DNA of 64,000 bases, taken from NCBI GenBank assembly GCA_038245785.1, contig JBBRSB010000003.1, forward strand, positions 138,750 through 202,749. Reading direction: 5' to 3'. Positions 1 to 64,000 of this stretch are shown here, piece after piece; position 1 is the stretch's first letter; every line of letters begins with the position of its first letter. Origin of the DNA: Gloeobacterales cyanobacterium (GTDB lineage Bacteria > Cyanobacteriota > Cyanobacteriia > Gloeobacterales > PMM-0068). A program made the position numbers and the translations under genes. The notes under the pieces are model-generated. The model was not told where the DNA came from. It did not search any database and saw only the letters and a list, made by a program, of their open reading frames with translations.

Positions 1-1647
1 TGAAGCCTGGTCTAGCTGAGCGCCTACTAAAACAGCGCCCCGCAAATCGGCATTGCGTAGGTCGGCCTTATTCATGTGTGCGCCCGTGAGGTCTGCCCCG
101 CGTAGCGAAGCCCGCAAATTAGCTTGGAAGGCACGAATACCTGTTAAATCGGCTCCTGCCAGCTGTGCCTGTTCTAAATTGGCTCCCGTAAAGTCGGCCC
201 CGCTCAGATCTTTGCCTTCCAGACGACTTTCGCGCAAATCGGCACCCTGAAATTGCTTGGTGCTTGCTGTTTCTGTATATCCAGACAGCCAGCTAGAAGG
301 GATGGCTTGCGGACGGGTGGGCATATTCAAAAATCCCATTTCCGCCAGACGAACTACATGGCCCAGGGTCTCTACTAATTTGGGGTCCCAAAGACGGCCT
401 GCGTCTTCTTGACAACGGGCAAAAGCCTCTCCCAGAGAAAGAGCCGGACGTGTGCCCCGAGGGTGTGTCATCTTTTGGAAGCGAATCACAAGGCGCAGAA
501 TTCTAGACCCCAGAGGAATTTCCTCCCCCTTCAGTCCGTCCGGCTTGCCAGAGCCATCCCAAGCTTCTTTTTCACGGGCAATAATCTGCGTGACTGCATT
601 TAGCTCCGGCATAGCGCCCAGGAGTTTCACGCCGTGCATCGGATGATTATCTAGGATCTCTTGTTCCTGTTCCGTGCGGTCTTCCTCTGCTTTGAGGAAT
701 ATAGTCTGAGAAGCCTGGGCTAGTCCTACGCGATGGAGGAGCGCTGCTAAGCGCAAGCGACGGATAGCTAGGGGAGGCAGTTGGAGCATTTGTCCTAAGG
801 TTTCCGCCAAAGCTGCCACCTGCAAGGAAGCCATTGGGTTATAGGGGTCTTTCGCATCTACCTGCTGGGCAATACGCAAGAACGCCTGCAGCTTATTGGC
901 TGTCAGGTTGCGTCCTGCAGGCGTCGGCTGCAGTAAACGCTCGGTCTCTGCACTGTAGGCAAATAATTTGTCTTCAGTCTCTTGGAGATTGGCGACTATT
1001 TGGGCAATGACGCTGCTTAAGTCTTCTTGCTTTGTGGTATCTATCTTGTGGATCGCTTCGATCCTCTCCCGCATAGATTTTTCGAGCTGTGGATCATAAA
1101 CGCCAATCCGGTCCAAAGCGATATGCGCCGATTGATAGACCAAGGCTTCATCAAAGGTCCAAAGACCATAGAATTTGCGTTCTAAGTCTTCCTCTGGACG
1201 TCCTTCTGGGCCATAGTCTTCATCGGTTAATTCTTGACAGAGGCAAGCGGCAGCATAGTCTGGAGCCAGAATGATCAAATTCCATTCTTCAGCTACTGGG
1301 TCATCGGTAGCGAGGCGGAGCAGGTGAACGTTTTCGAGACTGCCTGTGGGATGCTGGGCAAAACCACTGTCTTCCACCGCCATAATCACGATATCTTGAG
1401 CGTGCTGAGCCAGTTCTTGATAGCGCTCAGCCTCTTCGAGATACCACTTACCCTTTTGGAAGGTCGTAATCAGCAAGGGCAGGTCTTTTGCTTTGGCCCC
1501 CGTACGCAGTATGTGGTCTTCCATCGCATGGCAGATAGCTACCAGCGTGTTTTTGAAATATACGCGGAAGGTCTCGGGCAGGTTGCCGCCGACAGAATCC
1601 TGCTCAAGCTTTTCTCTCAAATTATAAAGAATCGAGTTTTTACGCAC
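1..1647 (-). CDS. DICT-like sensor / degenerate HD-GYP-like / pentapeptide-repeat signalling protein (3' end beyond the left edge)
   Basis: The minus frame is open from GTG 1645-1647 to position 1. It is missing from the ORF track because no stop lies in the window. My translation gives VRKNSILYNLREKLEQDSVGGNLPETFRVYFKNTLVAICHAMEDH... as the N-terminal half. It continues ...LRLAALLHRVGLAQ...EILDNHPMHGVKLL...IAREKEAWDGSGKPDGLKGEEIPLGSRILRLV (HD-GYP scaffold with HD->HR and GYP->GKP). Positions 1-250 encode A(D/N)LxG-type pentapeptide repeats (ADLRESRLEGKDLSGADFTGANLEQAQLAGADLTG...). Confidence 0.6.
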   Translation of the reverse strand, partial: MRKNSILYNLREKLEQDSVGGNLPETFRVYFKNTLVAICHAMEDHILRTGAKAKDLPLLITTFQKGKWYLEEAERYQELAQHAQDIVIMAVEDSGFAQHPTGSLENVHLLRLATDDPVAEEWNLIILAPDYAAACLCQELTDEDYGPEGRPEEDLERKFYGLWTFDEALVYQSAHIALDRIGVYDPQLEKSMRERIEAIHKIDTTKQEDLSSVIAQIVANLQETEDKLFAYSAETERLLQPTPAGRNLTANKLQAFLRIAQQVDAKDPYNPMASLQVAALAETLGQMLQLPPLAIRRLRLAALLHRVGLAQASQTIFLKAEEDRTEQEQEILDNHPMHGVKLLGAMPELNAVTQIIAREKEAWDGSGKPDGLKGEEIPLGSRILRLVIRFQKMTHPRGTRPALSLGEAFARCQEDAGRLWDPKLVETLGHVVRLAEMGFLNMPTRPQAIPSSWLSGYTETASTKQFQGADLRESRLEGKDLSGADFTGANLEQAQLAGADLTGIRAFQANLRASLRGADLTGAHMNKADLRNADLRGAVLVGAQLDQAS

Positions 1648-2406
1648 CTACGCCCCCATTCCCGGAAAATGACGAATCTTGGCAGAACCATCCATTGTGA
1701 GTTGTCCTCGACGGATATCACAGCGATGCATTCGCAATGCAACCCCGTCTAACTTGAATTTATCGAGGTCCATCAGGCTATTGATGTGATCCAAGATAGC
1801 TCTTGCTACTGCCTGGGATCGCTCACTGCCTTCTATTATGGGGTCGCTGAACAAAATGCGACGGTCTTCTTCCAAAGTAATCTTGGTACACAGGCGAACA
1901 TCCAGCGGTTCAGTCTCTTTTCCGACGGAAATTTGGCTATAGAGCAGCAAAATTCCTCCATCCTGGAGTTCTACGCCCGTATTGGAAAAATTCAAGGATT
2001 GTCCTTCAAAAGTCAGCAGCTGGAGTTTCTCGACAATGAAGGGTGTGTTGAAAGAACGGCTGAGGTCTTTTTCACTGAGCACCACACTCAAGGTGCCACT
2101 GGTTGACTGACGGAGCTTGATTTTTCCGCCCATCAGACTACTCAAATCGATGGCCACCGCCTGCACCCGGAGGTCCATGCGGGCCACCCGCAATCCATTG
2201 CGCATTTCCAAGCCGCGACCAACCAAATCAAAACCATCCAGACTCCCCTGGAGGATCTTGCTGACAGGATTGGCCCGGACTTTAGCATTCAGGCTGTCGG
2301 TGGTTTTGAATAGAGCGGCAATAGCTGCAGTAGCTACCGACCCGACCCATTCATCCCCCCCTTTATTCTGGAATGGAGAGAATATTGAACTGAGCATGTA
2401 CAGCAT
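1648..2406 (-). CDS. DUF2993 (LmeA-like) family protein
   Basis: 252-aa ORF with a hydrophobic N-terminus. The pattern ...ILQGSLDGFDLVGRGLEMRNGLRVARMDLRVQAVAIDLSSL...LSVVLSEKDLSRSFN... resembles cyanobacterial DUF2993 proteins. Its TAG stop (1648-1650) abuts the GTG of the next gene. Confidence 0.55.
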   Translation of the reverse strand: MLYMLSSIFSPFQNKGGDEWVGSVATAAIAALFKTTDSLNAKVRANPVSKILQGSLDGFDLVGRGLEMRNGLRVARMDLRVQAVAIDLSSLMGGKIKLRQSTSGTLSVVLSEKDLSRSFNTPFIVEKLQLLTFEGQSLNFSNTGVELQDGGILLLYSQISVGKETEPLDVRLCTKITLEEDRRILFSDPIIEGSERSQAVARAILDHINSLMDLDKFKLDGVALRMHRCDIRRGQLTMDGSAKIRHFPGMGA

Positions 2407-2510
2407 CCCAAACGCAGCAGTAGTAAAGAGCCGCAGAAGGACCCGGCGCTTTCTTCATCCTATAGGAGGTTTCCGAATTTTAGAGAGCAAAGTGTAGGCT
2501 GCTGAAAGAT

Positions 2511-2741
2511 TTAAGCTTGCTTGTCGGCTATAGAAGAATCCTTAGACTCCAGAGGTTTAGCCTCTTGATTTTTTTCATCCCCGCCTCTTTTCAATTCTTC
2601 TTCAAACTCGGTAGTAGCTTTTCTAAAACTCTTCGTTGCTTGCCCTAAGGTTTTTCCCAGCTCTGGAATTTTCTTAGGGCCAAAAACCAGTAGAGCGACT
2701 ACTGCAATTGCGCCTAATTCTAAAGGACCCAAGCCAAACAT
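2511..2741 (-). CDS. tatA: Twin-arginine translocase subunit TatA/E
   Basis: 76 aa: MFGLGPLELGAIAVVALLVFGPKKIPELGKTLGQATKSFRKA.... This is the classic TatA layout of an N-terminal TM helix, an amphipathic helix and an acidic tail. Confidence 0.9.
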   Translation of the reverse strand: MFGLGPLELGAIAVVALLVFGPKKIPELGKTLGQATKSFRKATTEFEEELKRGGDEKNQEAKPLESKDSSIADKQA

Positions 2742-2818
2742 ATGGATACCAAGACTTCAGTAGCCTCAGTATAGCGAAAGGCTGTGTAGAGCCAATGCAA
2801 TCACCACTATTCTGCGCT

Positions 2819-3145
2819 TTAAGATACGGGGAACAAGAGACGATAGAAGCAGAGGCCATTGAGGGCAAGCAAGGTCAAGCTGGCAGAGTGGATTTGCCAG
2901 CTCAGGGGAGAGGGAGCTACTTTTTCACTCACCATCGCCAGAAGTGCGGCATTGATCGAATAGGCCAGGGCAAGCGTCTGGAATGCCCACCAGTCATAGC
3001 CAAAACCGATAGCCCCGCAGCAAAAAGCCAGTCCGAATATCACGAGGGCTATGGCCCGAGGCGGATCTACTTCGGTCCAGTGGCGTATCCTCTCGATACG
3101 GCAGATCCAGGCAGAACGAAGATTTTGCGGAAAAAACGCGCGCAT
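2819..3145 (-). CDS. Small hypothetical membrane protein
   Basis: ORF 2819..3205 trimmed to the internal ATG (MRAFFPQNL...), which avoids overlap with the upstream glycosyltransferase. Two or three hydrophobic stretches are present (AIALVIFGLAFCCGAIGFGY, LALAYSINAALLAMV, LTLLALNGLCFY). I recognise no family. Confidence 0.4.
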   Translation of the reverse strand: MRAFFPQNLRSAWICRIERIRHWTEVDPPRAIALVIFGLAFCCGAIGFGYDWWAFQTLALAYSINAALLAMVSEKVAPSPLSWQIHSASLTLLALNGLCFYRLLFPVS

Positions 3146-3174
3146 AACCAAGATATGGATATTGTTCCGAAAGA

Positions 3175-4356
3175 TTAGCAAACTCTTGCCTGTTGTTGCC
3201 ACCATTGCACCGTCTGTTCGGTGATGATCTCCCAGGCAAACCTCTGCTGGACAGCTTGTTGGGCATTGTTGGCCAGTTTTTGGGCTAGGTCCTGATGAGT
3301 CAAAAGACGCAGAATCGCCCAGGCCAGATGGGCGCCACTCTTGGCCGGGACTTTCAGCCCACTGTATTCGTCGGCAACAATTTCAGCCAGCCCGCCCACA
3401 TCCGACACAACCACAGGCACGCCAGACGCCATCGCTTCTAAGGCGACAATGCCGAACGGCTCGTAGAGACTGGGAAAGGCACCTATATCTGCAACTCGAA
3501 TCAGGTCCTGAAGTTCTTCCTCGGGAAGATAGCCTGTAAAGTGCACGTGCTGATCTACTCTTAATTTCTGGCTACGACGCTGGACCTCTTCTAGATAAGG
3601 GCCACGACCGACGAGTACGGCCTTGGCATTGGGCATATTGCCCAGTAGATGGGGCATGGCCTCTACTAGGTAGCGCGCCCCTTTTTCATGGACCATCCGC
3701 CCGACAAAAAGGATCAGTTTCTGGTCTTCGGTGACATAGCGCTTGCGCACTTGGGCTCTTTCTTCTGGGCTCAAGGGAGGACGGGTATCTGGCTGGATAC
3801 CATTTGGGAAAATGCCGATTTTGGAGTCAGGAACTTGAAATAGCGTCTGGAGTTCTGCTTTCATCGCTTTCGAACAAACGATAACGTTATCGGCTTTATG
3901 GACCAACCATTCTTCCATCTTGTGAATATGACGTTGGAGAGCATGGTGTATCCCATCCATCCGGCCAGATTCTGTGGCATGCAGGGTAGCGCTCAGAGGA
4001 ATCTTCCACTTTTCCTGGAGGGCAATGCCTGCTTCTGCCGTAAGCCAATCGTGACAGTGGATCAGGTCAAAGGGTTGTTCTTGATGGAAGACCGGCGCTA
4101 TTTCCCGCAGCTGCTGGTTAAATCTACGGACCCATCCCAGGAAATCTTCCGTAGGGACGGGTGGGTGCAAAACATAATCGACTTGGACGCCCTTTAGGAT
4201 TTGGGTCTTGCCTTTGCTTTCTTCCTCAGGCGCAACGGTCAGGACATGGACTTGATGACCTTGCGCGACGAAGGATTCACAGAGTCCTTCGCAGTGTCGT
4301 GCCAACCCACCCACAATCCGTGGAGGATATTCCCAAGTAAGTTCAAGAATCCGCAT
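3175..4356 (-). CDS. GT4-family glycosyltransferase (position of the scytonemin-cluster glycosyltransferase)
   Basis: 393 aa. The N-terminus MRILELTWEYPPRIVGGLARH is typical, and the C-terminal EPFGIVALEAMASGVPVVVSDVGGLAEIV matches the E-x7-E region of group-1 glycosyltransferases. It is co-directional with, and downstream of, the scy genes. Confidence 0.85.
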   Translation of the reverse strand: MRILELTWEYPPRIVGGLARHCEGLCESFVAQGHQVHVLTVAPEEESKGKTQILKGVQVDYVLHPPVPTEDFLGWVRRFNQQLREIAPVFHQEQPFDLIHCHDWLTAEAGIALQEKWKIPLSATLHATESGRMDGIHHALQRHIHKMEEWLVHKADNVIVCSKAMKAELQTLFQVPDSKIGIFPNGIQPDTRPPLSPEERAQVRKRYVTEDQKLILFVGRMVHEKGARYLVEAMPHLLGNMPNAKAVLVGRGPYLEEVQRRSQKLRVDQHVHFTGYLPEEELQDLIRVADIGAFPSLYEPFGIVALEAMASGVPVVVSDVGGLAEIVADEYSGLKVPAKSGAHLAWAILRLLTHQDLAQKLANNAQQAVQQRFAWEIITEQTVQWWQQQARVC

Positions 4357-4649
4357 ATCCCAGGCGCAAAAAGTATCTTATTGTGCCATGAGCGTTGTGT
4401 TAAAAAATGTATCGTCATGCTTTTGGGACCCATCGGTTCGGATCTAGTTCTGGCAGGCCCGAGCAGCAAGAACTCAAAATTTATCCAAGTTGACCGCAAA
4501 ATTAGTGCTTGAAAATCATAATCGTACTGAGTATGCTTTAGGCACGGATTTGTAATGGCTTCTGAGAATTCTTTGGTTTATATCCGTTAGTAGGTGGTGG
4601 AGAGAAGTGAAGTTAGTGGACACCTAGGAACTCAAAATTATTGGAGGAA

Positions 4650-4849
4650 ATGCACATCATGACTGACGAGAAAATATTGACCACGGCCGATGATTGCCCG
4701 TGAACAAGCCCCGTTGGCCGGTAATGAACTATCAGCGCGATAGTTCAATGTCGTTTGGGCAAGGGGATGATATGCCTAACTATGAGCCGAATAGCTACGA
4801 TACAGCTCCCAAAGAAGCTCCGGAATATGCTGAGCCCCCGTTCGGCTGA
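4650..4849 (+). pseudogene. Catalase gene remnant (N-terminal codons joined out of frame to a short C-proximal block)
   Basis: Frame A from ATG 4650/4659 reads (MHI)MTDEKILTTADDCP*, resembling catalase N-termini (..KLTTxxGxPV..). Frame B from 4694 reads LPVNKPRWPVMNYQRDSSMSFGQGDDMPNYEPNSYDTAPKEAPEYAEPPFG* (stop 4847-4849). This matches the conserved catalase block LPVN.P....NYQRDG.M......PNYEPNS........EPP. About 400 internal codons and the C-terminus are absent. Confidence 0.6.
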
Positions 4850-4863
4850 CGCTCAGGGAAGCC

Positions 4864-4889
4864 AAAATTCCCCAATTCTGGGGAATTTT
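4864..4889. repeat. Palindromic hairpin repeat, CCCC-AATTCT-GGGG core (copy 1 of 3)
   Basis: aaaattcccc aattct ggggaatttt forms 10-bp perfect arms (4864-4873 / 4880-4889) around the loop AATTCT. The same core recurs at 17421-17438 and 17501-17516. Confidence 0.8.
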
Positions 4890-5001
4890 GGGCTAGAACC
4901 GCGCTTAGCTTGCTTCCCATTGGCGTTCGCGTAGCGTCTCTGCAAGAGACAGCTTGCCGGAGGCATAGGCACAGGGTGAGTTGGAGGGCAGGGGGGAGGA
5001 C

Positions 5002-7158
5002 TTAAGGATGCTCTTCTTCTCTGTCTCCCTCACGCTGACGCAAGGCGGCATTCTTGACCTTCAGGACTTGAATGCGACTGTTGAAGAAATCGCCGACGTA
5101 CAGCTTACCTTTGTAGTAGTGAGCACCAGCGGTCCAGTTGAAGAGTCCCGGTTCAGGCAGAGGTTGTCCTGGTTGGAGAATGTTCTGGGGACCCGCATTG
5201 GGGACGGGTTTACCAAAGCTCGTCAGGAATTTTCCCTCCTTATTGAAGACTTGGATGCGGCTGTTGATCGAGTCTGCTACATAAACATTGTCGAACTCAT
5301 CCACCTCCACCCCGATCGGCTGATTGAGCTGTCCAGGTCCAACACCCGGCTCCCCAAACGCAAACAGGGGCTGACCTACAGGACTAAGCACTTGGATGCG
5401 GTTGTTTAATTGGTCTCCTACATAAATTTTGCCTGTTGTTGGGGAAACGGAAATCCCAGAGGGTCCTTGAAACTGTCCAAGTTCTTTACCCGGTGAGCCG
5501 ATCTTATTGATCAGGTCGCCATTGCGATTAAAGACCTGGATAAAGTCGCTGCTAAAATCGGTCACGTACAGTTTGCCGCTCTTGTCGAAGGTTAAACCCC
5601 CTGGACCAGAGAAAGCCCGCCCTTCAACCGGAGCTCCAAAACTCCCAAAAGACTTGATCGGGTTACCCTCACGGTCATAAACATTAATCCGGTTGTTAAA
5701 GACATCGCCTACATAGAGGTTGCCTGTTTCGTCGTCGAATTTCAGATCGGCGGGTTCATTGAGCTGTCCTAGACCCGTTCCACTGCTACCCACCGTTTTG
5801 ACAAAGTTGCCGCGCTCATCGAAGACTTGCAGTCGGTCCCCTTCACCATCGCTTACCCAGACCTGTCCGGTGCTGGGCTGCACGGTAATACCCTGAGGAA
5901 GGAAAATATTCGCAGGTCCAAAGCCGGGGCTGCTAATCGTCGATTCGTACTTCAATTTGACCGATTCACTCTTTTTCACCTTGTCAATCTTCACCTGTAG
6001 CACCTGTCCAAGACCGGGACTGGCTCCTTTGTTGGTGATGTAGATGGTGTCATCGGCCGCAATCGCCAGGGCTGTCGGAGCATCCAGTCCATTGCCACTC
6101 AGCAACACCGTTCGCTTACCGTTCGGGGCGATTTTGATCAGCGAACCTTCCATCGCTCCTGGCGTCATTTTCCAGGAAGCTTCGTTATAGATCTGAAGCA
6201 CGTACAGATTGCCCTTGCTGTCGAACTCTAAGTCGCCAAGCTGAGTAAAACCGGTTGCAAAGACTTCCGACTTCCCATCTCTGCCAACGCGGAGGATTCT
6301 GGCTGCACCTTCGGGATAAGGGAATCCTGTAAATTCGCTGGTGTAAACTGCGCCATCAGGGCCGACGGCAACCCCCGTGGGTACTGATTGCACTTCCTTG
6401 GGACCAGGAGGAGGAGCACCGCCGGGAGGAGCTGGTTGGTTAGGGTCAGGTGGGGGGAAAACAGGGTTATCAATGAACTGCGTGGGGAGCCCAAATCCTT
6501 CTGCCTTACCGTCTGTCAAGCGCACCGAGTAAAGCGAGTTACCCCCTGCATCCACAATGTACGCCTCACGGCCCTTGATCGCCACCGCATAGGGATTGGT
6601 GATTTTGCAGCCTAGAAAGTCAACTGCAGTGCACTTATCGGGATCATTATCTAGCTCGTATTGAGCGATGTCCAACAGACTTGTCAACTGGCCTGAACCT
6701 AAGTCGAATTTGTAAAACTGTCCAAAGGTCGGTTCTTGAAAAACGGCTTCGCGGTTTGCTGGGTCTCCTGCAAATCCATAAACTAGGTAGGCATTCCCTT
6801 CGGCATCAAACTGTATGTCCTGGGGACCCGCTCCTTCATTACCACTGGGCTGCAAGGCAAGAGAGGGCAGATTAGAAAAAATCCGCTCTTGCTTACCGTC
6901 TTTAATGCGGGTAATCGCCCCTGTATTGCCTACACAGAGAGGCAAACCTTGGACGCTTGGGGAAGGAATACAAGCGCCGCCGCCGCCAATGCCTGCTTCC
7001 GTTACATAGACGCTGCCGTCGGGACCGATGCCCAAGCCACGAGCGTTGTCTAGCTTGTCAGCAATGACTTTGTAGGTTGCGACTTCCTGCGCCGCGACAG
7101 GATAGGTCGTTGCTAAGCCGAGAGCAAGCAGGGCAACGATTGAGTTCTTGAATTTCAT
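5002..7158 (-). CDS. Secreted ScyD/ScyE-family beta-propeller fused to a six-NHL-repeat (ScyF-like) domain
   Basis: 718 aa with signal peptide MKFKNSIVALLALGLATTYPVAAQE. The N-terminal half has ScyD/ScyE-family signatures (LDNARGLGIGPDGSVYVTEAGIGGGGAC...CVGNTGAITRI). A Pro-rich insert follows. The C-terminal half has six NHL-type blades ending RLQVFDERG, RINVYDREG, FIQVFNRNG, RIQVLSPVG, RIQVFNKEG and RIQVLKVKN. It sits directly downstream of scyC. Confidence 0.75.
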   Translation of the reverse strand: MKFKNSIVALLALGLATTYPVAAQEVATYKVIADKLDNARGLGIGPDGSVYVTEAGIGGGGACIPSPSVQGLPLCVGNTGAITRIKDGKQERIFSNLPSLALQPSGNEGAGPQDIQFDAEGNAYLVYGFAGDPANREAVFQEPTFGQFYKFDLGSGQLTSLLDIAQYELDNDPDKCTAVDFLGCKITNPYAVAIKGREAYIVDAGGNSLYSVRLTDGKAEGFGLPTQFIDNPVFPPPDPNQPAPPGGAPPPGPKEVQSVPTGVAVGPDGAVYTSEFTGFPYPEGAARILRVGRDGKSEVFATGFTQLGDLEFDSKGNLYVLQIYNEASWKMTPGAMEGSLIKIAPNGKRTVLLSGNGLDAPTALAIAADDTIYITNKGASPGLGQVLQVKIDKVKKSESVKLKYESTISSPGFGPANIFLPQGITVQPSTGQVWVSDGEGDRLQVFDERGNFVKTVGSSGTGLGQLNEPADLKFDDETGNLYVGDVFNNRINVYDREGNPIKSFGSFGAPVEGRAFSGPGGLTFDKSGKLYVTDFSSDFIQVFNRNGDLINKIGSPGKELGQFQGPSGISVSPTTGKIYVGDQLNNRIQVLSPVGQPLFAFGEPGVGPGQLNQPIGVEVDEFDNVYVADSINSRIQVFNKEGKFLTSFGKPVPNAGPQNILQPGQPLPEPGLFNWTAGAHYYKGKLYVGDFFNSRIQVLKVKNAALRQREGDREEEHP

Positions 7159-7304
7159 AATTCTCCATAATTGACACTACATGAACGTGTTGGTTGATTG
7201 AGGCCATGGGCAATCCAGTACTCCAGCAACACCACGGGAGTACTCGTTGCGGGAGAGAAGACGATCCCGCCGATCCAAACGGAACGAGCAAACACTGCTG
7301 CTCT

Positions 7305-8264
7305 TTAGGCAACGGGGAGATAGCTCATTCCCCGTTCAAACGTGGCAAGATTGCCCGCTTTTGCTTCCAGCAAGCGCTTGATATTCATACTTTCAGCGCC
7401 GTAGTCCTCGATTTGAAGTCTGCCGTGGGGCATAGGCTTCTGGAGGTCCCAAAAGGTAATACGGTGCTGAATAAGACCCTGCGCAGCATCATCCCCAAAG
7501 GCATAGGAGCAGGGTACGAGCAGCGTTGGGCAGCGCTGCATAAATTGATAGTCAGGATAGAAATAGTCCTGTTCGATCAGGGAGTACTTACCGAGCGAGT
7601 GGACTCGGAATGTCACCTGCACGGTGCGATTGTACTCGTCCAAAAACTCGCCCGACTGAGCGTTTTTCTCTGAGGTCACATCACCTTGTGGCCGAAGCAA
7701 GTGACACCACTCTTTGTGATTATCTAGATTGCCGATATAGTCGACGGCAAGGTCTAAGGGAGCATCCACGTAGATTGAATCTGTGTCAATCTTGTAGCGG
7801 CCGACGGCAGCAGCGGTATTCCCCTGCTTGCGCTCTAAAATTGCTTTCAGGGAGCGACATTCGGCGGTATGCACCGTGTGCACACCCTCCATAATCATCG
7901 GCGTGCGGCGGCGCGGATCGATAAAGCTGAGCCAATGGAAGTAAACGCCCGCCTCGTCTAGTCCTGGGTGGACATAGCCCGGCGGAAACAGCAGTACGGG
8001 ATAAACCTGAAAGTATTTGTTGTATTCGAAGCCGCAGTGCCACTCGATTCCATAAAAGAGTGGATTTTCAATTTTGCGAACGTGGTAGTAAAGATCGTTT
8101 TGGTAGCCGGAAGCTGTGCCCCGCCAGGTCTGCTCATCAATCTGTTCAATCATGTTGCTGAACAGCGTCCACTCATCCAGGTTCTGCAGTTCGTACAGAT
8201 AGTCGAAGGCTGTTTTGGGATCTGTGGCAATGTAGGCAGAGGTAGCAAATGTATTTTTTTCCAT
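7305..8264 (-). CDS. scyC: ScyC-like scytonemin biosynthesis protein
   Basis: 319 aa (MEKNTFATSAYIATDPKTAFDYL...). It lies between the Leu/Trp-dehydrogenase homolog and the ScyE/F-like gene, which is the size and position of scyC in the reference scyABCDEF operon. The call rests mainly on synteny. Confidence 0.7.
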   Translation of the reverse strand: MEKNTFATSAYIATDPKTAFDYLYELQNLDEWTLFSNMIEQIDEQTWRGTASGYQNDLYYHVRKIENPLFYGIEWHCGFEYNKYFQVYPVLLFPPGYVHPGLDEAGVYFHWLSFIDPRRRTPMIMEGVHTVHTAECRSLKAILERKQGNTAAAVGRYKIDTDSIYVDAPLDLAVDYIGNLDNHKEWCHLLRPQGDVTSEKNAQSGEFLDEYNRTVQVTFRVHSLGKYSLIEQDYFYPDYQFMQRCPTLLVPCSYAFGDDAAQGLIQHRITFWDLQKPMPHGRLQIEDYGAESMNIKRLLEAKAGNLATFERGMSYLPVA

Positions 8265-8278
8265 CGGTTACTTCTTGG

Positions 8279-9388
8279 TTACTCCTGCACAAGTTGTCTA
8301 CGTTCAAGGTTGGGAAGGGCATACGAGGGCAGCAGATGCCGTCCAATTCCTTCGCTTTTTGATTTTTCAATCAGCTTTTTAGCCAAGTGTTGTGCAGCCT
8401 CCTGGGTAGTTATTTCAGCTTGTTCGGCGTGCTCAAAGATCTCTAGCAAGGTGCCGTAGATATTGCTTAGCTGCGTTTGGACGCGCCCTTCGTGGTAGCC
8501 AATCATTTCGTTGTAGACATTGATCAAACCGCCCGCATTAATCACATAGTCTGGGCAGTAGAGAATATTCCTAGCCGTGAGCAGCCGACTGTGTTTTTGC
8601 TCATCATCCAGTTGGTTGTTGGCAGCACCGGCGACGATAGAAGCTTGCAGGCGCGGAATTGTCGTATCGTTCAGCACCCCTCCCATTGCACAAGGAGAGA
8701 AGACATCAACAGATAGGTCATAGATGGCATCAGGATCGATGATGGTGGCTCCATAGAGGTCAGCCATTTCCTGCGCTCGTTCCTGTCGCACATCGCTGAC
8801 AAAAAGCTCGGCTCCCCGCTCTGAGAGAAGTTGGCACAGGACTTGACCGACATTGCCCAACCCCTGCACCGCCACTTTTAACCCTTCAAAGCTTTGCCGC
8901 TGCAGACGGAATTCGACAGCGGCCTGCATGCCGAGCAGCACTCCTGCCGCCGTTAAGGGAACAGGACCGCCAGATTCTGCCTTCACGCCCATTACATAAC
9001 TGGTTTCACGGTGAATTTGATGGACGTCACGCAGCGAAATATTGACATCCTGGCCCGTAATAAACTGCCCTTTGAGCCGCTCTATAAATCGGCCATAGGC
9101 TCTAAGTAGGCGGTCATTTTTTTGTTTTGGATCGGCAATGATCACGCCTTTGCCACCGCCCACCGGAATACGGGCACAGGCCGCTTTGTAGGTCATACCC
9201 CGACTAAGGCGCAGGGCATCACGCAGGGCAGCATCCTCGCTGGCATAGGGGAAAAGGCGCGTGGCGCCCATCGCTGAACCGAAGTCTGTGTTGTGCAGCG
9301 CAATGATCGCTTTGAGACCAGTCGCTGGGTCGTGGCAAAAGAGAACCTGCTGATGCTCTGTTTCTCTGGTCGTTTCAAACAGTTTCAC
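8279..9388 (-). CDS. scyB: ScyB-like Glu/Leu/Phe/Val-dehydrogenase family enzyme (tryptophan dehydrogenase)
   Basis: 369 aa with the family motif RIPVGGGKGVI and the Rossmann motif AVQGLGNVGQVL. It is positioned between scyA and scyC. Confidence 0.8.
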   Translation of the reverse strand: MKLFETTRETEHQQVLFCHDPATGLKAIIALHNTDFGSAMGATRLFPYASEDAALRDALRLSRGMTYKAACARIPVGGGKGVIIADPKQKNDRLLRAYGRFIERLKGQFITGQDVNISLRDVHQIHRETSYVMGVKAESGGPVPLTAAGVLLGMQAAVEFRLQRQSFEGLKVAVQGLGNVGQVLCQLLSERGAELFVSDVRQERAQEMADLYGATIIDPDAIYDLSVDVFSPCAMGGVLNDTTIPRLQASIVAGAANNQLDDEQKHSRLLTARNILYCPDYVINAGGLINVYNEMIGYHEGRVQTQLSNIYGTLLEIFEHAEQAEITTQEAAQHLAKKLIEKSKSEGIGRHLLPSYALPNLERRQLVQE

Positions 9389-9473
9389 GTGTACGATCTC
9401 CTCTTTGTTTTGCTGCTGGTTGTGACTTAAGCCCTTATTTAGCAGGGGGTTTAGCGTTTACTGCTGCCTGAAA

Positions 9474-11372
9474 TTATTCTGTAAGCGGAAAAGAAACCTG
9501 TTTAGCCGAACTTGTAGGTTCTCTAAGCTGGATGAGGCTATCGTTCCGGCCTCGGGACGGGGCAGGTCGATCGGGGTCGATCAGCACATCTATAACAAAG
9601 GGTCCCGTCGCTGACATGGCCTGCGTGAGCGCCTGCTCCAAGTCACTTTCCTGATGAACCCGAATACCGTTCGCGCCCATACCTTGGGCAATCGCCACAA
9701 AATCAGTGTCTGGAATCATCGCATCAGCACCCTTGAGTCCAAGCATGGCCATCCCTTGAACGCACATGTTGTAGCGAGCATCATTGAGAACAATCCAAAC
9801 GGCTGGGACTTGATGCTTGACAGCGGTGCTAATTTCGTTGTTCATCAGCATTGAGCCATCCCCTGTAATCACTACTGCCTTACGTTTAGCAGCTTGAGCG
9901 AGACCGACCACGCCTGTAACCATATGACCCATGGCGCCGAGCCCGGTACTGACGCGATAGCGCCGTGGGTGAGAGAAGCGGAGTCGATGGGTCGCCCAAG
10001 TAAAGGAGTTGCCCGACTCCGCTAGCACAATCGCATTACTGCGGTCGATAACGAGTCGCTGGATCACATCCATCAATACTTCTGGGCGGACTAAGGAGCT
10101 ATGGGAGCCATTGCTGCTGGGCAGGGTGGCGACATGAGGACGGGGAAATGTCGGTGCTGGTTGGCTCGCTGGATCAGGGAAATGCTGCAGCAGCTCTGTC
10201 ATAAACAAATTAATCTCAGCCTGGATTGGCAGGGTCGGGGCCAGCGGATAGGCCACCCCTGGCACATTGGGGTCAATATCGACATGCAGAAAGCCGCCCG
10301 ACGGAACCATGGCGGCACTCCAAAAAGAGGTGGGCTCACCCAAGCGGGTACCAAGAACAAGAATGTGCGCTGGAGGCTGTTCGCGCATGTAGGTCAGAAC
10401 GGACTCATGCCCTCCCACTCCAGTCACGCCAACAAACTGAGGATGGTCTTCTGGGAAAATGCCTTTGCCACGCGGAGAACACATGACCGCCGCCCCAGTC
10501 CGTGCTGCCAGCTGGCGAATTGGTTCTGCGGCTAGCCGTGCACCAAAGCCGAGCCAGATAGCAAAGGGGGCAGAGGCTAAAATCTGCGCACAGTGGGCGA
10601 TGGTTGACGCACTGGGTATGATTTGAAACTGATGAGGCTGAGCAGTCTCAAGGGTTGGGAAGGTTGGGACGTGAGCAGGGGAAACCAGACTCGACTGCAC
10701 CCCGGTTGGAATGCTGATGTGCGCGACAAAACTTCCTGGTTGAGCCAGACCCAGTGCCAACCGGCGGGCAACTTGGGGCAACTCTTCTGGCGATTCTAAG
10801 GTCATGGCATAGTCAAAAAGCGCACCAGCGGTGAAGATGCCGCTATGAGGCATGCTGTGAATACTGGTTTCCTGGATCGCACCTCGTCCTCGTTGAGCGG
10901 CTGAAGTACAGGCCGACAGGAGAATTACTTTTGCGCCTTCCCCCCGCGCCGCTAGCAATCCCGTAAGCGCATTGGTAATTCCTGGACCGGCTGTGGTGAA
11001 TACGACCGTAGGTAAATCGCTGGCAAAATGGGCTTCGGTGGCAGCAAAGGCCGCACCCCCTTCATGGCGACAGTGAATGACAGAAATCTTTTGACTGTGA
11101 GAGAGGGAAAGCCAGAGAGAGGCGACGGCTCCCCCAGCGACCCCAAAGGCCGACTGAACACCCAAGTTCTCCAGCACGTTTACCAGTGCATTAGTGACTG
11201 TTAAAGGAGCAGCTAGCGGTGTGAAGCCAACTGCCATTTCGTCGGATTGAGACTGATGACTGTTATCTCTTTCGGAAATAATGCGATCGGCCACTACGGA
11301 TGGGACGGGCGCAGCAGCAATGTCAAGTCTGGGAACAGCTTCAGCGAATTTGTGAGATTTTTGAGTACTCAT
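9474..11372 (-). CDS. scyA: ScyA-like thiamine-diphosphate-dependent acyloin-forming enzyme (acetolactate synthase homolog)
   Basis: ORF 9474..11423 trimmed to ATG 11370-11372 (MSTQKSHKF...), which is preceded by AGGAG. It has ThDP-enzyme features (GVAGGAVASLW, TAGPGITNALTGL, ITGDGSMLMNNEISTAV). It is the first gene of the leftward operon. Confidence 0.8.
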   Translation of the reverse strand: MSTQKSHKFAEAVPRLDIAAAPVPSVVADRIISERDNSHQSQSDEMAVGFTPLAAPLTVTNALVNVLENLGVQSAFGVAGGAVASLWLSLSHSQKISVIHCRHEGGAAFAATEAHFASDLPTVVFTTAGPGITNALTGLLAARGEGAKVILLSACTSAAQRGRGAIQETSIHSMPHSGIFTAGALFDYAMTLESPEELPQVARRLALGLAQPGSFVAHISIPTGVQSSLVSPAHVPTFPTLETAQPHQFQIIPSASTIAHCAQILASAPFAIWLGFGARLAAEPIRQLAARTGAAVMCSPRGKGIFPEDHPQFVGVTGVGGHESVLTYMREQPPAHILVLGTRLGEPTSFWSAAMVPSGGFLHVDIDPNVPGVAYPLAPTLPIQAEINLFMTELLQHFPDPASQPAPTFPRPHVATLPSSNGSHSSLVRPEVLMDVIQRLVIDRSNAIVLAESGNSFTWATHRLRFSHPRRYRVSTGLGAMGHMVTGVVGLAQAAKRKAVVITGDGSMLMNNEISTAVKHQVPAVWIVLNDARYNMCVQGMAMLGLKGADAMIPDTDFVAIAQGMGANGIRVHQESDLEQALTQAMSATGPFVIDVLIDPDRPAPSRGRNDSLIQLREPTSSAKQVSFPLTE

Positions 11373-11637
11373 CCTTGCTTTTCTCCTGATGAAATCTGGA
11401 CTGCAATAAACTTTGAGAGGCACTAAAACAGCCAGTCTTTTAAACTTGATGAGTCAACAAAAATAGTCATCAAATACCGATAGAAATCAGTTTAAAACAC
11501 ATAAATAATGCATTGAGATTCACAGAGTGACTATGCAAAGCAAAACATTCTGTATCATCTTTTTTCATCTGTAGAGCTCAATCACAACTCAGTAACAGTA
11601 GCAATTGAAGTTTAATCAGACTTACAAAGCAGCACAA

Positions 11638-11671
11638 GGACATTTTTTTTGACATCTCTAAAAAAATGTCC
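11638..11671. promoter_or_regulatory. 12-bp perfect inverted repeat in the scyA/trpE divergent control region
   Basis: ggacattttttt (11638-11649) and aaaaaaatgtcc (11660-11671) flank a 10-nt spacer. The repeat lies inside the ~670 bp AT-rich gap between divergently transcribed scyA and trpE. Confidence 0.4.
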
Positions 11672-12096
11672 ATTCTTTCGATAAGGTCGCGCGTTATACA
11701 AGAGTTCCACGACACGAAAATCACCATCAATTTATATACTAAGATCTTGGCATCAAAGCTTTTATACCCAAAGAGTGAAGACAATTTTTTCTCATGCTGA
11801 AGTAATTCACAAGCTAAGCTACTGCTCTACCATTGCGAATGAGAACCAACTGGAGATACTAAAGAATAGACACTTACCCTATCGAGTTGGAAAAGCATCA
11901 AAAAATTTGTCCTTGCCCATCAATAATTGCAAGTGCCAGTATTGAGACTCGTAAAGGCAATTGCTAGTAGCAACCCAAACGAACTGTTTACTTTATCGAC
12001 TGGTTGCAGTGAAGCTTGAGCTGATGCACAACTTCCAGTTATTCACTCTATCTAGCTAGCGACTCGATCACGAGAACAACCCCAAGGGAATTCTTA

Positions 12097-14337
12097 ATGA
12101 ATTTTGACTTCCATCGCTATAAGACTTACGGAGGGATCCGCATATCGCGCTCCGTTTCCAAGGTCGATCAAGACACGGCAATTGACCACGTGCGGTCGCA
12201 GCTCAATGTCCAGCGGGGAGCCTTGCTGTCTAGCAGCTATGAGTATCCAGGACGGTATAAGCGCTGGGCAATCGGTTTTATCAACCCGCCTCTGGAGCTG
12301 TCTACGCGCGGAAACACCTTTAAGCTGACGGCCCACAACGAGCGCGGGGCATTACTGCTCCCTTTGTTGGCAGAGCGACTACAGGCGCAGGCGCAAATCC
12401 AGCACGTGCAGAGGGCGCAGTACACGATTGAAGGCGCGATTGTCCCTGTCACAGAACCCTTTGCCGAAGAGGAACGCAGTCAGCAGCCATCCGCGTTCAG
12501 CGTCATTCGCGCGCTGCTGGATTTGTTCGCCAGTCCGGAAGATGAACACTTGGGGCTCTATGGTGCCTTTGGCTATGATTTGGTCTTTCAATTTGAACCG
12601 ATTCAACAAGCGCTGCAACGTCCAGCGGATCAGCGCGACTTGGTACTGTACCTACCCGATGAGCTAATCGTTGTCGACTACTACCTGCAGCAGACTTTAC
12701 GCTACACCTATGATTTTGAGACTGCCCATGGCAGCACCTCTGGTTTGGCGCGCACGGGCGAGGTGATCGACTACCGAGGCACCAGTGTTATCGATCAGCA
12801 AAGCGTGCCCTCGACACCTTCGACACCCGTATCTGGAGCCTATGCTGCCCAAGTTGAAGAAGCCAAGAAGTATTTCTGTCGGGGCGACCTCTTCGAAGTC
12901 GTGCTCAGTCAACAATTCTCCACTGCTTGTCAAGCATCCCCCGTCCAACTCTTCCAGACGCTTCAGCAAATCAACCCCAGCCCCTATGGTTTTCTACTCA
13001 ACCTCGGCGGTGAGTATCTGATTGGAGCCTCGCCTGAGATGTTTGTGCGCGTGGAAGGCAAGCGCGTGGAGACCTGCCCGATTAGCGGCACGATTCTGCG
13101 CGGGCAAGACGCCATGGGAGATGCCGAGCAAATTCGTCAGCTGCTCAACTCCTATAAGGACGAGACGGAACTAACGATGTGTACGGATGTCGACCGCAAC
13201 GACAAATCGCGCGTCTGTATTCCTGGCAGCGTGAAGGTGATTGGTCGTCGTCAAATTGAGCTATACAGCCATGTGATTCACACGGTCGATCATGTGGAAG
13301 GCATTCTGCGACCGGAATTTGATGCCCTGGATGCTTTTTTGTCCCATACCTGGGCCGTCACGGTCACAGGTGCTCCGAAGCGGGCGGCGATGCAGTTTAT
13401 CGAACGTCATGAAGACAGTGCGCGGCGATGGTATGGCGGTGCCGTCGGACGCCTTACGTTTAATGGCGATATGAATACGGGCTTAACGCTGCGCACCATC
13501 CGCTTTCAGAATGCGGTCGCAGAAGTTCGGGTCGGTGCTACTCTACTCTACGATTCCGTTCCCGAGGATGAAGCGCAAGAGACCTTGACCAAGGCAGCAG
13601 CTTTATTTGAGACCTTGAATAAAGCTGCCACCGGGGCTTTCGTTCCGCCAAAAGTCCGTCGAGGCGTTCCCATCGCAAGCAGTGAGGCGCAAGCCAGAGC
13701 CAGTTCAGGCAAGCGCGTTCTTTTGATTGACTACGAGGATTCTTTTGTCCATACCCTGGCGAATTACATCCGCCAAACCGGGGCGACGGTCACTACTTTA
13801 CGTCATGGTTTCTCCGTAGAGACCTTTGAGCGTGAACGTCCCGATCTAGTTGTGCTCTCTCCAGGACCGGGCAGACCGAACGACTTTCATGTTCCGCAAA
13901 CGGTCCGAGATTGCATCCAGCGGCAAATCCCTCTATTTGGCGTGTGCCTAGGTCTGCAGGGAATTGTCGAAGCCTTGGGTGGAACGCTGGGCGTTCTGAA
14001 CCCACCGCAGCACGGCAAGTCCTCTGAATTAAGGGTTACGGACCAAGAGTCTGCCCTGTTCCAAGGATTGCCTGAAGTATTTCCAATCGGGCGCTACCAC
14101 TCGCTCTATGCCCTGCCTGAGCGGCTCCCTGGGGATCTTAAGGTCACGGCGCTATCTCAGGACAACGTAATCATGGCCGTTGAGCATCGTCATCTACCAA
14201 TTGCGGCAGTGCAGTTCCATCCTGAATCGATCATGACTTTAGCCGGAGATGTGGGTTTGGCCATTATCCAGAACGTGCTCCAGACCTATGCCACAGCGTC
14301 TACGACCATAGAGGCAAGGCCAACTCCTGTGCGCTGA
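12097..14337 (+). CDS. trpE: Fused anthranilate synthase, components I and II (TrpE-TrpG)
   Basis: 746 aa. The N-terminal ~520 aa is a chorismate-binding TrpE (…GASPEMFVRV…, …TGAPKRAAMQFIE…). The C-terminal ~200 aa is a glutamine amidotransferase (…LFGVCLGLQGIVEA…, …AAVQFHPESI…). Confidence 0.9.
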   Translation: MNFDFHRYKTYGGIRISRSVSKVDQDTAIDHVRSQLNVQRGALLSSSYEYPGRYKRWAIGFINPPLELSTRGNTFKLTAHNERGALLLPLLAERLQAQAQIQHVQRAQYTIEGAIVPVTEPFAEEERSQQPSAFSVIRALLDLFASPEDEHLGLYGAFGYDLVFQFEPIQQALQRPADQRDLVLYLPDELIVVDYYLQQTLRYTYDFETAHGSTSGLARTGEVIDYRGTSVIDQQSVPSTPSTPVSGAYAAQVEEAKKYFCRGDLFEVVLSQQFSTACQASPVQLFQTLQQINPSPYGFLLNLGGEYLIGASPEMFVRVEGKRVETCPISGTILRGQDAMGDAEQIRQLLNSYKDETELTMCTDVDRNDKSRVCIPGSVKVIGRRQIELYSHVIHTVDHVEGILRPEFDALDAFLSHTWAVTVTGAPKRAAMQFIERHEDSARRWYGGAVGRLTFNGDMNTGLTLRTIRFQNAVAEVRVGATLLYDSVPEDEAQETLTKAAALFETLNKAATGAFVPPKVRRGVPIASSEAQARASSGKRVLLIDYEDSFVHTLANYIRQTGATVTTLRHGFSVETFERERPDLVVLSPGPGRPNDFHVPQTVRDCIQRQIPLFGVCLGLQGIVEALGGTLGVLNPPQHGKSSELRVTDQESALFQGLPEVFPIGRYHSLYALPERLPGDLKVTALSQDNVIMAVEHRHLPIAAVQFHPESIMTLAGDVGLAIIQNVLQTYATASTTIEARPTPVR

Positions 14338-14425
14338 GTTTAATAAGTCCTCTGTCTCTGAAAGAAAGAGCGCTCTAATCTTCTTCCCGTCATCCTCCTT
14401 CCTCTCTCCTTGCTGAGGTGCAGCC

Positions 14426-15277
14426 ATGCCCATTCCTTCCATGCCTACAACCAGCGCAGCGCCCCAGATCCTGAAAACCATCGTGCGCCATAAACGAGAG
14501 GAGGTTCAGCAACAGCAGGCTCAACTTCCTCTCGTTCAGCTGCAGCAAGTAAGCAGTACGCCCAGAGGCAAAATCAGCTTTCTCAACGCGCTGCAAAACA
14601 GCCAGCGTTCGCCCAGCTTGATTGCTGAGGTTAAAAAAGCATCCCCTAGTAAAGGCTTAATTCGTGACGATTTTGATCCCGTAGCCATCGCTCAGGCCTA
14701 TGAGCGCGCCGGGGCTGCCTGCATTTCGGTCCTGACCGATCAGCAGTTCTTTCAGGGTAGCTTTGACGATTTGCAGGCGGTGCGTCAGCAGGTGTCTCTG
14801 CCGCTGCTATGCAAAGAGTTTGTAGTGGATGCTTATCAGATTTACAAAGCGCGAGCAGCAGGAGCCGATGCGGTGCTGCTGATTGCAGCCGTCTTGTCGG
14901 ACCAAGAACTGCGAGACTTCCTGCGGCTGGCTCATGACTTGGGTATGGAAGCGTTGGTGGAGGTACATACCCTGGCAGAGCTTGAGCGGGTTATTCCCCT
15001 GCCAGAAATAGCTTTAATCGGTATCAACAACCGCAATCTGAACGATTTTACGGTTGACCTGGGTACCACCCGGCAGTTGATGACTGCCTACCGCCAGCAA
15101 TTCAGCGATCTGGGGATCGTCACGGTCAGCGAGTCGGGATTGCATACGGTTGCCGACCTCGCCTTCGTCACGGCTATGGGTGTCCGGGCCGTGCTCATCG
15201 GTGAAGCGCTGCTCAAACAACCCGACGTAGAGCGAGCTATCCGCAACTTGTTCTATACCCAACTTGATAACGGTTAA
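14426..15277 (+). CDS. trpC: Indole-3-glycerol-phosphate synthase
   Basis: 283 aa with [29 protein letters not shown] and GINNRNL motifs. Confidence 0.9.
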
Positions 15278-15296
15278 CCCTTACGGTCTCACTTCT

Positions 15297-16142
15297 ATGA
15301 CAACCACCACAGCGCACTCCCTAACCATTACTCAAGGATTCCAGGCACTCCGTGAGCGCCAGCACTGCGCCCTGATTCCGTTTATTACGGCAGGAGATCC
15401 TGATCTGGCAACAACGGCGGCGGCTCTGCAAATCCTCGATCGCAACGGGGCTGACTTTATTGAACTAGGGGTCCCTTATTCTGATCCTTTGGCCGACGGT
15501 CCCGTGATTCAAGCGGCGGCTACGCGGGCGCTACAGCGAGGCACCCGTCTAGAGTCTGTGCTCGGGATGCTCAAGTCCATTGGCCCCCGGTTAAAAGCGC
15601 CGATTATTCTCTTCACCTACTACAACCCAATCTTGAATTGCGGTGTTGCAACATTTCTGCAGAGAATCGCTGAGGTAGGCGTGAAAGGATTGGTGGTGCC
15701 TGATTTACCGATTGAGGAGGCCGCCGAACTGCTGAGGCTGGCAACTGATTTGGGTATTGAAGTCATTCTGCTTGTGGCACCCAACAGCTCAAAAGAGCGC
15801 ATTACTACGATTGCGCAGCAGTCTCAGGGCTTTATCTATCTCGTCAGCGTGACGGGGGTGACGGGAACACGCTCAAGCATCGAATCTCGTGTAGAAACGC
15901 TACTGCAAAATCTGCGGAGCATTACCGATAAGCCGATTGGGGTAGGCTTTGGAATTTCCAGCCCAGACCAGGCACGTCAGGCGCGCGTCTGGGGAGCAGA
16001 TGCCGTGATTGTGGGCAGTGCCTTCGTCAAGCACCTGGCGTCAGACTCTCCAACGGAAGGATTGCAGGCTATAGCCACGCTCTGTCGTGATTTGAAAGCG
16101 GCCATCGGTAATGAGAGCGCCAAGAGTCTATCGAAAACATAA
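15297..16142 (+). CDS. trpA: Tryptophan synthase alpha chain
   Basis: ORF 15264..16142 trimmed to ATG 15297. Motifs [30 protein letters not shown] and VGFGIS are present. Confidence 0.9.
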
Positions 16143-16168
16143 ATGACCCAATTCGGGAGGATCTTACC

Positions 16169-17410
16169 TTGACCAGTATTCTAACTAACAGTACGCACCC
16201 AACCGCTCAGACTCAACGTCCTGATGCCCTCGGTCGATTCGGACCGTTTGGCGGCAAATACGTCCCAGAGACGCTGATGCCTGCCCTGGCCGAACTTGAA
16301 GACGCCGTTCAGCAATGCCGCGCCGACGCTACTTTTCAAGCAGAACTGCATCAGCTTCTACATGACTATGTGGGCCGACCCAGCCCGCTCTATTTTGCCG
16401 AACGCCTAACGGCGCACTACGCCCGCCCTGATGGCACAGGCCCGCAAATCTATCTCAAACGAGAGGACCTAAATCATACGGGGGCGCACAAAATTAATAA
16501 CGCCGTCGCCCAAGCGCTGCTGGCAAAGCGGATGGGAAAACAGCGCGTCATTGCTGAAACGGGAGCAGGCCAACATGGGGTTGCAACGGCAACCGCCTGT
16601 GCTCGTTTTGGACTCAGCTGCGTGATTTACATGGGCATCCACGACATGAAGCGACAGGAGCTGAACGTGTTTCGGATGCGCTTGCTCGGGGCGGAAGTAC
16701 GACCTGTTGAGGCCGGTACCGGTACGCTCAAGGATGCAACCTCCGAAGCGATCCGCGATTGGGTCACAAACGTGGAAACGACTCACTATATCCTCGGGTC
16801 GGTAGCAGGGCCTCATCCTTACCCGATGATTGTGCGTGACTTTCATGCCGTGATTGGGAAAGAAACCCGTGTTCAATGCCAGGAGCATTGGGGAGGACTG
16901 CCGGATATTCTGCTGGCCTGCGTCGGCGGCGGCTCAAATGCGATCGGCCTGTTTCATGAGTTCATCGACGAACCGACCGTGCGGCTGATCGGGGTAGAAG
17001 CAGCGGGAGAGGGCATCGACACGCAGAAGCACGCTGCCACCTTGACCCTGGGACGCGTCGGCGTACTGCACGGAGCGATGAGCTACCTGCTGCAAGATGA
17101 AGACGGTCAAATCATCGAACCCCATTCAATTAGCGCTGGACTCGACTATCCCGGTGTCGGGCCAGAGCATAGCTATCTCAAGGACGCACGCCGCGCCGAA
17201 TATTACAGCGTTACGGATACTCAGGCACTCGCTGCTTTCCAGCAGCTTGCGCAACTTGAAGGCATCATTCCAGCGTTAGAAACTGCCCATGCCGTCGCCT
17301 ATTTGGAAACGCTCTGCCCTCAGATGAGAGACAGTCCTCGGATTGTGCTCAACTGCTCTGGGCGAGGCGATAAGGATGTGCAAACCGTGATTAACACGCT
17401 GGATCTCTAA
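16169..17410 (+). CDS. trpB: Tryptophan synthase beta chain
   Basis: 413 aa with [25 protein letters not shown] and GGGSNAIG. The apparent start is TTG at 16169, with GGGAGG 8 nt upstream. The nearby ATG 16143 is in another frame and terminates after 9 codons. Confidence 0.9.
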
Positions 17411-17420
17411 AGCCCCCCGG

Positions 17421-17438
17421 CCCCCCAATTCTGGGGGG
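17421..17438. repeat. Palindromic hairpin repeat CCCCCC-AATTCT-GGGGGG (copy 2 of 3)
   Basis: It begins 11 nt after the trpB stop and is followed by gagaagcatcc. It may act as an intra-operon terminator or processing hairpin. Confidence 0.75.
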
Positions 17439-17500
17439 AGAAGCATCCTTCGCTTCAGACCCTATTTTCAATTCTTCGAACGGCCAACGGCATACAAAGC

Positions 17501-17516
17501 CCCCCAATTCTGGGGG
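17501..17516. repeat. Palindromic hairpin repeat CCCCC-AATTCT-GGGGG (copy 3 of 3)
   Basis: This is the second copy in the trpB/DAHP-synthase spacer. It is followed by atttggggggcaagcatctcc, so both spacer copies are trailed by AAGCATC. Confidence 0.75.
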
Positions 17517-17577
17517 ATTTGGGGGGCAAGCATCTCCATATGCTCCAAAATCAACAACCTAACAGAGGATAAAAGTC

Positions 17578-18642
17578 ATGATCATAGTCGTAAAGACAGG
17601 GGCACCAGAGGCTGAAATTACCCGTATTGGAAAAGACCTGTACCGTGAGTATGGCGTTACTTCTGAAAAGCTCGCTGGACAGAGCAAGGTCGTCATTGGC
17701 CTGATTGGTGAAACAGCTACGCTCAATCGTCAGCAAATACAGGCCATCAGTCCCTGGATTGAGCAAGTTTTACGGATCGAGCAACCATTCAAGCGCGTAA
17801 GCCGAGAATATCGACAGGGCATAGCGAGTGAAGTCGTGGTTTCTACGCCAAATGGCCCCGTTGCTTTCGGAGAGCAGCATCCACTGGTGCTAACCGCTGG
17901 CCCTTGCTCCGTTGAAAACGAGGCGATGATTGTAGAAACGGCAAAGCGTGTCAAAGCGGCAGGGGCACAATTTTTGCGTGGTGGAGCCTTTAAGCCTCGC
18001 TCATCACCCTACGCCTTCCAAGGCCATGGCGAAAGTGCTTTAGAATTGCTGGCGGCAGCCCGTAGCGCTACCGGGCTGGGAATTATCACCGAACTGATGG
18101 ACGCTGCGGATCTGGAACAGGTGGCAGCCGTGGCTGATGTGATCCAAATCGGTGCCCGCAATATGCAAAATTTCTCGCTGCTCAAGAAGGTGGGTGCTCA
18201 AGATAAGCCTGTGCTGCTCAAGCGTGGTCCATCGGCCAACATTGATGAGTGGCTCCTAGCAGCGGAGTATCTGCTCGCTGCCGGAAATCCGAATGTGATT
18301 CTCTGTGAGCGCGGCATTCGCACGTTTGATTCTAAATACGCACGCAATACTTTAGATTTATCAGTTATTCCCGTGCTCAGGCTGTTGACCCATCTGCCGA
18401 TCATGATTGATCCGAGTCATGGCACAGGGCGCTCCCAGTATGTCCCGGCGATGGCGATGGCAGCCATCGCTGCTGGTACCGATGCTTTGATGATCGAAGT
18501 CCATCCCGACCCCGCAAAAGCGCTCTCCGATGGCCCACAGTCGCTGACTCCTCAGCAATTTGATGAGCTCACCGTACAAATGGCGGTGATTAGCAAAGCT
18601 GTGGGGCGCTGGTCACAGCCTGCTGTTGCCGCAATCGCCTAA
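17578..18642 (+). CDS. aroG: 3-deoxy-7-phosphoheptulonate (DAHP) synthase, type I-beta with N-terminal regulatory domain
   Basis: 354 aa. A ~75-aa ACT/ferredoxin-like N-terminal domain (MIIVVKTGAPEAEI...) precedes the KDSA/DAHPS I-beta core (AGPCSVENE, FLRGGAFKPRSSPY, IGARNMQNF, DPSHGTG). Confidence 0.85.
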   Translation: MIIVVKTGAPEAEITRIGKDLYREYGVTSEKLAGQSKVVIGLIGETATLNRQQIQAISPWIEQVLRIEQPFKRVSREYRQGIASEVVVSTPNGPVAFGEQHPLVLTAGPCSVENEAMIVETAKRVKAAGAQFLRGGAFKPRSSPYAFQGHGESALELLAAARSATGLGIITELMDAADLEQVAAVADVIQIGARNMQNFSLLKKVGAQDKPVLLKRGPSANIDEWLLAAEYLLAAGNPNVILCERGIRTFDSKYARNTLDLSVIPVLRLLTHLPIMIDPSHGTGRSQYVPAMAMAAIAAGTDALMIEVHPDPAKALSDGPQSLTPQQFDELTVQMAVISKAVGRWSQPAVAAIA

Positions 18643-18673
18643 TCTGCCATCTGTTTCACAGGAGCGCACAAGG

Positions 18674-19777
18674 ATGAAGACCCTGCAACAGCTTGACCAT
18701 GACTTGATTCAATTACTGAATCAGCGAGCTGCCCTTCTAGGAAAAGCGTATGATTCCAGTTTGCCTGCTGAAACCTCTCAACACTTGGCCCAGACGGGTT
18801 TACCGGAGTTTGTCTGGGAAAGTCTCGCCACCTGTTGCGCAGCAGCAACAACAGTGGCCCCAGCCGCATTGAGTTCTCCTAAGCAGATCACTATCATTGG
18901 CGGTGCGGGACAGATGGGCCGCTTTTTTACTCGGCAGTTTGCTGCCGCTGGTCATAGCGTCCGGCAACTAAGGCGACATGACTGGGAGAAGGCCGATCAG
19001 TACTTGAGTGATGCAGACTTAGTCCTTGTCTCTGTGCCGATGCAACAAACAGTAGAAGTAATTCAGCGGGCGTCACCCTACCTATCGCCAACATCGGCCA
19101 TTGCAGATGTCAACAGCCTCAAAGCGCCCGTTGTCAAAGCGATGTTAGAACATCACCCTGGCCCGGTGCTCGGAATGCATCCAATGTTTGGGCCAGGGCT
19201 ATCATCGTTCCTCGCGCAGAATGTGGTGGTTTGCCCAGGGCGGGACCTGAGAGCCTTCAAATGGCTACTGGATTTAATCCGCAGTCAAGGAGGAAAACTG
19301 CTGGTCTGCGCGCCAGAAGAACACGACCGGATGATGGTGACGGTTCAGGCTATCCGCCATTTCTCTGCCTTTGGCCTGGGAGTCTTCCTCGCAGAAGCGG
19401 GCATCGACCTTGACCGGAGCTTGGACTTTTCCAGTGCTCCCTATCGCCTACAGCTCAATTTAGTCAGTCGGTTATTCGCTCAGGATGCCGCGTTGCCTCT
19501 AGATCTGATGCTGAGTTCACCAGATCATCGTCAAGCTATTTGCACCTTAGCAGACACCTACAGCCGCCTCGCCCAGTTGATTGTACAAGAGGATCAAGCC
19601 ACCCTGGAGCAAGCGTTTGAGTCCACTAAACAGGTTTTTCAAATGCACGTTCCTCAAGCCCACCAGGAAAGCCAACATATCGTTCAAAGCCTAAGCGTAC
19701 ACTTGGCAGCCAACAGCAAAATGCCCCTTGCATTGCCTAAAGCGGGTGAAGGGCCGAGGGCTAAGCTTCTCAGATAA
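18674..19777 (+). CDS. tyrA: Prephenate/arogenate dehydrogenase TyrA with a short chorismate-mutase-like N-terminal helix
   Basis: ORF 18626..19777 trimmed to ATG 18674 (MKTLQQLDHDLIQLLNQRAALLGKAY). It has the Rossmann motif ITIIGGAGQMGRFF and the TyrA core ...VLGMHPMFGP.... Confidence 0.8.
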   Translation: MKTLQQLDHDLIQLLNQRAALLGKAYDSSLPAETSQHLAQTGLPEFVWESLATCCAAATTVAPAALSSPKQITIIGGAGQMGRFFTRQFAAAGHSVRQLRRHDWEKADQYLSDADLVLVSVPMQQTVEVIQRASPYLSPTSAIADVNSLKAPVVKAMLEHHPGPVLGMHPMFGPGLSSFLAQNVVVCPGRDLRAFKWLLDLIRSQGGKLLVCAPEEHDRMMVTVQAIRHFSAFGLGVFLAEAGIDLDRSLDFSSAPYRLQLNLVSRLFAQDAALPLDLMLSSPDHRQAICTLADTYSRLAQLIVQEDQATLEQAFESTKQVFQMHVPQAHQESQHIVQSLSVHLAANSKMPLALPKAGEGPRAKLLR

Positions 19778-19783
19778 ACAGGC

Positions 19784-19912
19784 ATGGGCAGCACTTTTGG
19801 ACATTTGTTTCGGGTATCTACCTTTGGAAAGTCTCACGGCGACGAGGTGGGGGCGATTGTCGAAGGCTGTCCACCCTGTAGACGAACTCTTCAATTTGCG
19901 ACCAAGAGCTGA
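19784..19912 (+). pseudogene. aroC: Chorismate synthase (aroC) 5' remnant
   Basis: ATG 19784 opens [31 protein letters not shown], the hallmark AroC N-terminus (G-x-x-F-G-x-x-F-R-x-[ST]-T-F-G-E-S-H-G). Similarity ends after ~31 codons, and the frame stops at 19910-19912 inside the 3' end of the convergent regulator gene. Confidence 0.65.
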
Positions 19913-20688
19913 TGTTCCTTGCGCCAAACTTGAGGAGGAATGCCATGGTACTGGAGGAACTGCCGGAAGAAGTGGCGGGAATTGACGTACCCGACCGTTC
20001 GTGCTACTTGTTCGACGGACTGATCACTATTCTCAAGGATTTGGCGTGCCTCGGCCATGCGTCGCTCAATAATCCAACGAGCAACCGTGCGTCCTGTTTG
20101 CCTGCCTACCAGTGTTGTCAGATAAGCAGGCGAATAGCCAGCAGCCTGAGCCACATCAGATAGCGTAATGGGCAAATGGTAATTTGCCTCAATAAAGTCG
20201 AAGACTGCCTGGAGTTGCGTACTCGTGGGAAAGAGTGACTTGGAAGTTCCTGACGCTGTAAGGACGCTCACAGCCTGTTTTCCTAAGCCCATTTCACTAA
20301 CTTGAATATCTTGACGAGCGACTTGTTTTTTCAATTGAGCCGAGATTGCTTCCAGCAATTGAGCGACGGTTAAGGGTTTGATTAGATAGCTGTCTTTGTC
20401 CACATCCATGTCTGGCAGAAACTTTGGACCAATTACACCACTGGTGATGAATATAAATGGAATAGTGGCTGTCGCCGGAAGCTTGCGCAGCCTAGTCAAT
20501 ACATCATGCCCATCTAGCTCTGGCATCCAGGTATTGCAGATGATTACATCGGGTAAACGCCGTTGCGCTTGATGGATACCGATAGCACCATTTTCCGCCC
20601 CAATCGCGTGAAAACCCTCGGTCTTTAAACAGACGGTGAAAAGATTTCGCGTACATTCATCGGCTTCTATGACTAAAACTTTTTTCAT
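19891..20688 (-). CDS. Response regulator: CheY-like receiver + AraC-type HTH (scytonemin-associated type); Asn at the predicted phospho-acceptor position
   Basis: 265 aa. The receiver reads [11 protein letters not shown]...[16 protein letters not shown]...FIFITS...YLIKP. The C-terminal AraC HTH reads [24 protein letters not shown]...[13 protein letters not shown]. The codon at 20533-20535 (AAT on the minus strand) occupies the position normally held by the phosphorylated Asp. Confidence 0.85.
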
Positions 20689-20790
20689 ATGCTTCCTGTT
20701 GCGAGGATTAAAAATTCACTACAAGCATTTGAAATGTTGGGCATGATTGGCAGCAGCTAACATGCCAATCCCGTTGTCTAAAATCCAATT

Positions 20791-22023
20791 TCAGTTGATC
20801 GCTAGTCGGATAGTCACTACCGTTCCAACACCAATCTGACTAACCCAATCAATTTCCCCACCGTGCATATCTACAAGATTTTTAGCAATGGACAGTCCCA
20901 GCCCAAGTCCTGGAACTTTTTCAATGTTGCTACCCCGAAAAAAAGGCTCAAATAGATGTTCCTGATCGACTTCTGACATTCCAATGCCAAAATCCTGAAT
21001 TTGGATACTGACCAACTGATTATGGCAAGCAAGATTAAAGTAAATAGTGCTGCCCATGGGTGAATACTTGATTGCATTATCAAGTACATTCTCCAGCGCT
21101 ATATAAAACAGCTCTGGGTCGAAGTTGAACATCAACCTGTCTTCTAGCAAGCCATTGGATTGGCATTCAAACTCAATTGTCTGTTGACTATCAGCAATCG
21201 CTGCCTGCTTCTCAGCGATTAAATCACGGCAGAAGCCAACTATGTCTAGAGATTTTGTATTTGGTTCCAGTTTCCGAGCAGCTGATTCGCTAAGGAGTGA
21301 AATTTTATCTAAAAGTTGAACAATTTGATCGACCGCAGATTGAATATGCATCAGATAGGGCTGAGTTTGTGCTGCTGTCCATTGATTTAGATTGCGGTCT
21401 AGTAAGCTGTTTGAGAAGGAAATAACATTGAGTAAGGAACGGAATTGGTGGCAGATAGCAGTATTCGGGTCGTTGATCTGCTCTGGCTCTCCGAGCGCTT
21501 GTCCCTCTGTACTGTCTAGCGGTAGCACTTTTTGTAAGTGTTTAAACTTCGTGATGTCCCACACATTCCAGACCCGACCAATGACTTTACGGCCCAACCG
21601 TTGCGGAGAAGCACTGTGCATAAAGAGCCTGCCATCCTGCAACTCTAGGACATCAGAGCTATCTGTCTCCAATTGGGTGGAAGCTTCCCAGATGGCGTTG
21701 CGGAAGACTTCTGGATTTTTGACTTGGTTCTCAAAAAAAGCTCTCGCTCGATCGCAGTCCCGTGACAACTCTACTGAATCTGGAAGCTGCCACATTTCTG
21801 CAAATTGGTGATTGAAGTAGAAAGCTTTAGCATCACTGTCCATCGCAAGAATGCCAATATCAGTGGATGCAACCCTTGCCCGTAGTAAGGCTAAAGTTCT
21901 CTCCAGGTCCGCTTCAGTCCTATCCACCCTGGGAGTTTCTTGAGATAAAACCATCACGGTGGCCACTGAATCAGATTGAGAACGCTCTTGTTCAAAGCGC
22001 TTGTGGTCGCGGTGAGAAGACAT
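20791..22023 (-). CDS. PAS-domain sensor histidine kinase
   Basis: 410 aa with a PAS-like region (GILAMDSDAKAFYFNHQFAEMWQL...). It has the H-box ICHQFRSLLNVI, the N-box LENVLDNAIKYS, G1 IQDFGIGM and G2 GLGLGLSIAKN. It lies immediately upstream of, and co-directional with, the regulator. Confidence 0.85.
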   Translation of the reverse strand: MSSHRDHKRFEQERSQSDSVATVMVLSQETPRVDRTEADLERTLALLRARVASTDIGILAMDSDAKAFYFNHQFAEMWQLPDSVELSRDCDRARAFFENQVKNPEVFRNAIWEASTQLETDSSDVLELQDGRLFMHSASPQRLGRKVIGRVWNVWDITKFKHLQKVLPLDSTEGQALGEPEQINDPNTAICHQFRSLLNVISFSNSLLDRNLNQWTAAQTQPYLMHIQSAVDQIVQLLDKISLLSESAARKLEPNTKSLDIVGFCRDLIAEKQAAIADSQQTIEFECQSNGLLEDRLMFNFDPELFYIALENVLDNAIKYSPMGSTIYFNLACHNQLVSIQIQDFGIGMSEVDQEHLFEPFFRGSNIEKVPGLGLGLSIAKNLVDMHGGEIDWVSQIGVGTVVTIRLAIN

Positions 22024-22839
22024 AGTTCATCCTTTCTGGTTTTGTTGAGAGGAGGCTATAAACACAGGAATTCTTCGCGTCCTGTGTCCATGCCGCTAAA
22101 GCCAATAGATTAACTACTAATGCCGACAGGGCATGTGACACATCCAATGAAGTACGTGTCACCTTAAATTTATATTTGTTTTCAATAGTTAACACACGAT
22201 TTCAGTTTCGCTAGGTATCGCCTGCCACATCTTAGAAAATTTTATATTTTGTTTAGGACTAGAAAGTTTGAGCATTCCATGGGAATCCATTAGACTATTT
22301 CTTAATGCTGTCCATCAAATAATTTTATTATTCGAGGCTTGATTATTGAGCCTTATAGTGGTACACGTAAAAATGTTCAGTGGGCAAACCAGGAAAGAAA
22401 CAGCATGTGTTAGTGAATACAGCGCCAAGAAATCATATCTGAGTGGAATTTGGGCTGCAAGACTACTGAGGCCATGTGTGAGTTTTATCGCATTTATTTC
22501 CTATTTAATCAGCTATATATTCCTATATGCCTATAGAATAGGGTCGCCTTAAAAGATTTTCTGTCATAGGATTAATGGATTGCTAGAAAAGTTATAATCT
22601 TAAAAAAGCGCAGGATTAATATCAACAATCTGTTGATCCTACTAGATAGGATAGGGTATCCATATGTGATGTCGTATCATTAGACAAAACCTAACTATTG
22701 TTTGATATGTTGTTGAGATAGGGCCGAAAGATGAGGATACGACACCTTCTCAGCCGCTAGCAAATTAGGGTTAAAGAGGGCTGGGGGCTGATAGCCTCTG
22801 TAATTATAATTATTGCTTTCATATTTTTAAGGGGAGATT

Positions 22840-23766
22840 ATGCTTATTTTTTCTACTGAGGTCCATGAGGATACCCGTGGGATTCGGGATTTGCTGCAAC
22901 ACTGGTTATCTTCACAACTCTCGCCTGAGGCCCTTGTCTGGCTGAAGACTGCCATCTCGCAATCGTGCCAAGCATTTTCAGAGCAGACTTTTTTCACTGC
23001 TTTCAGCACCCTGCCACGCCGAGTGGGAAAACACGATCTGGCGCTTACTAGTGCTGAATTAGCGCAGGCCGATAACCTGTGTCCAGGCTGGTATCCCAAG
23101 GCATGGAGCGTTGACCAGGCGGCGCGTGCGCTGCTCTTGCTCAGTCTGCCCCAGGCAGAGACGGGCTCGATGAACGAGCTCTTTGAGAAACTGTACGCTA
23201 CTGCTGGCATGGCAGAAGCGGTGGCACTGCACCAGACTTTGCCCCTGCTAGGTCATGGTGAACGCTATGAATACTGGGCCTTAGAGGGAGTTCGGAGTCA
23301 CATCACGGCTGTCTTTAATGCGGTTGCACTCTGGAACCCCTATCCGGCTCGTCAATTTGATCAGGCAACCTGGAATCAACTGGTGTTGAAGGCCATTTTT
23401 GTAGGTAGTCCCTTGTACCCCATCTGGGGACTGGATGCTCGAGCGAATCCTGAACTAGCGCGGATGCTGATCGACTATGTTCATGAGCGATGGGCAGCCC
23501 ATCGGGAAGTGACGCCGGAACTATGGCGCTTGCTAGCCCCGTTTATTGATCAGATCGACCAGGCGGTGCTACTCGATTTAGCACGAGCCCTAAAGTCAGC
23601 GAACGAGACTCAACGCCAAGCGGTGGGTTTGGCCTGTGTTCAATCGGCGCTTCCGAGCGCTCTAGACTTACTTCAAGTGCATCCCGACTTGAACAGATTA
23701 ATTCAGGCAGGAACGCTAACTTGGGAGAGCATTTACCGTAACCAGCTGCAAATCAGTGCAAGCTGA
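22840..23766 (+). CDS. eboA: EboA-like protein (first gene of the ebo cluster)
   Basis: 308-aa helical protein with no enzymatic motif I recognise. It is called from its position directly upstream of the TatD / UbiA / DHQS-like / TIM-barrel / phosphodiesterase gene series. Confidence 0.6.
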   Translation: MLIFSTEVHEDTRGIRDLLQHWLSSQLSPEALVWLKTAISQSCQAFSEQTFFTAFSTLPRRVGKHDLALTSAELAQADNLCPGWYPKAWSVDQAARALLLLSLPQAETGSMNELFEKLYATAGMAEAVALHQTLPLLGHGERYEYWALEGVRSHITAVFNAVALWNPYPARQFDQATWNQLVLKAIFVGSPLYPIWGLDARANPELARMLIDYVHERWAAHREVTPELWRLLAPFIDQIDQAVLLDLARALKSANETQRQAVGLACVQSALPSALDLLQVHPDLNRLIQAGTLTWESIYRNQLQISAS

Positions 23767-23778
23767 CGGTCCTGCTTA

Positions 23779-23821
23779 TCGAAAAAATGGACGCTTTGTC
23801 GAAAACATGTCGAAAAAATGG
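23779..23821. promoter_or_regulatory. Three direct copies of TCGAAAA(A/C)ATG(G) in the eboA-eboB spacer
   Basis: tcgaaaaaatgg at 23779-23790, tcgaaaacatg at 23799-23809 and tcgaaaaaatgg at 23810-23821. They lie in a 230-bp gap inside an otherwise tightly packed cluster. Confidence 0.35.
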
Positions 23822-23996
23822 TCCTTGCACTGTCTTTGAAGTCTTATTAAGCTCTGGCTTAGGGAAATAAGGCAAAAGCTCAACAGCTCTGACCCTATAC
23901 ACAGGTTCTTAGGAGCTTGCAGGTGACAAAGGCTGGTTTTGCCTGTTCTTTTCCCAATTTAGGCGCATAGTTCCTCGCACTTATTCAGGTCATCCC

Positions 23997-24935
23997 ATGC
24001 CAGATAGCGCTCCTCCCATCTCCCGGCCCAAGATCTGGATTGATCCACACATCCATATGACGTCCCGTACGACCTATGACTACCGTTTGATGAGGCAGCA
24101 AGGAATCGTGGCTGTTATTGAGCCGTCCTTTTGGCTGGGGCAGCCTCGCACCAACGTCGGGACATTTCAGGACTACTTCAGCAGTCTGGTGGGCTGGGAA
24201 CGCTTCCGAGCCGGACAGTTTGGCATTCGCCACTACTGCACCATCTGCCTCAACCCAAAGGAAGCGAATAATCCTGCGATTGCCGATGAGGTAATGGCCA
24301 TGCTTCCTCTCTATCTATGCAAGGAGGGCGTTGTGGCCGTTGGTGAAATTGGCTACGACTCGATGACAGCGGCAGAGGACAAGTATTTCAGACTGCACTT
24401 AGAGATGGCAAAGGAATTCAAAAAGCCTGTCCTGGTCCACACGCCCCATCGGAACAAGAAGGAAGGAACCTTGCGCAGCTTAGAAGTCTGCCTGGAGCAT
24501 GGCATCGATCCAAAGCTGGTAGTGATAGACCATGCCAACGAAGAGACTGTCCAGGCCATTCTCGATCGAGGCTTTTGGGCAGCGTTTTCGATCTATCCAA
24601 AGACCAAGATGGGCAATGAACGAATGACTGAAATTGTTCGGCAGTATGGTTCCGAGCGAATCATCGTCAATAGTGCAGCCGACTGGGGAATCAGCGACCC
24701 TCTGGCTGTACCGAAAACGGCTCAACTGATGCTGGAGCGAGGGATTCCTGAGGCCGATGTGACGGCAGTCTGCTATGGCAACGCGCTGGCAGCCTATAGC
24801 CAAAGCGGTGAAATGAGCGAAGCGGACTGGCTCAGTCCAGAACCCGTGGACCAACGGCAGCTTTTCGATGGCAACTCAGTGCTTCGGGGCCAGGAACCGA
24901 TAACACAAGAAGCAGAGTCGCTCGTTATTGTCTAA
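23997..24935 (+). CDS. eboB: EboB, TatD-family metal-dependent hydrolase
   Basis: 312 aa with WIDPHIHMTSRT (HxH metal site), VAVGEIGYD, VLVHTPH and VIDHAN, which are typical TatD-like amidohydrolase-fold motifs. Confidence 0.8.
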   Translation: MPDSAPPISRPKIWIDPHIHMTSRTTYDYRLMRQQGIVAVIEPSFWLGQPRTNVGTFQDYFSSLVGWERFRAGQFGIRHYCTICLNPKEANNPAIADEVMAMLPLYLCKEGVVAVGEIGYDSMTAAEDKYFRLHLEMAKEFKKPVLVHTPHRNKKEGTLRSLEVCLEHGIDPKLVVIDHANEETVQAILDRGFWAAFSIYPKTKMGNERMTEIVRQYGSERIIVNSAADWGISDPLAVPKTAQLMLERGIPEADVTAVCYGNALAAYSQSGEMSEADWLSPEPVDQRQLFDGNSVLRGQEPITQEAESLVIV

Positions 24936-25013
24936 GGTTGGTGTTTTGAACTTCTGAGCTAGAAAGAGGTGCTATGACCGCGCCCAATTCCGAATTGCAT
25001 CAGAGGGAAGCAG

Positions 25014-25925
25014 ATGATTTCAGCGCAGAGTACGACAAACCGCTTGGTGGCCTATCTTCAGATGATGCGTCCTGCCAATATTGTGACGGCGTGGGCAGAT
25101 ATTCTGGCAGGCTATGCGGCAGCGGGTTTAGGAGCTATTACTCCTGACCCTACGGCTATCTACCCCTTGCTCTGGCTGCTGTTAGCCACAACCGGGCTGT
25201 ACGGAGGCGGGGTTGTATTCAACGACGTGTTCGACGCCAAGCTGGATGCCCAAGAGCGTCCCGAGCGTCCGATTCCCAGTGGCCGCAGTTCGGTGCAAGA
25301 AGGCATCGTTCTGGGCATCGGTTTACTGACCCTTGGCATTGTGGCAGCGGCCCAGGTATCAGCGATCAGTGCGGGGATAGCAGTCGCGATTGCCCTGGCA
25401 GCGCTGCTATACGATTCCGTGGGTAAACACCACGCTCTGATAGGCCCCCTGAATATGGGGCTGTGTCGGGGTGGAAACCTGTTGCTGGGCGTGAGCGCCG
25501 TGCCTGTAATGCTCCAAGAGCGCTGGTTTTTGGCAGCGATTCCGGTCTTATACATTGCGGCGATTACGCTGATCAGTCGCGGTGAAGTGCATGGTGGAAA
25601 TCGAATGGCTGGACAAGTTTCTCTGGTGGCCTTGGCCCTGGTGTGCGCCGGGTTAATTGGGCTAAGCCTGTTGCCCAGCTATGGACTACTGCCGATGCTG
25701 CCCTTCGGGGTGTTTTGGGGAATATCGGTGATTCCAGCCTTTGTCAAAGCTAGCCGTGAACCCAGTGCTGCCCTAATTCGCCATGCAGTCCGCTCGGGAG
25801 TAATCTCCCTGATCGTCCTCAATAGTGCCCTTGCAGCAGGCTTCAGCCACTGGCTTTATGGTTTAGCGGTTTTAAGCTTGTTGCCCCTATCTCGATTTTT
25901 AGCTAAACAATTTGCGGTGACCTAG
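25014..25925 (+). CDS. eboC: EboC, UbiA-family prenyltransferase
   Basis: 303 aa and polytopic. The motif NDVFDAKLDAQERPERPIPSG is the UbiA Asp-rich motif (NDxxDxxxD). Confidence 0.85.
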   Translation: MISAQSTTNRLVAYLQMMRPANIVTAWADILAGYAAAGLGAITPDPTAIYPLLWLLLATTGLYGGGVVFNDVFDAKLDAQERPERPIPSGRSSVQEGIVLGIGLLTLGIVAAAQVSAISAGIAVAIALAALLYDSVGKHHALIGPLNMGLCRGGNLLLGVSAVPVMLQERWFLAAIPVLYIAAITLISRGEVHGGNRMAGQVSLVALALVCAGLIGLSLLPSYGLLPMLPFGVFWGISVIPAFVKASREPSAALIRHAVRSGVISLIVLNSALAAGFSHWLYGLAVLSLLPLSRFLAKQFAVT

Positions 25926-27134
25926 ATGTATCTCAGCCTGAGCAGTCCGCCCCAGTTCCTAGAATCAACATTGAAACCGCTGCAGCAGTCTATAACGGTT
26001 CGGTTTGACTATTCAGTGCACTTCACCCATGGCCTGTTTCAGTTACACAATCCCCTGCTGGCAGAGATATTAGCGGCTGAGCAGACAACGCAACCAGCTG
26101 CCGTACTGGTCATTATCGACGGCGGTCTCCTATCATCCCAACCGCAACTACTAGAGAAAGTAACAGCCTACGCTGAGCATTACCAACAGGCGATTTGCCT
26201 CAAAGCCGTGCCCTTGGTCGTAGTCGGGGGAGAGGCAGCCAAGAACGATCCAGCCTGTGTGGAGCAGATTCAGCGACTGATCAGTGAGGCCCGCTTATGC
26301 CGGCATTCCTATGTCGTGGTGATTGGGGGTGGAGCTGTTTTAGATATGGTCGGTTATGCTGCAGCCACTGCCCATCGCGGAGTGCGTCTTATCCGAGTGC
26401 CAACGACAGTACTGGCCCAAGATGACTCTGGAATCGGCGTAAAAAATGGGGTTAATGCCTTTGGCAAGAAGAATTTCCTAGGTACGTTTGCTCCACCCTA
26501 TGCCGTTATTAATGACGCGGACTTTCTGCGAACGCTGGGTCAGCGGGATTGGATAGCCGGAGTAATAGAAGCGCTTAAAGTAGCGTTGATTAAAGATGCG
26601 GACTTTTTTCAGTACATCGAGGCCAACACAAACGCCTTGGTCAAGCGTGAACTGTCGGTCATGCAACAGGTCATCTATCGCTCTTGCCAACATCACTTGC
26701 ATCATATCGGCAGCTATGGCGACCCGTTTGAAATGGGTTCATCGCGCCCCCTCGACTTTGGGCACTGGGCCGCCCATCGCCTGGAGCATTTGACGAACTA
26801 TCGTCTCCGACATGGCGAAGCAGTAGCGATCGGTATTGCCCTCGATAGCACCTATGCCTGCTTTGCCGGACTGCTGCCAGCAGAAGACTGGACCCGGATC
26901 TTAAATGCATTGCAGGCACTGGGATTTGCACTTTATGCGCCGGAATTGGGCGCATTTTCAGAACAACCAGAGCATCCGCAGTCGATTTTTCAGGGGCTGA
27001 CTGAATTTCGAGAACATCTAGGCGGAGCGTTAACCCTAATGCTATTGGCTGGTATAGGCACTGGGGTGGAAGTGCATCAAATCAACCTGGAACTATATCA
27101 ACAGGCGATTACCTATTTGAAAGCACTGAAATGA
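25926..27134 (+). CDS. eboD: EboD, 3-dehydroquinate-synthase-like sugar phosphate cyclase
   Basis: 402 aa with VIGGGAVLDMVGYAAATAHRGVRLIRVPTTVLAQDDSGIGVKNGVN and HGEAVAIG. Its ATG abuts the eboC stop. Confidence 0.85.
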   Translation: MYLSLSSPPQFLESTLKPLQQSITVRFDYSVHFTHGLFQLHNPLLAEILAAEQTTQPAAVLVIIDGGLLSSQPQLLEKVTAYAEHYQQAICLKAVPLVVVGGEAAKNDPACVEQIQRLISEARLCRHSYVVVIGGGAVLDMVGYAAATAHRGVRLIRVPTTVLAQDDSGIGVKNGVNAFGKKNFLGTFAPPYAVINDADFLRTLGQRDWIAGVIEALKVALIKDADFFQYIEANTNALVKRELSVMQQVIYRSCQHHLHHIGSYGDPFEMGSSRPLDFGHWAAHRLEHLTNYRLRHGEAVAIGIALDSTYACFAGLLPAEDWTRILNALQALGFALYAPELGAFSEQPEHPQSIFQGLTEFREHLGGALTLMLLAGIGTGVEVHQINLELYQQAITYLKALK

Positions 27135-27669
27135 AGACCTAGCACAGGCAGGAGACCTCATGAGCGCTAACGACCGATTTCATCTCACTTACTGCACAAA
27201 CACCGATTCCGGCGAGACGTGGCAAGCGGTTTGGACCAATCTGCAGCGACCTATGCCCGGGCTAAAGCAATCACCATCACCGGACCAACCCTTTGGCATT
27301 GGCTTGCGCTTAGCGAATCTGGCCAGTCAAGAACTTCTGGTCAATAGACGGCTTACTGACCTCAAAGCGCGGCTGGCGGCAGAAAAGATCTATGCTTTCA
27401 CCCTGAATAGTTCTCCCTATGGCAGCTCCCATCATCACGTGAGAAGAGATCAGGTCTATAAACCGGATTGGAGCACAGTAGGACGGCTCTTACACACGAG
27501 GCGATTGGCACGGATTCGAGCAAAGCTGCTACTGGACGGAACGGAGAGCCATATTTCCAACCTACCGCATTCCTGCAAGCCCTGGTTTTTCGGCATCCCA
27601 GAAGCGCGGGCTCTGGTATTTCAGTCGAGTACTGTGGCCCTCACGACCTTAGTCATGAATCTGGTCAAT
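26862..27669 (+). repeat. Tandem duplication unit, copy 1 (eboD 3' end + spacer + diverged eboE-like 5' part)
   Basis: It begins at tttgccggactgctgccagc (26862) and ends at ...atgaatctggtcaat (27669). It is colinear with 27670-28489. Confidence 0.85.
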
Positions 27670-27990
27670 TTTGCTGGACTGCTGCCAGTGGAAGACTGGG
27701 TGCGGATCTTGAAAGCATTGCAGGCACTGGGATTTACGCTACACGTGCCAAAATTGGGCGCATTTTCAGAAGAACCAGAGCGTCTGCAGTCGGTTTTCCA
27801 AGGGCTGACTGAATTTCGAGAACATCGAGGGGGAAAGTTAGCCCTAAGGCTATTGGCCGGTATCAGCGCTGGGGTGGAAGTGCATCAAATCAACCTGGCC
27901 CTGTATCAGCAGACGATTGCCTGTTTGCAAGTACTGGACCAGAGACCTCTAGAGTTTCCAGCACAGCGCAGGAGATCTCATGCGTATTAA
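27160..27990 (+). CDS. Chimeric ORF: diverged EboE N-terminal ~170 aa fused to a diverged EboD C-terminal ~90 aa
   Basis: 276 aa. Residues 1-170 (MSANDRFHLTYCTNTDSGETWQAVWTNLQ...) parallel EboE 1-170 (MRINDRFHLTYCTNTHPGETWQAVWTNLQ...). From FAGLLPVEDWVRILKALQALGF... it parallels the EboD C-terminus (FAGLLPAEDWTRILNALQALGF...VEVHQINLELYQQAI). It keeps an AGGAG Shine-Dalgarno sequence. It may be a duplication by-product (pseudogene) or a retained gene. Confidence 0.6.
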   Translation: MSANDRFHLTYCTNTDSGETWQAVWTNLQRPMPGLKQSPSPDQPFGIGLRLANLASQELLVNRRLTDLKARLAAEKIYAFTLNSSPYGSSHHHVRRDQVYKPDWSTVGRLLHTRRLARIRAKLLLDGTESHISNLPHSCKPWFFGIPEARALVFQSSTVALTTLVMNLVNFAGLLPVEDWVRILKALQALGFTLHVPKLGAFSEEPERLQSVFQGLTEFREHRGGKLALRLLAGISAGVEVHQINLALYQQTIACLQVLDQRPLEFPAQRRRSHAY

Positions 27991-28489
27991 CGACCGATTT
28001 CATCTTACCTACTGCACAAACACTCATCCTGGCGAGACGTGGCAAGCGGTTTGGACCAATCTTCAGCAATATTTGCCTGGGCTGAAGCAGTCGCTATCAC
28101 CGGATCAACCGTTTGGTATTGGCTTGCGCTTAGCAGATCTGGCCAGTCGAGAACTTTTGGTGGGCGACCGACTGGCGAAGCTTAAAGCGTGGCTGGAGAC
28201 AGAGAATCTCTATGTCTTTACCCTGAATGGTTTTCCCTACGGCAGTTTCCATCACCAAGTCATAAAAGACCAGGTCTATGCTCCAGATTGGACCACGGTC
28301 GAGCGGCTAGAGTACACAAGGCGATTGGTAAAAGTTCTAGCAGAGCTGCTGCCGGAAGGGATGGAAGGCAGTATTTCCACCCTACCGCTCTCCTACAAGC
28401 CTTGGTTTTTCGGTACGCCAGAAGCGCTGGATCCCGTATTTCAGTCGAGTGCCGTTGCCCTCGCGGCCTTAGTGATAGATCTGGTCAAT
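27670..28489 (+). repeat. Tandem duplication unit, copy 2 (diverged eboD 3'-like part + spacer + authentic eboE 5' part)
   Basis: It begins at tttgctggactgctgccagt (27670) and ends at ...atagatctggtcaat (28489). The unit is ~12 bp longer than copy 1 because of indels around the former eboD stop and spacer. Confidence 0.85.
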
Positions 28490-29227
28490 CTCCAGGCGAA
28501 AACAGGCAAACTAATTCATCTGGGCCTCGAACCGGAGCCAGATGGACTTTTGGAAAACACGCAGGAAGTGGTGACCTTTTTCGATCGCTGGCTTTTGCCC
28601 TGCGGGAGCACAGAACTTATGCAGCACTTCGGGATCTCTAACGACAAGGCTCTAGCGTGTCTGCGCAACCACCTCCGAGTCTGCTACGACACCTGTCACT
28701 TTGCCGTGGAATATGAAGAGCCTGAAATCGCCCTACGCCAGTTGCAAGAGGAAGGAATTGGAGTCAGCAAAATTCAACTCAGTTCAGCGGTGCGCATTCC
28801 AATTCCGGCTGAGCTAGCAGAACGTCAAGCGATTTTACAGCGACTACAGCCCTTTGCCGAATCGACCTATCTGCACCAGGTGATCGCCAGACAGCCAGAC
28901 GGCAGGCTGAAAACAGACGGCAGGCTGAAACGGTACCGTGATTTAGAGCAAGCGCTACCAGAATTCCTGACAACAGACGCAGCGGAGTGGCGTACCCATT
29001 TCCATGTCCCCATTTTTCTCCAAGACTATTCGCTGCTGCAATCAACGCAGGAACATCTTGTAAAAACCTTGTCTTATCTGCAGGCATTTCCCCTCTCTAG
29101 CCATCTCGAAATCGAAACCTATACCTGGGACGTATTGCCCGCCGACATCAAGTTTAATCTCGCCCACTCGATTCAACGCGAGTATGACTGGGTGCTGCAG
29201 CAATTGCGGATTCCAATCGTGGTTTAG
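27980..29227 (+). CDS. eboE: EboE, TIM-barrel (xylose-isomerase-like) protein
   Basis: 415 aa at the position and size of eboE. N-terminus MRINDRFHLTYCTNTHPGE; internal HLGLEPEPDG and CYDTCHF are typical of the xylose-isomerase-like TIM-barrel fold. Confidence 0.75.
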   Translation: MRINDRFHLTYCTNTHPGETWQAVWTNLQQYLPGLKQSLSPDQPFGIGLRLADLASRELLVGDRLAKLKAWLETENLYVFTLNGFPYGSFHHQVIKDQVYAPDWTTVERLEYTRRLVKVLAELLPEGMEGSISTLPLSYKPWFFGTPEALDPVFQSSAVALAALVIDLVNLQAKTGKLIHLGLEPEPDGLLENTQEVVTFFDRWLLPCGSTELMQHFGISNDKALACLRNHLRVCYDTCHFAVEYEEPEIALRQLQEEGIGVSKIQLSSAVRIPIPAELAERQAILQRLQPFAESTYLHQVIARQPDGRLKTDGRLKRYRDLEQALPEFLTTDAAEWRTHFHVPIFLQDYSLLQSTQEHLVKTLSYLQAFPLSSHLEIETYTWDVLPADIKFNLAHSIQREYDWVLQQLRIPIVV

Positions 29228-29276
29228 TCCGTCACAGCCAATCTACACCTAACCTTTTCACCCAAGCTCCTAACCG

Positions 29277-30650
29277 ATGATGCAAAGAACCGCTGTCCTG
29301 AATGTTGTTGGACTGACTCCCGCTTGCCTCGGTGCTCATATGCCGAAGCTGACAGCTTGGGCAGTACGGGGGCAACAAGCGAACATCACACCGATGCTGC
29401 CAGCGGTGACCTGTAGCGTTCAAGCGACCTATCTCACCGGCAAATATCCCAATGAGCACGGCATTGTCGCCAATGGTTGGTACTTTCGAGATGAGTGTGA
29501 GGTGAAATTTTGGAGACAGTCTAATGCTCTGGTACAGGCTCCAAAAATCTGGGAGATTGCCCGAGAAAGGGATCTCACCTTCACCTGCGCCAACTTGTTC
29601 TGGTGGTACAACATGTACTCCTCCGTCGACTACGCCGTCACACCACGCCCTATGTATCCAGCAGATGGGCGTAAGCTACCGGATATCCATACCCACCCAG
29701 CCGCTATCCGTCCTAAGCTTCAAGAGGAACTTGGGCCATTTCCTTTATTCAAGTTCTGGGGGCCGGCAACGACGATTGAATCCAGTCAGTGGATTGCGAA
29801 TTCAGCAAAGTGGATTGAAACAAACGCCAGTCCGACGCTCTCGCTGGTATACCTACCCCATCTGGACTATTGCACCCAGAAAGTGGGCTCTACTCCAGCG
29901 CAGGACCTCCAGGAAATCGATGCCGTAGTCGGAGATCTGATTGAGTTCTACGAGGCAAGAGGGGTACAGCCTGTCGTCCTCTCTGAATATGGCATTACGC
30001 CCGTTTCTCAGCCAGTGCACCTGAACCGAATGCTGCGCTCAGCGGGATTCCTCCAAGTTCGGACAGAGTTGGGCTTAGAACTACTGGATGCAGGGGCTAG
30101 TCAAGCGTTTGCTGTTGCTGACCATCAGCTAGCCCATGTCTACATCAATGACCCCACCATTTTGGAGCAGGTGAAGGCACTTTTAGAGAAAACGCCAGGC
30201 GTAGCAAGGGTATTAGATGAGGCTGGCAAGCAGGAACAGTATCTAAACCACGAACGTTCAGGTGAACTAGTGGTCATCGCCGAACCGCAAGCCTGGTTCA
30301 CCTACTACTACTGGCTTGACGACACCAAGGCTCCCGACTTCGCCCGAACCGTCGATATTCACCGAAAACCAGGATATGACCCTGTGGAACTGTTTTTCGA
30401 TCCCCAAATTCGTTTCCCCAAGCTAAAGGTTGCGAAAACGTTGCTCAAGCGCAGATTAGGAATGCGATCGCTGATGGACCTGACTCCGCTGAATGCCGAT
30501 TTGGTGCGCGGATCTCACGGCCATCTACCAGGTTCATCAAGAGACTGGCCAATGGTGATTACACAGAGGTCAGAGCTCTTACAAAGTGCCTCTATCTCTG
30601 CTGTCGATGTCTGTTCCCTGATTCTGAATCATTTGAACTTGAGCCCCTAA
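29277..30650 (+). CDS. eboF: EboF, nucleotide pyrophosphatase/phosphodiesterase (alkaline-phosphatase superfamily)
   Basis: 457 aa with VLNVVGLT...MLPAVTCSVQATYLTGKYPNEHGIVANGW (Thr nucleophile region) and VRGSHG near the C-terminus. Confidence 0.8.
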   Translation: MMQRTAVLNVVGLTPACLGAHMPKLTAWAVRGQQANITPMLPAVTCSVQATYLTGKYPNEHGIVANGWYFRDECEVKFWRQSNALVQAPKIWEIARERDLTFTCANLFWWYNMYSSVDYAVTPRPMYPADGRKLPDIHTHPAAIRPKLQEELGPFPLFKFWGPATTIESSQWIANSAKWIETNASPTLSLVYLPHLDYCTQKVGSTPAQDLQEIDAVVGDLIEFYEARGVQPVVLSEYGITPVSQPVHLNRMLRSAGFLQVRTELGLELLDAGASQAFAVADHQLAHVYINDPTILEQVKALLEKTPGVARVLDEAGKQEQYLNHERSGELVVIAEPQAWFTYYYWLDDTKAPDFARTVDIHRKPGYDPVELFFDPQIRFPKLKVAKTLLKRRLGMRSLMDLTPLNADLVRGSHGHLPGSSRDWPMVITQRSELLQSASISAVDVCSLILNHLNLSP

Positions 30651-30791
30651 TCCCTCATGTGATAGCTCCCTGAGCGGAGTCGTGTCTGGCACAAGGTACC
30701 TGCTGCCGTAGGCAGATTGAACAGGTAGGCGAAGCCGAGAAGGGAGCTTGTTCCGGAAACAGAAGGATTGATTGGATTTGGCTACATCTTG

Positions 30792-30827
30792 CTACAGCCC
30801 AACCACAGCCCGGAATTGTTTATCCTC
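30792..30827 (-). pseudogene. Orphan copy of the last ~11 codons + stop of the TPR gene at 31962
   Basis: ctacagcccaaccacagcccggaattgtttatcctc matches 31962-31997 (ttacagcccaaccaaagcccggaactgtttatcctc) at 33 of 36 positions. The minus frame reads EDKQFRAVVGL*, against EDKQFRALVGL* in the gene. Confidence 0.6.
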
Positions 30828-30863
30828 TGTCTCAGCTATCGCATCGCAAGCTTAGCGATCACT

Positions 30864-31109
30864 CTACACTTCACTGCGAGCCAGATTCAACAGTTTACCC
30901 TGAACAGATTCCATTTTGGAATCTCGGATGTACGTACTGGCATTGATGCTTTCCACGCCAATTAACTCTCCGGATGCATTCAGTTCAGCAGTGATATTCG
31001 GGCTAATTTCAACACTTGCTGATTCTGGCTCTTCGGAGATGAGCAGATGAAGAATATCCTCTTCTCTGAAGTAATTCATTTGTGGCAATGTTTGCTTATT
31101 GTCAGACAT
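30864..31109 (-). CDS. DUF2283-family small protein
   Basis: 81 aa: ...YFREEDILHLLISEEPESASVEISPNITAELNASGELIGVESINAS.... This is the typical DUF2283 pattern (YD.E.D.L.I....... , ....D....G.I.GIEI..AS). Confidence 0.65.
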   Translation of the reverse strand: MSDNKQTLPQMNYFREEDILHLLISEEPESASVEISPNITAELNASGELIGVESINASTYIRDSKMESVQGKLLNLARSEV

Positions 31110-31276
31110 TTGGGATAAACCGTCCAGTTTTTAGACGAAATCGAATTTGTTGTCGAGTTGTGGCGTGAGTTGTAATCGGTGTAATTATATTTTTATAGAG
31201 ATATTAGTCATGGATTTTTCTCTCTTTTTCTTACTTTGCCAGTAAGTAATTAGCTTCTGCATGAACCAGGATAGAA

Positions 31277-31861
31277 CTAGCTGTGCCCCATGTTTAACCA
31301 ACCAAACACTTGATTGACCGTGAGGGTTAGATCTAGTTCGGGCAAGGCCGGAAGAACTTGATTCCCCTGACACAGGATGGGCTGTTGCCGAGGCAGTAAA
31401 ACTAAAATACTGAGATCATCCGGGTCAACAAACCAACCCATACGGCTGCCATGCTCTAGACAATGAAGCAGATTCCCCAGCACTTTGTTTGGCCCCTGTT
31501 GGGGGGAAAGAATTTCAATCGTCCAATCTGGTGGAAGGTCAAAGTTGTCCGGAACATCACCCTCGGGGGTGAAAGGGATACGATCCCACCGAAAGATAGC
31601 CACATCGGGAACGATCGATCGCCCTGCAAAGCTACATCTCAATTCTGGGAATGCATAGGCAATCTTTGGCTCCTCAGCAACTTGATTGATCGCTGCACAG
31701 AGCTTTGCCTGCAAACGGCTATGTCTTCCTTTTGGCATGGGCTTCTGAATCACCTGTCCGTCGATGTATTCACGCGCAGGTTTGGTTTCTGGCAGTTCCA
31801 GAAATTCCTGCAATGTCAACGGTTTGGAGCGTGCTTGTGTCATTCGGATCGCCTGCAACAC
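31277..31861 (-). CDS. Uma2-family (DUF820) putative endonuclease
   Basis: 194 aa with LTLQEFLELPETKPAREYIDGQVIQKPMPKGRHS...PDVAIF...PDWTIEILSP. The start could instead be the internal ATG at 31843. Confidence 0.85.
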   Translation of the reverse strand: MLQAIRMTQARSKPLTLQEFLELPETKPAREYIDGQVIQKPMPKGRHSRLQAKLCAAINQVAEEPKIAYAFPELRCSFAGRSIVPDVAIFRWDRIPFTPEGDVPDNFDLPPDWTIEILSPQQGPNKVLGNLLHCLEHGSRMGWFVDPDDLSILVLLPRQQPILCQGNQVLPALPELDLTLTVNQVFGWLNMGHS

Positions 31862-31961
31862 AACAAGGCTAATTCCACAATTTATTGTATGCGATTCTCA
31901 CGATGCGAGGTTTGATTTAGCTGTCTGGTTCGCTTTGAGGATAAGGAAAACACCGAGCGAT

Positions 31962-33239
31962 TTACAGCCCAACCAAAGCCCGGAACTGTTTATCCTCCCG
32001 AATGTTATCAAAGTCGGAATCTGTTTTTGCTACCTCTCGAGACTTTGCATATAAATCAATTGCCCGTCGCAAATTCTCGATCGCTGCTTTGAATTCTTTC
32101 TTTAAGCTATAGGCACAAGCTTTTTTGTAGTAAGCCTCAGCATAATCAGGCTTGAGCTTAAGGGCTTGGTTGTAGTCTACGATTGCTTGAGTATAGTTGC
32201 CCTGCGTAGAGTAAACACTCCCCCTAGTGTAATAGCCCTCAGCATGGTTCGGCTCGAGCTTAAGAGCTTGGTTGAAGTCTACAATCGCATTCTTATAATC
32301 GCTTTTGGAGTAGTAGGAGATTCCACGAAAAAAGTAAACTGCCTCCTGCCCCAGGGTTGTCACTGGCTCCTTCACCTGCTCCAGCGCAGACGTGAATCGA
32401 ACAATTGCCCCTTCTCAATCCGATTTTGCATATTGCACCATTCCCAGACTGAAAAGCGTAAGGTAGCTCATCTCTTTGAAGAGCCGAGTTTGCAGGTTAA
32501 AGCTATTCAGTTCAGCAATCGCTGAAGTTTGGGCTTTTCCTTTGGCTGTTTCTTCTAGCTCAGGAAAATAATCTGGAGGTTTCATCACCTCAAAGTGAAC
32601 GCTGACTTGTACATTTATTGGAGTGACACCATAATCACCCCAAATCACGATCGATGCTTTCTGCTGATCGCCTATGGCACGGGCGCTTTGCTTTTCAGTG
32701 ATGGTTTGGTTCAGCTCTTTCACCTCGACATCCGTATAGTGTTTAGTAGCTTCTTCCAGGTTTTTCCGAATGTTTTTTGCTACCCGATACCTCTTCGGCT
32801 CAACGCCATCAAAATCAGCAACCAGAACAATAATGTCTTTGGGAGGAAGGTTCTGGACATAAAACCAGTCTGCAACACCAGAAAGACTAAGAATTGGGAT
32901 CATAATTAGTCCAGTATTGGCCAATCGACGAATCCATTTCCGATTTTGTTTTTCTTTTGCCTGGGCTTTCACTTGCGCATCTGACAGCGACAAAAATCCC
33001 GATTGCCCCTTATCCTGTTGTTCTGGCTTACATAAGCGGGCGTAGTAAAGGCAGATACTCAGTAATAGTAAAATTCCAACAGTCAGCGAAATCAGCGCAA
33101 GCAATCCAGCATCTTTATCGGCGAAAAGCTTGAAAAGTCCATAAACAACAAGAATAAACGAGATAACTGACGAGACGGGGGTACTAAGATTCTTTAGAAA
33201 CGTCCCCAAGCTAGGGTTGGAGTCATTGCCACTGCCCAT
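31962..33239 (-). pseudogene. Membrane-anchored TPR-repeat protein interrupted by a single in-frame TGA
   Basis: ORFs 32415..33239 and 31962..32375 are in the same frame, separated only by TGA at 32415-32417. The read-through sequence ...LGMVQYAKSD*EGAIVRFTSALEQ... forms a TPR-like repeat paralleling the downstream YSKSDYKNAIVDFNQALKL. Confidence 0.7.
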
Positions 33240-33560
33240 GTAACGGTTCTCACTTAACTATTTCGGTGGTATCGAGCAGTAACCGAGCTGAGAAAGAAGT
33301 GCACGTAGTCGGTCTTACGGGCTGCTCCACTGAGAAAGCAGCATAACATGGGTCGCGTAGGGGCAAGTCTAAAATGAAAAAATAGGGAGTACTAGCAAAG
33401 GACGAATTATCTTCGTAGTCCTCACTCGACGAGAGGGAATGATTCGGGTTGTCACAGCCAGGAATGCAACAAACGCCTGGGCGATGGGCGATCTGCTTGC
33501 AGCAGCGCTTCGCTATCGCACTAAGATAAACTAGAAGAGGCCTATTCACTCTATCTGATA

Positions 33561-33785
33561 ATGGACGTTGTAAAACTGACCACCAAAATTGATGAATATG
33601 GTTGTTTGAATCTTAGTATTCCAACGCAATTAGCGGGAGCTGAGGTAAATGTTGTTGTGGTGGTGAATCCAGTTTCATCAGTCGAGAAGCCGCAATGCAA
33701 GTATGATTTCTCTGATTTAGTAGGTCGATTAACCTGGCAGGGAGATGCCGTCGCAATGCAGAGGAATCTCCGGGATGAGTGGTGA
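33561..33785 (+). CDS. VapB-type antitoxin (partner of a PIN toxin)
   Basis: 74 aa. The C-terminus ...DLVGRLTWQGDAVAMQRNLRDEW is typical of cyanobacterial antitoxins encoded upstream of PIN genes. It overlaps the toxin ATG by 11 nt. Confidence 0.6.
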   Translation: MDVVKLTTKIDEYGCLNLSIPTQLAGAEVNVVVVVNPVSSVEKPQCKYDFSDLVGRLTWQGDAVAMQRNLRDEW

Positions 33786-34152
33786 TCGCTAACTGCTGGA
33801 TACAAATGCAATCGTAGCGCTGCTCCAGGGAAATTCTCAACTCGTTCAATTATCGAAAAATGCTGATTGGATAGGGATTTCAGTCATTAGCCAAATTGAG
33901 TTTTTGGCGTTTTCTGGGTTAACTCAAGCCGATCGTCAACTTTTTCAAGAGTTTCTTCAACGAATAGAGGTTGTTGATTTAACGTCAACTGACGCTGAGT
34001 TGGTTGAGAAAATCATTGAAGTTCGCCAACAGTTTCGATTGAAATTACCGGACGCGATCGTGGCTGCTATGGCGATCCAAAATTCAGCAGGTGTAGTAAC
34101 AGCCGATCGAGAATTTGCGAAGGTCAACGTTTTAACGGTAATTAATTGGTAG
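33775..34152 (+). pseudogene. vapC: PIN-domain VapC toxin with a premature TAA at codon 6
   Basis: ATG 33775 gives MSGDR-TAA(33790-33792)-LLDTNAIVALLQGNSQLVQL...LTQADRQLFQEF...AIVAAMAIQNSAGVVTADREFAKV.... The stop sits where PIN toxins usually have an aromatic residue just before the catalytic LLDTN Asp. Confidence 0.7.
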
Positions 34153-34404
34153 CGATCGTCCACAGCCCTGTTCTAACCCACTATCCGAATAGAATCGGTG
34201 CATTACGCTCCCTATGGCTGTTAACGTGCAGTGCCACGAAAAGACCGCATCCTCCTTGCGGTAGGGCAGTAGATCACCTGTGAAATGTTTGAAAGAATTT
34301 TGGTTTTGGGGTTCACCGGGTGCATTATAGTGATGCTCCCCTGACGATCCTACCCCTCCCGTCATGAAGTGTGGTCTAGCAGGGGACTCTCGGAGAATAT
34401 AAAG

Positions 34405-35019
34405 ATGATTCAAGCCGTACCAAAACTGACCACCTTCGATGAGTTCATGGATTGGTACCCAGAGAACTCTGAATATCGCTATGAACTGCACGATGGGGTG
34501 ATTGTTCAAATGCCCAAACCGACAGGTCCACATACCAAAGTTGCTAGCTTCATCCGAAGCAAGCTAGATCGTGAGATTGAACGCCTTAATCATCCCTACT
34601 TCATCCCTAGAGAATGCATTGTGAAGCCTAACGACCAATCGGGCTATGAACCTGATGTAATTGTGTTGAATGAGGAATTGCTACAAAATGATCCGAGATG
34701 GGAGAAAGAGTCCACGATTACCAAAAGGGCATCGGCGGTTCTAATCATTGAAGTGGTTTCTACAAACTGGCGAGACGACTACTACAAAAAATTTGCAGAC
34801 TATGAAGCGATGGGCATCGGCGAGTATTGGGTCGCGGATTACTTAGCCTTGGGGGGACGAAAATATATTGGTTCTCCAAAGCAACCCACTATTTCAGTTT
34901 ATGAGTTGATCGAAGGGGAATACGAGCTGAAGCAGTTTAGAGGAAACGATCGCATCCTCTCACCCAATTTCCCTAAATTGGAATTGACCGCAGAACAAGT
35001 GTTTGCAAAAGGAAGGTGA
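34405..35019 (+). CDS. Uma2-family putative endonuclease
   Basis: ORF 34369..35019 trimmed to ATG 34405 (GGAGA upstream). Sequence: MIQAVPKLTTFDEFMDWYPENSEYRYELHDGVIVQMPKPTGPHT...PDVIVL...LIIEVVS. Confidence 0.85.
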   Translation: MIQAVPKLTTFDEFMDWYPENSEYRYELHDGVIVQMPKPTGPHTKVASFIRSKLDREIERLNHPYFIPRECIVKPNDQSGYEPDVIVLNEELLQNDPRWEKESTITKRASAVLIIEVVSTNWRDDYYKKFADYEAMGIGEYWVADYLALGGRKYIGSPKQPTISVYELIEGEYELKQFRGNDRILSPNFPKLELTAEQVFAKGR

Positions 35020-35174
35020 CCGTTATAGAACAGGGAACACTTCTGTAGCAGCAGATCTGCCCTGCGCGGCGTCCACTGCATCGACTGCTTCTTGACCATC
35101 CGTTTGGAAATCAACCCACCCCCTGAAAATTGGTGGCCTCGCACGCACGGGGACCAGCCTGAAATGAACAAAAA

Positions 35175-35200
35175 AAGCCCATGCGTGCGGTTGTGGGCTT
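35175..35200 (-). terminator. Rho-independent terminator oriented on the minus strand, with no annotated minus-strand gene upstream
   Basis: The stem aagccca (35175-35181) / tgggctt (35194-35200) has a 12-nt loop. On the minus strand it is followed by a run of 7 U (plus-strand A run ending at 35176). Confidence 0.55.
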
Positions 35201-35290
35201 CATATCGGTTCGGAAAACGAGATTGCAGCAACGGCTAGCGGGTTTCTCTTACTGAGGATAGGATGGCCAAGTACCTGCGGAGTAACGCTT

Positions 35291-35992
35291 ATGACTCCTG
35301 AGCAGATAGAAGAAATAGCACGATTGCGCAGCTTAAACCTTTCTTCTAAACAGATTGCTCGTCAATTGGGACTACGCCCTGCGGAGGTAAGCACCGTCAT
35401 TCGAGAGCAGGCAGAAGAGGTGACCCTTGCCAGGATAGAGAGGGGTGAGTTGGCCCCCATTGAAAGCTGTCTGATCAATGAGAGTGCAGCAAAGCATCTC
35501 CTGGAATCGGCAGAAGAGAACGCTTTACGGTTGGCCTATGGGGGAGACAATGGTTTAGCCCAGATCTTTGTGACGAGGGTTGAGCGTAATCGATATCTGT
35601 TGGGCAGCTATCTGGTGGACTACTGGTGTTTGGGAGTTAAAGATACTTTTGGTCCTCGCAAGCTTGATCGGACAAAATATGAAATAACAGTTGAAGCAGC
35701 CTATCTAGCTTTCGATGAAAACTACCGAGAAATCACCCTGAAACAAGCTCAAGCTATCATCTTTGGAGCTGTGGACTATGCTGCCAAGCTGGGTTTTAAT
35801 CCTCATCCCGATTTTGAATCAGTCAAAGCTCATCTGGGTCAGCCCCTAGACGATCTACCCGCTCTTGAGTTCGGGCGAGAGGGGAAACCGTTCTACATGA
35901 ACGGTCCCTATGATCGTCCGAGTGAAATCCTTGCCACACTGCAAGAAACTGTTGGAGAGGGAAACTTTGATTATGTACTAGAGGTCGGATGA
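35291..35992 (+). CDS. HTH-domain protein of unknown function
   Basis: 233 aa. The N-terminal MTPEQIEEIARLRSLNLSSKQIARQLGLRPAEVSTVIRE looks like a sigma-70 region 4 / LuxR-type HTH. I recognise no motif in the ~180-aa C-terminal domain. Confidence 0.6.
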   Translation: MTPEQIEEIARLRSLNLSSKQIARQLGLRPAEVSTVIREQAEEVTLARIERGELAPIESCLINESAAKHLLESAEENALRLAYGGDNGLAQIFVTRVERNRYLLGSYLVDYWCLGVKDTFGPRKLDRTKYEITVEAAYLAFDENYREITLKQAQAIIFGAVDYAAKLGFNPHPDFESVKAHLGQPLDDLPALEFGREGKPFYMNGPYDRPSEILATLQETVGEGNFDYVLEVG

Positions 35993-36064
35993 CCTTGACC
36001 AGTGAATCAAGTGAACCACCCTAGTCACTGAAATTTATAGCGTCCGCTCATCTACACGACAAAA

Positions 36065-36349
36065 CTACTTGTGGACAACTTCGCTGAGGGACTCATGAAT
36101 GACTTCATCACTCACCCCATGACGTTTCAGACTAGCAACCAACGCAGAAACAGTATCTCCATCTGGTCGCTCAAGATCCACCCGTAGCCCTTGACCGATA
36201 TAAGCGCGAATTAGCGGCTGATATCCCGAAAAGCCGAGCAGTGGAGCTAGTCGTTTTAGATCCTCAATCACATCTTCAGGTATCCAAATCGTGACGGTGG
36301 TCATAAGACGGTTTTTATCCAATCGTTTTTTCAAGGCTTCAGCTTTCAT
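36065..36349 (-). CDS. Small ribbon-helix-helix/antitoxin-like protein (orphan)
   Basis: ORF 36065..36484 trimmed to the internal ATG 36349. Sequence: MKAEALKKRLDKNRLMTTVTIWIPEDVIEDLKRLAPLLGFSGYQPLIRAYIGQGLRVDLE.... The family assignment is tentative. Confidence 0.4.
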   Translation of the reverse strand: MKAEALKKRLDKNRLMTTVTIWIPEDVIEDLKRLAPLLGFSGYQPLIRAYIGQGLRVDLERPDGDTVSALVASLKRHGVSDEVIHESLSEVVHK

Positions 36350-36470
36350 AGTACTCACGCTCCTTATTAGGTTGCCGAACTGGAATAGAAACTCCCCCAG
36401 GGAAGAATATAGCCATCTAGAAGCATCGTTGAGTACGATGTTTACGGAAGTCCTGCAAACAAAGAGTGTA

Positions 36471-37244
36471 ATGACCCTTCTCACCGTTCAAAAACTCACC
36501 AAAACCTTTGGTGGCCTCACTGCTGTCAAGGATATCTCTTTTGAACTGGAAAAGAATGACATTTTGAGCGTAATTGGTCCTAACGGAGCCGGGAAAACCA
36601 CCCTCTTTAATATGCTGACAGGGATTTATCAGCCAACTGAAGGCCAGATTATGCTCAAGAAGAATGAGGATGACAAAGAACGGACTTTGCAAGGTTTGAA
36701 ATCCCATCAAATCAATCAAGCAGGGCTTGCCCGCACCTTCCAAAATATCCGCCTGTTCAATAAGATGACCGTGCTCGAAAATGTGATGGTAGGGCGGCAT
36801 GTGCGAACCAGCAATGGCCTTTGGGCGATCCTGATTCCCAATAAAAAAGCTCGGATTGAAGAAGAAGAAACGATTGAGCAGTCCATGGAAAAGCTGGAAT
36901 TTGTCGGCTTAGGCGATAAGGCTTTCATTCAAGCGGATAGCCTGTCCTACGGAGACCAGCGCCGCCTGGAAATCGCCCGAGCTTTAGCCACCGATCCGAC
37001 CATTCTACTTTTAGATGAACCAGCTGCTGGGATGAATCCTCAGGAAAAAAAGCAATTAATTGGCCTCATCCGCAGAATTCAGGAAAAAGGGGTAACCGTC
37101 ATTTTGATTGAACATGATATGGGTTTGGTGATGAACATCTCAGACCATATTGTCGTCATGAACTTTGGACAGAAAATCTGTGAAGGCACCCCAGAGGTCG
37201 TTCGAGAGAACCCCGAAGTAATCAAAGCGTACTTAGGCGCATAA
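36471..37244 (+). CDS. LivG/NatA-type ABC transporter ATP-binding protein (no permease adjacent)
   Basis: ORF 36291..37244 trimmed to ATG 36471 (MTLLTVQKLTKTFGGLTAV). It has Walker A GPNGAGKTT, the signature LSYGDQRRLEIARAL, Walker B LLLDEPAAG and the LivG-type tail VIKAYLG. Confidence 0.85.
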   Translation: MTLLTVQKLTKTFGGLTAVKDISFELEKNDILSVIGPNGAGKTTLFNMLTGIYQPTEGQIMLKKNEDDKERTLQGLKSHQINQAGLARTFQNIRLFNKMTVLENVMVGRHVRTSNGLWAILIPNKKARIEEEETIEQSMEKLEFVGLGDKAFIQADSLSYGDQRRLEIARALATDPTILLLDEPAAGMNPQEKKQLIGLIRRIQEKGVTVILIEHDMGLVMNISDHIVVMNFGQKICEGTPEVVRENPEVIKAYLGA

Positions 37245-37306
37245 AACTTACAGGGGAGCCTAAACTAGATAGAGTGTTTGCTAAGTACCCCCATTCAGGG
37301 ATATTC

Positions 37307-37822
37307 ATGACTGAAGAACTTACCCAAATTCTGACCCTGTCTTGTTCTGTTCAAACAGTGTTAGGCTCAGACCTTCCTATCTCCGAGCAAGACCGGCAGA
37401 GCTTAGACCAGCTCTTGGCGATGACAGAAGAACAACTGGGCCAGATGCCCAAAGACCTGATAGACCAAACTCGTCCCACCGTGGAAGATAGAGTCCGGGC
37501 CCGCGATCCTCAGGATTTATTTGCTTCCATCGTTCAGTTTGTACAGACCTTGAATAATGAACAGGTTGAAACGTTAGAAATCCCAGCCGCACTCGTCTTC
37601 GATGTTTTAGCCCACAAATTGCTGGCCATTCCAGACTTACCGGAGGATGTCACCACGCAACTGCACCAGGGTCTTCAAAGCATTAGCCCAGAAGTCGCCA
37701 CCATTCCTCCAGAACTGCAAGCTCAGATGAGAGACGTACTGGAGCAAGAATTCGGTCAGCGCTCTCCTCAAGACCTGTTTGATCTCATGGTCCAGATGTT
37801 TGGGCAACAGCAGCAGCAGTAA
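37307..37822 (+). CDS. Acidic, Gln-rich hypothetical protein
   Basis: ORF 37274..37822 trimmed to ATG 37307 (MTEELTQIL...). An internal repeat is visible: ...RDPQDLFASIVQFVQ... and ...RSPQDLFDLMVQMFGQQQQQ. Confidence 0.45.
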   Translation: MTEELTQILTLSCSVQTVLGSDLPISEQDRQSLDQLLAMTEEQLGQMPKDLIDQTRPTVEDRVRARDPQDLFASIVQFVQTLNNEQVETLEIPAALVFDVLAHKLLAIPDLPEDVTTQLHQGLQSISPEVATIPPELQAQMRDVLEQEFGQRSPQDLFDLMVQMFGQQQQQ

Positions 37823-37843
37823 CCTCACCCCGCCCTACGGGCA

Positions 37844-37865
37844 CCCCTCTCCTATAGGAGAGGGG
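37844..37865. terminator. 22-nt perfect palindrome between convergent genes (candidate bidirectional terminator)
   Basis: cccctctcct at aggagagggg lies between the stop of 37307..37822 and the stop of pheT. There is no flanking U-run, so the assignment is tentative. Confidence 0.35.
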
Positions 37866-37873
37866 GAACGATC

Positions 37874-40321
37874 TTAACTCCGTAGCTCCACTCGATAGCG
37901 TTCTGTCAACGTCTCTCGAATATTTTGCTGCACAGGTTCTACGTCCTGGTCTGTGAGGGTGCGGTCCGTGGCGCGGTAGACCAGGCGGAAAGCAAGGGAG
38001 CGTTGGCCTTCCGGAACGTTTTTTCCTCGGTATTCATCAAAGAGTTCCACTGACTCTAGTAAGGGCCCGCCCGTGTGTTGAATGGTCTGCGCAAGCTGAC
38101 TAGCGGGAACCTCAATGCTACAGAAAAAAGCTAGGTCCCGGTCTACGGCAGGATAGCTAGAAAAAGGCTCGTAGCGGATTTCCTGGTCTAAGATCTGGCC
38201 AAGCACTTCATCTAGATCTAGCTCAAAACCAAAGCTTTGGGGAGGAAGGTCTTCTTTCGACGCTAAACGCGGATGAATTTGACCAAATATTCCCAAACGC
38301 CTTCCAGAAAGCCAAAGAGAGGCTGTTCGTCCAGGATGGAAGCGTTCATCCCTCTGGTCGGGTTGGTATTCTGCGTGGACTCCTAAACCTGTAAGCACCT
38401 GCTCTAGAAGTCCTTTCGCTCCAAAGAAATCCCAGGGTTGGCTCGTTTTTTGCCAGGTTCCTACTGTAGGAGCACCGCAGAGAATCCCTGCCAGATGGTC
38501 TATTTCCTCAATGCCATCTTCTGTACGGGTAAAGACCCGTCCGATTTCAAAAGCCTGGAGCGGTGGATTGCCTTGCTCTAGGTTGTATTTCAAAGAAGCG
38601 AGCAGTCCTGGCAAGAGCTCTGTTCGTAGCGCGGCATAGTCTGCTGTTAGAGGATTGGTAATCGTCACAGCATCGCGGTCAGAAGCAATGAAGCGGGACA
38701 AGGTTTGGGCCTGTTTTGTGGAAAGTTCTCCTGTGGCCTGACTAGAAGGCACGAAGCTATTGTGCAGCACTTCTGTGAGCCCTGCCCCTCGAAAACCAGC
38801 ACGCAGTTTCCGCAGGGCGGTTTCATCTAACGTAAGAGCGCCTCCGAGATCGGCCAGGCTCGGCAGCGTCAGAGAGAAGTAGTCATAGCCCACGGTCCGG
38901 GCAATTTCTTCAATCAGGTCAATTTCCCTTTCCACATCCCGCTGACGGAACCCTGGGACCCCGACCAAATAGGCTGGTTGTTCATCGGGACTGGGCGCAG
39001 ATTGAACATCGAAGCCGAGGTTCTTCAGCTGTTGCTCCATCCGTTCCAGCGGCAGGGCATCCCCCATCACCTGAGCAAAGCGGCTAGAGCGGAAAAGAAT
39101 GGTTTTTACGTCGTTAGACCGATGGTCCAAGCGCGTTTGAGAGACCACGGTTCCTCCTGCCAAGTCTACAATCAAGGCCAACGCTCGGTTCAGGGCATAG
39201 TCCAGAGCTGAGGCATCCACGCCCCGTTCATAGCGGGCAGAAGCTTCCGAACGCAGGCCATGAGCACGGGCAGACCTACGGGTTGTCGCGGGATCGAAGA
39301 GGGCTGCTTCCAGAAGGATATGCCGACTGCTAGTCCGCACTTCCGTTGCTTCTCCGCCCATGACTCCGGCTAAAGCCACCGGTTGGTCATCACTGGTAAT
39401 TACATGGCTTTGCGTCACGAGCCTGCGTTCATTGCCATCTAAGGTTTTCAGTACTTCCCCGGCATGGGCAAAACGTACCCCGAGAGCCAGGCTGTGAATA
39501 TCCGAGCCTAAAGTTTCTGCATCGAAGGCATGCAGAGGTTGGCCCCATTCCAGAAGAATATAGTTGGTAATATCTACTAGATTATTGATCGATCGCTGTC
39601 CAGCACTTTCGAGTCTGCGCTGTAGCCACTGAGGGGAAGGTTGGATATTCACCCCTTCAATTAAGGTGGCAAAGTAGGCTGGACAGGCATGGTTATCTTC
39701 TACGCGGACGGTAAGCGCGCCCTCTGGCACTAAGGGGACCTGTGTAACAGGCAATTTTAGAGGGGCTCCGGTGAGGGCCGCCACTTCTCGCGCAATACCG
39801 ACCATCGAAAGGGCATCCGCCCGGTTAGCCGTAGAGGTCACATCGAGAATGGTGTCATCCAAACCCAGGATCGGGCGCACGTCCTGACCAAGGGCGTATT
39901 CCTGGTCAAAAATGTGAATGCCAGAAGATTCTTTCTCCAGACCCAATTCATACAAAGAACAAATCATGCCATGGGAATAAACACCCCGCAGTTTTGCCCT
40001 CCGTAGCTTCAGGTCAATGGTTGGCAAATAAACGCCCACAGGAGCGACAGCCACATAAATATCAGCCTTGGCGTTAGAAGCACCACACACAATAGTCAAT
40101 GGCTCTCCTGCGCCAATATCTACCGTGCAGACCCCCAGTTTTTCTGCATCAGGATGACGCTGGTAGTCCAAAATTTTGCCAACGACTACACCATCTGCCC
40201 AACTCCTGCGGTCAATAATCTCTTCCACTTCAAAACCAGCCATCGTCAGGCGGTCCGCCAATGCTTGAGGGGCTAGATCATGGGCAACTAATTCTTTAAG
40301 CCAGTTGTAGGAAACGTACAT
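37874..40321 (-). CDS. pheT: Phenylalanine--tRNA ligase beta subunit
   Basis: 815 aa. It begins MYVSYNWLKELV, has a tRNA-binding domain (GKILDYQRHPDAEKLGVCTVDIG) and B3/4, B5 and FDX-ACB regions of typical length. Confidence 0.92.
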   Translation of the reverse strand: MYVSYNWLKELVAHDLAPQALADRLTMAGFEVEEIIDRRSWADGVVVGKILDYQRHPDAEKLGVCTVDIGAGEPLTIVCGASNAKADIYVAVAPVGVYLPTIDLKLRRAKLRGVYSHGMICSLYELGLEKESSGIHIFDQEYALGQDVRPILGLDDTILDVTSTANRADALSMVGIAREVAALTGAPLKLPVTQVPLVPEGALTVRVEDNHACPAYFATLIEGVNIQPSPQWLQRRLESAGQRSINNLVDITNYILLEWGQPLHAFDAETLGSDIHSLALGVRFAHAGEVLKTLDGNERRLVTQSHVITSDDQPVALAGVMGGEATEVRTSSRHILLEAALFDPATTRRSARAHGLRSEASARYERGVDASALDYALNRALALIVDLAGGTVVSQTRLDHRSNDVKTILFRSSRFAQVMGDALPLERMEQQLKNLGFDVQSAPSPDEQPAYLVGVPGFRQRDVEREIDLIEEIARTVGYDYFSLTLPSLADLGGALTLDETALRKLRAGFRGAGLTEVLHNSFVPSSQATGELSTKQAQTLSRFIASDRDAVTITNPLTADYAALRTELLPGLLASLKYNLEQGNPPLQAFEIGRVFTRTEDGIEEIDHLAGILCGAPTVGTWQKTSQPWDFFGAKGLLEQVLTGLGVHAEYQPDQRDERFHPGRTASLWLSGRRLGIFGQIHPRLASKEDLPPQSFGFELDLDEVLGQILDQEIRYEPFSSYPAVDRDLAFFCSIEVPASQLAQTIQHTGGPLLESVELFDEYRGKNVPEGQRSLAFRLVYRATDRTLTDQDVEPVQQNIRETLTERYRVELRS

Positions 40322-40400
40322 GGAGCAAGGCCGATGAAGACGATTAAGTCCATCCTACGATGCAAGGTGCTTCGAGAAGCTATAGTCTCGATTCCTCCCA

Positions 40401-40664
40401 CCCCTCAGTCCCTCCGGGACAGCTCCCCACCCTTCGGGAAGGCTTCGCCTAGGGAGGGGAGCCTATTTTGGGAGCAGAAGGATGGATTGGATTTGGCTAC
40501 AGGCATTGCTAAAGCTATGGCTCAATTCCTCATGTGTGGGATGGACTCGGGCCTCTTCTGTCAAGGTGTTCTCGCATCCTATCAGTTCCTAACTCTGTAC
40601 CCTCAGCTTTGTCTTCCAGAAAGGGCTCCCCTCTAAGGGGAGCTGTCCCGGAGGGACTGAGGGG
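40401..40664. mobile_element. MITE-like element with 28-bp perfect terminal inverted repeats
   Basis: cccctcagtccctccgggacagctcccc (40401-40428) is the exact reverse complement of ggggagctgtcccggagggactgagggg (40637-40664). The 208-bp interior is non-coding. It contains a 26-nt block (40476-40501) that recurs with one mismatch at 30761-30786. Confidence 0.5.
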
Positions 40665-40916
40665 TTAGAGACTGTCTTCTGGCTTAGTCGGGGCAAACAT
40701 ACTCTGCTTAGAAGCCTTGAGCTGTTTCCAAAGTGCTTTGATCTCTTTGTAGGCTTGTGTAGGAGGAAGCTTTCCACCATTCTCCAAGGCACAGATAATG
40801 GCCACCCGCTGAGAAAACTCTTGAAGGTTGGCATCAAAAACCATATTGGGTAAGGTTTCTTTGCCGTGATAGGTACGGTAGGGATAGACGAATTGTTTTT
40901 TTTCAACCTCGGACAT
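40665..40916 (-). CDS. Small conserved hypothetical protein
   Basis: ORF 40665..40928 trimmed to ATG 40916. Sequence: MSEVEKKQFVYPYRTYHGKETLPNMVFDANLQEFSQRVAIICALENGGKL.... I recognise no family. Confidence 0.5.
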   Translation of the reverse strand: MSEVEKKQFVYPYRTYHGKETLPNMVFDANLQEFSQRVAIICALENGGKLPPTQAYKEIKALWKQLKASKQSMFAPTKPEDSL

Positions 40917-41059
40917 GAGCTTTACCACCCCTCCCCAAGAATATCAATCGGTACTTTATATCTGCTAAGTTTCCCAACTCTTCAGAAGATCTCACTACCT
41001 CCAATGTAGCGAATTCCCCCTCTAAATATACGGGCTTAGAAAGAGGGGAACCCACTCAG

Positions 41060-43606
41060 CTATTCCGAGGCGGCTTCCTCTTCGAGAAGGCCCGTCTCAT
41101 CGGTTTCAGGAACGACCGTGATCGCTTTGATGAAATCATCTTCGTCCAGCCGCTGAACCCTTACTCCGGTAGCAGCACGAGATTGAACAGAGATTTCATC
41201 GGCACTCTGACGAATGACAACACCGCGAGCGGTGACAATCATCAACTCATCCCCAGGCTGTACCACTCTGAGCGCAGCTAATCTATCTTCTTTGTTGCGG
41301 AAGTTGATTGCTTTGACGCCCATACCGCCTCGGTTTTGAGCCCGGAAGGCTGTGGCCGGAATTCTCTTGCCTAGGCCCTTAGAAGTAACCGCCAAGACCC
41401 ACGGTCCAGGTGCTGTCGTTAGCTCTTCTTCTGAGACATCCGCTTCTACATCCTCTGGAGCTTCTTCCCCGTGAGGAAGCATATCCATCGCAATCAGCTG
41501 GTCTCCGCTCTTTAAGGTCATGGAGCGGACTCCACGGGCCGTACGCCCTGTCGCTCTCAGCTGTTGCTCATCACAATGGAAGCGAACGGCCCGGCCTAAA
41601 GAACTGCCGACAATCAGATCATCTTGAGCAGAGACTTTACGTACCCAGCGCAGTTCATCGCCTTCTTCTAGAGAAATCGCAATCAAGCCATTCGCTCGAA
41701 TGTGAGAAAAAGCATTGAGGGTCGTCTTTTTAATGAAGCCGCCTTGGGTGAGCATCACTAGGTATTCATCTTCAGAAAACTCAGAAACTGGGACTAGAGA
41801 GGTAATTTTCTCTTCAATCGGAATCGGCAGTAGTTGCACAATCGCAGCCCCTTTAGCGGCACGAGAGCCTTCCGGGATCTGATAGCCTTTCAGGGCATAG
41901 ACCGTTCCCTTATTTGTAAAGAAGAGAATAGTGTCGTGGTTGCAACAGGCAAAGAAGTGCTCGATGCCATCATCTTCTTTCATGCGGGTCCCGGCTTTCC
42001 CTCTCGTGGCCCGACGCTGAACGCCAAAGGTATCGATGGACACCCGTTTTACATAGCCTTGCTCAGTGACAAAAACCACCATCTCTTTGTTGGCAATTAG
42101 GTCTTGGTCTTCAAGATCTCCCTCACCCTGCATCAGTTGGGTGCGACGGGGTTGAGCAAACTTGACTTTCAGAGCCAATAGATTGGTGCGAATCAGGTCC
42201 AGAATCAGTTCACGGCTAGCCAGTAAGCGATTCAGTTCTTCAATGCGGCGGGTGAGCTCATCGTGTTCTGCTTCAATTTTTCCCGACTCCAAAGAAGTAA
42301 GACGACGCAGCTGCATGCTCAAGATTTCATTGGCTTGGATCTCGGAGAATTGGAACTGCTCGACCAACTGGGCACGAGCCGCTGCCGTATCTTCCGCTCC
42401 CCGAATCAAAGCAATCACTCGGTCAATGCGGCTAAGGGCGATCAGATAGCCCTGGAGAATATGGTCTCGTTCCTGGCACTTGCGCAGTTCATAGCGAGAA
42501 CGACGGGTAATCACTTCTACCCGGAATTCCAGGAAGGTGGTCAGGGCATCACGGAGTGTCAACAGCTTCGGTTCACCATTCACCAGCGCCAACAAATTCA
42601 CGCCAAAATTGCTCTGGAGCTGAGTCTGCTTATAGAGATTATTTAGGACTACTCTTGGGTAGGCATCGCGCTTTAGTTCAATGACAATCCGCATCCCATC
42701 TCGGTCTGATTCATCACGGATGTCAGAAATACCATCAATTTTTTCGTCATTGACCAGCTCGGCAATTTTTTCAATCATGCCCGCCTTATTTACCTGATAA
42801 GGCAACTCAGTGACAATGATCGCGTTCTTGTCCTGACGGCCCCGCTGCTCAATCACTTCGATTTCACAAATGCCTCTTAGGGGAATTGAACCACGGCCCG
42901 TCAGATAAGCTTCTCGGATGCCTGAACGTCCTAAGACAATCCCCCCTGTCGGGAAATCGGGACCAGGAATATACTGCATCAACTCAGTGCTGGTCAGCTC
43001 TGGGTTGGCAATCAGGGCAACCAAGCCATCAATCAGTTCCCCTGGATTGTGAGAAGGAATATTGGTCGCCATACCCACAGCGATCCCTGTAGAACCATTC
43101 AGGAGCAGCTGCGGGAGTTGGGCAGGCAAAACGGACGGTTCTTGCTGTGAACCATCAAAAGTGTCTGTAAAGTCTACGGTTTCTGCTTCAATATCGGCGA
43201 GTAACGTGTCTCTGGATAGGGGAGTCAGACGAGACTCGGTATAACGCATAGCCGCTGGCGGATCGTTGTCGACCGACCCGAAGTTGCCGTGTCCATCGAT
43301 CAGGGGCACACGCATCGAAAAATCTTGCGCCATCCGCACCAAGGCGTCATAGACGGCGGAGTCACCGTGGGGGTGGTATTTACCCAGCACTTCCCCAACG
43401 ACCCTAGCGCACTTACGGAAGGGACGGTCAGGAGACAAACCGAGTTCGTGCATGGCATAGAGCACGCGGCGATGCACAGGCTTGAGGCCGTCACGGGCAT
43501 CAGGGAGCGCTCGACCAACAATGACACTCATGGCGTATTCGAGATACGAACGCTGCATCTCATTACGCAAATTGGTCGATACGACGCGGCTATCTTCGAT
43601 CGTCAT
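41060..43606 (-). CDS. gyrA: DNA gyrase subunit A
   Basis: 848 aa with [32 protein letters not shown] and [18 protein letters not shown] (QRDR), plus a C-terminal beta-pinwheel. Confidence 0.95.
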
Positions 43607-43987
43607 AAGGTCGCTCCCTTAAAGTTTGGTCTTGTCAGGCTGCTAACGCCTAACATGCAAAAACCCCGGCCTTGGACAGAAATCCTGTGGCACGAGCCGG
43701 AGTTTGGATGAATGGTAATGGTACTCATTGCTACCTCTTATTCTAGCACGCCAGAGGTCTAGGCACTGCTTTGCTGGGGCGTGATTGAGGGCTCTACACC
43801 CCCTCGCCATATCTCTGTCCAAAGAAGTACGTACACGAATGAATTCTTTTTGTTAGGATGCTATCTGCTAAGGTTTTTTTGGGACGAATAGCACACAAGA
43901 ACGCAGTTGGTACCTTAAGAGAGGGAGAATAAGCATTCTGGTTCTATTTTTCTATCACCTACTCCCCTACAAGGACAGGAGTCTAAC

Positions 43988-44440
43988 GTGAATATCCAGT
44001 TGAGCACAGACAAGTTCGCCATTCCTCTTGAGGACCTGCGTGACCTGTTTGACCGAGCCACGTTTTGGGCTCGCGGCCGACAATTGGATGACCTTCAGAA
44101 CATGATTTTGTTTAGTGACCCTGTGGTTTCTGCCTGGGACGGAGACAAGCTGGTTGGCGTTGCGCGCGCGACGACCGATGGCGTCTATCGAGCCATGCTT
44201 TGGGATGTAGTCGTAGACCCACACTATCAGGGCAATGGAGTTGGTCGAGATCTAGTAGAAGGCGTTCTTGCCCATCCCTTAGTCGCCAAGGTGGAACGAA
44301 TATTCCTAAGCACCACCTATCAGCAAGGTTTCTACGAGAAGCTGGGCTTTGTAGAGAATGCTGCGACCTGTATGGTCTTGGACCGATCCAAAACAGTCTC
44401 AGAGACTGTGGTTGAAATAGTCTCTGAGGCTGTCGTTTAG
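43988..44440 (+). CDS. GNAT-family N-acetyltransferase
   Basis: 150 aa with a GTG start preceded by AGGAG. The acetyl-CoA motif is VVVDPHYQGNGVGRDLVE. Confidence 0.8.
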   Translation: MNIQLSTDKFAIPLEDLRDLFDRATFWARGRQLDDLQNMILFSDPVVSAWDGDKLVGVARATTDGVYRAMLWDVVVDPHYQGNGVGRDLVEGVLAHPLVAKVERIFLSTTYQQGFYEKLGFVENAATCMVLDRSKTVSETVVEIVSEAVV

Positions 44441-44485
44441 CTGTTCAATCAATACGAACTCTACTAGATGAAAATCCACTCTCTA

Positions 44486-44962
44486 TCAGAAGGGAAGTTC
44501 ATCATCTGCTAGAGAGGGCAGATTCGCTGGCGGTTTGGCCGGAGCGGTACGACGTTCTGCAGCAGGCTTAGCAGCAGCTTTAGGGGACGGTGAGGCAGGT
44601 TCAGGCATCGAGAATCCTGTATCTAGACCAGCTCCAGCACTGACAGAGACTACTTTACGGGCTTGAACTTCTGCCCGCTTCTCTTTGTAACCATCGCGCT
44701 CAATCGTATTCATGCGCAATTGCCCTTCCACGACGACCGTATCGCCTTGATGGAACTGCTGGGCAACTTCTTGGGCCAGGTTGCGACCACTTTCTCCAGG
44801 ACGAGCCACCCGACCGAAGACAACCACACTCACTTGATAAGGGGCTTCTTCAGGACGGGCAGCAGCAAAACGGAGGGGAAACTTGGCTATGGCCAATCCA
44901 TCGGGAGTTTCTCGCAATTCTGGATCACCAACGACCTCTCCTAGGATGGCAATAGCATTCAT
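44486..44962 (-). CDS. ssb: Single-stranded DNA-binding protein
   Basis: 158 aa with an OB fold (MNAIAILGEVVGDPELRETPDG...), a Pro/Ala-rich linker and the acidic tip DDELPF. Confidence 0.88.
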   Translation of the reverse strand: MNAIAILGEVVGDPELRETPDGLAIAKFPLRFAAARPEEAPYQVSVVVFGRVARPGESGRNLAQEVAQQFHQGDTVVVEGQLRMNTIERDGYKEKRAEVQARKVVSVSAGAGLDTGFSMPEPASPSPKAAAKPAAERRTAPAKPPANLPSLADDELPF

Positions 44963-45294
44963 GCTTCCACAGGCTCCGTGACTACAGGGACAAACTCATT
45001 TTCGTCCAGCACTGTCAGGAACCGGAGAACTTTTTCGTCTAGTTTAAGAGTCCGCTCTAACTCCGCCTTGATTGCAGTCTCAGCATTGTAGTTGAGCTGT
45101 ACATAAACGCCTTCTTTCAGGTTGTTGAGTTCGTAGGCTAAGCGGCGCTTGCCCCGAATATTGGTTACAACATCCGTAGCACCTTTCTCCGTTAAGAGAT
45201 CGGTATAGGCAGCAACAGCGGTGGTAAGCGCTTCTTCTACGAGTTCTGAATTCAGAATGAATAGGGTTTCGTAGCGACGGGCAACAATGGGCAT
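44959..45294 (-). CDS. rpsF: 30S ribosomal protein S6
   Basis: 111 aa with YETLFIL...GKRRLAYE....GVYVQLNY. It overlaps the ssb start by 4 nt. Confidence 0.9.
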   Translation of the reverse strand: MPIVARRYETLFILNSELVEEALTTAVAAYTDLLTEKGATDVVTNIRGKRRLAYELNNLKEGVYVQLNYNAETAIKAELERTLKLDEKVLRFLTVLDENEFVPVVTEPVEA

Positions 45295-45372
45295 AGAGAC
45301 TCCTTATGGTCTGCGGCCCTCCGTAGAGAGCAAGGATAAGTTTGTGATAAGCGACTTCCTATCTTAACAGAG

Positions 45373-46203
45373 CTAGACCTCTAGCTGACCAACAAAAACA
45401 CGTTGGGCCGGACCGGTCATGAAAACATGATTATTGTCGTGCCACTGGATCTCCAACGGGCCTCCCGGAAGCTCTACCGTTGCTCGTTTCTCCGCTTTCT
45501 GATTTAGCACGGCTGCTACCAGAATTGCACAGGCTCCTGTACCACAGGCTAAGGTTGTCCCTGCTCCCCGTTCCCAGACTTTTACTTTTAGATGGGTGGG
45601 GTTGAGTACCTGGACGAAATGGACATTGATTCGCTCTGGGAAAGCCGGATGAGATTCAATGGCGGGCCCCCACTGAGCTAGCTCTACTGTGTTCAGGTCG
45701 TCCACAAAAATGACGGCATGAGGATTGCCCATACTTACCGTGGTTACTTTAAAACGGCTCCAGGGATCTGGCAGAGGGAGATTCAGAACTTTCTCCCCTT
45801 TGGGTACGAGGGTCGTCGGAATTTCTTCAGCACTGAGGCGAGGGCACCCCATATCCACTGTTACTTGCTCACCCTCAAATCGAGGGACAATCAATCCCGC
45901 TTTCGTTTCGATAACGTAGCCACCCTCTTCGGTCGGGATGTCTAGCTCCCGCATGAACTTAGCGAGACAGCGGATACCATTGCCGCACATCTGAGCTTCG
46001 GAACCATCGTTATTAAATATCCGCATGGCATGAGGCTGGCTAGTGGAAGGCAAGAGGAAAATAACCCCATCCCCGCCTACCCCAAAGTTTCGGTCACAGA
46101 CCTGACGGGCTTGCTCCGGGCTGAGCATCGGTTCGCTCTGGGCACGGTTATCAATGAGAACAAAATCGTTGCCGAGGCCCTGATATTTGGTGAAGGGAAT
46201 CAC
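45373..46203 (-). CDS. dapF: Diaminopimelate epimerase
   Basis: 276 aa with FTKYQGLGNDFVLID and the two catalytic Cys contexts MCGNGIRC and ACGTGACA. Confidence 0.92.
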   Translation of the reverse strand: MIPFTKYQGLGNDFVLIDNRAQSEPMLSPEQARQVCDRNFGVGGDGVIFLLPSTSQPHAMRIFNNDGSEAQMCGNGIRCLAKFMRELDIPTEEGGYVIETKAGLIVPRFEGEQVTVDMGCPRLSAEEIPTTLVPKGEKVLNLPLPDPWSRFKVTTVSMGNPHAVIFVDDLNTVELAQWGPAIESHPAFPERINVHFVQVLNPTHLKVKVWERGAGTTLACGTGACAILVAAVLNQKAEKRATVELPGGPLEIQWHDNNHVFMTGPAQRVFVGQLEV

Positions 46204-46348
46204 AAGAAAACCTATGAAATTGATGTACTTTGGGACGTCATAGAGATCTTACTAAATCCTGTGGGGCTATGACGCTTCGTTTATAAGAAAGCCCTCGATT
46301 GGATAACGCCCTGGAAAGAGCAGTTCTATGAAACCATTGCGGCAGAAT

Positions 46349-47143
46349 CTACAGAAAGATCTTTTTGCGAATGGCGGACCAACCCCAGTAGGCGGCCATA
46401 AGCACCATACAGATCAGCCAGAGCAATTGCCACGGCCAATATTCCGGTAGTCCCAGAGGCCAGCGCAGAAAATCTACAATCGGAGACAGCGGTAGCGCTT
46501 CAGCTAGCCAACGGCTCGCACCGGGCAGATTGCCCCGAGGAAAGTAGGTACCGCTAAGGGTGAACATTGGCAGAATAAAGAGGAAAGTCGGCAGGTTCAC
46601 CTGGTCAAGGGTTTTGACCAATCCGGCAGAGACCAACCCACAAGCGCCAAAGAGCAGAGAGCCGAGGATCAAGATTGGAATCGAAAGCAGTAGGGCATAC
46701 CAGGGATAAAGACCGAGTAGGACCACCACGAGTCCGGTAATGAATCCGCCTAGCGTTCCTTTCGTAGCAGCCCATAGCCAATCTCCCAAGAAGACCTCGG
46801 TATAGCTCAGAGGAGTAGTCAGCAAGGCATGCCATGTTTTTTGAAAGGTAAGCCGGATATAGCTGCTGTAGGCTCCTTCAAAGAAAGACTGGAAGAGAAT
46901 GGCCACCGCCATCATGCCGGGACCAAGATATTGGGGATAGCTCACCGTCTGCCCCAGATAGTCAAAATTTTGGATCATCGGTCCTAAGCCTGCACCAAAG
47001 GCGAACAGATACAGCACAGGCTCCGACATCGGTGGCAACAAATTAGAGAGCCAGGTCACCCGATAGACATCCACATGTCTGCGCCAAACAGAGTAAACGC
47101 CCCAGAGAGAGACGGATTCGGTAAATGATTTCGTAAGGTTCAT
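46349..47143 (-). CDS. ABC-2 type transporter permease
   Basis: 264 aa with ~6 TM segments. It overlaps the upstream ATPase gene by 4 nt. Confidence 0.8.
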   Translation of the reverse strand: MNLTKSFTESVSLWGVYSVWRRHVDVYRVTWLSNLLPPMSEPVLYLFAFGAGLGPMIQNFDYLGQTVSYPQYLGPGMMAVAILFQSFFEGAYSSYIRLTFQKTWHALLTTPLSYTEVFLGDWLWAATKGTLGGFITGLVVVLLGLYPWYALLLSIPILILGSLLFGACGLVSAGLVKTLDQVNLPTFLFILPMFTLSGTYFPRGNLPGASRWLAEALPLSPIVDFLRWPLGLPEYWPWQLLWLICMVLMAAYWGWSAIRKKIFL

Positions 47144-48042
47144 AGACCAACTCCCGTGAGCCGTAAGAAAACATCTTCCAAATTGGCCCGCCGACGCGTT
47201 AACCGTGATGGATGCAGCTCAACCAAGGCTTGCCAAAGCGGTTCTGCTTGAGCGGGCAAGACCACGAGCGTACTATTGCCGAAGGGATAGCTCCAGGTTC
47301 CTGCTTTAGCTGCTAAATCCTCTAGCATTCCCACTGCAACTCCTTCCACTTCTGCCACTTCTTGCCCAACTTCCTGCGCAATCACCTCTTGCGGTTTTCC
47401 ACCGCCGACAATCATTCCATCCTTGAACAAGAGAATCCGGTCTGAAAGGCGTTCGGCTTCATCCATATAGTGAGTTGTTAGCAAAACCCCTCGGCCTTCC
47501 TCTTTGAGGCTACTGACAAAACGCCAAAATCCTTGACGGGCATCAGGGTCTAAGCCCGTCGTCGGTTCATCCAGAAAAACTAGCTTTGGATTGTTAATCA
47601 AGGCGCGGGCCAGGACCAAACGCCTCTTCATCCCCCCTGAAAGGTCTTCAGGAGAATCTTTAGCTCGGTCTTGGAGGTCCACTTGCTTCAGAAGCAGTTC
47701 GGCTCGTGCGCGGGCTTCGGCCACAGGCACTCGATAATAACGGGCAAAGGTCAGCAGATTATCAAGGACATTAAAGTCCGGGTCTATGTTGTTCTCTTGG
47801 GAAACTACCCCTATGTACTGACGAGCTTGCCGTCCCTGACGATGAACATCCCAGGTTCCCAAAGTAACTTGCCCCTTGGTTGGATTGACCAAGCCATAGA
47901 GCATGCCCACGGTCGTAGTTTTTCCGGCTCCATTCGGCCCCAATAAACCCAAGACTTCGCCGGGGAATAGTTCAAAACTAATCCCTCGGACTACTTCCCG
48001 GTCCCCATAGGTCTTGTAGAGATTTTGAGCGCTCAGATACAC
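47140..48042 (-). CDS. ABC transporter ATP-binding protein (DrrA/ABC-2 exporter type)
   Basis: 300 aa with Walker A GPNGAGKTT, the signature LSGGMKRRLVLARAL and Walker B VFLDEPTTGLD. Confidence 0.9.
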   Translation of the reverse strand: MYLSAQNLYKTYGDREVVRGISFELFPGEVLGLLGPNGAGKTTTVGMLYGLVNPTKGQVTLGTWDVHRQGRQARQYIGVVSQENNIDPDFNVLDNLLTFARYYRVPVAEARARAELLLKQVDLQDRAKDSPEDLSGGMKRRLVLARALINNPKLVFLDEPTTGLDPDARQGFWRFVSSLKEEGRGVLLTTHYMDEAERLSDRILLFKDGMIVGGGKPQEVIAQEVGQEVAEVEGVAVGMLEDLAAKAGTWSYPFGNSTLVVLPAQAEPLWQALVELHPSRLTRRRANLEDVFLRLTGVGL

Positions 48043-48107
48043 AAGTTAGACACAACCCAGCTTTCCCACGCTAACACTCAAAAATTAACCCATCCATGCC
48101 CCCAGCC

Positions 48108-48671
48108 TTATTCCATCAGCCAGCCGAACAACTCGCCCACACTTAGTCGTAACTCATGAGCAAAGGAGGGTACAGGAAGAAGTTGCTCTGATTGCTCAAA
48201 TACTTCTGTCTCTTGCTTCGGCAAGTAAACAAAAACAGTCTGCTCAGCGGGATCAATTAGCCAACCCATCTGAGTTCCATATCTGAGGCAGTGCAGAATA
48301 TTCTTGGTAACTTTTGTGTGGCTTTGGTCTGGAGACAAGATTTCAATAGTCCAATCAGGAGCTATTTGGAACACATTAGCAATTTCACCGTTTTCATCAC
48401 GCGGAATTCTCTCAGAGATAAACACAGAGACATCTGGCACGGTCGACCGCTCACCAAACGTACAGCGCAGTTCTGAAAATGCTCGTGCAGTGCGTTTAAG
48501 TTTAAGAACAGCATTGATAGTACTAGCTAATTCAGTCTGAATAACGCTGTGTTTCCCTTTTGGCATTGGCTTTTGAATAATTTGACCGTCAACATACTCA
48601 CTAGCAGGTTTAGTCTCTGGCATGTGCAGAAACTCTTCCAAGGTTAAGATTCTGGATGGGGTTTGTACCAT
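48108..48671 (-). CDS. Uma2-family putative endonuclease
   Basis: 187 aa, a close paralog of 31277..31861 (LTLEEFLHMPETKPASEYVDGQIIQKPMPKGKHS...PDWTIEILSP). Confidence 0.88.
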   Translation of the reverse strand: MVQTPSRILTLEEFLHMPETKPASEYVDGQIIQKPMPKGKHSVIQTELASTINAVLKLKRTARAFSELRCTFGERSTVPDVSVFISERIPRDENGEIANVFQIAPDWTIEILSPDQSHTKVTKNILHCLRYGTQMGWLIDPAEQTVFVYLPKQETEVFEQSEQLLPVPSFAHELRLSVGELFGWLME

Positions 48672-48700
48672 GTGTAATCGCCTTCGCTGTAACCTTTATT

Positions 48701-49354
48701 TTAAGGCTCAACTCCTAGATCCCGTAAACGCTGGGCTAGGGCTTCAGCCTTTTGTTCGGCAACTTTAGCTCTTTGCTCTGCCGTTTCAGCCCGTTGTGCC
48801 AAAGCCTGATAGCTTTCAAAGGACTGTCCGTCGGGTTGGATTAGGTTGAGATCTCCGGTTTCTGTCAGCTCAAAGCGTATTCCTAATCGGGGGCTGACCC
48901 AACCCTCTATCGTTTCTAGGGCTTCCAACACTCCACCCTGACGGATAAAACCATCCAAACTTAGACGGTCGGGGTCATAGAGATAATATTCATCCACACC
49001 ATACCGTTCGTAAAACTGAAACTTGCGGTTCATCTCTGCAATCGTATTTCCTGGAGAAATAACCTCAAAAACTATTTGTGGAGCAATGTTATCCTCTAGC
49101 CACTGCCGATAGCTGCCTCTATCGCCCTTAGGACGACCAAGAACAACCATCGTATCGGGAGCCTGACGGAGCTTGTTATTTCCTTCGACTGGATACCACA
49201 GCAAATCTCCAGCCACAAAAACTTGGGGGTCATTTCTAAATACCCAATCTAAGCCTTCTTTGAGGTAGACAATCCAGCGGAACTGTTTGGTATTGTCTGC
49301 CATGGAAAAGCTATCAGACTCAGGGTAGGTAATCGGTGTAGCGGAAATAACCAT
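48701..49354 (-). CDS. Uma2-family putative endonuclease with C-terminal coiled-coil tail
   Basis: 217 aa with ...VFVAGDLLWYPVEG...IVFEVISPGN...YERYGVDEYYLYDP..., then AQRAETAEQRAKVAEQKAEALAQRLRDLG. Confidence 0.85.
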   Translation of the reverse strand: MVISATPITYPESDSFSMADNTKQFRWIVYLKEGLDWVFRNDPQVFVAGDLLWYPVEGNNKLRQAPDTMVVLGRPKGDRGSYRQWLEDNIAPQIVFEVISPGNTIAEMNRKFQFYERYGVDEYYLYDPDRLSLDGFIRQGGVLEALETIEGWVSPRLGIRFELTETGDLNLIQPDGQSFESYQALAQRAETAEQRAKVAEQKAEALAQRLRDLGVEP

Positions 49355-49549
49355 GAGATGAATACGTCAGGAGGTCATTGATTAGCCATATTTTAGCCCT
49401 TTGTATCGGCCGGCAGAAAGACTGTAAACGCCAAAGCGTCACCTCAGGAGTTACCCGAGATGCCATTGGTCAATAACCTTGCCGAAAAGAGCGCTCACAG
49501 GCCCAGTCGCTTGTGAATCCCCTTCTATACGGGCATGAGGTGTTGAAAA

Positions 49550-49795
49550 TTAGTAGGCGAGGCCCATGCTGCGGGTGGTTTCTGCCCCGAGGTAGACACG
49601 GATGCTCAAGAAATCCGTAGGGCAGGCGGTTTCGCAGCGCTTACAGCCCACGCAGTCTTCCGTGCGGGGAGAAGCAGCAATCGTAGCAGCCCGGTTTCCG
49701 TCCCAAGGAACCATTTCCAGGACGTCTAGAGGACAAGCCCGGACACACTGGGTGCATCCAATACAGGTGTCGTAGATCTTTACGATGTGAGACAT
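49550..49795 (-). CDS. psaC: Photosystem I iron-sulfur center protein PsaC
   Basis: The 81-aa core [81 protein letters not shown] has both CxxCxxCxxxCP motifs. The ORF-track entry 49550..50029 is an upstream extension that I trimmed. Confidence 0.92.
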
Positions 49796-49910
49796 AGGAA
49801 CCCTTTCGAATCGTGCCGTCTTGGTTATGGATTGCAGTGTATCGCGCCCAGAAAGGCTTTGCCGCAGATTTGCCACATTTCTTAAAAAAGCGTTACCTAA
49901 GCACTCATTT

Positions 49911-50921
49911 TCACTCTTGAGCTTGCACCATTTCCCGGACGAGGTTGGCTTCCCATTTGCGGGCTGGGGCCTGACGACGAATATCTCGCCAAATGCCCGT
50001 AGCCGCTTTGGTCCCATCAGCAACCGCAATCGAAATCTGATTGAGGCCCTGCTTCAAGTCCCCAATCGCAAAAATACGGGGATGGGAAGTCCGGCACATA
50101 TCGTCGGTGACTAGATTTTCCCCATTCTTCTCTAGGGGAATACCGTTCAAGTATTGGCTGTAGTAGTGAGAGCCCATGGCGATCAGTCCTGTGTCTACCG
50201 CAATCCGGGAGCCATCAGTGAACTCAATGCCATCCATGGTGTGACTTTTCCCTAAGAAGCGCTGGATGGGCGTCTCAATCAAAGGATAGCCGTGGTCTGC
50301 CAGTTTTTGACGCATCTCAGGCCCCACCTCGAAAAGACCGTGGGTCAAGACCGTGATGTAGGGCGTAAACCAGTTCAAGACAAACGCCGTGTTGATTTGC
50401 CCCTCCGAACCGCAGATCAAAGCACACCGCGTATCGTTTATCTCATAGCCATCGCAAATCAGACAGACATGCAGGTTGTGTCCCGCGTACTGGTAGACAT
50501 TCTGCATATCATCTAGCTTCGGAAGCTGGTCGATGATGCCGCTGGCTGCAACGATATATTTTGCTTTAAACGTATGTTCTTGTTCGTGACGCATCGCTGT
50601 TTTCACGCGCACATCAAAGTATTCACCTTGGTCTGTGACTTCTTCAACATGGGCAAAGAGGTAATTGCCGCCGACATTATAAAGATGCTGTTCTCCTCGC
50701 TTTAGCAGCTCTCTGCCGCTAATGTGCTCAGGAAAACCGAGGTAATTGGTCAGATCTGTCATCCAGAAAGAACGACCTCGCCCTTTTTCAATTACTAAAA
50801 CTTTGAGGTTATAGCGGGCTAAATACAGCCCTGCCGAGAGTCCTCCTGCTCCACCACCTACCACAATGGCGTCATAGAGAAGCTCAGCATGTTCATCCAG
50901 ATGCTTACGGGATAGCCGCAC
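49911..50921 (-). CDS. Thioredoxin-reductase-like FAD-dependent oxidoreductase (no CxxC redox motif seen)
   Basis: 336 aa with the FAD motif [18 protein letters not shown] and the C-terminal IFAIGD. The apparent start is GTG. Confidence 0.75.
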
Positions 50922-51027
50922 GTTTACAACCCTGACAGTATTCCTAGTCTAGCGGGTGACTTGGAGTTTTTGGAAATGCACCAGAGGCACGCTATAAATA
51001 AAGGGAAACGCGTCATCATCTGAAATC

Positions 51028-51117
51028 ATGTCAATCATCACACTCGGTTGGACTGCCCTAATTTTGTTTTTTGTTGGCTCTATCGCACTTACGGTTTGGG
51101 GTCGAGGCGGCTTTTAA
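51028..51117 (+). CDS. petN: Cytochrome b6-f complex subunit PetN
   Basis: 29 aa, below the ORF-track cutoff: MSIITLGWTALILFFVGSIALTVWGRGGF. It matches the PetN pattern M.I..LGW......F..S...VVWGR.G(F/L). Confidence 0.8.
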   Translation: MSIITLGWTALILFFVGSIALTVWGRGGF

Positions 51118-51145
51118 AGGAACTTCATTTGAGCTATAGGAATTC

Positions 51146-51268
51146 ATGATCCAGAACTACCTGGTCATTGCGGCCTTTTTGGGGCTCGTCGCCCTTACCT
51201 TGGGAGTAGCCTATCTCACCTGGGTGGATTTTCGTGACCGCCAACGCGCCAAGAAAAGCAAGCGTTAG
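51146..51268 (+). CDS. 40-aa single-TM hypothetical protein
   Basis: MIQNYLVIAAFLGLVALTLGVAYLTWVDFRDRQRAKKSKR has one hydrophobic helix and a basic tail. AGGA lies 4 nt upstream. It sits between petN and the pilT-like gene. Confidence 0.4.
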   Translation: MIQNYLVIAAFLGLVALTLGVAYLTWVDFRDRQRAKKSKR

Positions 51269-51288
51269 CCTCCTGCTCAGATTGGGGA

Positions 51289-52632
51289 ATGCTAGAGCAT
51301 ACATACGCACCCCCTAGTTTGCCGGAGAACTGTGTCATGGTCCTCAACCCACAGGACAACCTACCCAAGAATGGAACTTCCCATTCCCCGATGGTGATCA
51401 AAGCGCATGATGTAATTCGGCGAGAGCGTTTAACCGATGACCATGCCTACGATGCTGTGGGTTTCAAGGATTTAGTAACCCGCGCCCTTAAACTGAGTGC
51501 TTCAGATATCCATCTGTGCGTCAATGAGTCTCCCCGCTTCCGTATTCGGGGTGAGATTGAAACGTTCAACCTACCTCTGATTAGTGAATTTGTTTTTTAC
51601 CGCTGGCTGGAAGAAATTCTTTCTCCTCAGCAAATCGCCAAGTTTGAAGAGGAGCAGGAATACGATACCGCAGCTTATTTCCCCGATTTGATCCGCTGCC
51701 GGATTAACTTGTTTTTCTCTCTCTTAGGCTCTTCGATGGTGATTCGTTTGATTCCCCTGGAAGCGAAGAGCATGGAGCAGCTCTACATGCCCGAAAAGCT
51801 CAAAGAACTGTGCGCTATGCCCAAGGGCTTGTTTCTGATTACCGGGCCGACGGGGTCTGGTAAATCTACGACCGTAGCAGCCATGATTCGCTACATGAAT
51901 GAGAACTTTAAAAAGAATATTGTTTCGATTGAAGACCCGATTGAATTCGTCCATACCTCAAAAAAATGTGCTATCCGTCAACGAGAAGTCGGTATCCATA
52001 CCAAAGCTTTTGAGAATGCTTTGCGGGCCGTACTTCGGGAAGACCCCGATATCATTTTGATTGGAGAAATGCGGGACCGAATGACGGTGGAAACAGCTTT
52101 GAAAGCAGCACAGACAGGGCACTTGGTCTTCGGCACACTACATACTAATAGTGCAGTTGCTACGATTAACCGGATCTTGAATATTTTCCAACCTTCTGAA
52201 CAAGAACCCATTCGTCGCCAACTCGCAGAGTCTCTTGTCGCCATTGCAGCCCAGATGTTGGTGCCTTCCACAGACGGAGGCCGCCGAGCAGTCATGGAGC
52301 TTTATATCAATACGGTCACGGGTAAAGATTTTGTTGACCGAGGAGATTATGACCAACTTAGTCAACTGATTAAAGAATGTGACTATGAAGGCATGCAAAC
52401 TATGAATGATGTCATGTTTAATTTAGTTAAAGAAGGGATCATTACGCCAGAAACTGCCATCAAGTTTTCACCCTATTCCAATGAGATGAGTCAGCTTTTG
52501 CGCGGGAAAGAAGAGAACCTGATAGCGGCTAATCGGGAAGCTCAAGAGAGTAATCCCCGCAATTCTTTTGGTAGTGGCACTCAGTATTCAGGTTCCTACA
52601 AGCAAAATCCTAATCGCCCCACACAGCCCTAG
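51289..52632 (+). CDS. pilT: PilT-family type IV pilus retraction ATPase (PilT2-like, extended termini)
   Basis: 447 aa with Walker A GPTGSGKSTT, the Asp box IEDPIEF, Walker B ILIGEMRD and the His box GHLVFGTLHTNSA. The true start may be an internal ATG. Confidence 0.85.
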   Translation: MLEHTYAPPSLPENCVMVLNPQDNLPKNGTSHSPMVIKAHDVIRRERLTDDHAYDAVGFKDLVTRALKLSASDIHLCVNESPRFRIRGEIETFNLPLISEFVFYRWLEEILSPQQIAKFEEEQEYDTAAYFPDLIRCRINLFFSLLGSSMVIRLIPLEAKSMEQLYMPEKLKELCAMPKGLFLITGPTGSGKSTTVAAMIRYMNENFKKNIVSIEDPIEFVHTSKKCAIRQREVGIHTKAFENALRAVLREDPDIILIGEMRDRMTVETALKAAQTGHLVFGTLHTNSAVATINRILNIFQPSEQEPIRRQLAESLVAIAAQMLVPSTDGGRRAVMELYINTVTGKDFVDRGDYDQLSQLIKECDYEGMQTMNDVMFNLVKEGIITPETAIKFSPYSNEMSQLLRGKEENLIAANREAQESNPRNSFGSGTQYSGSYKQNPNRPTQP

Positions 52633-52658
52633 GCCCCAAACTCCCGTAGCATGAGAGC

Positions 52659-53138
52659 ATGCGAATTTTTGGGATAGATCCCGGTACAGCAATTGTGGGC
52701 TACGGTGTGGTAGACATTTCTCTTGAAGGAACATTCACCACGGTGGATTTTGGTGTGGTGTCTACACCTGCCCACACGCCCTATCACGAACGGCTAGCTC
52801 AAATTCATGAAGATGTGACTACGCTCTTACAGAAATGGCAGCCTGACCGAGCGGCAGTTGAAAAGCTTTTCTTCTATCAGATGGGCAATACTATTTCCAT
52901 CGCCCAAGCGCGTGGGGTGATTCTTCTCTGCCTCGCCCAGCAAAGCGTTCCCTTCCATGAATTTAGCCCTCCCCAAATCAAATTAACGCTGGCAGGAGAT
53001 GGAAGAGCCGATAAAAAGGCGATGCAAGAAGCGGTAAGACGAGAATTAGGACTTGAGAAAATTCCAAAACCCGATGATGCTGCCGATGGCTTAGCGATTG
53101 CACTAACCTGTTGGTTTCTAGAACGTTCTTCTTGGTGA
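52659..53138 (+). CDS. ruvC: Crossover junction endodeoxyribonuclease RuvC
   Basis: 159 aa with MRIFGIDPGTAIVGYGVV, AVEKLFF and ...PDDAADGLAIAL. Confidence 0.9.
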   Translation: MRIFGIDPGTAIVGYGVVDISLEGTFTTVDFGVVSTPAHTPYHERLAQIHEDVTTLLQKWQPDRAAVEKLFFYQMGNTISIAQARGVILLCLAQQSVPFHEFSPPQIKLTLAGDGRADKKAMQEAVRRELGLEKIPKPDDAADGLAIALTCWFLERSSW

Positions 53139-53213
53139 CATAACTCTTCTTTTAACTTTCCTAATGTGTTTGCAACCAATGAGTAAGGTCTGTTTCACGA
53201 TAAGCTAACCCAA

Positions 53214-53855
53214 ATGACACGACTCCTTCTGCCTGGACTTTTTGCCTTCCGTCCCAATCGTGCCACCTTGGGAGGAACGGCCTACTTTATTCAAGCAGAG
53301 GGAGAACAGCCTTCCTTGCTCATTGATAGTCCTGCCTGTAGTGAAGAGAATCTGGATTTTCTGGAAGCTCAAGGAGGGGTAGCTCTGATGTTTATAACCC
53401 ATCGGGGAGCCATTGGAGAGACCAAGAAATTTCATCAGCATTTTGGCTGCACGGTAGTCTTGCAGGAGCAAGAAGCGTACCTAGTGGATGTCCCCTGCCT
53501 ACAAACTTTTGAAAAAACCTGGTCTTCTGGTTCCTATGAAGCGCTGTGGACACCTGGTCATTCTCCCGGTAGCAGTTGCTTACGCTGGAGCGCCCATGGA
53601 GGAGTCATCTTTTCTGGGAGACATTTGCTACCGGATGCACGGGGCTATCCAGTCCCCTTGAAGACCCAAAAAACCTTTCACTGGCCCAGACAAATTCAAC
53701 AGGTACAGGCTCTCCTAGAGCAGTGGCCGGATTTTTATTATCTCTGTCCTGGTGCGGGAACAGGTTTACTCCGAGGTAAAGGCCTCGTTGAAGAAGCTCA
53801 TAGCAAAGTATCAGCGGGATTGGGAAGTGGGAATGTTGCTGGGCTTTTGCAATAG
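53214..53855 (+). CDS. MBL-fold protein with degenerate metal motif
   Basis: 213 aa with LIDSP...FITHRGAIGE (in place of HxHxDH) and ...WTPGHSPGS. The beta-lactamase-fold pattern is present, but the first motif lacks the canonical His/Asp set. Confidence 0.6.
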   Translation: MTRLLLPGLFAFRPNRATLGGTAYFIQAEGEQPSLLIDSPACSEENLDFLEAQGGVALMFITHRGAIGETKKFHQHFGCTVVLQEQEAYLVDVPCLQTFEKTWSSGSYEALWTPGHSPGSSCLRWSAHGGVIFSGRHLLPDARGYPVPLKTQKTFHWPRQIQQVQALLEQWPDFYYLCPGAGTGLLRGKGLVEEAHSKVSAGLGSGNVAGLLQ

Positions 53856-54839
53856 AGGTTGAGGAATTGTTGGATAGGGCCAAGCAAAGGCATGGCGAAA
53901 TGCGGCTTCCTGACATTGGCGTAACTGCCGAAAATCAATCACATCTAGAGTCAACAGATTCTCATACTCAAAGGGTAAACGGACATTGTGCAGTCCGGCA
54001 TTGTCTGTACAGATAGCAATGTCCACTCCTTCGGCAAAACAGCGCTGGAAAACAGGCTGTAGTTCTTTGATGCTCTTCAACGTTCCTGTTTGCAGATAGG
54101 TCGTAGGGCAAATTTCCAAACACTGACCGCGTTGAGCCAGCTCTGGCAGTAACTCCGGATAATGTAGGGGAATCTGGATGCCGTGACCGATACGAGAAAC
54201 GTAGGGCAGCAACTGGGGATAACAGCCCTTAGAAGTTTCATAGAGATGAGCTGTGGTTTTCAATCCCTGGGCTAACGCGTAGCGATAGAGGTCTACAAAC
54301 TCATCCATCCGCTCCCGATAGGCTGCATCACCCCCAGCCACATCAATACCACTGACGTACTCAGAATCTCTGGCAAGATGCACAATCGCCCGATTAACCT
54401 TCTCCGGCAAACGGGTATGAGTACAGAGGATTTGGCTGGTGACAATCGGATACTCCGTCAGACGGGAGGCCTGACCGACAATGTCTACCACTTCTCGCAT
54501 TTGGTCAATGCGTTGGTCTTCGCTGAGATTGTGGTCGGTGCGGTAGTAGGGCGTGTAGCGCAGCTCGAGATAGGCCAGATTTTCAAATACGTAGGCCCCG
54601 CGCAGCAACCGATAGATGAAGTAGGGCAACGCTTCCAGCGTTTGCACCGATTCAACTAAGGTATGCAGTTCGAGATATTCCTCTAAGGAACTGCGTGGTT
54701 TGGTATAAAAATCCTCAAACCCTGCATAGTTCTGGAAACGTTCCGTAATCGGATGGTTCTGGCGGATAAAGTAGCGCCAAAGGACCCTCGGGACCACAGA
54801 ACCGCCTAAGTGCCGATGTAGTTCTGCATGTAAGGTCAT
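53811..54839 (-). CDS. Adenosine/AMP deaminase-family protein
   Basis: ORF 53811..54890 trimmed to ATG 54839. It has MTLHAELHRHLGGS (metal HxH) and ...CTDNAG near the C-terminus. Its 3' end overlaps the convergent MBL gene by 45 nt. Confidence 0.8.
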   Translation of the reverse strand: MTLHAELHRHLGGSVVPRVLWRYFIRQNHPITERFQNYAGFEDFYTKPRSSLEEYLELHTLVESVQTLEALPYFIYRLLRGAYVFENLAYLELRYTPYYRTDHNLSEDQRIDQMREVVDIVGQASRLTEYPIVTSQILCTHTRLPEKVNRAIVHLARDSEYVSGIDVAGGDAAYRERMDEFVDLYRYALAQGLKTTAHLYETSKGCYPQLLPYVSRIGHGIQIPLHYPELLPELAQRGQCLEICPTTYLQTGTLKSIKELQPVFQRCFAEGVDIAICTDNAGLHNVRLPFEYENLLTLDVIDFRQLRQCQEAAFRHAFAWPYPTIPQPLLQKPSNIPTSQSR

Positions 54840-54879
54840 GAGCCAAGTCCCCTCGCGCGGTTCTTCCCTCAACCATAAC

Positions 54880-56415
54880 CTACCCCTCACGCTCCCGTTC
54901 AGAGGGAGCGGAGTTGGGGGCTCTTCTCAGTTGCCGTTTCAAGATCTTGCCCGTCGCAGATTTGGGCAATTCATCCAGGAAAGTTACATATTTAGGAACT
55001 TTAATCGCCGTCAAAAACTTACGAGCATAGGCAATCACTTCCGCTTCGGTAGTAATCATGCCTTCCTTCAAGCTGACATAGGCATGAACCACTTCCCCTT
55101 TACTGGGGTCTGGATCTCCGACTACGGCTACTTCTCTAAGCGGTTCTAACCCCATCAAAACATCTTCCACTTCGCGAGAATATACATTCTCACCGCCGAC
55201 AATAATCATGTCTTTCAAGCGGTCCACAATGTAGAAATAACCATCTTCATCCTGATAGCCTAAATCACCCGTCCGCAGCCAGTGGTCTACAAAAGCCTCT
55301 GTGGTCGCTTCTGGGCGATTCCAATAGCCCTTAAACACATGGGGGCCTCGGACTACCAATTCGCCGACTTCTCCTGGGGCCAAGAACTCACCGCCCACCA
55401 AGTCACGCACTGCCAATTCCCCGCCCGGAAAGACAGTCCCAATAGAGCCGAGTTTGGGAGCTAATTGAAACGGATTTACCGCCGCATAGGGAGAACATTC
55501 GGTAAGGCCGTAGCCTTGGCGAACAATGTCTCCAAAACGCTGGCTAAAAGCTGTTTCCAACTGAGGTGTCAGAGGACCCCCTCCGCTAAGAATGCAGCGC
55601 AGAGCGGGGGATAGCTTGAATTCTTCAGGAAACCGTAGGAATAGGCCTAACAGGCTGGGCACGGCGACCATGACACTTAATCGGGGATCGCTAAGATGCT
55701 CCATGATCTTCTTGGGCGCATAGCGATACTCAAAGTTCACTGCCCCGCCAACAAGCGGGACAATGACAAGGGCAGCAGTGAAAGCAAAGGCATGGAATAC
55801 AGGCAGAATGCAGAATAATCGGTCTTCTGGGGAAACCTGGAGGGCGATCACTCCACCCTTGGCATTTGCCCAGAGGTTACCATGACTGAGCATGGCTCCC
55901 TTAGGATTGCCTGTGGTCCCTGAGGTATAGAAGATTTGCGCCGTATCTTCCAAGCTGCGCTCTAAGATCGGATGTTGACCGGGGGTGCCAACCAATTGGG
56001 CAAAATTCAGGTCATGCGATGAGCTGCTGGTACCGATCACGATCACTGCCAATTGCTTCAATTCTGGTCTGAGCGGCTCCAGCACAGGCAAGAGGGCATC
56101 AGGGATAATAATTGCTTTGGAATGGGAGTCTTGCAGGATATAGAGAAGCTCACGGCCCGTTAGCTGGGGATTGACGAGTACGGGTTCCACTCCCATACGC
56201 CAAAGCCCATACATAACCAAGGCATATTCAGGAATATTGGGCAACATGACCGCGATACGATGCCCCGGCAGATAGCCAAGGGCCTGTAGGGACGCTGCCA
56301 AATTTTCACTCAGTTGGGCCACTTGCGCATAGGAAAAAGCGCGACCATCCCCCTCAAAGGCAATCTTGTCGGGGTTGTGGGAAAGGCCGTGCTGGAGAAC
56401 GTGAGCAAGATTCAT
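54880..56415 (-). CDS. AMP-dependent acyl-CoA synthetase/ligase (long-chain-fatty-acid type)
   Basis: 511 aa with the AMP-binding motif YTSGTTGNPKGAMLSH, plus GYGLTE, TGDLG and GKILKR. Confidence 0.88.
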   Translation of the reverse strand: MNLAHVLQHGLSHNPDKIAFEGDGRAFSYAQVAQLSENLAASLQALGYLPGHRIAVMLPNIPEYALVMYGLWRMGVEPVLVNPQLTGRELLYILQDSHSKAIIIPDALLPVLEPLRPELKQLAVIVIGTSSSSHDLNFAQLVGTPGQHPILERSLEDTAQIFYTSGTTGNPKGAMLSHGNLWANAKGGVIALQVSPEDRLFCILPVFHAFAFTAALVIVPLVGGAVNFEYRYAPKKIMEHLSDPRLSVMVAVPSLLGLFLRFPEEFKLSPALRCILSGGGPLTPQLETAFSQRFGDIVRQGYGLTECSPYAAVNPFQLAPKLGSIGTVFPGGELAVRDLVGGEFLAPGEVGELVVRGPHVFKGYWNRPEATTEAFVDHWLRTGDLGYQDEDGYFYIVDRLKDMIIVGGENVYSREVEDVLMGLEPLREVAVVGDPDPSKGEVVHAYVSLKEGMITTEAEVIAYARKFLTAIKVPKYVTFLDELPKSATGKILKRQLRRAPNSAPSEREREG

Positions 56416-56567
56416 GGATGGATAGACTCCTTAGCTGTGCATCCTAATAGATTCACTCTACTAACATGCACCAAGTGCTGGCATTAGGGTGAGGTACAGT
56501 TTTTGAACTGTCTACTCAAACAGGCTATGAGCTAAACCCCAGGAGCCTATCCCAACTGTTTCCTGCC

Positions 56568-57083
56568 TTATACCTTGTACTGAGCAATAGACTTGGCAAT
56601 CAGGGCATAGGTTTCCTCTAAGCCTTTCCAACCATTGATTTCTACTTCTTTTTTCTCCAGACGCTTATAGGTTAGGAAAAATTCAGAAATTTCATCCAAA
56701 CGATGCTGAGCAATATCACTCAAGGATTTTACGTGAGCATAGCGGGGATCTTTTACAGGGACGCAAAGAATCTTTTCGTCTTTGTCTCCACCATCGATCA
56801 TCTCTAAGAAGCCAAGGGGACGAGCGGCAATCACACAGCCAGGGAAGGTCGGCTGGTCCATGATTACTAGACCATCAAGGGGGTCACCATCATCCGCTAA
56901 GGTGTTGGGCACAAAACCATAGTCCGCCGGATAGTAGACCGAGGAATACAGCACTCGGTCTAGGGCAAACGTACCCATGTCTTTGTCGAATTCGTATTTA
57001 TTGTGGCTTCCTGTGGGGATCTCCACGAGGATATTTAACAGGTTTTCCTTAGGCTGGGGAGGAATTTTGCTTAGGTCAATCAC
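56568..57083 (-). CDS. ppa: Inorganic pyrophosphatase
   Basis: 171 aa with [23 protein letters not shown] and DKDEKIL. Confidence 0.92.
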
Positions 57084-57169
57084 GATCGGTTCTCTCTAAG
57101 GGGTCAAGAAAGCAGCTCCGCAAAGGAAGTCGCCGTGATTATTATAGAGATCGATGGACTCCTTCACCG

Positions 57170-57802
57170 ATGACTACTACCCTACGCCCTCAGAATCCTG
57201 ACAAGGTTCTGCTCAAAAATATTAGCTGGCAGACGTATCGCGCCTTGCTGGAAGATGTTGAGCGACAACCAAGCGTTCGCCTAACCTACGATCAGGGACA
57301 GCTAGAAATTATGGTTCCTTTGCGTCCCCATGAGAGCGCCAAAAAGCTGATTGGTCGATTTATTGAAGCCCTTACAGAAGAACTTAATATTGAAATTTGC
57401 AGCTTAGGTTCTCTTACCTGTAGTCGGGAGGATTTAGCACGTGGCTTGGAACCAGACCAGTGTTATTACATTCAGCATGAATCCGCTATCCGAGAACTAG
57501 ACGATATCAATCTAACCCGTGACCCACCACCGGATCTTGCTATTGAAATTGATATTAGCTATAGCTCACTCAATAGATTATCCATCTATGAAGCGCTGGG
57601 AGTTCCAGAAGTCTGGCGATATGATGGCAAACGGCTCATGATCTATCATTTAGAGAATCAGAAATACCAAGTGTGTGATAGCAGCCCAACTTTTCCACAA
57701 ATTTCTGTTAAGGATCTAGTCCGCTTCTTAGAACTGCGTAAGACAATGGGAGAAACGAGTTTGATTCGTTTATTCCGCGAGTGGGTTAGGAATTCTCTTT
57801 AG
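57170..57802 (+). CDS. Uma2-family putative endonuclease
   Basis: 210 aa with ...ISWQTYRALLED...RLTYDQGQLEIMVPLRPHE...PDLAIEIDIS...YEALGVPEVWRYDG. Confidence 0.85.
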   Translation: MTTTLRPQNPDKVLLKNISWQTYRALLEDVERQPSVRLTYDQGQLEIMVPLRPHESAKKLIGRFIEALTEELNIEICSLGSLTCSREDLARGLEPDQCYYIQHESAIRELDDINLTRDPPPDLAIEIDISYSSLNRLSIYEALGVPEVWRYDGKRLMIYHLENQKYQVCDSSPTFPQISVKDLVRFLELRKTMGETSLIRLFREWVRNSL

Positions 57803-57823
57803 GGAAAAAGATCTAACTAATCA

Positions 57824-58783
57824 TCAAATCTTACTCAGAAAAAAGCAGGCCTGGTCACCCCTTCCTTCCTGATTTAAAACTTTTGCTTTCTCATCAAACT
57901 TATTGCGCTCTATCTTAGAAAAGGGAGGAGATTTAAGTTGCTCCACAAAAGGAACACCGCGAACATAACCTTCGCTTATCCAGAATTGATTTCCTGTAGA
58001 GTCATAAATTACTTTAGAAATTTTAAAGCTAGCTTGAGTTGCTAGGATTTCCATACTTTTCTCTGTATGGAGAAAGAAATGGCGCGGGGCATCGAGTTGG
58101 TACCAGTTGACTCCATAGGTTTCCCAGGCATAGCATTGTGCTATCGGTATTCTAATTAGAACCAATCGGTCAGCCGACAAAAGACGATGGATATTTTTCA
58201 AGGTGGGCAAGGGATCATCCATGTGCTCAAAAGAATGATTGAGCATGATGAAATCATAGGTCCCTTCGAGATCTTTTAGACTACGCTTAAGGATAGTGAC
58301 TCCCTGCTCATAATGAATATCTTGGTCAAGAAATGGATCAATGCCTGTCAGATTAGAAAAGCCTAATTCGCGCATTTCTAGTAACAAATCGCCTGTCCCA
58401 CAGCCCACATCTAAAATGGAGCTATCCATGCTTAATTCAGCTAGCTTTAACCACTCAGTCCAAGCAGGAAAATCATATTTATTAGCAAGCAGTTGACCTA
58501 CGAGATTCCCCTGACCTAAGGATTGCTTAGCCATTTGGCGCTCAAGATACTGTTTCCCTTTCATGTATACACTTTTCAACAAACTCTCTTCATTTTTAGC
58601 GCCGTAGGAGTAGTAATGCTGAGGATAGTATTTGGAAATATCAGAGGGTATTTCTTTGATTTGCAGACAATTACACTCAGCACATTGCCCGTATTCGAAC
58701 TCATCTTTAAATCCAAACATCATCTCACGGGCAATAAAAGAAGAGTTGCTTTCTCCATTTCCACAAATTCGGCAACAAAACAT
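57824..58783 (-). CDS. Class I SAM-dependent methyltransferase with N-terminal Cys4 zinc-ribbon
   Basis: 319 aa with CRICGN...CAECNC and the SAM motif ILDVGCGTGDLL, then FIMLNHSFEHMDDP. It resembles small-molecule or lipid methyltransferases rather than DNA methyltransferases. Confidence 0.8.
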   Translation of the reverse strand: MFCCRICGNGESNSSFIAREMMFGFKDEFEYGQCAECNCLQIKEIPSDISKYYPQHYYSYGAKNEESLLKSVYMKGKQYLERQMAKQSLGQGNLVGQLLANKYDFPAWTEWLKLAELSMDSSILDVGCGTGDLLLEMRELGFSNLTGIDPFLDQDIHYEQGVTILKRSLKDLEGTYDFIMLNHSFEHMDDPLPTLKNIHRLLSADRLVLIRIPIAQCYAWETYGVNWYQLDAPRHFFLHTEKSMEILATQASFKISKVIYDSTGNQFWISEGYVRGVPFVEQLKSPPFSKIERNKFDEKAKVLNQEGRGDQACFFLSKI

Positions 58784-58828
58784 TCTTTATGTTCTCCGAT
58801 ACAGTATCTGTGAACTACTCTGATATTT

Positions 58829-59392
58829 ATGTATCATTGCCCCGCCTGCCATAACGATTATCTGTTGGCGCTAAACCCTTGCCCTGGCTGTGGAGAACTC
58901 CAGGTCAAACGGCAGAAAGCCAGCCGGGCCAAAGAACGACGCCAAAGCTATGACCCAATTGGGCGGATTGATGACCAAGAATTTTGGATGACTTTACGCT
59001 GGTATGACCACTGTCCCTGCTGCGGAGCTTCCTGGGGAACCGAAACCATTGCCAAAGACCACATTATTCCGCTCTCGAAGGCAGGTCCAAACTTAGCAGA
59101 AAATCTGCAACCCCTGTGTATCCCGTGCAACCTTTGGAAATCAGACTATCTCATTTATTTTGACCGAGCTTTCCCAGGAAAAGCCTGTGCGCTCCCCCCT
59201 GTCCTCTGGCCCTATCTGGAAGGTTTTACGCAAGTGGCTAAAAGCCCCCTATCTTCACCCCAAGTACCTCTACTTTCCATGGACATCCAGCCCTGCTATC
59301 CAGAGACTATTCCCTCTGCGCTAGAGGAAAAAACCGTATCCCTCACCTTAGAAGCAATCCAAATCCATCCATCACCCGACACTGCCGATTAA
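58829..59392 (+). CDS. HNH endonuclease-domain protein with N-terminal zinc ribbon
   Basis: 187 aa with CPACHN...CPGCG, then CPCCG...DHIIPLSKAGPNLAENLQPLCIPCNLWKSD (HNH/N motif). Its 3' end overlaps the convergent protease gene by 21 nt. Confidence 0.8.
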   Translation: MYHCPACHNDYLLALNPCPGCGELQVKRQKASRAKERRQSYDPIGRIDDQEFWMTLRWYDHCPCCGASWGTETIAKDHIIPLSKAGPNLAENLQPLCIPCNLWKSDYLIYFDRAFPGKACALPPVLWPYLEGFTQVAKSPLSSPQVPLLSMDIQPCYPETIPSALEEKTVSLTLEAIQIHPSPDTAD

Positions 59393-60958
59393 ACCGATTT
59401 GACCAAGCAGGTCCGAAGACGCAGGAAGCAGAATAGCCGCCATCATAAACAGAGCAACGAGCGCTAGATTATCTCTACCCTCATCGGTTTCAGTGATGTC
59501 ATCCAGGCAGGGACGCTCAGGTAGGCGAGCTAGCAGAAAAACAACCGCAGCCCAAAATAGAAACTGGGTGATGAAGATTCCAGCAACCGCTAAAAGGATT
59601 AGGGTCACGGTGCCCACTTTGCGGGCCGTATCTCGACCGTAAACAGCCGTGACCAAACGCCCTCCATCCAACTGTCCACAGGGCAGCAGACTTAAACCCG
59701 TAATCAATAGACCAAGTGTCCCGGCAATAACCAGCGGATGGAGGTGGACTAATTCGCCGGCAGGGATCGTGCCGAGGGTAGCCCGTGCGGTCAAAGCTAA
59801 CAAAACAGAATTGCTAAAAAATTCTCCTCCTACAACCAAAGGCCCTGGCGTTTTGGTCAAGCCCGAGAGCAGCAAACCCGCCAGCAAAATCCCCCAGGAG
59901 ATAATCCCTCCTACGGCGGGCCCTGCCAAAGCAATATCAAAGAGTGCTTTACGGCTGGGAGGCGGTGAAAGCAATCGCGTTAAAGTCGCAAAGATACCAG
60001 GAAGAATGACAAAGCCTCCCACGGGCCCGGCGAAGGCAGGAACGGGAGAAACCAAAGGAATGAGATAGGCCGGACTCAGCTTGACAAGATATTTACCAGC
60101 CTGCCAGCGATGCGCGGCTTCATGGGCCAAGAGAGTCAGCAAGATAATACCGGCAATAGATAGTGCTTCTTGCCAGCGTTGGGGGGTTGTGACCAGGCTA
60201 AAGTCCATACTGTTAGCAGCCATTTCGAGCAAGGCCCCAAAGCCAATGACCAACAGAACAAGAGCAATCCAGGAAGGAGTGGTCGGACGGTCAAAGGGGT
60301 CATTGTCTTTAGCCAGGACTAAGACTACAGGTTTTTCTTCCTGGGCTTGCTGGATAAGATGTACCCGGTAGCGGTTCCCAAAAATCTCCTGGAAAGCCGT
60401 CGCTAACTGTTGGAGGATAGGTGCTGCTTCACCCCGCAAATTACCTTTAAATACGATTCCCTGAGGGTAGGGCTCAACTTCCTGAAGATAGAAGGTGTCC
60501 AGACCAAATAGCCCCCGCATTCTTTCAACATCTTCTCGAGGAACCGCAAATTCCTCTTCCGGCAACGTGATCGTCACAGAGGGAATAGGACCATGCGTGG
60601 CAGACTCGGAGGACTGCTGCTCTAAGGCTTGTTGTTTTTCCAATTCCCTCCTGCGCGCCTCAAAAAGTTCTTGTTGCTGAATTTTCTGAACCCTAGCGGC
60701 GGCTCTCGATTGACTGCCCAACCAGACATAGGAAAAGGTGCTGAGACTGAGGAGTATTAGCAAGGTTACAAAATTAAGTCCAAACCCCACACCCGCTAGA
60801 CCAAAAACAATTAGCCAAGGGAGCACAAGCGCAACAGCTTGCAGCCAGGCGAAAATGCCTAGCTTGCCTGCTTTGCGGGCTTGGAAAAAACTCCAACCCA
60901 AAAGGGCAAGGCTTATCAGTAGAAGAGGGACTACAAGGCTCATGGGTTTTTCTGGCAT
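59372..60958 (-). CDS. Site-2 protease (M50) family membrane metalloprotease
   Basis: 528 aa and polytopic, with HEAAHRW (HExxH) and a later ...LPCGQLDGGR (LDG motif). Confidence 0.85.
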   Translation of the reverse strand: MPEKPMSLVVPLLLISLALLGWSFFQARKAGKLGIFAWLQAVALVLPWLIVFGLAGVGFGLNFVTLLILLSLSTFSYVWLGSQSRAAARVQKIQQQELFEARRRELEKQQALEQQSSESATHGPIPSVTITLPEEEFAVPREDVERMRGLFGLDTFYLQEVEPYPQGIVFKGNLRGEAAPILQQLATAFQEIFGNRYRVHLIQQAQEEKPVVLVLAKDNDPFDRPTTPSWIALVLLVIGFGALLEMAANSMDFSLVTTPQRWQEALSIAGIILLTLLAHEAAHRWQAGKYLVKLSPAYLIPLVSPVPAFAGPVGGFVILPGIFATLTRLLSPPPSRKALFDIALAGPAVGGIISWGILLAGLLLSGLTKTPGPLVVGGEFFSNSVLLALTARATLGTIPAGELVHLHPLVIAGTLGLLITGLSLLPCGQLDGGRLVTAVYGRDTARKVGTVTLILLAVAGIFITQFLFWAAVVFLLARLPERPCLDDITETDEGRDNLALVALFMMAAILLPASSDLLGQIGLIGSVG

Positions 60959-61036
60959 GAATAGCCAGATGGATACGCCTAGATATTCTTTCCAGCATAT
61001 CTCTTCAATTTGTCTTTACTCGTTTTAACAACCGAC

Positions 61037-62122
61037 TTATCGGTCACCAAGACAGATCCCTAAGCCGCGCGCAGTCCTAACCAGTGTCCCTCCAAGCTCC
61101 ACCGCACTATACAGAGCGATAGCTTCAGCGATAGGGACATTCACAACCTGGCGTTTTTGCCAGGTAACAATCTGGTCATATTTATCTTGTGCAATCAAGT
61201 CCACAGCCGCTACTCCAAAGGCCGAAGCCACCAGACGCTCTAAAGGAGAAGGGGTTCCTCCTCGCTGAATATGGCCTAAAACCGTAACCCGAGTTTCTGC
61301 GCCACTACATTCAGCAATTCGGTCGGCTAAGTACTGTCCAATTCCTCCGTAACGCGATTGTCCTGGCTTGTTGCCCAGGGTTACAGAAGCCCCTTCTTCT
61401 GTCCGAACAGCTTCTGACACAATCACCAAGGAAAAGTTTTTATCTCGTTTTTGCCGTTCTGCGATTTTGGCGCAGATATGGGCGATGGAATATGGGATTT
61501 CAGGAATCAGGATCACATCGGCTCCGCCAGCAATGCCCGCACAGATAGCGATATGCCCGGCGTCTCGCCCCATCACCTCCAAGATCATGACGCGTGAATG
61601 ACTGGCCGCCGTGAAATGCAAGCGGTCCAGGGCTTCCGTAGCAATGTTGACCGCCGTATCAAACCCAACGGAACGCTCGGTAATGCCCACATCGTTATCA
61701 ATCGTTTTGGGGATGGCTACCAGATTCAATCCACCTTGCTGGGCCAGTTTGCGCAGAATTGCCAAACTTCCATCTCCACCAATGCCAATCACCGCTTCCA
61801 ATCCAAGCTCGTTATAGCCCGCAATGATCTCTTCAGAACGGTCTAGGAGGCTGCCATCAGGCATCGGAAAGGCGAAAGGATCGCCTTGGTTGGTGGTTCC
61901 CAACATGGTGCCGCCAGCCGTCAACAGGTGAGAGACTTTATCCAAATCTAGAGAAACTGCTTGGGGAGGAGAGGCCATCAGTCCTTGGGTAGCCCGGCTG
62001 ATGCCCAAAACTTCCCACCCATAGGTGCCTGTAGCATGATGAACGACAGCACGGATAACAGCGTTTAATCCGGCACAGTCGCCGCCACTGGTCAAAATAC
62101 CAATACGTTTTCGGGCTTTCAT
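61037..62122 (-). CDS. pfkA: ATP-dependent 6-phosphofructokinase
   Basis: 361 aa with IGILTSGGDCAGLNAVIR, IGGDGS, PKTIDND and MGRDAGHIA. Confidence 0.92.
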   Translation of the reverse strand: MKARKRIGILTSGGDCAGLNAVIRAVVHHATGTYGWEVLGISRATQGLMASPPQAVSLDLDKVSHLLTAGGTMLGTTNQGDPFAFPMPDGSLLDRSEEIIAGYNELGLEAVIGIGGDGSLAILRKLAQQGGLNLVAIPKTIDNDVGITERSVGFDTAVNIATEALDRLHFTAASHSRVMILEVMGRDAGHIAICAGIAGGADVILIPEIPYSIAHICAKIAERQKRDKNFSLVIVSEAVRTEEGASVTLGNKPGQSRYGGIGQYLADRIAECSGAETRVTVLGHIQRGGTPSPLERLVASAFGVAAVDLIAQDKYDQIVTWQKRQVVNVPIAEAIALYSAVELGGTLVRTARGLGICLGDR

Positions 62123-62252
62123 AGGCTCTCAATCATCGCAGTTAGCGCTAAGCTTGCAGCAAATTTAATTTTTCTTATTTAGAATCGACGAATTTTGGTT
62201 AGAGGCATTTAGACTTCCAGGCAGCGACGGGGCTAGGCCAGAGCGTCCATGG

Positions 62253-62876
62253 CTATTCCCACAGAGGAGCAAGATTCAAGGTAAATCCTGGAAGAATTTC
62301 TTCCCCTGACACGTTAGCGGGAGATTGGAGCACCTGCACATCTCGGCCTAGGTGATATATCTCAACCCGTTGGTTTTGAGGGTCTATCAGCCAGCCCAAC
62401 CGCACTCCATTATCGATATACTCACGCATCTTTGCTTGCAGCGATATTAAAAGATCGCTCTGGAAACGTAGTTCCACTACAAAGTCAGGCGCTAAGGGCA
62501 AGAATTTTGCAGGGTCTGCATCCAAGGATTCCAATCACTCCCGCATCACCCAGGAAGCATCAGGAGAACGGTTTACGCCATTAGGAAGCTTAAAACCCGT
62601 AGAAGAGTCAAAAACAATGCCTAAGCCTGCTTGCCGATTCCAAAAAATCAGTTCAGCCGTTAGTTCTGCATTTCTCTTTCCCGTTCCCCATCCTGTGGGT
62701 GCCATGATCATCAGCTCTCCGGTCTGCGACCGCTCAAACCGCCAATCACGGTTTGCCTGACAGAGCTCAAAGAACTGTTCATCTGTGAGCCCAATGGATT
62801 TTACATCAAGGGTAATAGGACCCATACCATTTATGTCTTGGGGCATCTGAGATGGTTGTGCGGAGCGAGAAAGCAC
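62253..62876 (-). pseudogene. Uma2-family gene interrupted by a single in-frame TGA
   Basis: ORFs 62535..62876 and 62253..62534 are contiguous and in the same frame. TGA at 62535-62537 splits ...SPDASWVMRE*LESLDADPAKFLPLAPDFVVELRFQSD..., a continuous Uma2 sequence. Confidence 0.75.
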
Positions 62877-62945
62877 GCCGTAAGCTCAAGATGGATTTGA
62901 TAGTTCTATCGTCTATCGGTCAGCTAAGGGTGTCAATAATTTCTC

Positions 62946-63017
62946 AGCCCCCGGTCAGATTCGAACTGACGACCTACGGTTTACAAAACCGTTGCTCTAC
63001 CACTGAGCTACAAGGGC
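62946..63017 (-). tRNA. tRNA-Thr (anticodon UGU)
   Basis: Hand-folded cloverleaf on the minus strand: GCCCTTG TA GCTC AGTGGTA GAGC A ACGGT TTTGTAA ACCGT AGGTC GTCAG TTCGAAT CTGAC CGGGGGC T. All stems pair, with two G-U pairs in the acceptor stem. The anticodon loop is TT-TGT-AA. CCA is not encoded. Confidence 0.85.
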
Positions 63018-63168
63018 ATATACCAGCAATCTATTTTACCCATACCCCTGGAAATTTTGCAGAGGGCTATCAAAATAGAGCGTGACCAAAACACATGAAT
63101 AGTGTGAGCATGTAGTTTCTAGACCACGTTCCATGGATTTTTCACTAGATTTGCTACGCTGGTATCTT

Positions 63169-63507
63169 ATGAAACTATTTCCCCTTGTCCTCGTTGGTCT
63201 TCTGGTAGTTGTCATTGGCGCTGGCGTCTTTCTGCTGACGGCTGGCAAAACTATCGGGCAGTTTTTCTTTGGCAAAAGCTATGCCGAAGGAGAGCTGAAA
63301 GAATACGTTGCCTCTGTGCTTAAAGATGAAGTGAGTGGTTCTAGCTGCCAGACCTACGACACAGACGACAATGGCTACGTTTCCTGTGACTACACCACCA
63401 CCAAACAACCAAATAATACCCGCTCCCTTGACTGTGCCACCTGGGGTGTGGGTGGTTTCCTGAATCGTGGCTGTAAAACCCGCCTGCCGAACTTCCAAAG
63501 TAATTAG
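63169..63507 (+). CDS. Hypothetical membrane-anchored, Cys-containing small protein
   Basis: ORF 63133..63507 trimmed to the internal ATG 63169 (MKLFPLVLVGLLVVVIGAGVFLL...). One N-terminal TM helix precedes a polar domain with four Cys. The start is uncertain. Confidence 0.45.
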   Translation: MKLFPLVLVGLLVVVIGAGVFLLTAGKTIGQFFFGKSYAEGELKEYVASVLKDEVSGSSCQTYDTDDNGYVSCDYTTTKQPNNTRSLDCATWGVGGFLNRGCKTRLPNFQSN

Positions 63508-63633
63508 CGATGCACAGTACAAAATTTTGGCCTATGTAAAGCTAATTCAATCAATTACACGTCAGGCAAAATGCCTGAGCAAAGCCGTGTTAACATTCTC
63601 AAGACAAGCTAAAGCAAAGCGTGGATAGGGGTT

Positions 63634-64000
63634 ATGGCGAATCTAAGAGCAATTCGGGACCGCATCAAAAGTGTAAGCAACACGCAGAAGATTACAAAAG
63701 CGATGCGTCTAGTGGCCGCAGCCAAAGTGCGGCGCGCCCAGGAACAAGTCCTTGCCACCCGACCTTTTGCCGATAAACTGGCGGCTGTTCTCTATCGTCT
63801 CCAGTCCCGCTTGCAGTTTGAAGATGTAGATCTACCGCTGTTGGCTACCCGCGAAGTAAAAACCGTGGCGCTACTGGTTTTTAGTGCAGACAGGGGATTG
63901 TGTGGAGGCTACAACAGCAACATCCTCCGTCAGGCAGTCAGTAGAATTCGCGAATTGAAGGAAGAAGGACTGGCTTTCAAAATCTATCCAGTGGGCAATA
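63634..64000 (+). CDS. atpG: ATP synthase gamma subunit (5' part; continues beyond the right edge)
   Basis: ATG 63634 opens [46 protein letters not shown]...[10 protein letters not shown], the canonical F1-gamma N-terminus. Confidence 0.92.

Follow-up and report, generated by a model that had tools for sequence, protein, structure and literature searches.

Between eboD and eboE of the ebo cluster analyzed here lies an additional open reading frame that resembles parts of both neighbors, which raises the question of how this gene arose and what, if anything, its product does. ebo clusters are widespread and linked to scytonemin export and to thallusin, and their chemistry is only now emerging. 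EboD has been shown to be a mannose-6-phosphate cyclase, as cited in PMC12904256 and in the thallusin preprint. The window, i.e., the whole stretch of 64,000 nt under analysis, carries the cluster at 22840..30650 on the + strand. Open reading frames combined with Pfam and NCBIfam searches revealed all six genes, co-linear on this strand and in canonical order: eboA (22840-23766; EboA_family), the TatD-like eboB (23997-24935; TatD_DNase), the UbiA-like eboC (25014-25925; prenyl_rel_EboC, 404 bits), eboD for a DHQS-like sugar-phosphate cyclase of 402 aa (25926..27134; PRK06203 DHQS, 586 bits), eboE for a xylose-isomerase-like TIM barrel of 415 aa (27980..29227; TIM_EboE, 491 bits), and the phosphodiesterase-like eboF (29277-30650; Phosphodiest). 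As the first-pass annotation had stated, eboD and eboE are both intact. The EboD protein matches solved DHQS structures (e.g., 5eks, E = 7e-43), and the AlphaFold2 (AF2) model of EboE (pLDDT 94.8) is matched to xylose isomerases by Foldseek (E = 2e-7). A promoter and terminator scan of the operon returned nothing above shuffled expectation. The additional cistron, here termed 'eboX', occupies 27160..27990 (+) and encodes 276 aa. Judged by its sequence, this chimera is a seventh ebo gene that combines one half of the EboE enzyme with the C-terminal tail of EboD. It adjoins a scytonemin cluster and its sensor kinase.

The chimera sits on a tandem duplication. Unit 1 (26862..27669, +, 808 nt) comprises the eboD 3' end, i.e., its final 91 codons (26862-27134), the spacer with the ribosome-binding site (RBS), and chimera codons 1-170, while unit 2 (27670..28489, +, 820 nt) comprises the eboD 3' copy (chimera codons 171-260), the spacer, and the opening 170 codons of authentic eboE. 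Gapped local alignment showed the units to be colinear and head-to-tail, with 652 of 824 columns identical (79.1%) and four gap blocks, and blastn scored the pair at 711 bits (E = 0.0). A repeat search of the window returned three colinear direct-repeat blocks with a spacing of 808/820 nt, namely 26862-27140 versus 27670-27948 (84% identity), 27148-27341 versus 27968-28161 (86%), and 27361-27660 versus 28181-28480 (76%). In the 60 nt flanking the units, identity drops to the level expected by chance (28% and 23%). The ~0.8-kb repeat is missing from the Tandem Repeats Finder output, as its period exceeds the 500-nt limit of that program. The pairwise alignment thus bears out what had been read from the letters by eye, i.e., colinear copies of ~810 bp across the eboD/eboE junction that differ at about one position in five. 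In unit 1 it is the copy of the eboE 5' end (chimera codons 1-170) that is the diverged one, and in unit 2 the copy of the eboD 3' end; the unit 2 spacer, once intergenic, is now coding. At the junction AAT|TTT (27667..27672, +), eboE codon 170 is fused in frame with eboD codon 311. The breakpoint at 27669/27670 reads ctggtcaat|tttgc, exactly as first described, with a junction microhomology of at most 1-2 nt, and its codon position is common to all orthologues. The locus therefore shows what is expected of a join-point chimera: the units are adjacent, head-to-tail, and colinear, similarity stops at their borders, both parents are whole, the 5' part of the downstream gene is joined in frame to the 3' part of the upstream gene, and in the tree each half derives from the host lineage's own parent gene.

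The hybrid reading frame itself was confirmed as annotated, with the composition EboE(1-170)/EboD(311-400). Codons 1-170 (27160-27669, +) encode the EboE-derived part, predicted to form a (beta-alpha)1-4 half barrel, and codons 171-260 (27670-27939, +) the EboD-derived C-terminal segment (EboD 311-400). Codons 261-276 (27940-27987, +) form a 16-aa read-through tail over the old stop and the spacer. At the ancestral eboD' stop position (27940..27942, +), TGA in unit 1 corresponds to CAG (Gln261) in unit 2, and the frame therefore continues to the TAA at 27988-27990 (+), 8 nt beyond the eboE ATG. This agrees with the earlier reading that the stop was lost and the frame enters the eboE start. The RBS of the chimera, said to be retained, is present as AGGAG at 27150..27154 (+), 5 nt upstream of its ATG, and a purine-rich RBS-like motif (AGGAG or GGAG) precedes the chimera in all five full-length loci. 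The eboE RBS (AGGAG, 27970-27974) and ATG (27980) lie inside the 3' end of the chimera (27970..27990, +), so that the two reading frames share 11 nt, which read ATGCGTATTAA in the window; the overlap is likewise kept in 5/5 full-length loci, an arrangement compatible with translational coupling.

With respect to the product, the EboE-derived part is colinear with the EboE N-terminus over residues 1-170 and shares its start context and RBS; over these residues it is 72-79% identical to eboE of the same host at the nucleotide level, and local protein identity to EboE proteins of the clade is 67-70%. In the AF2 model of EboE, the break falls inside helix alpha-4, just before strand beta-5. By this model the EboE-derived part coincides exactly with units (beta-alpha)1-4, one half of the TIM barrel, which upholds the description as an EboE half-barrel. 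The invariant EboE residues E184, D237, H240, H299, H340/H342, and E377/E379 are all located beyond residue 170. The chimera lacks beta-5 to beta-8 and with them all conserved acidic and histidine residues that we take, by analogy with xylose-isomerase-like barrels, to be metal ligands. Among 42 N-half positions conserved in the family (≥ 90% of 71 EboE sequences), 29 are retained by each of the five chimeras and the other 13 have been altered, whereas the hosts' authentic EboE keeps 42/42. The replaced positions include H16, G84, F85, Y112, L120, P125, and T134, of which Y112, L120, and T134 are invariant and H16 is near-invariant in the family. The changes NTHPGE to NTDSGE and GFPYGSFHHQVIKDQVY to SSPYGSSHHHVRRDQVY, pointed out at first reading, are both correct. 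The EboD-derived part (chimera 171-260) corresponds to the last 90 residues of EboD, i.e., only its final helices and hairpin, and includes the EFREH..GG motif and the GVEVHQINL hairpin. Two features of EboD are missing from the chimera, the nucleotide-binding domain at the N-terminus and the metal-binding helix HGEAVAIG; the break is located just after this helix. The chimera also carries the fixed changes M230R and Y255C. In NCBIfam, residues 9-169 match positions 1-156 of the 379 positions of the EboE model NF035939 (TIM_EboE) with 133.9 bits against a cut-off of 250 bits, and residues 170-263 match positions 307-398 of the EboD/DHQS-like model NF004852 with 68.4 bits against a cut-off of 333 bits; Pfam, in which this family is represented by DHQ_synthase and DHQS_C, reported no domain. 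We infer with good support from these comparisons that the product would not be an enzyme of either parental kind, and consider it very likely to be non-catalytic.

For the chimera itself, AF2 with a 32-sequence alignment gave a mean pLDDT of only 53.6; means over blocks of 10 residues exceeded 70 only for residues 11-80 and ~111-120, residues 81-110 and 121-130 reached 40-65, and the whole EboD-derived half stayed below 50. A global MAFFT alignment that placed full-length EboE and EboD beside the chimera was discarded because EboE C-terminal halves had been forced onto EboD-derived columns, and a replacement alignment was built from trimmed segments. A further difference from the parents is charge. 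The chimera is basic instead of acidic like EboE, with a pI of ~9.2-9.9 in the five orthologues versus 5.1-6.1 for the parental segments, and the E-half carries a net charge of +7 to +9, compared to -4 to +1 in the parent. Changes raising the pI that were fixed on the stem branch include W71R, L120R, M230R, E108G, and D167N.

The chimera is probably a non-catalytic subunit that serves the Ebo pathway in an accessory or adaptor role. Its partners would be EboD and/or EboE, both acidic, contacted via surfaces inherited from the two parents and the acquired positive charge (pI about 9.5), perhaps preceded by half-barrel pairing. That it serves as an adaptor for EboD and EboE specifically is a tentative proposal drawn from analogy and charge complementarity. 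The most elaborate version, a selected stand-alone (beta-alpha)4 half barrel with an EboD tail that acts as a non-catalytic adaptor physically coupling the cyclase EboD to the TIM-barrel enzyme EboE, or as a cap or regulator of one of them, is more speculative still; if true, a pseudoenzyme subunit would have been born at the boundary of the very two genes whose products it joins. For the explanation as a whole, i.e., an ancient duplication that yielded a selected coding gene for a non-catalytic accessory subunit, we hold a modest preference.

The gene arrangement would also be consistent with a different reading, namely that the chimera is a translated spacer, open only so that ribosomes reach the eboE start (by translational coupling or to avoid polarity), the protein itself being useless; its moderate amino-acid constraint would then stem from counterselection of toxic or aggregating products. 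The 11-nt overlap of the chimera stop with the eboE start and the eboE RBS within the chimera, found at all five loci, fit this reading, as do the low AF2 confidence, chiefly of the EboD-derived half, and an omega above that of the parents. However, sequence-independent coupling predicts an omega of ~1 in a frame free of stops. The codon model instead gave a crown omega of 0.33 for the EboE-derived and 0.47 for the EboD-derived half, and likelihood ratio tests rejected omega = 1 (p = 9.5e-14 and 1.6e-4, respectively), with the same outcome on a species-constrained tree, i.e., independent of topology. NG86 dN/dS among orthologues was 0.24 and 0.28 for the two halves, and dN/dS ranged from 0.12 to 0.48 across all 30-codon windows, hence below 0.5 in every one. 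The invariance of 29 of the 42 EboE-conserved positions and the consistent shift to a high pI likewise argue against a useless product. Any burden could be relieved by a short deletion that returns eboD and eboE to their ancestral spacing, yet no sampled lineage carries one. We therefore regard the translated spacer as improbable. Omega of the chimera is significantly above that of the parents (p = 0.007 and 0.04), and constraint is therefore relaxed relative to them, the NGFPYGSFHHQV loop and the hairpin from EboD being the most strongly affected.

A similarly low probability is assigned to neofunctionalization, by which the strongly basic chimera would have a role unrelated to EboD/EboE binding, e.g., binding nucleic acid, membrane lipids, or the phosphorylated or anionic intermediate of the pathway, or regulating the adjacent scytonemin or ebo genes. 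The rise in pI from about 5-6 to 9.2-9.85 through stem-fixed changes, a stem-branch omega of ~1-2, and the location beside the scytonemin cluster with its sensor kinase could all be read in this way. On the other hand, the stem omega is not significantly above 1, Pfam and NCBIfam searches returned no DNA-binding or membrane motif, and the gene is still embedded in the ebo operon and overlaps it.

The first-pass annotation had allowed for two fates, either slow decay of a by-product or retention as an accessory protein. The loss of the catalytic halves of both parents and of several family-invariant residues is what unselected decay could look like. Against this, omega = 1 is rejected in both halves, and the reading frame is intact in all lineages despite pairwise dS values of 0.2-0.6. 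Indels among orthologues are 3 nt in every case and thus in frame, and in a neutral simulation at 0.2 substitutions per site the frame remained open in only 0.5% of lineages. Variable sites are distributed as 62/52/124 over the three codon positions. Decay is accordingly very unlikely, and the retained protein is the alternative that stood: the dN/dS of the hybrid halves is not pseudogene-like, and the intact frame together with a dN/dS significantly below 1 makes us confident that the chimera is maintained as a translated protein-coding gene.

The origin of this retained gene was addressed by phylogeny. Each half of the chimera forms a monophyletic group (bootstrap 100% and 98%) that arises within the clade of the parents, after the closest outgroup, lineage L015, had split off (bootstrap 100% and 99.8%). 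Since both halves form one clade nested within the parents' tree, they trace back to a single ancestral duplication, and we consider it practically certain that this ancient event is real. A ~0.8 kb in-frame tandem duplication occurred in the common ancestor of a small uncultured cyanobacterial clade; it covered the 3' end of eboD, the spacer between the genes, and the 5' end of eboE and left the parents whole. The join created a gene for EboE 1-170, EboD 311-400, and the spacer translated as a 16-aa tail; having inherited the duplicated eboE RBS and ending 8 nt within eboE, it became an operon cistron like the others. A burst of amino-acid changes on the stem branch (omega ~1-2) was then followed by purifying selection along the whole length in each sampled lineage. 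Acquisition of the extra unit from a foreign ebo cluster by recombination, with the 21% divergence reflecting inter-species distance, has hardly any probability: recombination at the locus does occur, but both halves branch within the hosts' own eboD/eboE clade after the L015 split, the trees of chimera and parents are broadly alike, L006 being the most divergent lineage in each, and the unit borders are exactly those predicted by head-to-tail duplication. The recombination in question concerns L004 and L007, whose eboD genes differ at the 3' end by a dS of 0.03 compared to ~0.4 elsewhere. Gene conversion between chimera and parents, raised by the low dS of the D-half in the window (0.27), was rejected, as the window chimera resembles the eboD of L007 just as closely as the eboD beside it.

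Assemblies from NCBI, JGI, ENA, and Logan show that five more lineages at the species level have this reading frame between eboD and eboE, with an identical breakpoint, so that the search of other ebo clusters proposed at the outset did yield the gene. Full-length chimeras of 275-276 aa are present in five lineages including the window (orthologues P0002-P0005), besides close variants, and a sixth lineage has a partial copy at a contig end; the chimera is intact in every sampled clade member. Flanking genes are 84-96% identical between lineages. In the outgroups L015, which has the same neighborhood, and L017, eboE follows eboD directly and the chimera is absent. A collapsed or mis-joined repeat, a general risk in assemblies of metagenome-assembled genomes, can be set aside, as units of 79% identity cannot confuse an assembler and the layout recurs in more than nine contigs from different samples, sequencing centers, and assemblers, with lineage-specific substitutions; this agrees with the initial view that the repeat is too diverged for a recent artefact. 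An exhaustive HMMER search of 1.84 billion representatives retrieved one cluster of such chimeric proteins. A search of the genome contig collection, in which the clade is not represented, with the chimera alignment found only distant EboE genes of Bacteroidota and Acidobacteriota, and scans of metagenome contigs with chimera peptide patterns and with the junction-specific 28-mer TAGTCATGAATCTGGTCAATYTTGCTGG gave no match. Our literature searches found no earlier account of a chimeric insertion in ebo clusters, consistent with the statement at first reading that none was known. From this distribution, the family appears confined to one narrow clade, and any function it has would be dispensable for ebo clusters generally. 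A candidate second chimera of this kind, P0179 (276 aa), was rejected, as it lacks an EboD part and continues after the EboE N-half with ~100 aa matching neither EboD nor EboE.

Several known systems invite comparison. Join-point gene fusions also arise in bacterial duplications. In Drosophila, chimeric genes at the join points of tandem duplications have been documented genome-wide (PMC4069613, PMC4503668), and these share the breakpoints in adjacent genes, the intact parents, and the 5'-B/3'-A hybrid at the junction; whereas they are mostly young, polymorphic, and short-lived, the ebo chimera is fixed across several species-level lineages, 21% diverged from its parents, and under purifying selection in a biosynthetic operon. 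As parents, junction, outgroup state, and diverged orthologues are all available, the history of the gene, a burst of change followed by purifying selection, can be read directly, which makes the locus a clean and datable case of bacterial gene birth by a boundary-spanning tandem duplication. Half-barrel work on TIM barrels includes HisF-N and HisF-C. (beta-alpha)4 half barrels are regarded as evolutionary and folding units of TIM barrels (review PMC8250049; experimental search PMC5770038), and the EboE-derived part would match almost exactly the first four beta-alpha units. In contrast to the known half barrels, which are laboratory constructs or inferred ancestors, the chimera would be naturally encoded, selected, and equipped with a foreign helical tail. 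Provided that it is expressed and folds, nature would here offer an equivalent of the engineered half barrels that argue for an origin of (beta-alpha)8 from (beta-alpha)4. Regarding the parents themselves, full-length EboD-EboE fusions occur naturally (P0066, 827 aa; fragment P0195). Like the chimera, they unite sequence of EboD and EboE in a single polypeptide, a sign that the two enzymes may work together, and the existence of a selected protein built from both, alongside such fusions, suggests that the two steps are coupled physically or functionally. However, the fusions are complete, in the order D then E, and arose by loss of the intergenic stop, whereas the chimera consists of fragments, has the E-half before the D-tail, and coexists with both intact parents.

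A direct-repeat search returned three colinear blocks with start-to-start spacings of 808 or 820 nt and 76–86% identity, which merged in a gapped local alignment into two units, 26862–27669 and 27670–28489, with 652 of 824 columns identical (79.1%) and four small gap blocks. The units matched each other at 711 bits in blastn, and identity over the 60 nt just beyond either repeat border was at chance level (23–28%). Tandem Repeats Finder did not report the 0.8-kb repeat because its longest period is only 500 nt. The first-pass annotation had described a diverged tandem duplication here, and pairwise alignment of the two units bore this out in every detail. The reading frames also proved to lie as annotated: eboD at 25926–27134, a chimeric ORF of 276 codons at 27160–27990, and eboE at 27980–29227, within an eboA–F cluster that spans 22840–30650 (NCBIfam and Pfam). 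According to the same profile libraries, chimera residues 9–169 correspond to EboE positions 1–156, and residues 170–263 to positions 307–398 of the EboD-type DHQS; both matches are far under the family cut-offs, and the chimera fails the membership tests of both families. Direct reading confirmed the breakpoint at 27669/27670 (ctggtcaat joined to tttgc), an AGGAG upstream of the ATGs of both the chimera and eboE, and the loss of the former eboD stop, which is replaced by CAG at 27940–27942; the chimera ends with a TAA 8 nt inside eboE. At the breakpoint codon 170 of eboE itself (28487–28489), the window has AAT (Asn), as in the chimera, while every other eboE has AAA or AAG (Lys); chance or a very short tract of gene conversion could explain this.

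Other ebo clusters, where the first-pass annotation had proposed to look for a gene between eboD and eboE, contained the same gene throughout one clade. A search of 5.8 billion proteins yielded four further full-length chimeras (275–276 aa, 75–88% identical over 100% of the query), the remaining matches being ordinary EboE or EboD proteins aligned over one half only. The contigs of these orthologues originate from an NCBI MAG, three JGI metagenomes, an ENA assembly, and two Logan assemblies, and on each of them the chimera lies between eboD and eboE and overlaps the start of the latter by the same 11 nt. Source samples include the JGI 33000815xx–819xx series, ERR14374061, ERR14374233, and ERZ28573523. 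The chimera is not peculiar to the assembly of the window. Looking up the clade's other eboD proteins added two loci with an intact chimera, and in a sixth lineage the chimera begins immediately downstream of eboD and is cut off by the end of the contig. No chimera-less member of the clade was found among the sampled loci. In the two nearest outgroup loci, L015 and L017, eboD is directly followed by eboE with no gene between, and L015 has the upstream sensor-kinase/eboA neighbourhood in common with the clade. An exhaustive HMMER search of 1.84 billion cluster representatives placed the full-length chimeras in exactly one cluster, which restricts the family to this clade.

The junction codons are the same in all orthologues (GTC AAT joined to YTT GCT), with eboE codon 170 fused to eboD codon 311 and a microhomology of ≤1–2 nt. 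Bootstrapped neighbour-joining trees united the EboE-derived halves of the chimeras in one clade (100%) and the EboD-derived halves in another (98%); both were nested within the eboE and eboD genes of the host clade itself, branching later than L015 (100% and 99.8%). Chimeras were no closer to the parent in their own genome than to parents from other genomes, and concerted evolution of chimera and parents is therefore not apparent. Between lineages, flanking genes share 84–96% identity and the chimera 79–90%; judged by sequence, the sampled lineages have mostly diverged to species level. The shared junction, the nested monophyly, and this divergence place the duplication before the radiation of the sampled lineages, and together the comparisons show that the chimera goes back to one ancient tandem duplication spanning the eboD/eboE boundary. 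The eboD–chimera spacer varies from 21 to 49 nt across lineages, and the chimera–eboE overlap is fixed. Repetition of the motif AAGCACTGAAA, which reaches across the end of eboD, accounts for the 49-nt spacer of the chimera locus L001 (5949–6003), 24 nt more than the 25 nt of L004. The eboD genes of L004 (4767–5975) and L007 (1–1026) are near-identical over the last 90 codons (dS 0.03; whole gene 98%), and their neighbouring genes differ by 7–10%, which suggests recent between-lineage recombination at the locus.

Pairwise Nei–Gojobori dN/dS among chimera orthologues was 0.24 for the EboE-derived half and 0.28 for the EboD-derived half, compared to 0.14 and 0.15 for the parents over the same columns (mean dS ~0.4), and was thus not near 1. 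A codon model of the Goldman–Yang type (F3x4, branch-specific omega, own implementation) was also applied. Omega in the chimera crown was 0.33 for the EboE-derived and 0.47 for the EboD-derived half, with background values (parents and outgroups) of 0.19 and 0.27, and values of 0.85 and 1.97 on the stem after duplication. A crown omega of 1 was rejected for both halves (2ΔlnL = 55.5, p = 9.5e-14, and 14.2, p = 1.6e-4), and equality of crown and background was rejected mildly (p = 0.007 and 0.04); stem omega was not distinguishable from 1 in the codon model, and a species-constrained topology gave the same picture. Every 30-codon window of the chimera had a dN/dS of 0.12–0.48, and the biggest losses of constraint relative to the parents concerned the NGFPYGSFHHQV loop (from 0.01 to 0.23) and the EboD C-terminal hairpin (from 0.03 to 0.24). 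Variable sites at codon positions 1/2/3 numbered 62/52/124, and all three indels that separate orthologues were 3 nt long. Under simulated neutrality, an ORF of 275 codons remained uninterrupted in 4.9% of lineages at 0.1 substitutions per site, falling to 0.5% at 0.2; measured in this way, five intact lineages are incompatible with drift. These substitution patterns show purifying selection, as estimated under the models, on the encoded amino acids of both halves.

The AlphaFold2 model of the window's EboE (pLDDT 94.8; 71-sequence alignment) comprises β-1 (residues 7–12), α-1 (21–39), β-2 (45–50), α-2 (53–74), β-3 (77–83), α-3 (107–123), β-4 (129–134), α-4 (147–175), and β-5 (178–183), with the remaining elements of an eight-stranded barrel after these. 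It groups with xylose isomerases and related sugar isomerases and epimerases in Foldseek; no relative with a solved structure was detectable by sequence search. The breakpoint residue 170 is five residues short of the α-4 end, and the chimera therefore contains precisely the (βα)1–4 half of the EboE barrel, in agreement with the half-barrel proposed at first pass. The family-invariant acidic and histidine residues E184, D237, H240, H299, H340/H342, and E377/E379, which we take to be metal ligands by analogy with xylose-isomerase-like barrels, are all located in the absent half. Of 42 family-conserved positions in the half that is kept, 29 remain invariant across all five chimeras and 13 are changed, including H16, G84, F85, Y112, L120, P125, and T134; the hosts' authentic EboE proteins keep all 42. 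From EboD, only the last 90 residues are present, starting just after the HGEAVAIG helix. The EboE-derived half has a net charge of +7 to +9 compared to −4 to +1 in the parent, and the overall pI is 9.2–9.85 compared to 5.1–6.1 for the parental segments, with charge changes mostly fixed on the stem (W71R, L120R, M230R, E108G, and D167N). Structure prediction for the chimera, suggested earlier as a check on folding, was poor: mean pLDDT was 53.6 (32-sequence alignment), ten-residue block means exceeded 70 only at residues 11–80 and ~111–120, and the EboD-derived half stayed below 50. The authentic eboE contains, at 28896–28930, a perfect tandem duplication of 18 nt (CAGACGGCAGGCTGAAAA x1.9) that is in frame and produces DGRLKTDGRLK; it is common to the window, L001, and L004, absent in L006, L007, and the outgroups, and sits where the interior of the EboE model is predicted with least confidence (~residues 300–320).

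As read from the alignments, the chimera is a retained, open cistron that is preceded by a ribosome-binding site, overlaps eboE, and lacks the predicted catalytic halves of both parents. We infer that its product is probably a non-catalytic (pseudoenzyme-like) accessory of the Ebo pathway. The specific model we favour, tentatively, is an adaptor that would bind EboD and/or EboE, because the protein is made of surfaces of both, is strongly basic where the two enzymes are acidic (pI 5.5–6.3), and has a parallel in natural full-length EboD–EboE fusions. One such fusion from another organism, P0066 (827 aa), comprises a complete DHQS-like part (residues 15–398) and a complete EboE (429–820), and the 225-aa fragment P0195, also from another organism, is a second; they suggest that the two enzymes act together. 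The main rival holds that the ORF stays open as a translated spacer for coupling to eboE, its sequence constrained only by the avoidance of toxicity; this accounts for the overlap with eboE, but leaves unexplained both an omega of 0.33–0.47 over the whole length and why no lineage simply deleted the unit. It is also possible that the basic protein acquired some different function. Of the two outcomes considered in the first-pass annotation, the retained protein agrees with five intact lineages, while slow decay is contradicted by these and by the rejection of a crown omega of 1 in both halves. A foreign insertion is contradicted by the nesting of both halves in the host clade's genes, and an assembly error by the presence of the chimera in NCBI, JGI, ENA, and Logan assemblies.

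Tandem duplication creating a chimera at the join point is a well-known mechanism (e.g., PMC4069613), and good descriptions of the ebo cluster exist (PMC5133447, PMC6282210). Neither these papers nor a full-text literature search mentioned a gene between eboD and eboE or a partial duplication, in line with the initial impression that no such insertion had been described; Yurchenko et al. reported xylose-isomerase-like/EboA hybrids in Actinobacteria. With the chimera as a seventh gene, the cluster is best regarded as a new variant of ebo restricted to one lineage. The chimera is of wider interest as a dated case of bacterial gene birth and as a possible natural half barrel (compare PMC8250049, PMC5770038). 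The evolutionary evidence, drawn from sequence comparison, is strong and the object unusual; the family is narrow, and a function is inferred.

A 276-aa protein from the representative library, P0179, was ruled out as a second EboE–EboD chimera, as it has no EboD part. It is unrelated to the chimera and contains an EboE N-half (profile positions 1–163) followed by ~100 residues without a match to EboD or EboE, which by eye look like the N-terminal region of a CorA-type protein; truncation, rearrangement, or chimeric assembly may account for it. Regarding the host, GyrA (41060–43606, minus strand) is 94–96% identical to metagenome proteins, 71% to its best named match, Gloeobacter violaceus, and 67–69% to other cyanobacteria; with at best 71% to a named organism, the host therefore belongs to an uncultured, poorly sampled cyanobacterial lineage. 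This lineage carries a scytonemin and ebo supercluster, and in the window the scytonemin cluster adjoins ebo, with scyA (9474–11423), trpE (12097–14337), trpB (16169–17410), and the scytonemin sensor kinase (20791–22023). A 718-aa ORF at 5002–7158 (minus strand) matches the ScyD/ScyE family over residues 30–389 and ScyF over residues 394–704, and looks like a ScyE–ScyF fusion in this cluster. On the other side, synteny with L001 and L004 stops right after eboF, where these relatives carry PIN-domain toxin–antitoxin-like pairs and the window, at 30651–32400, has small ORFs instead.
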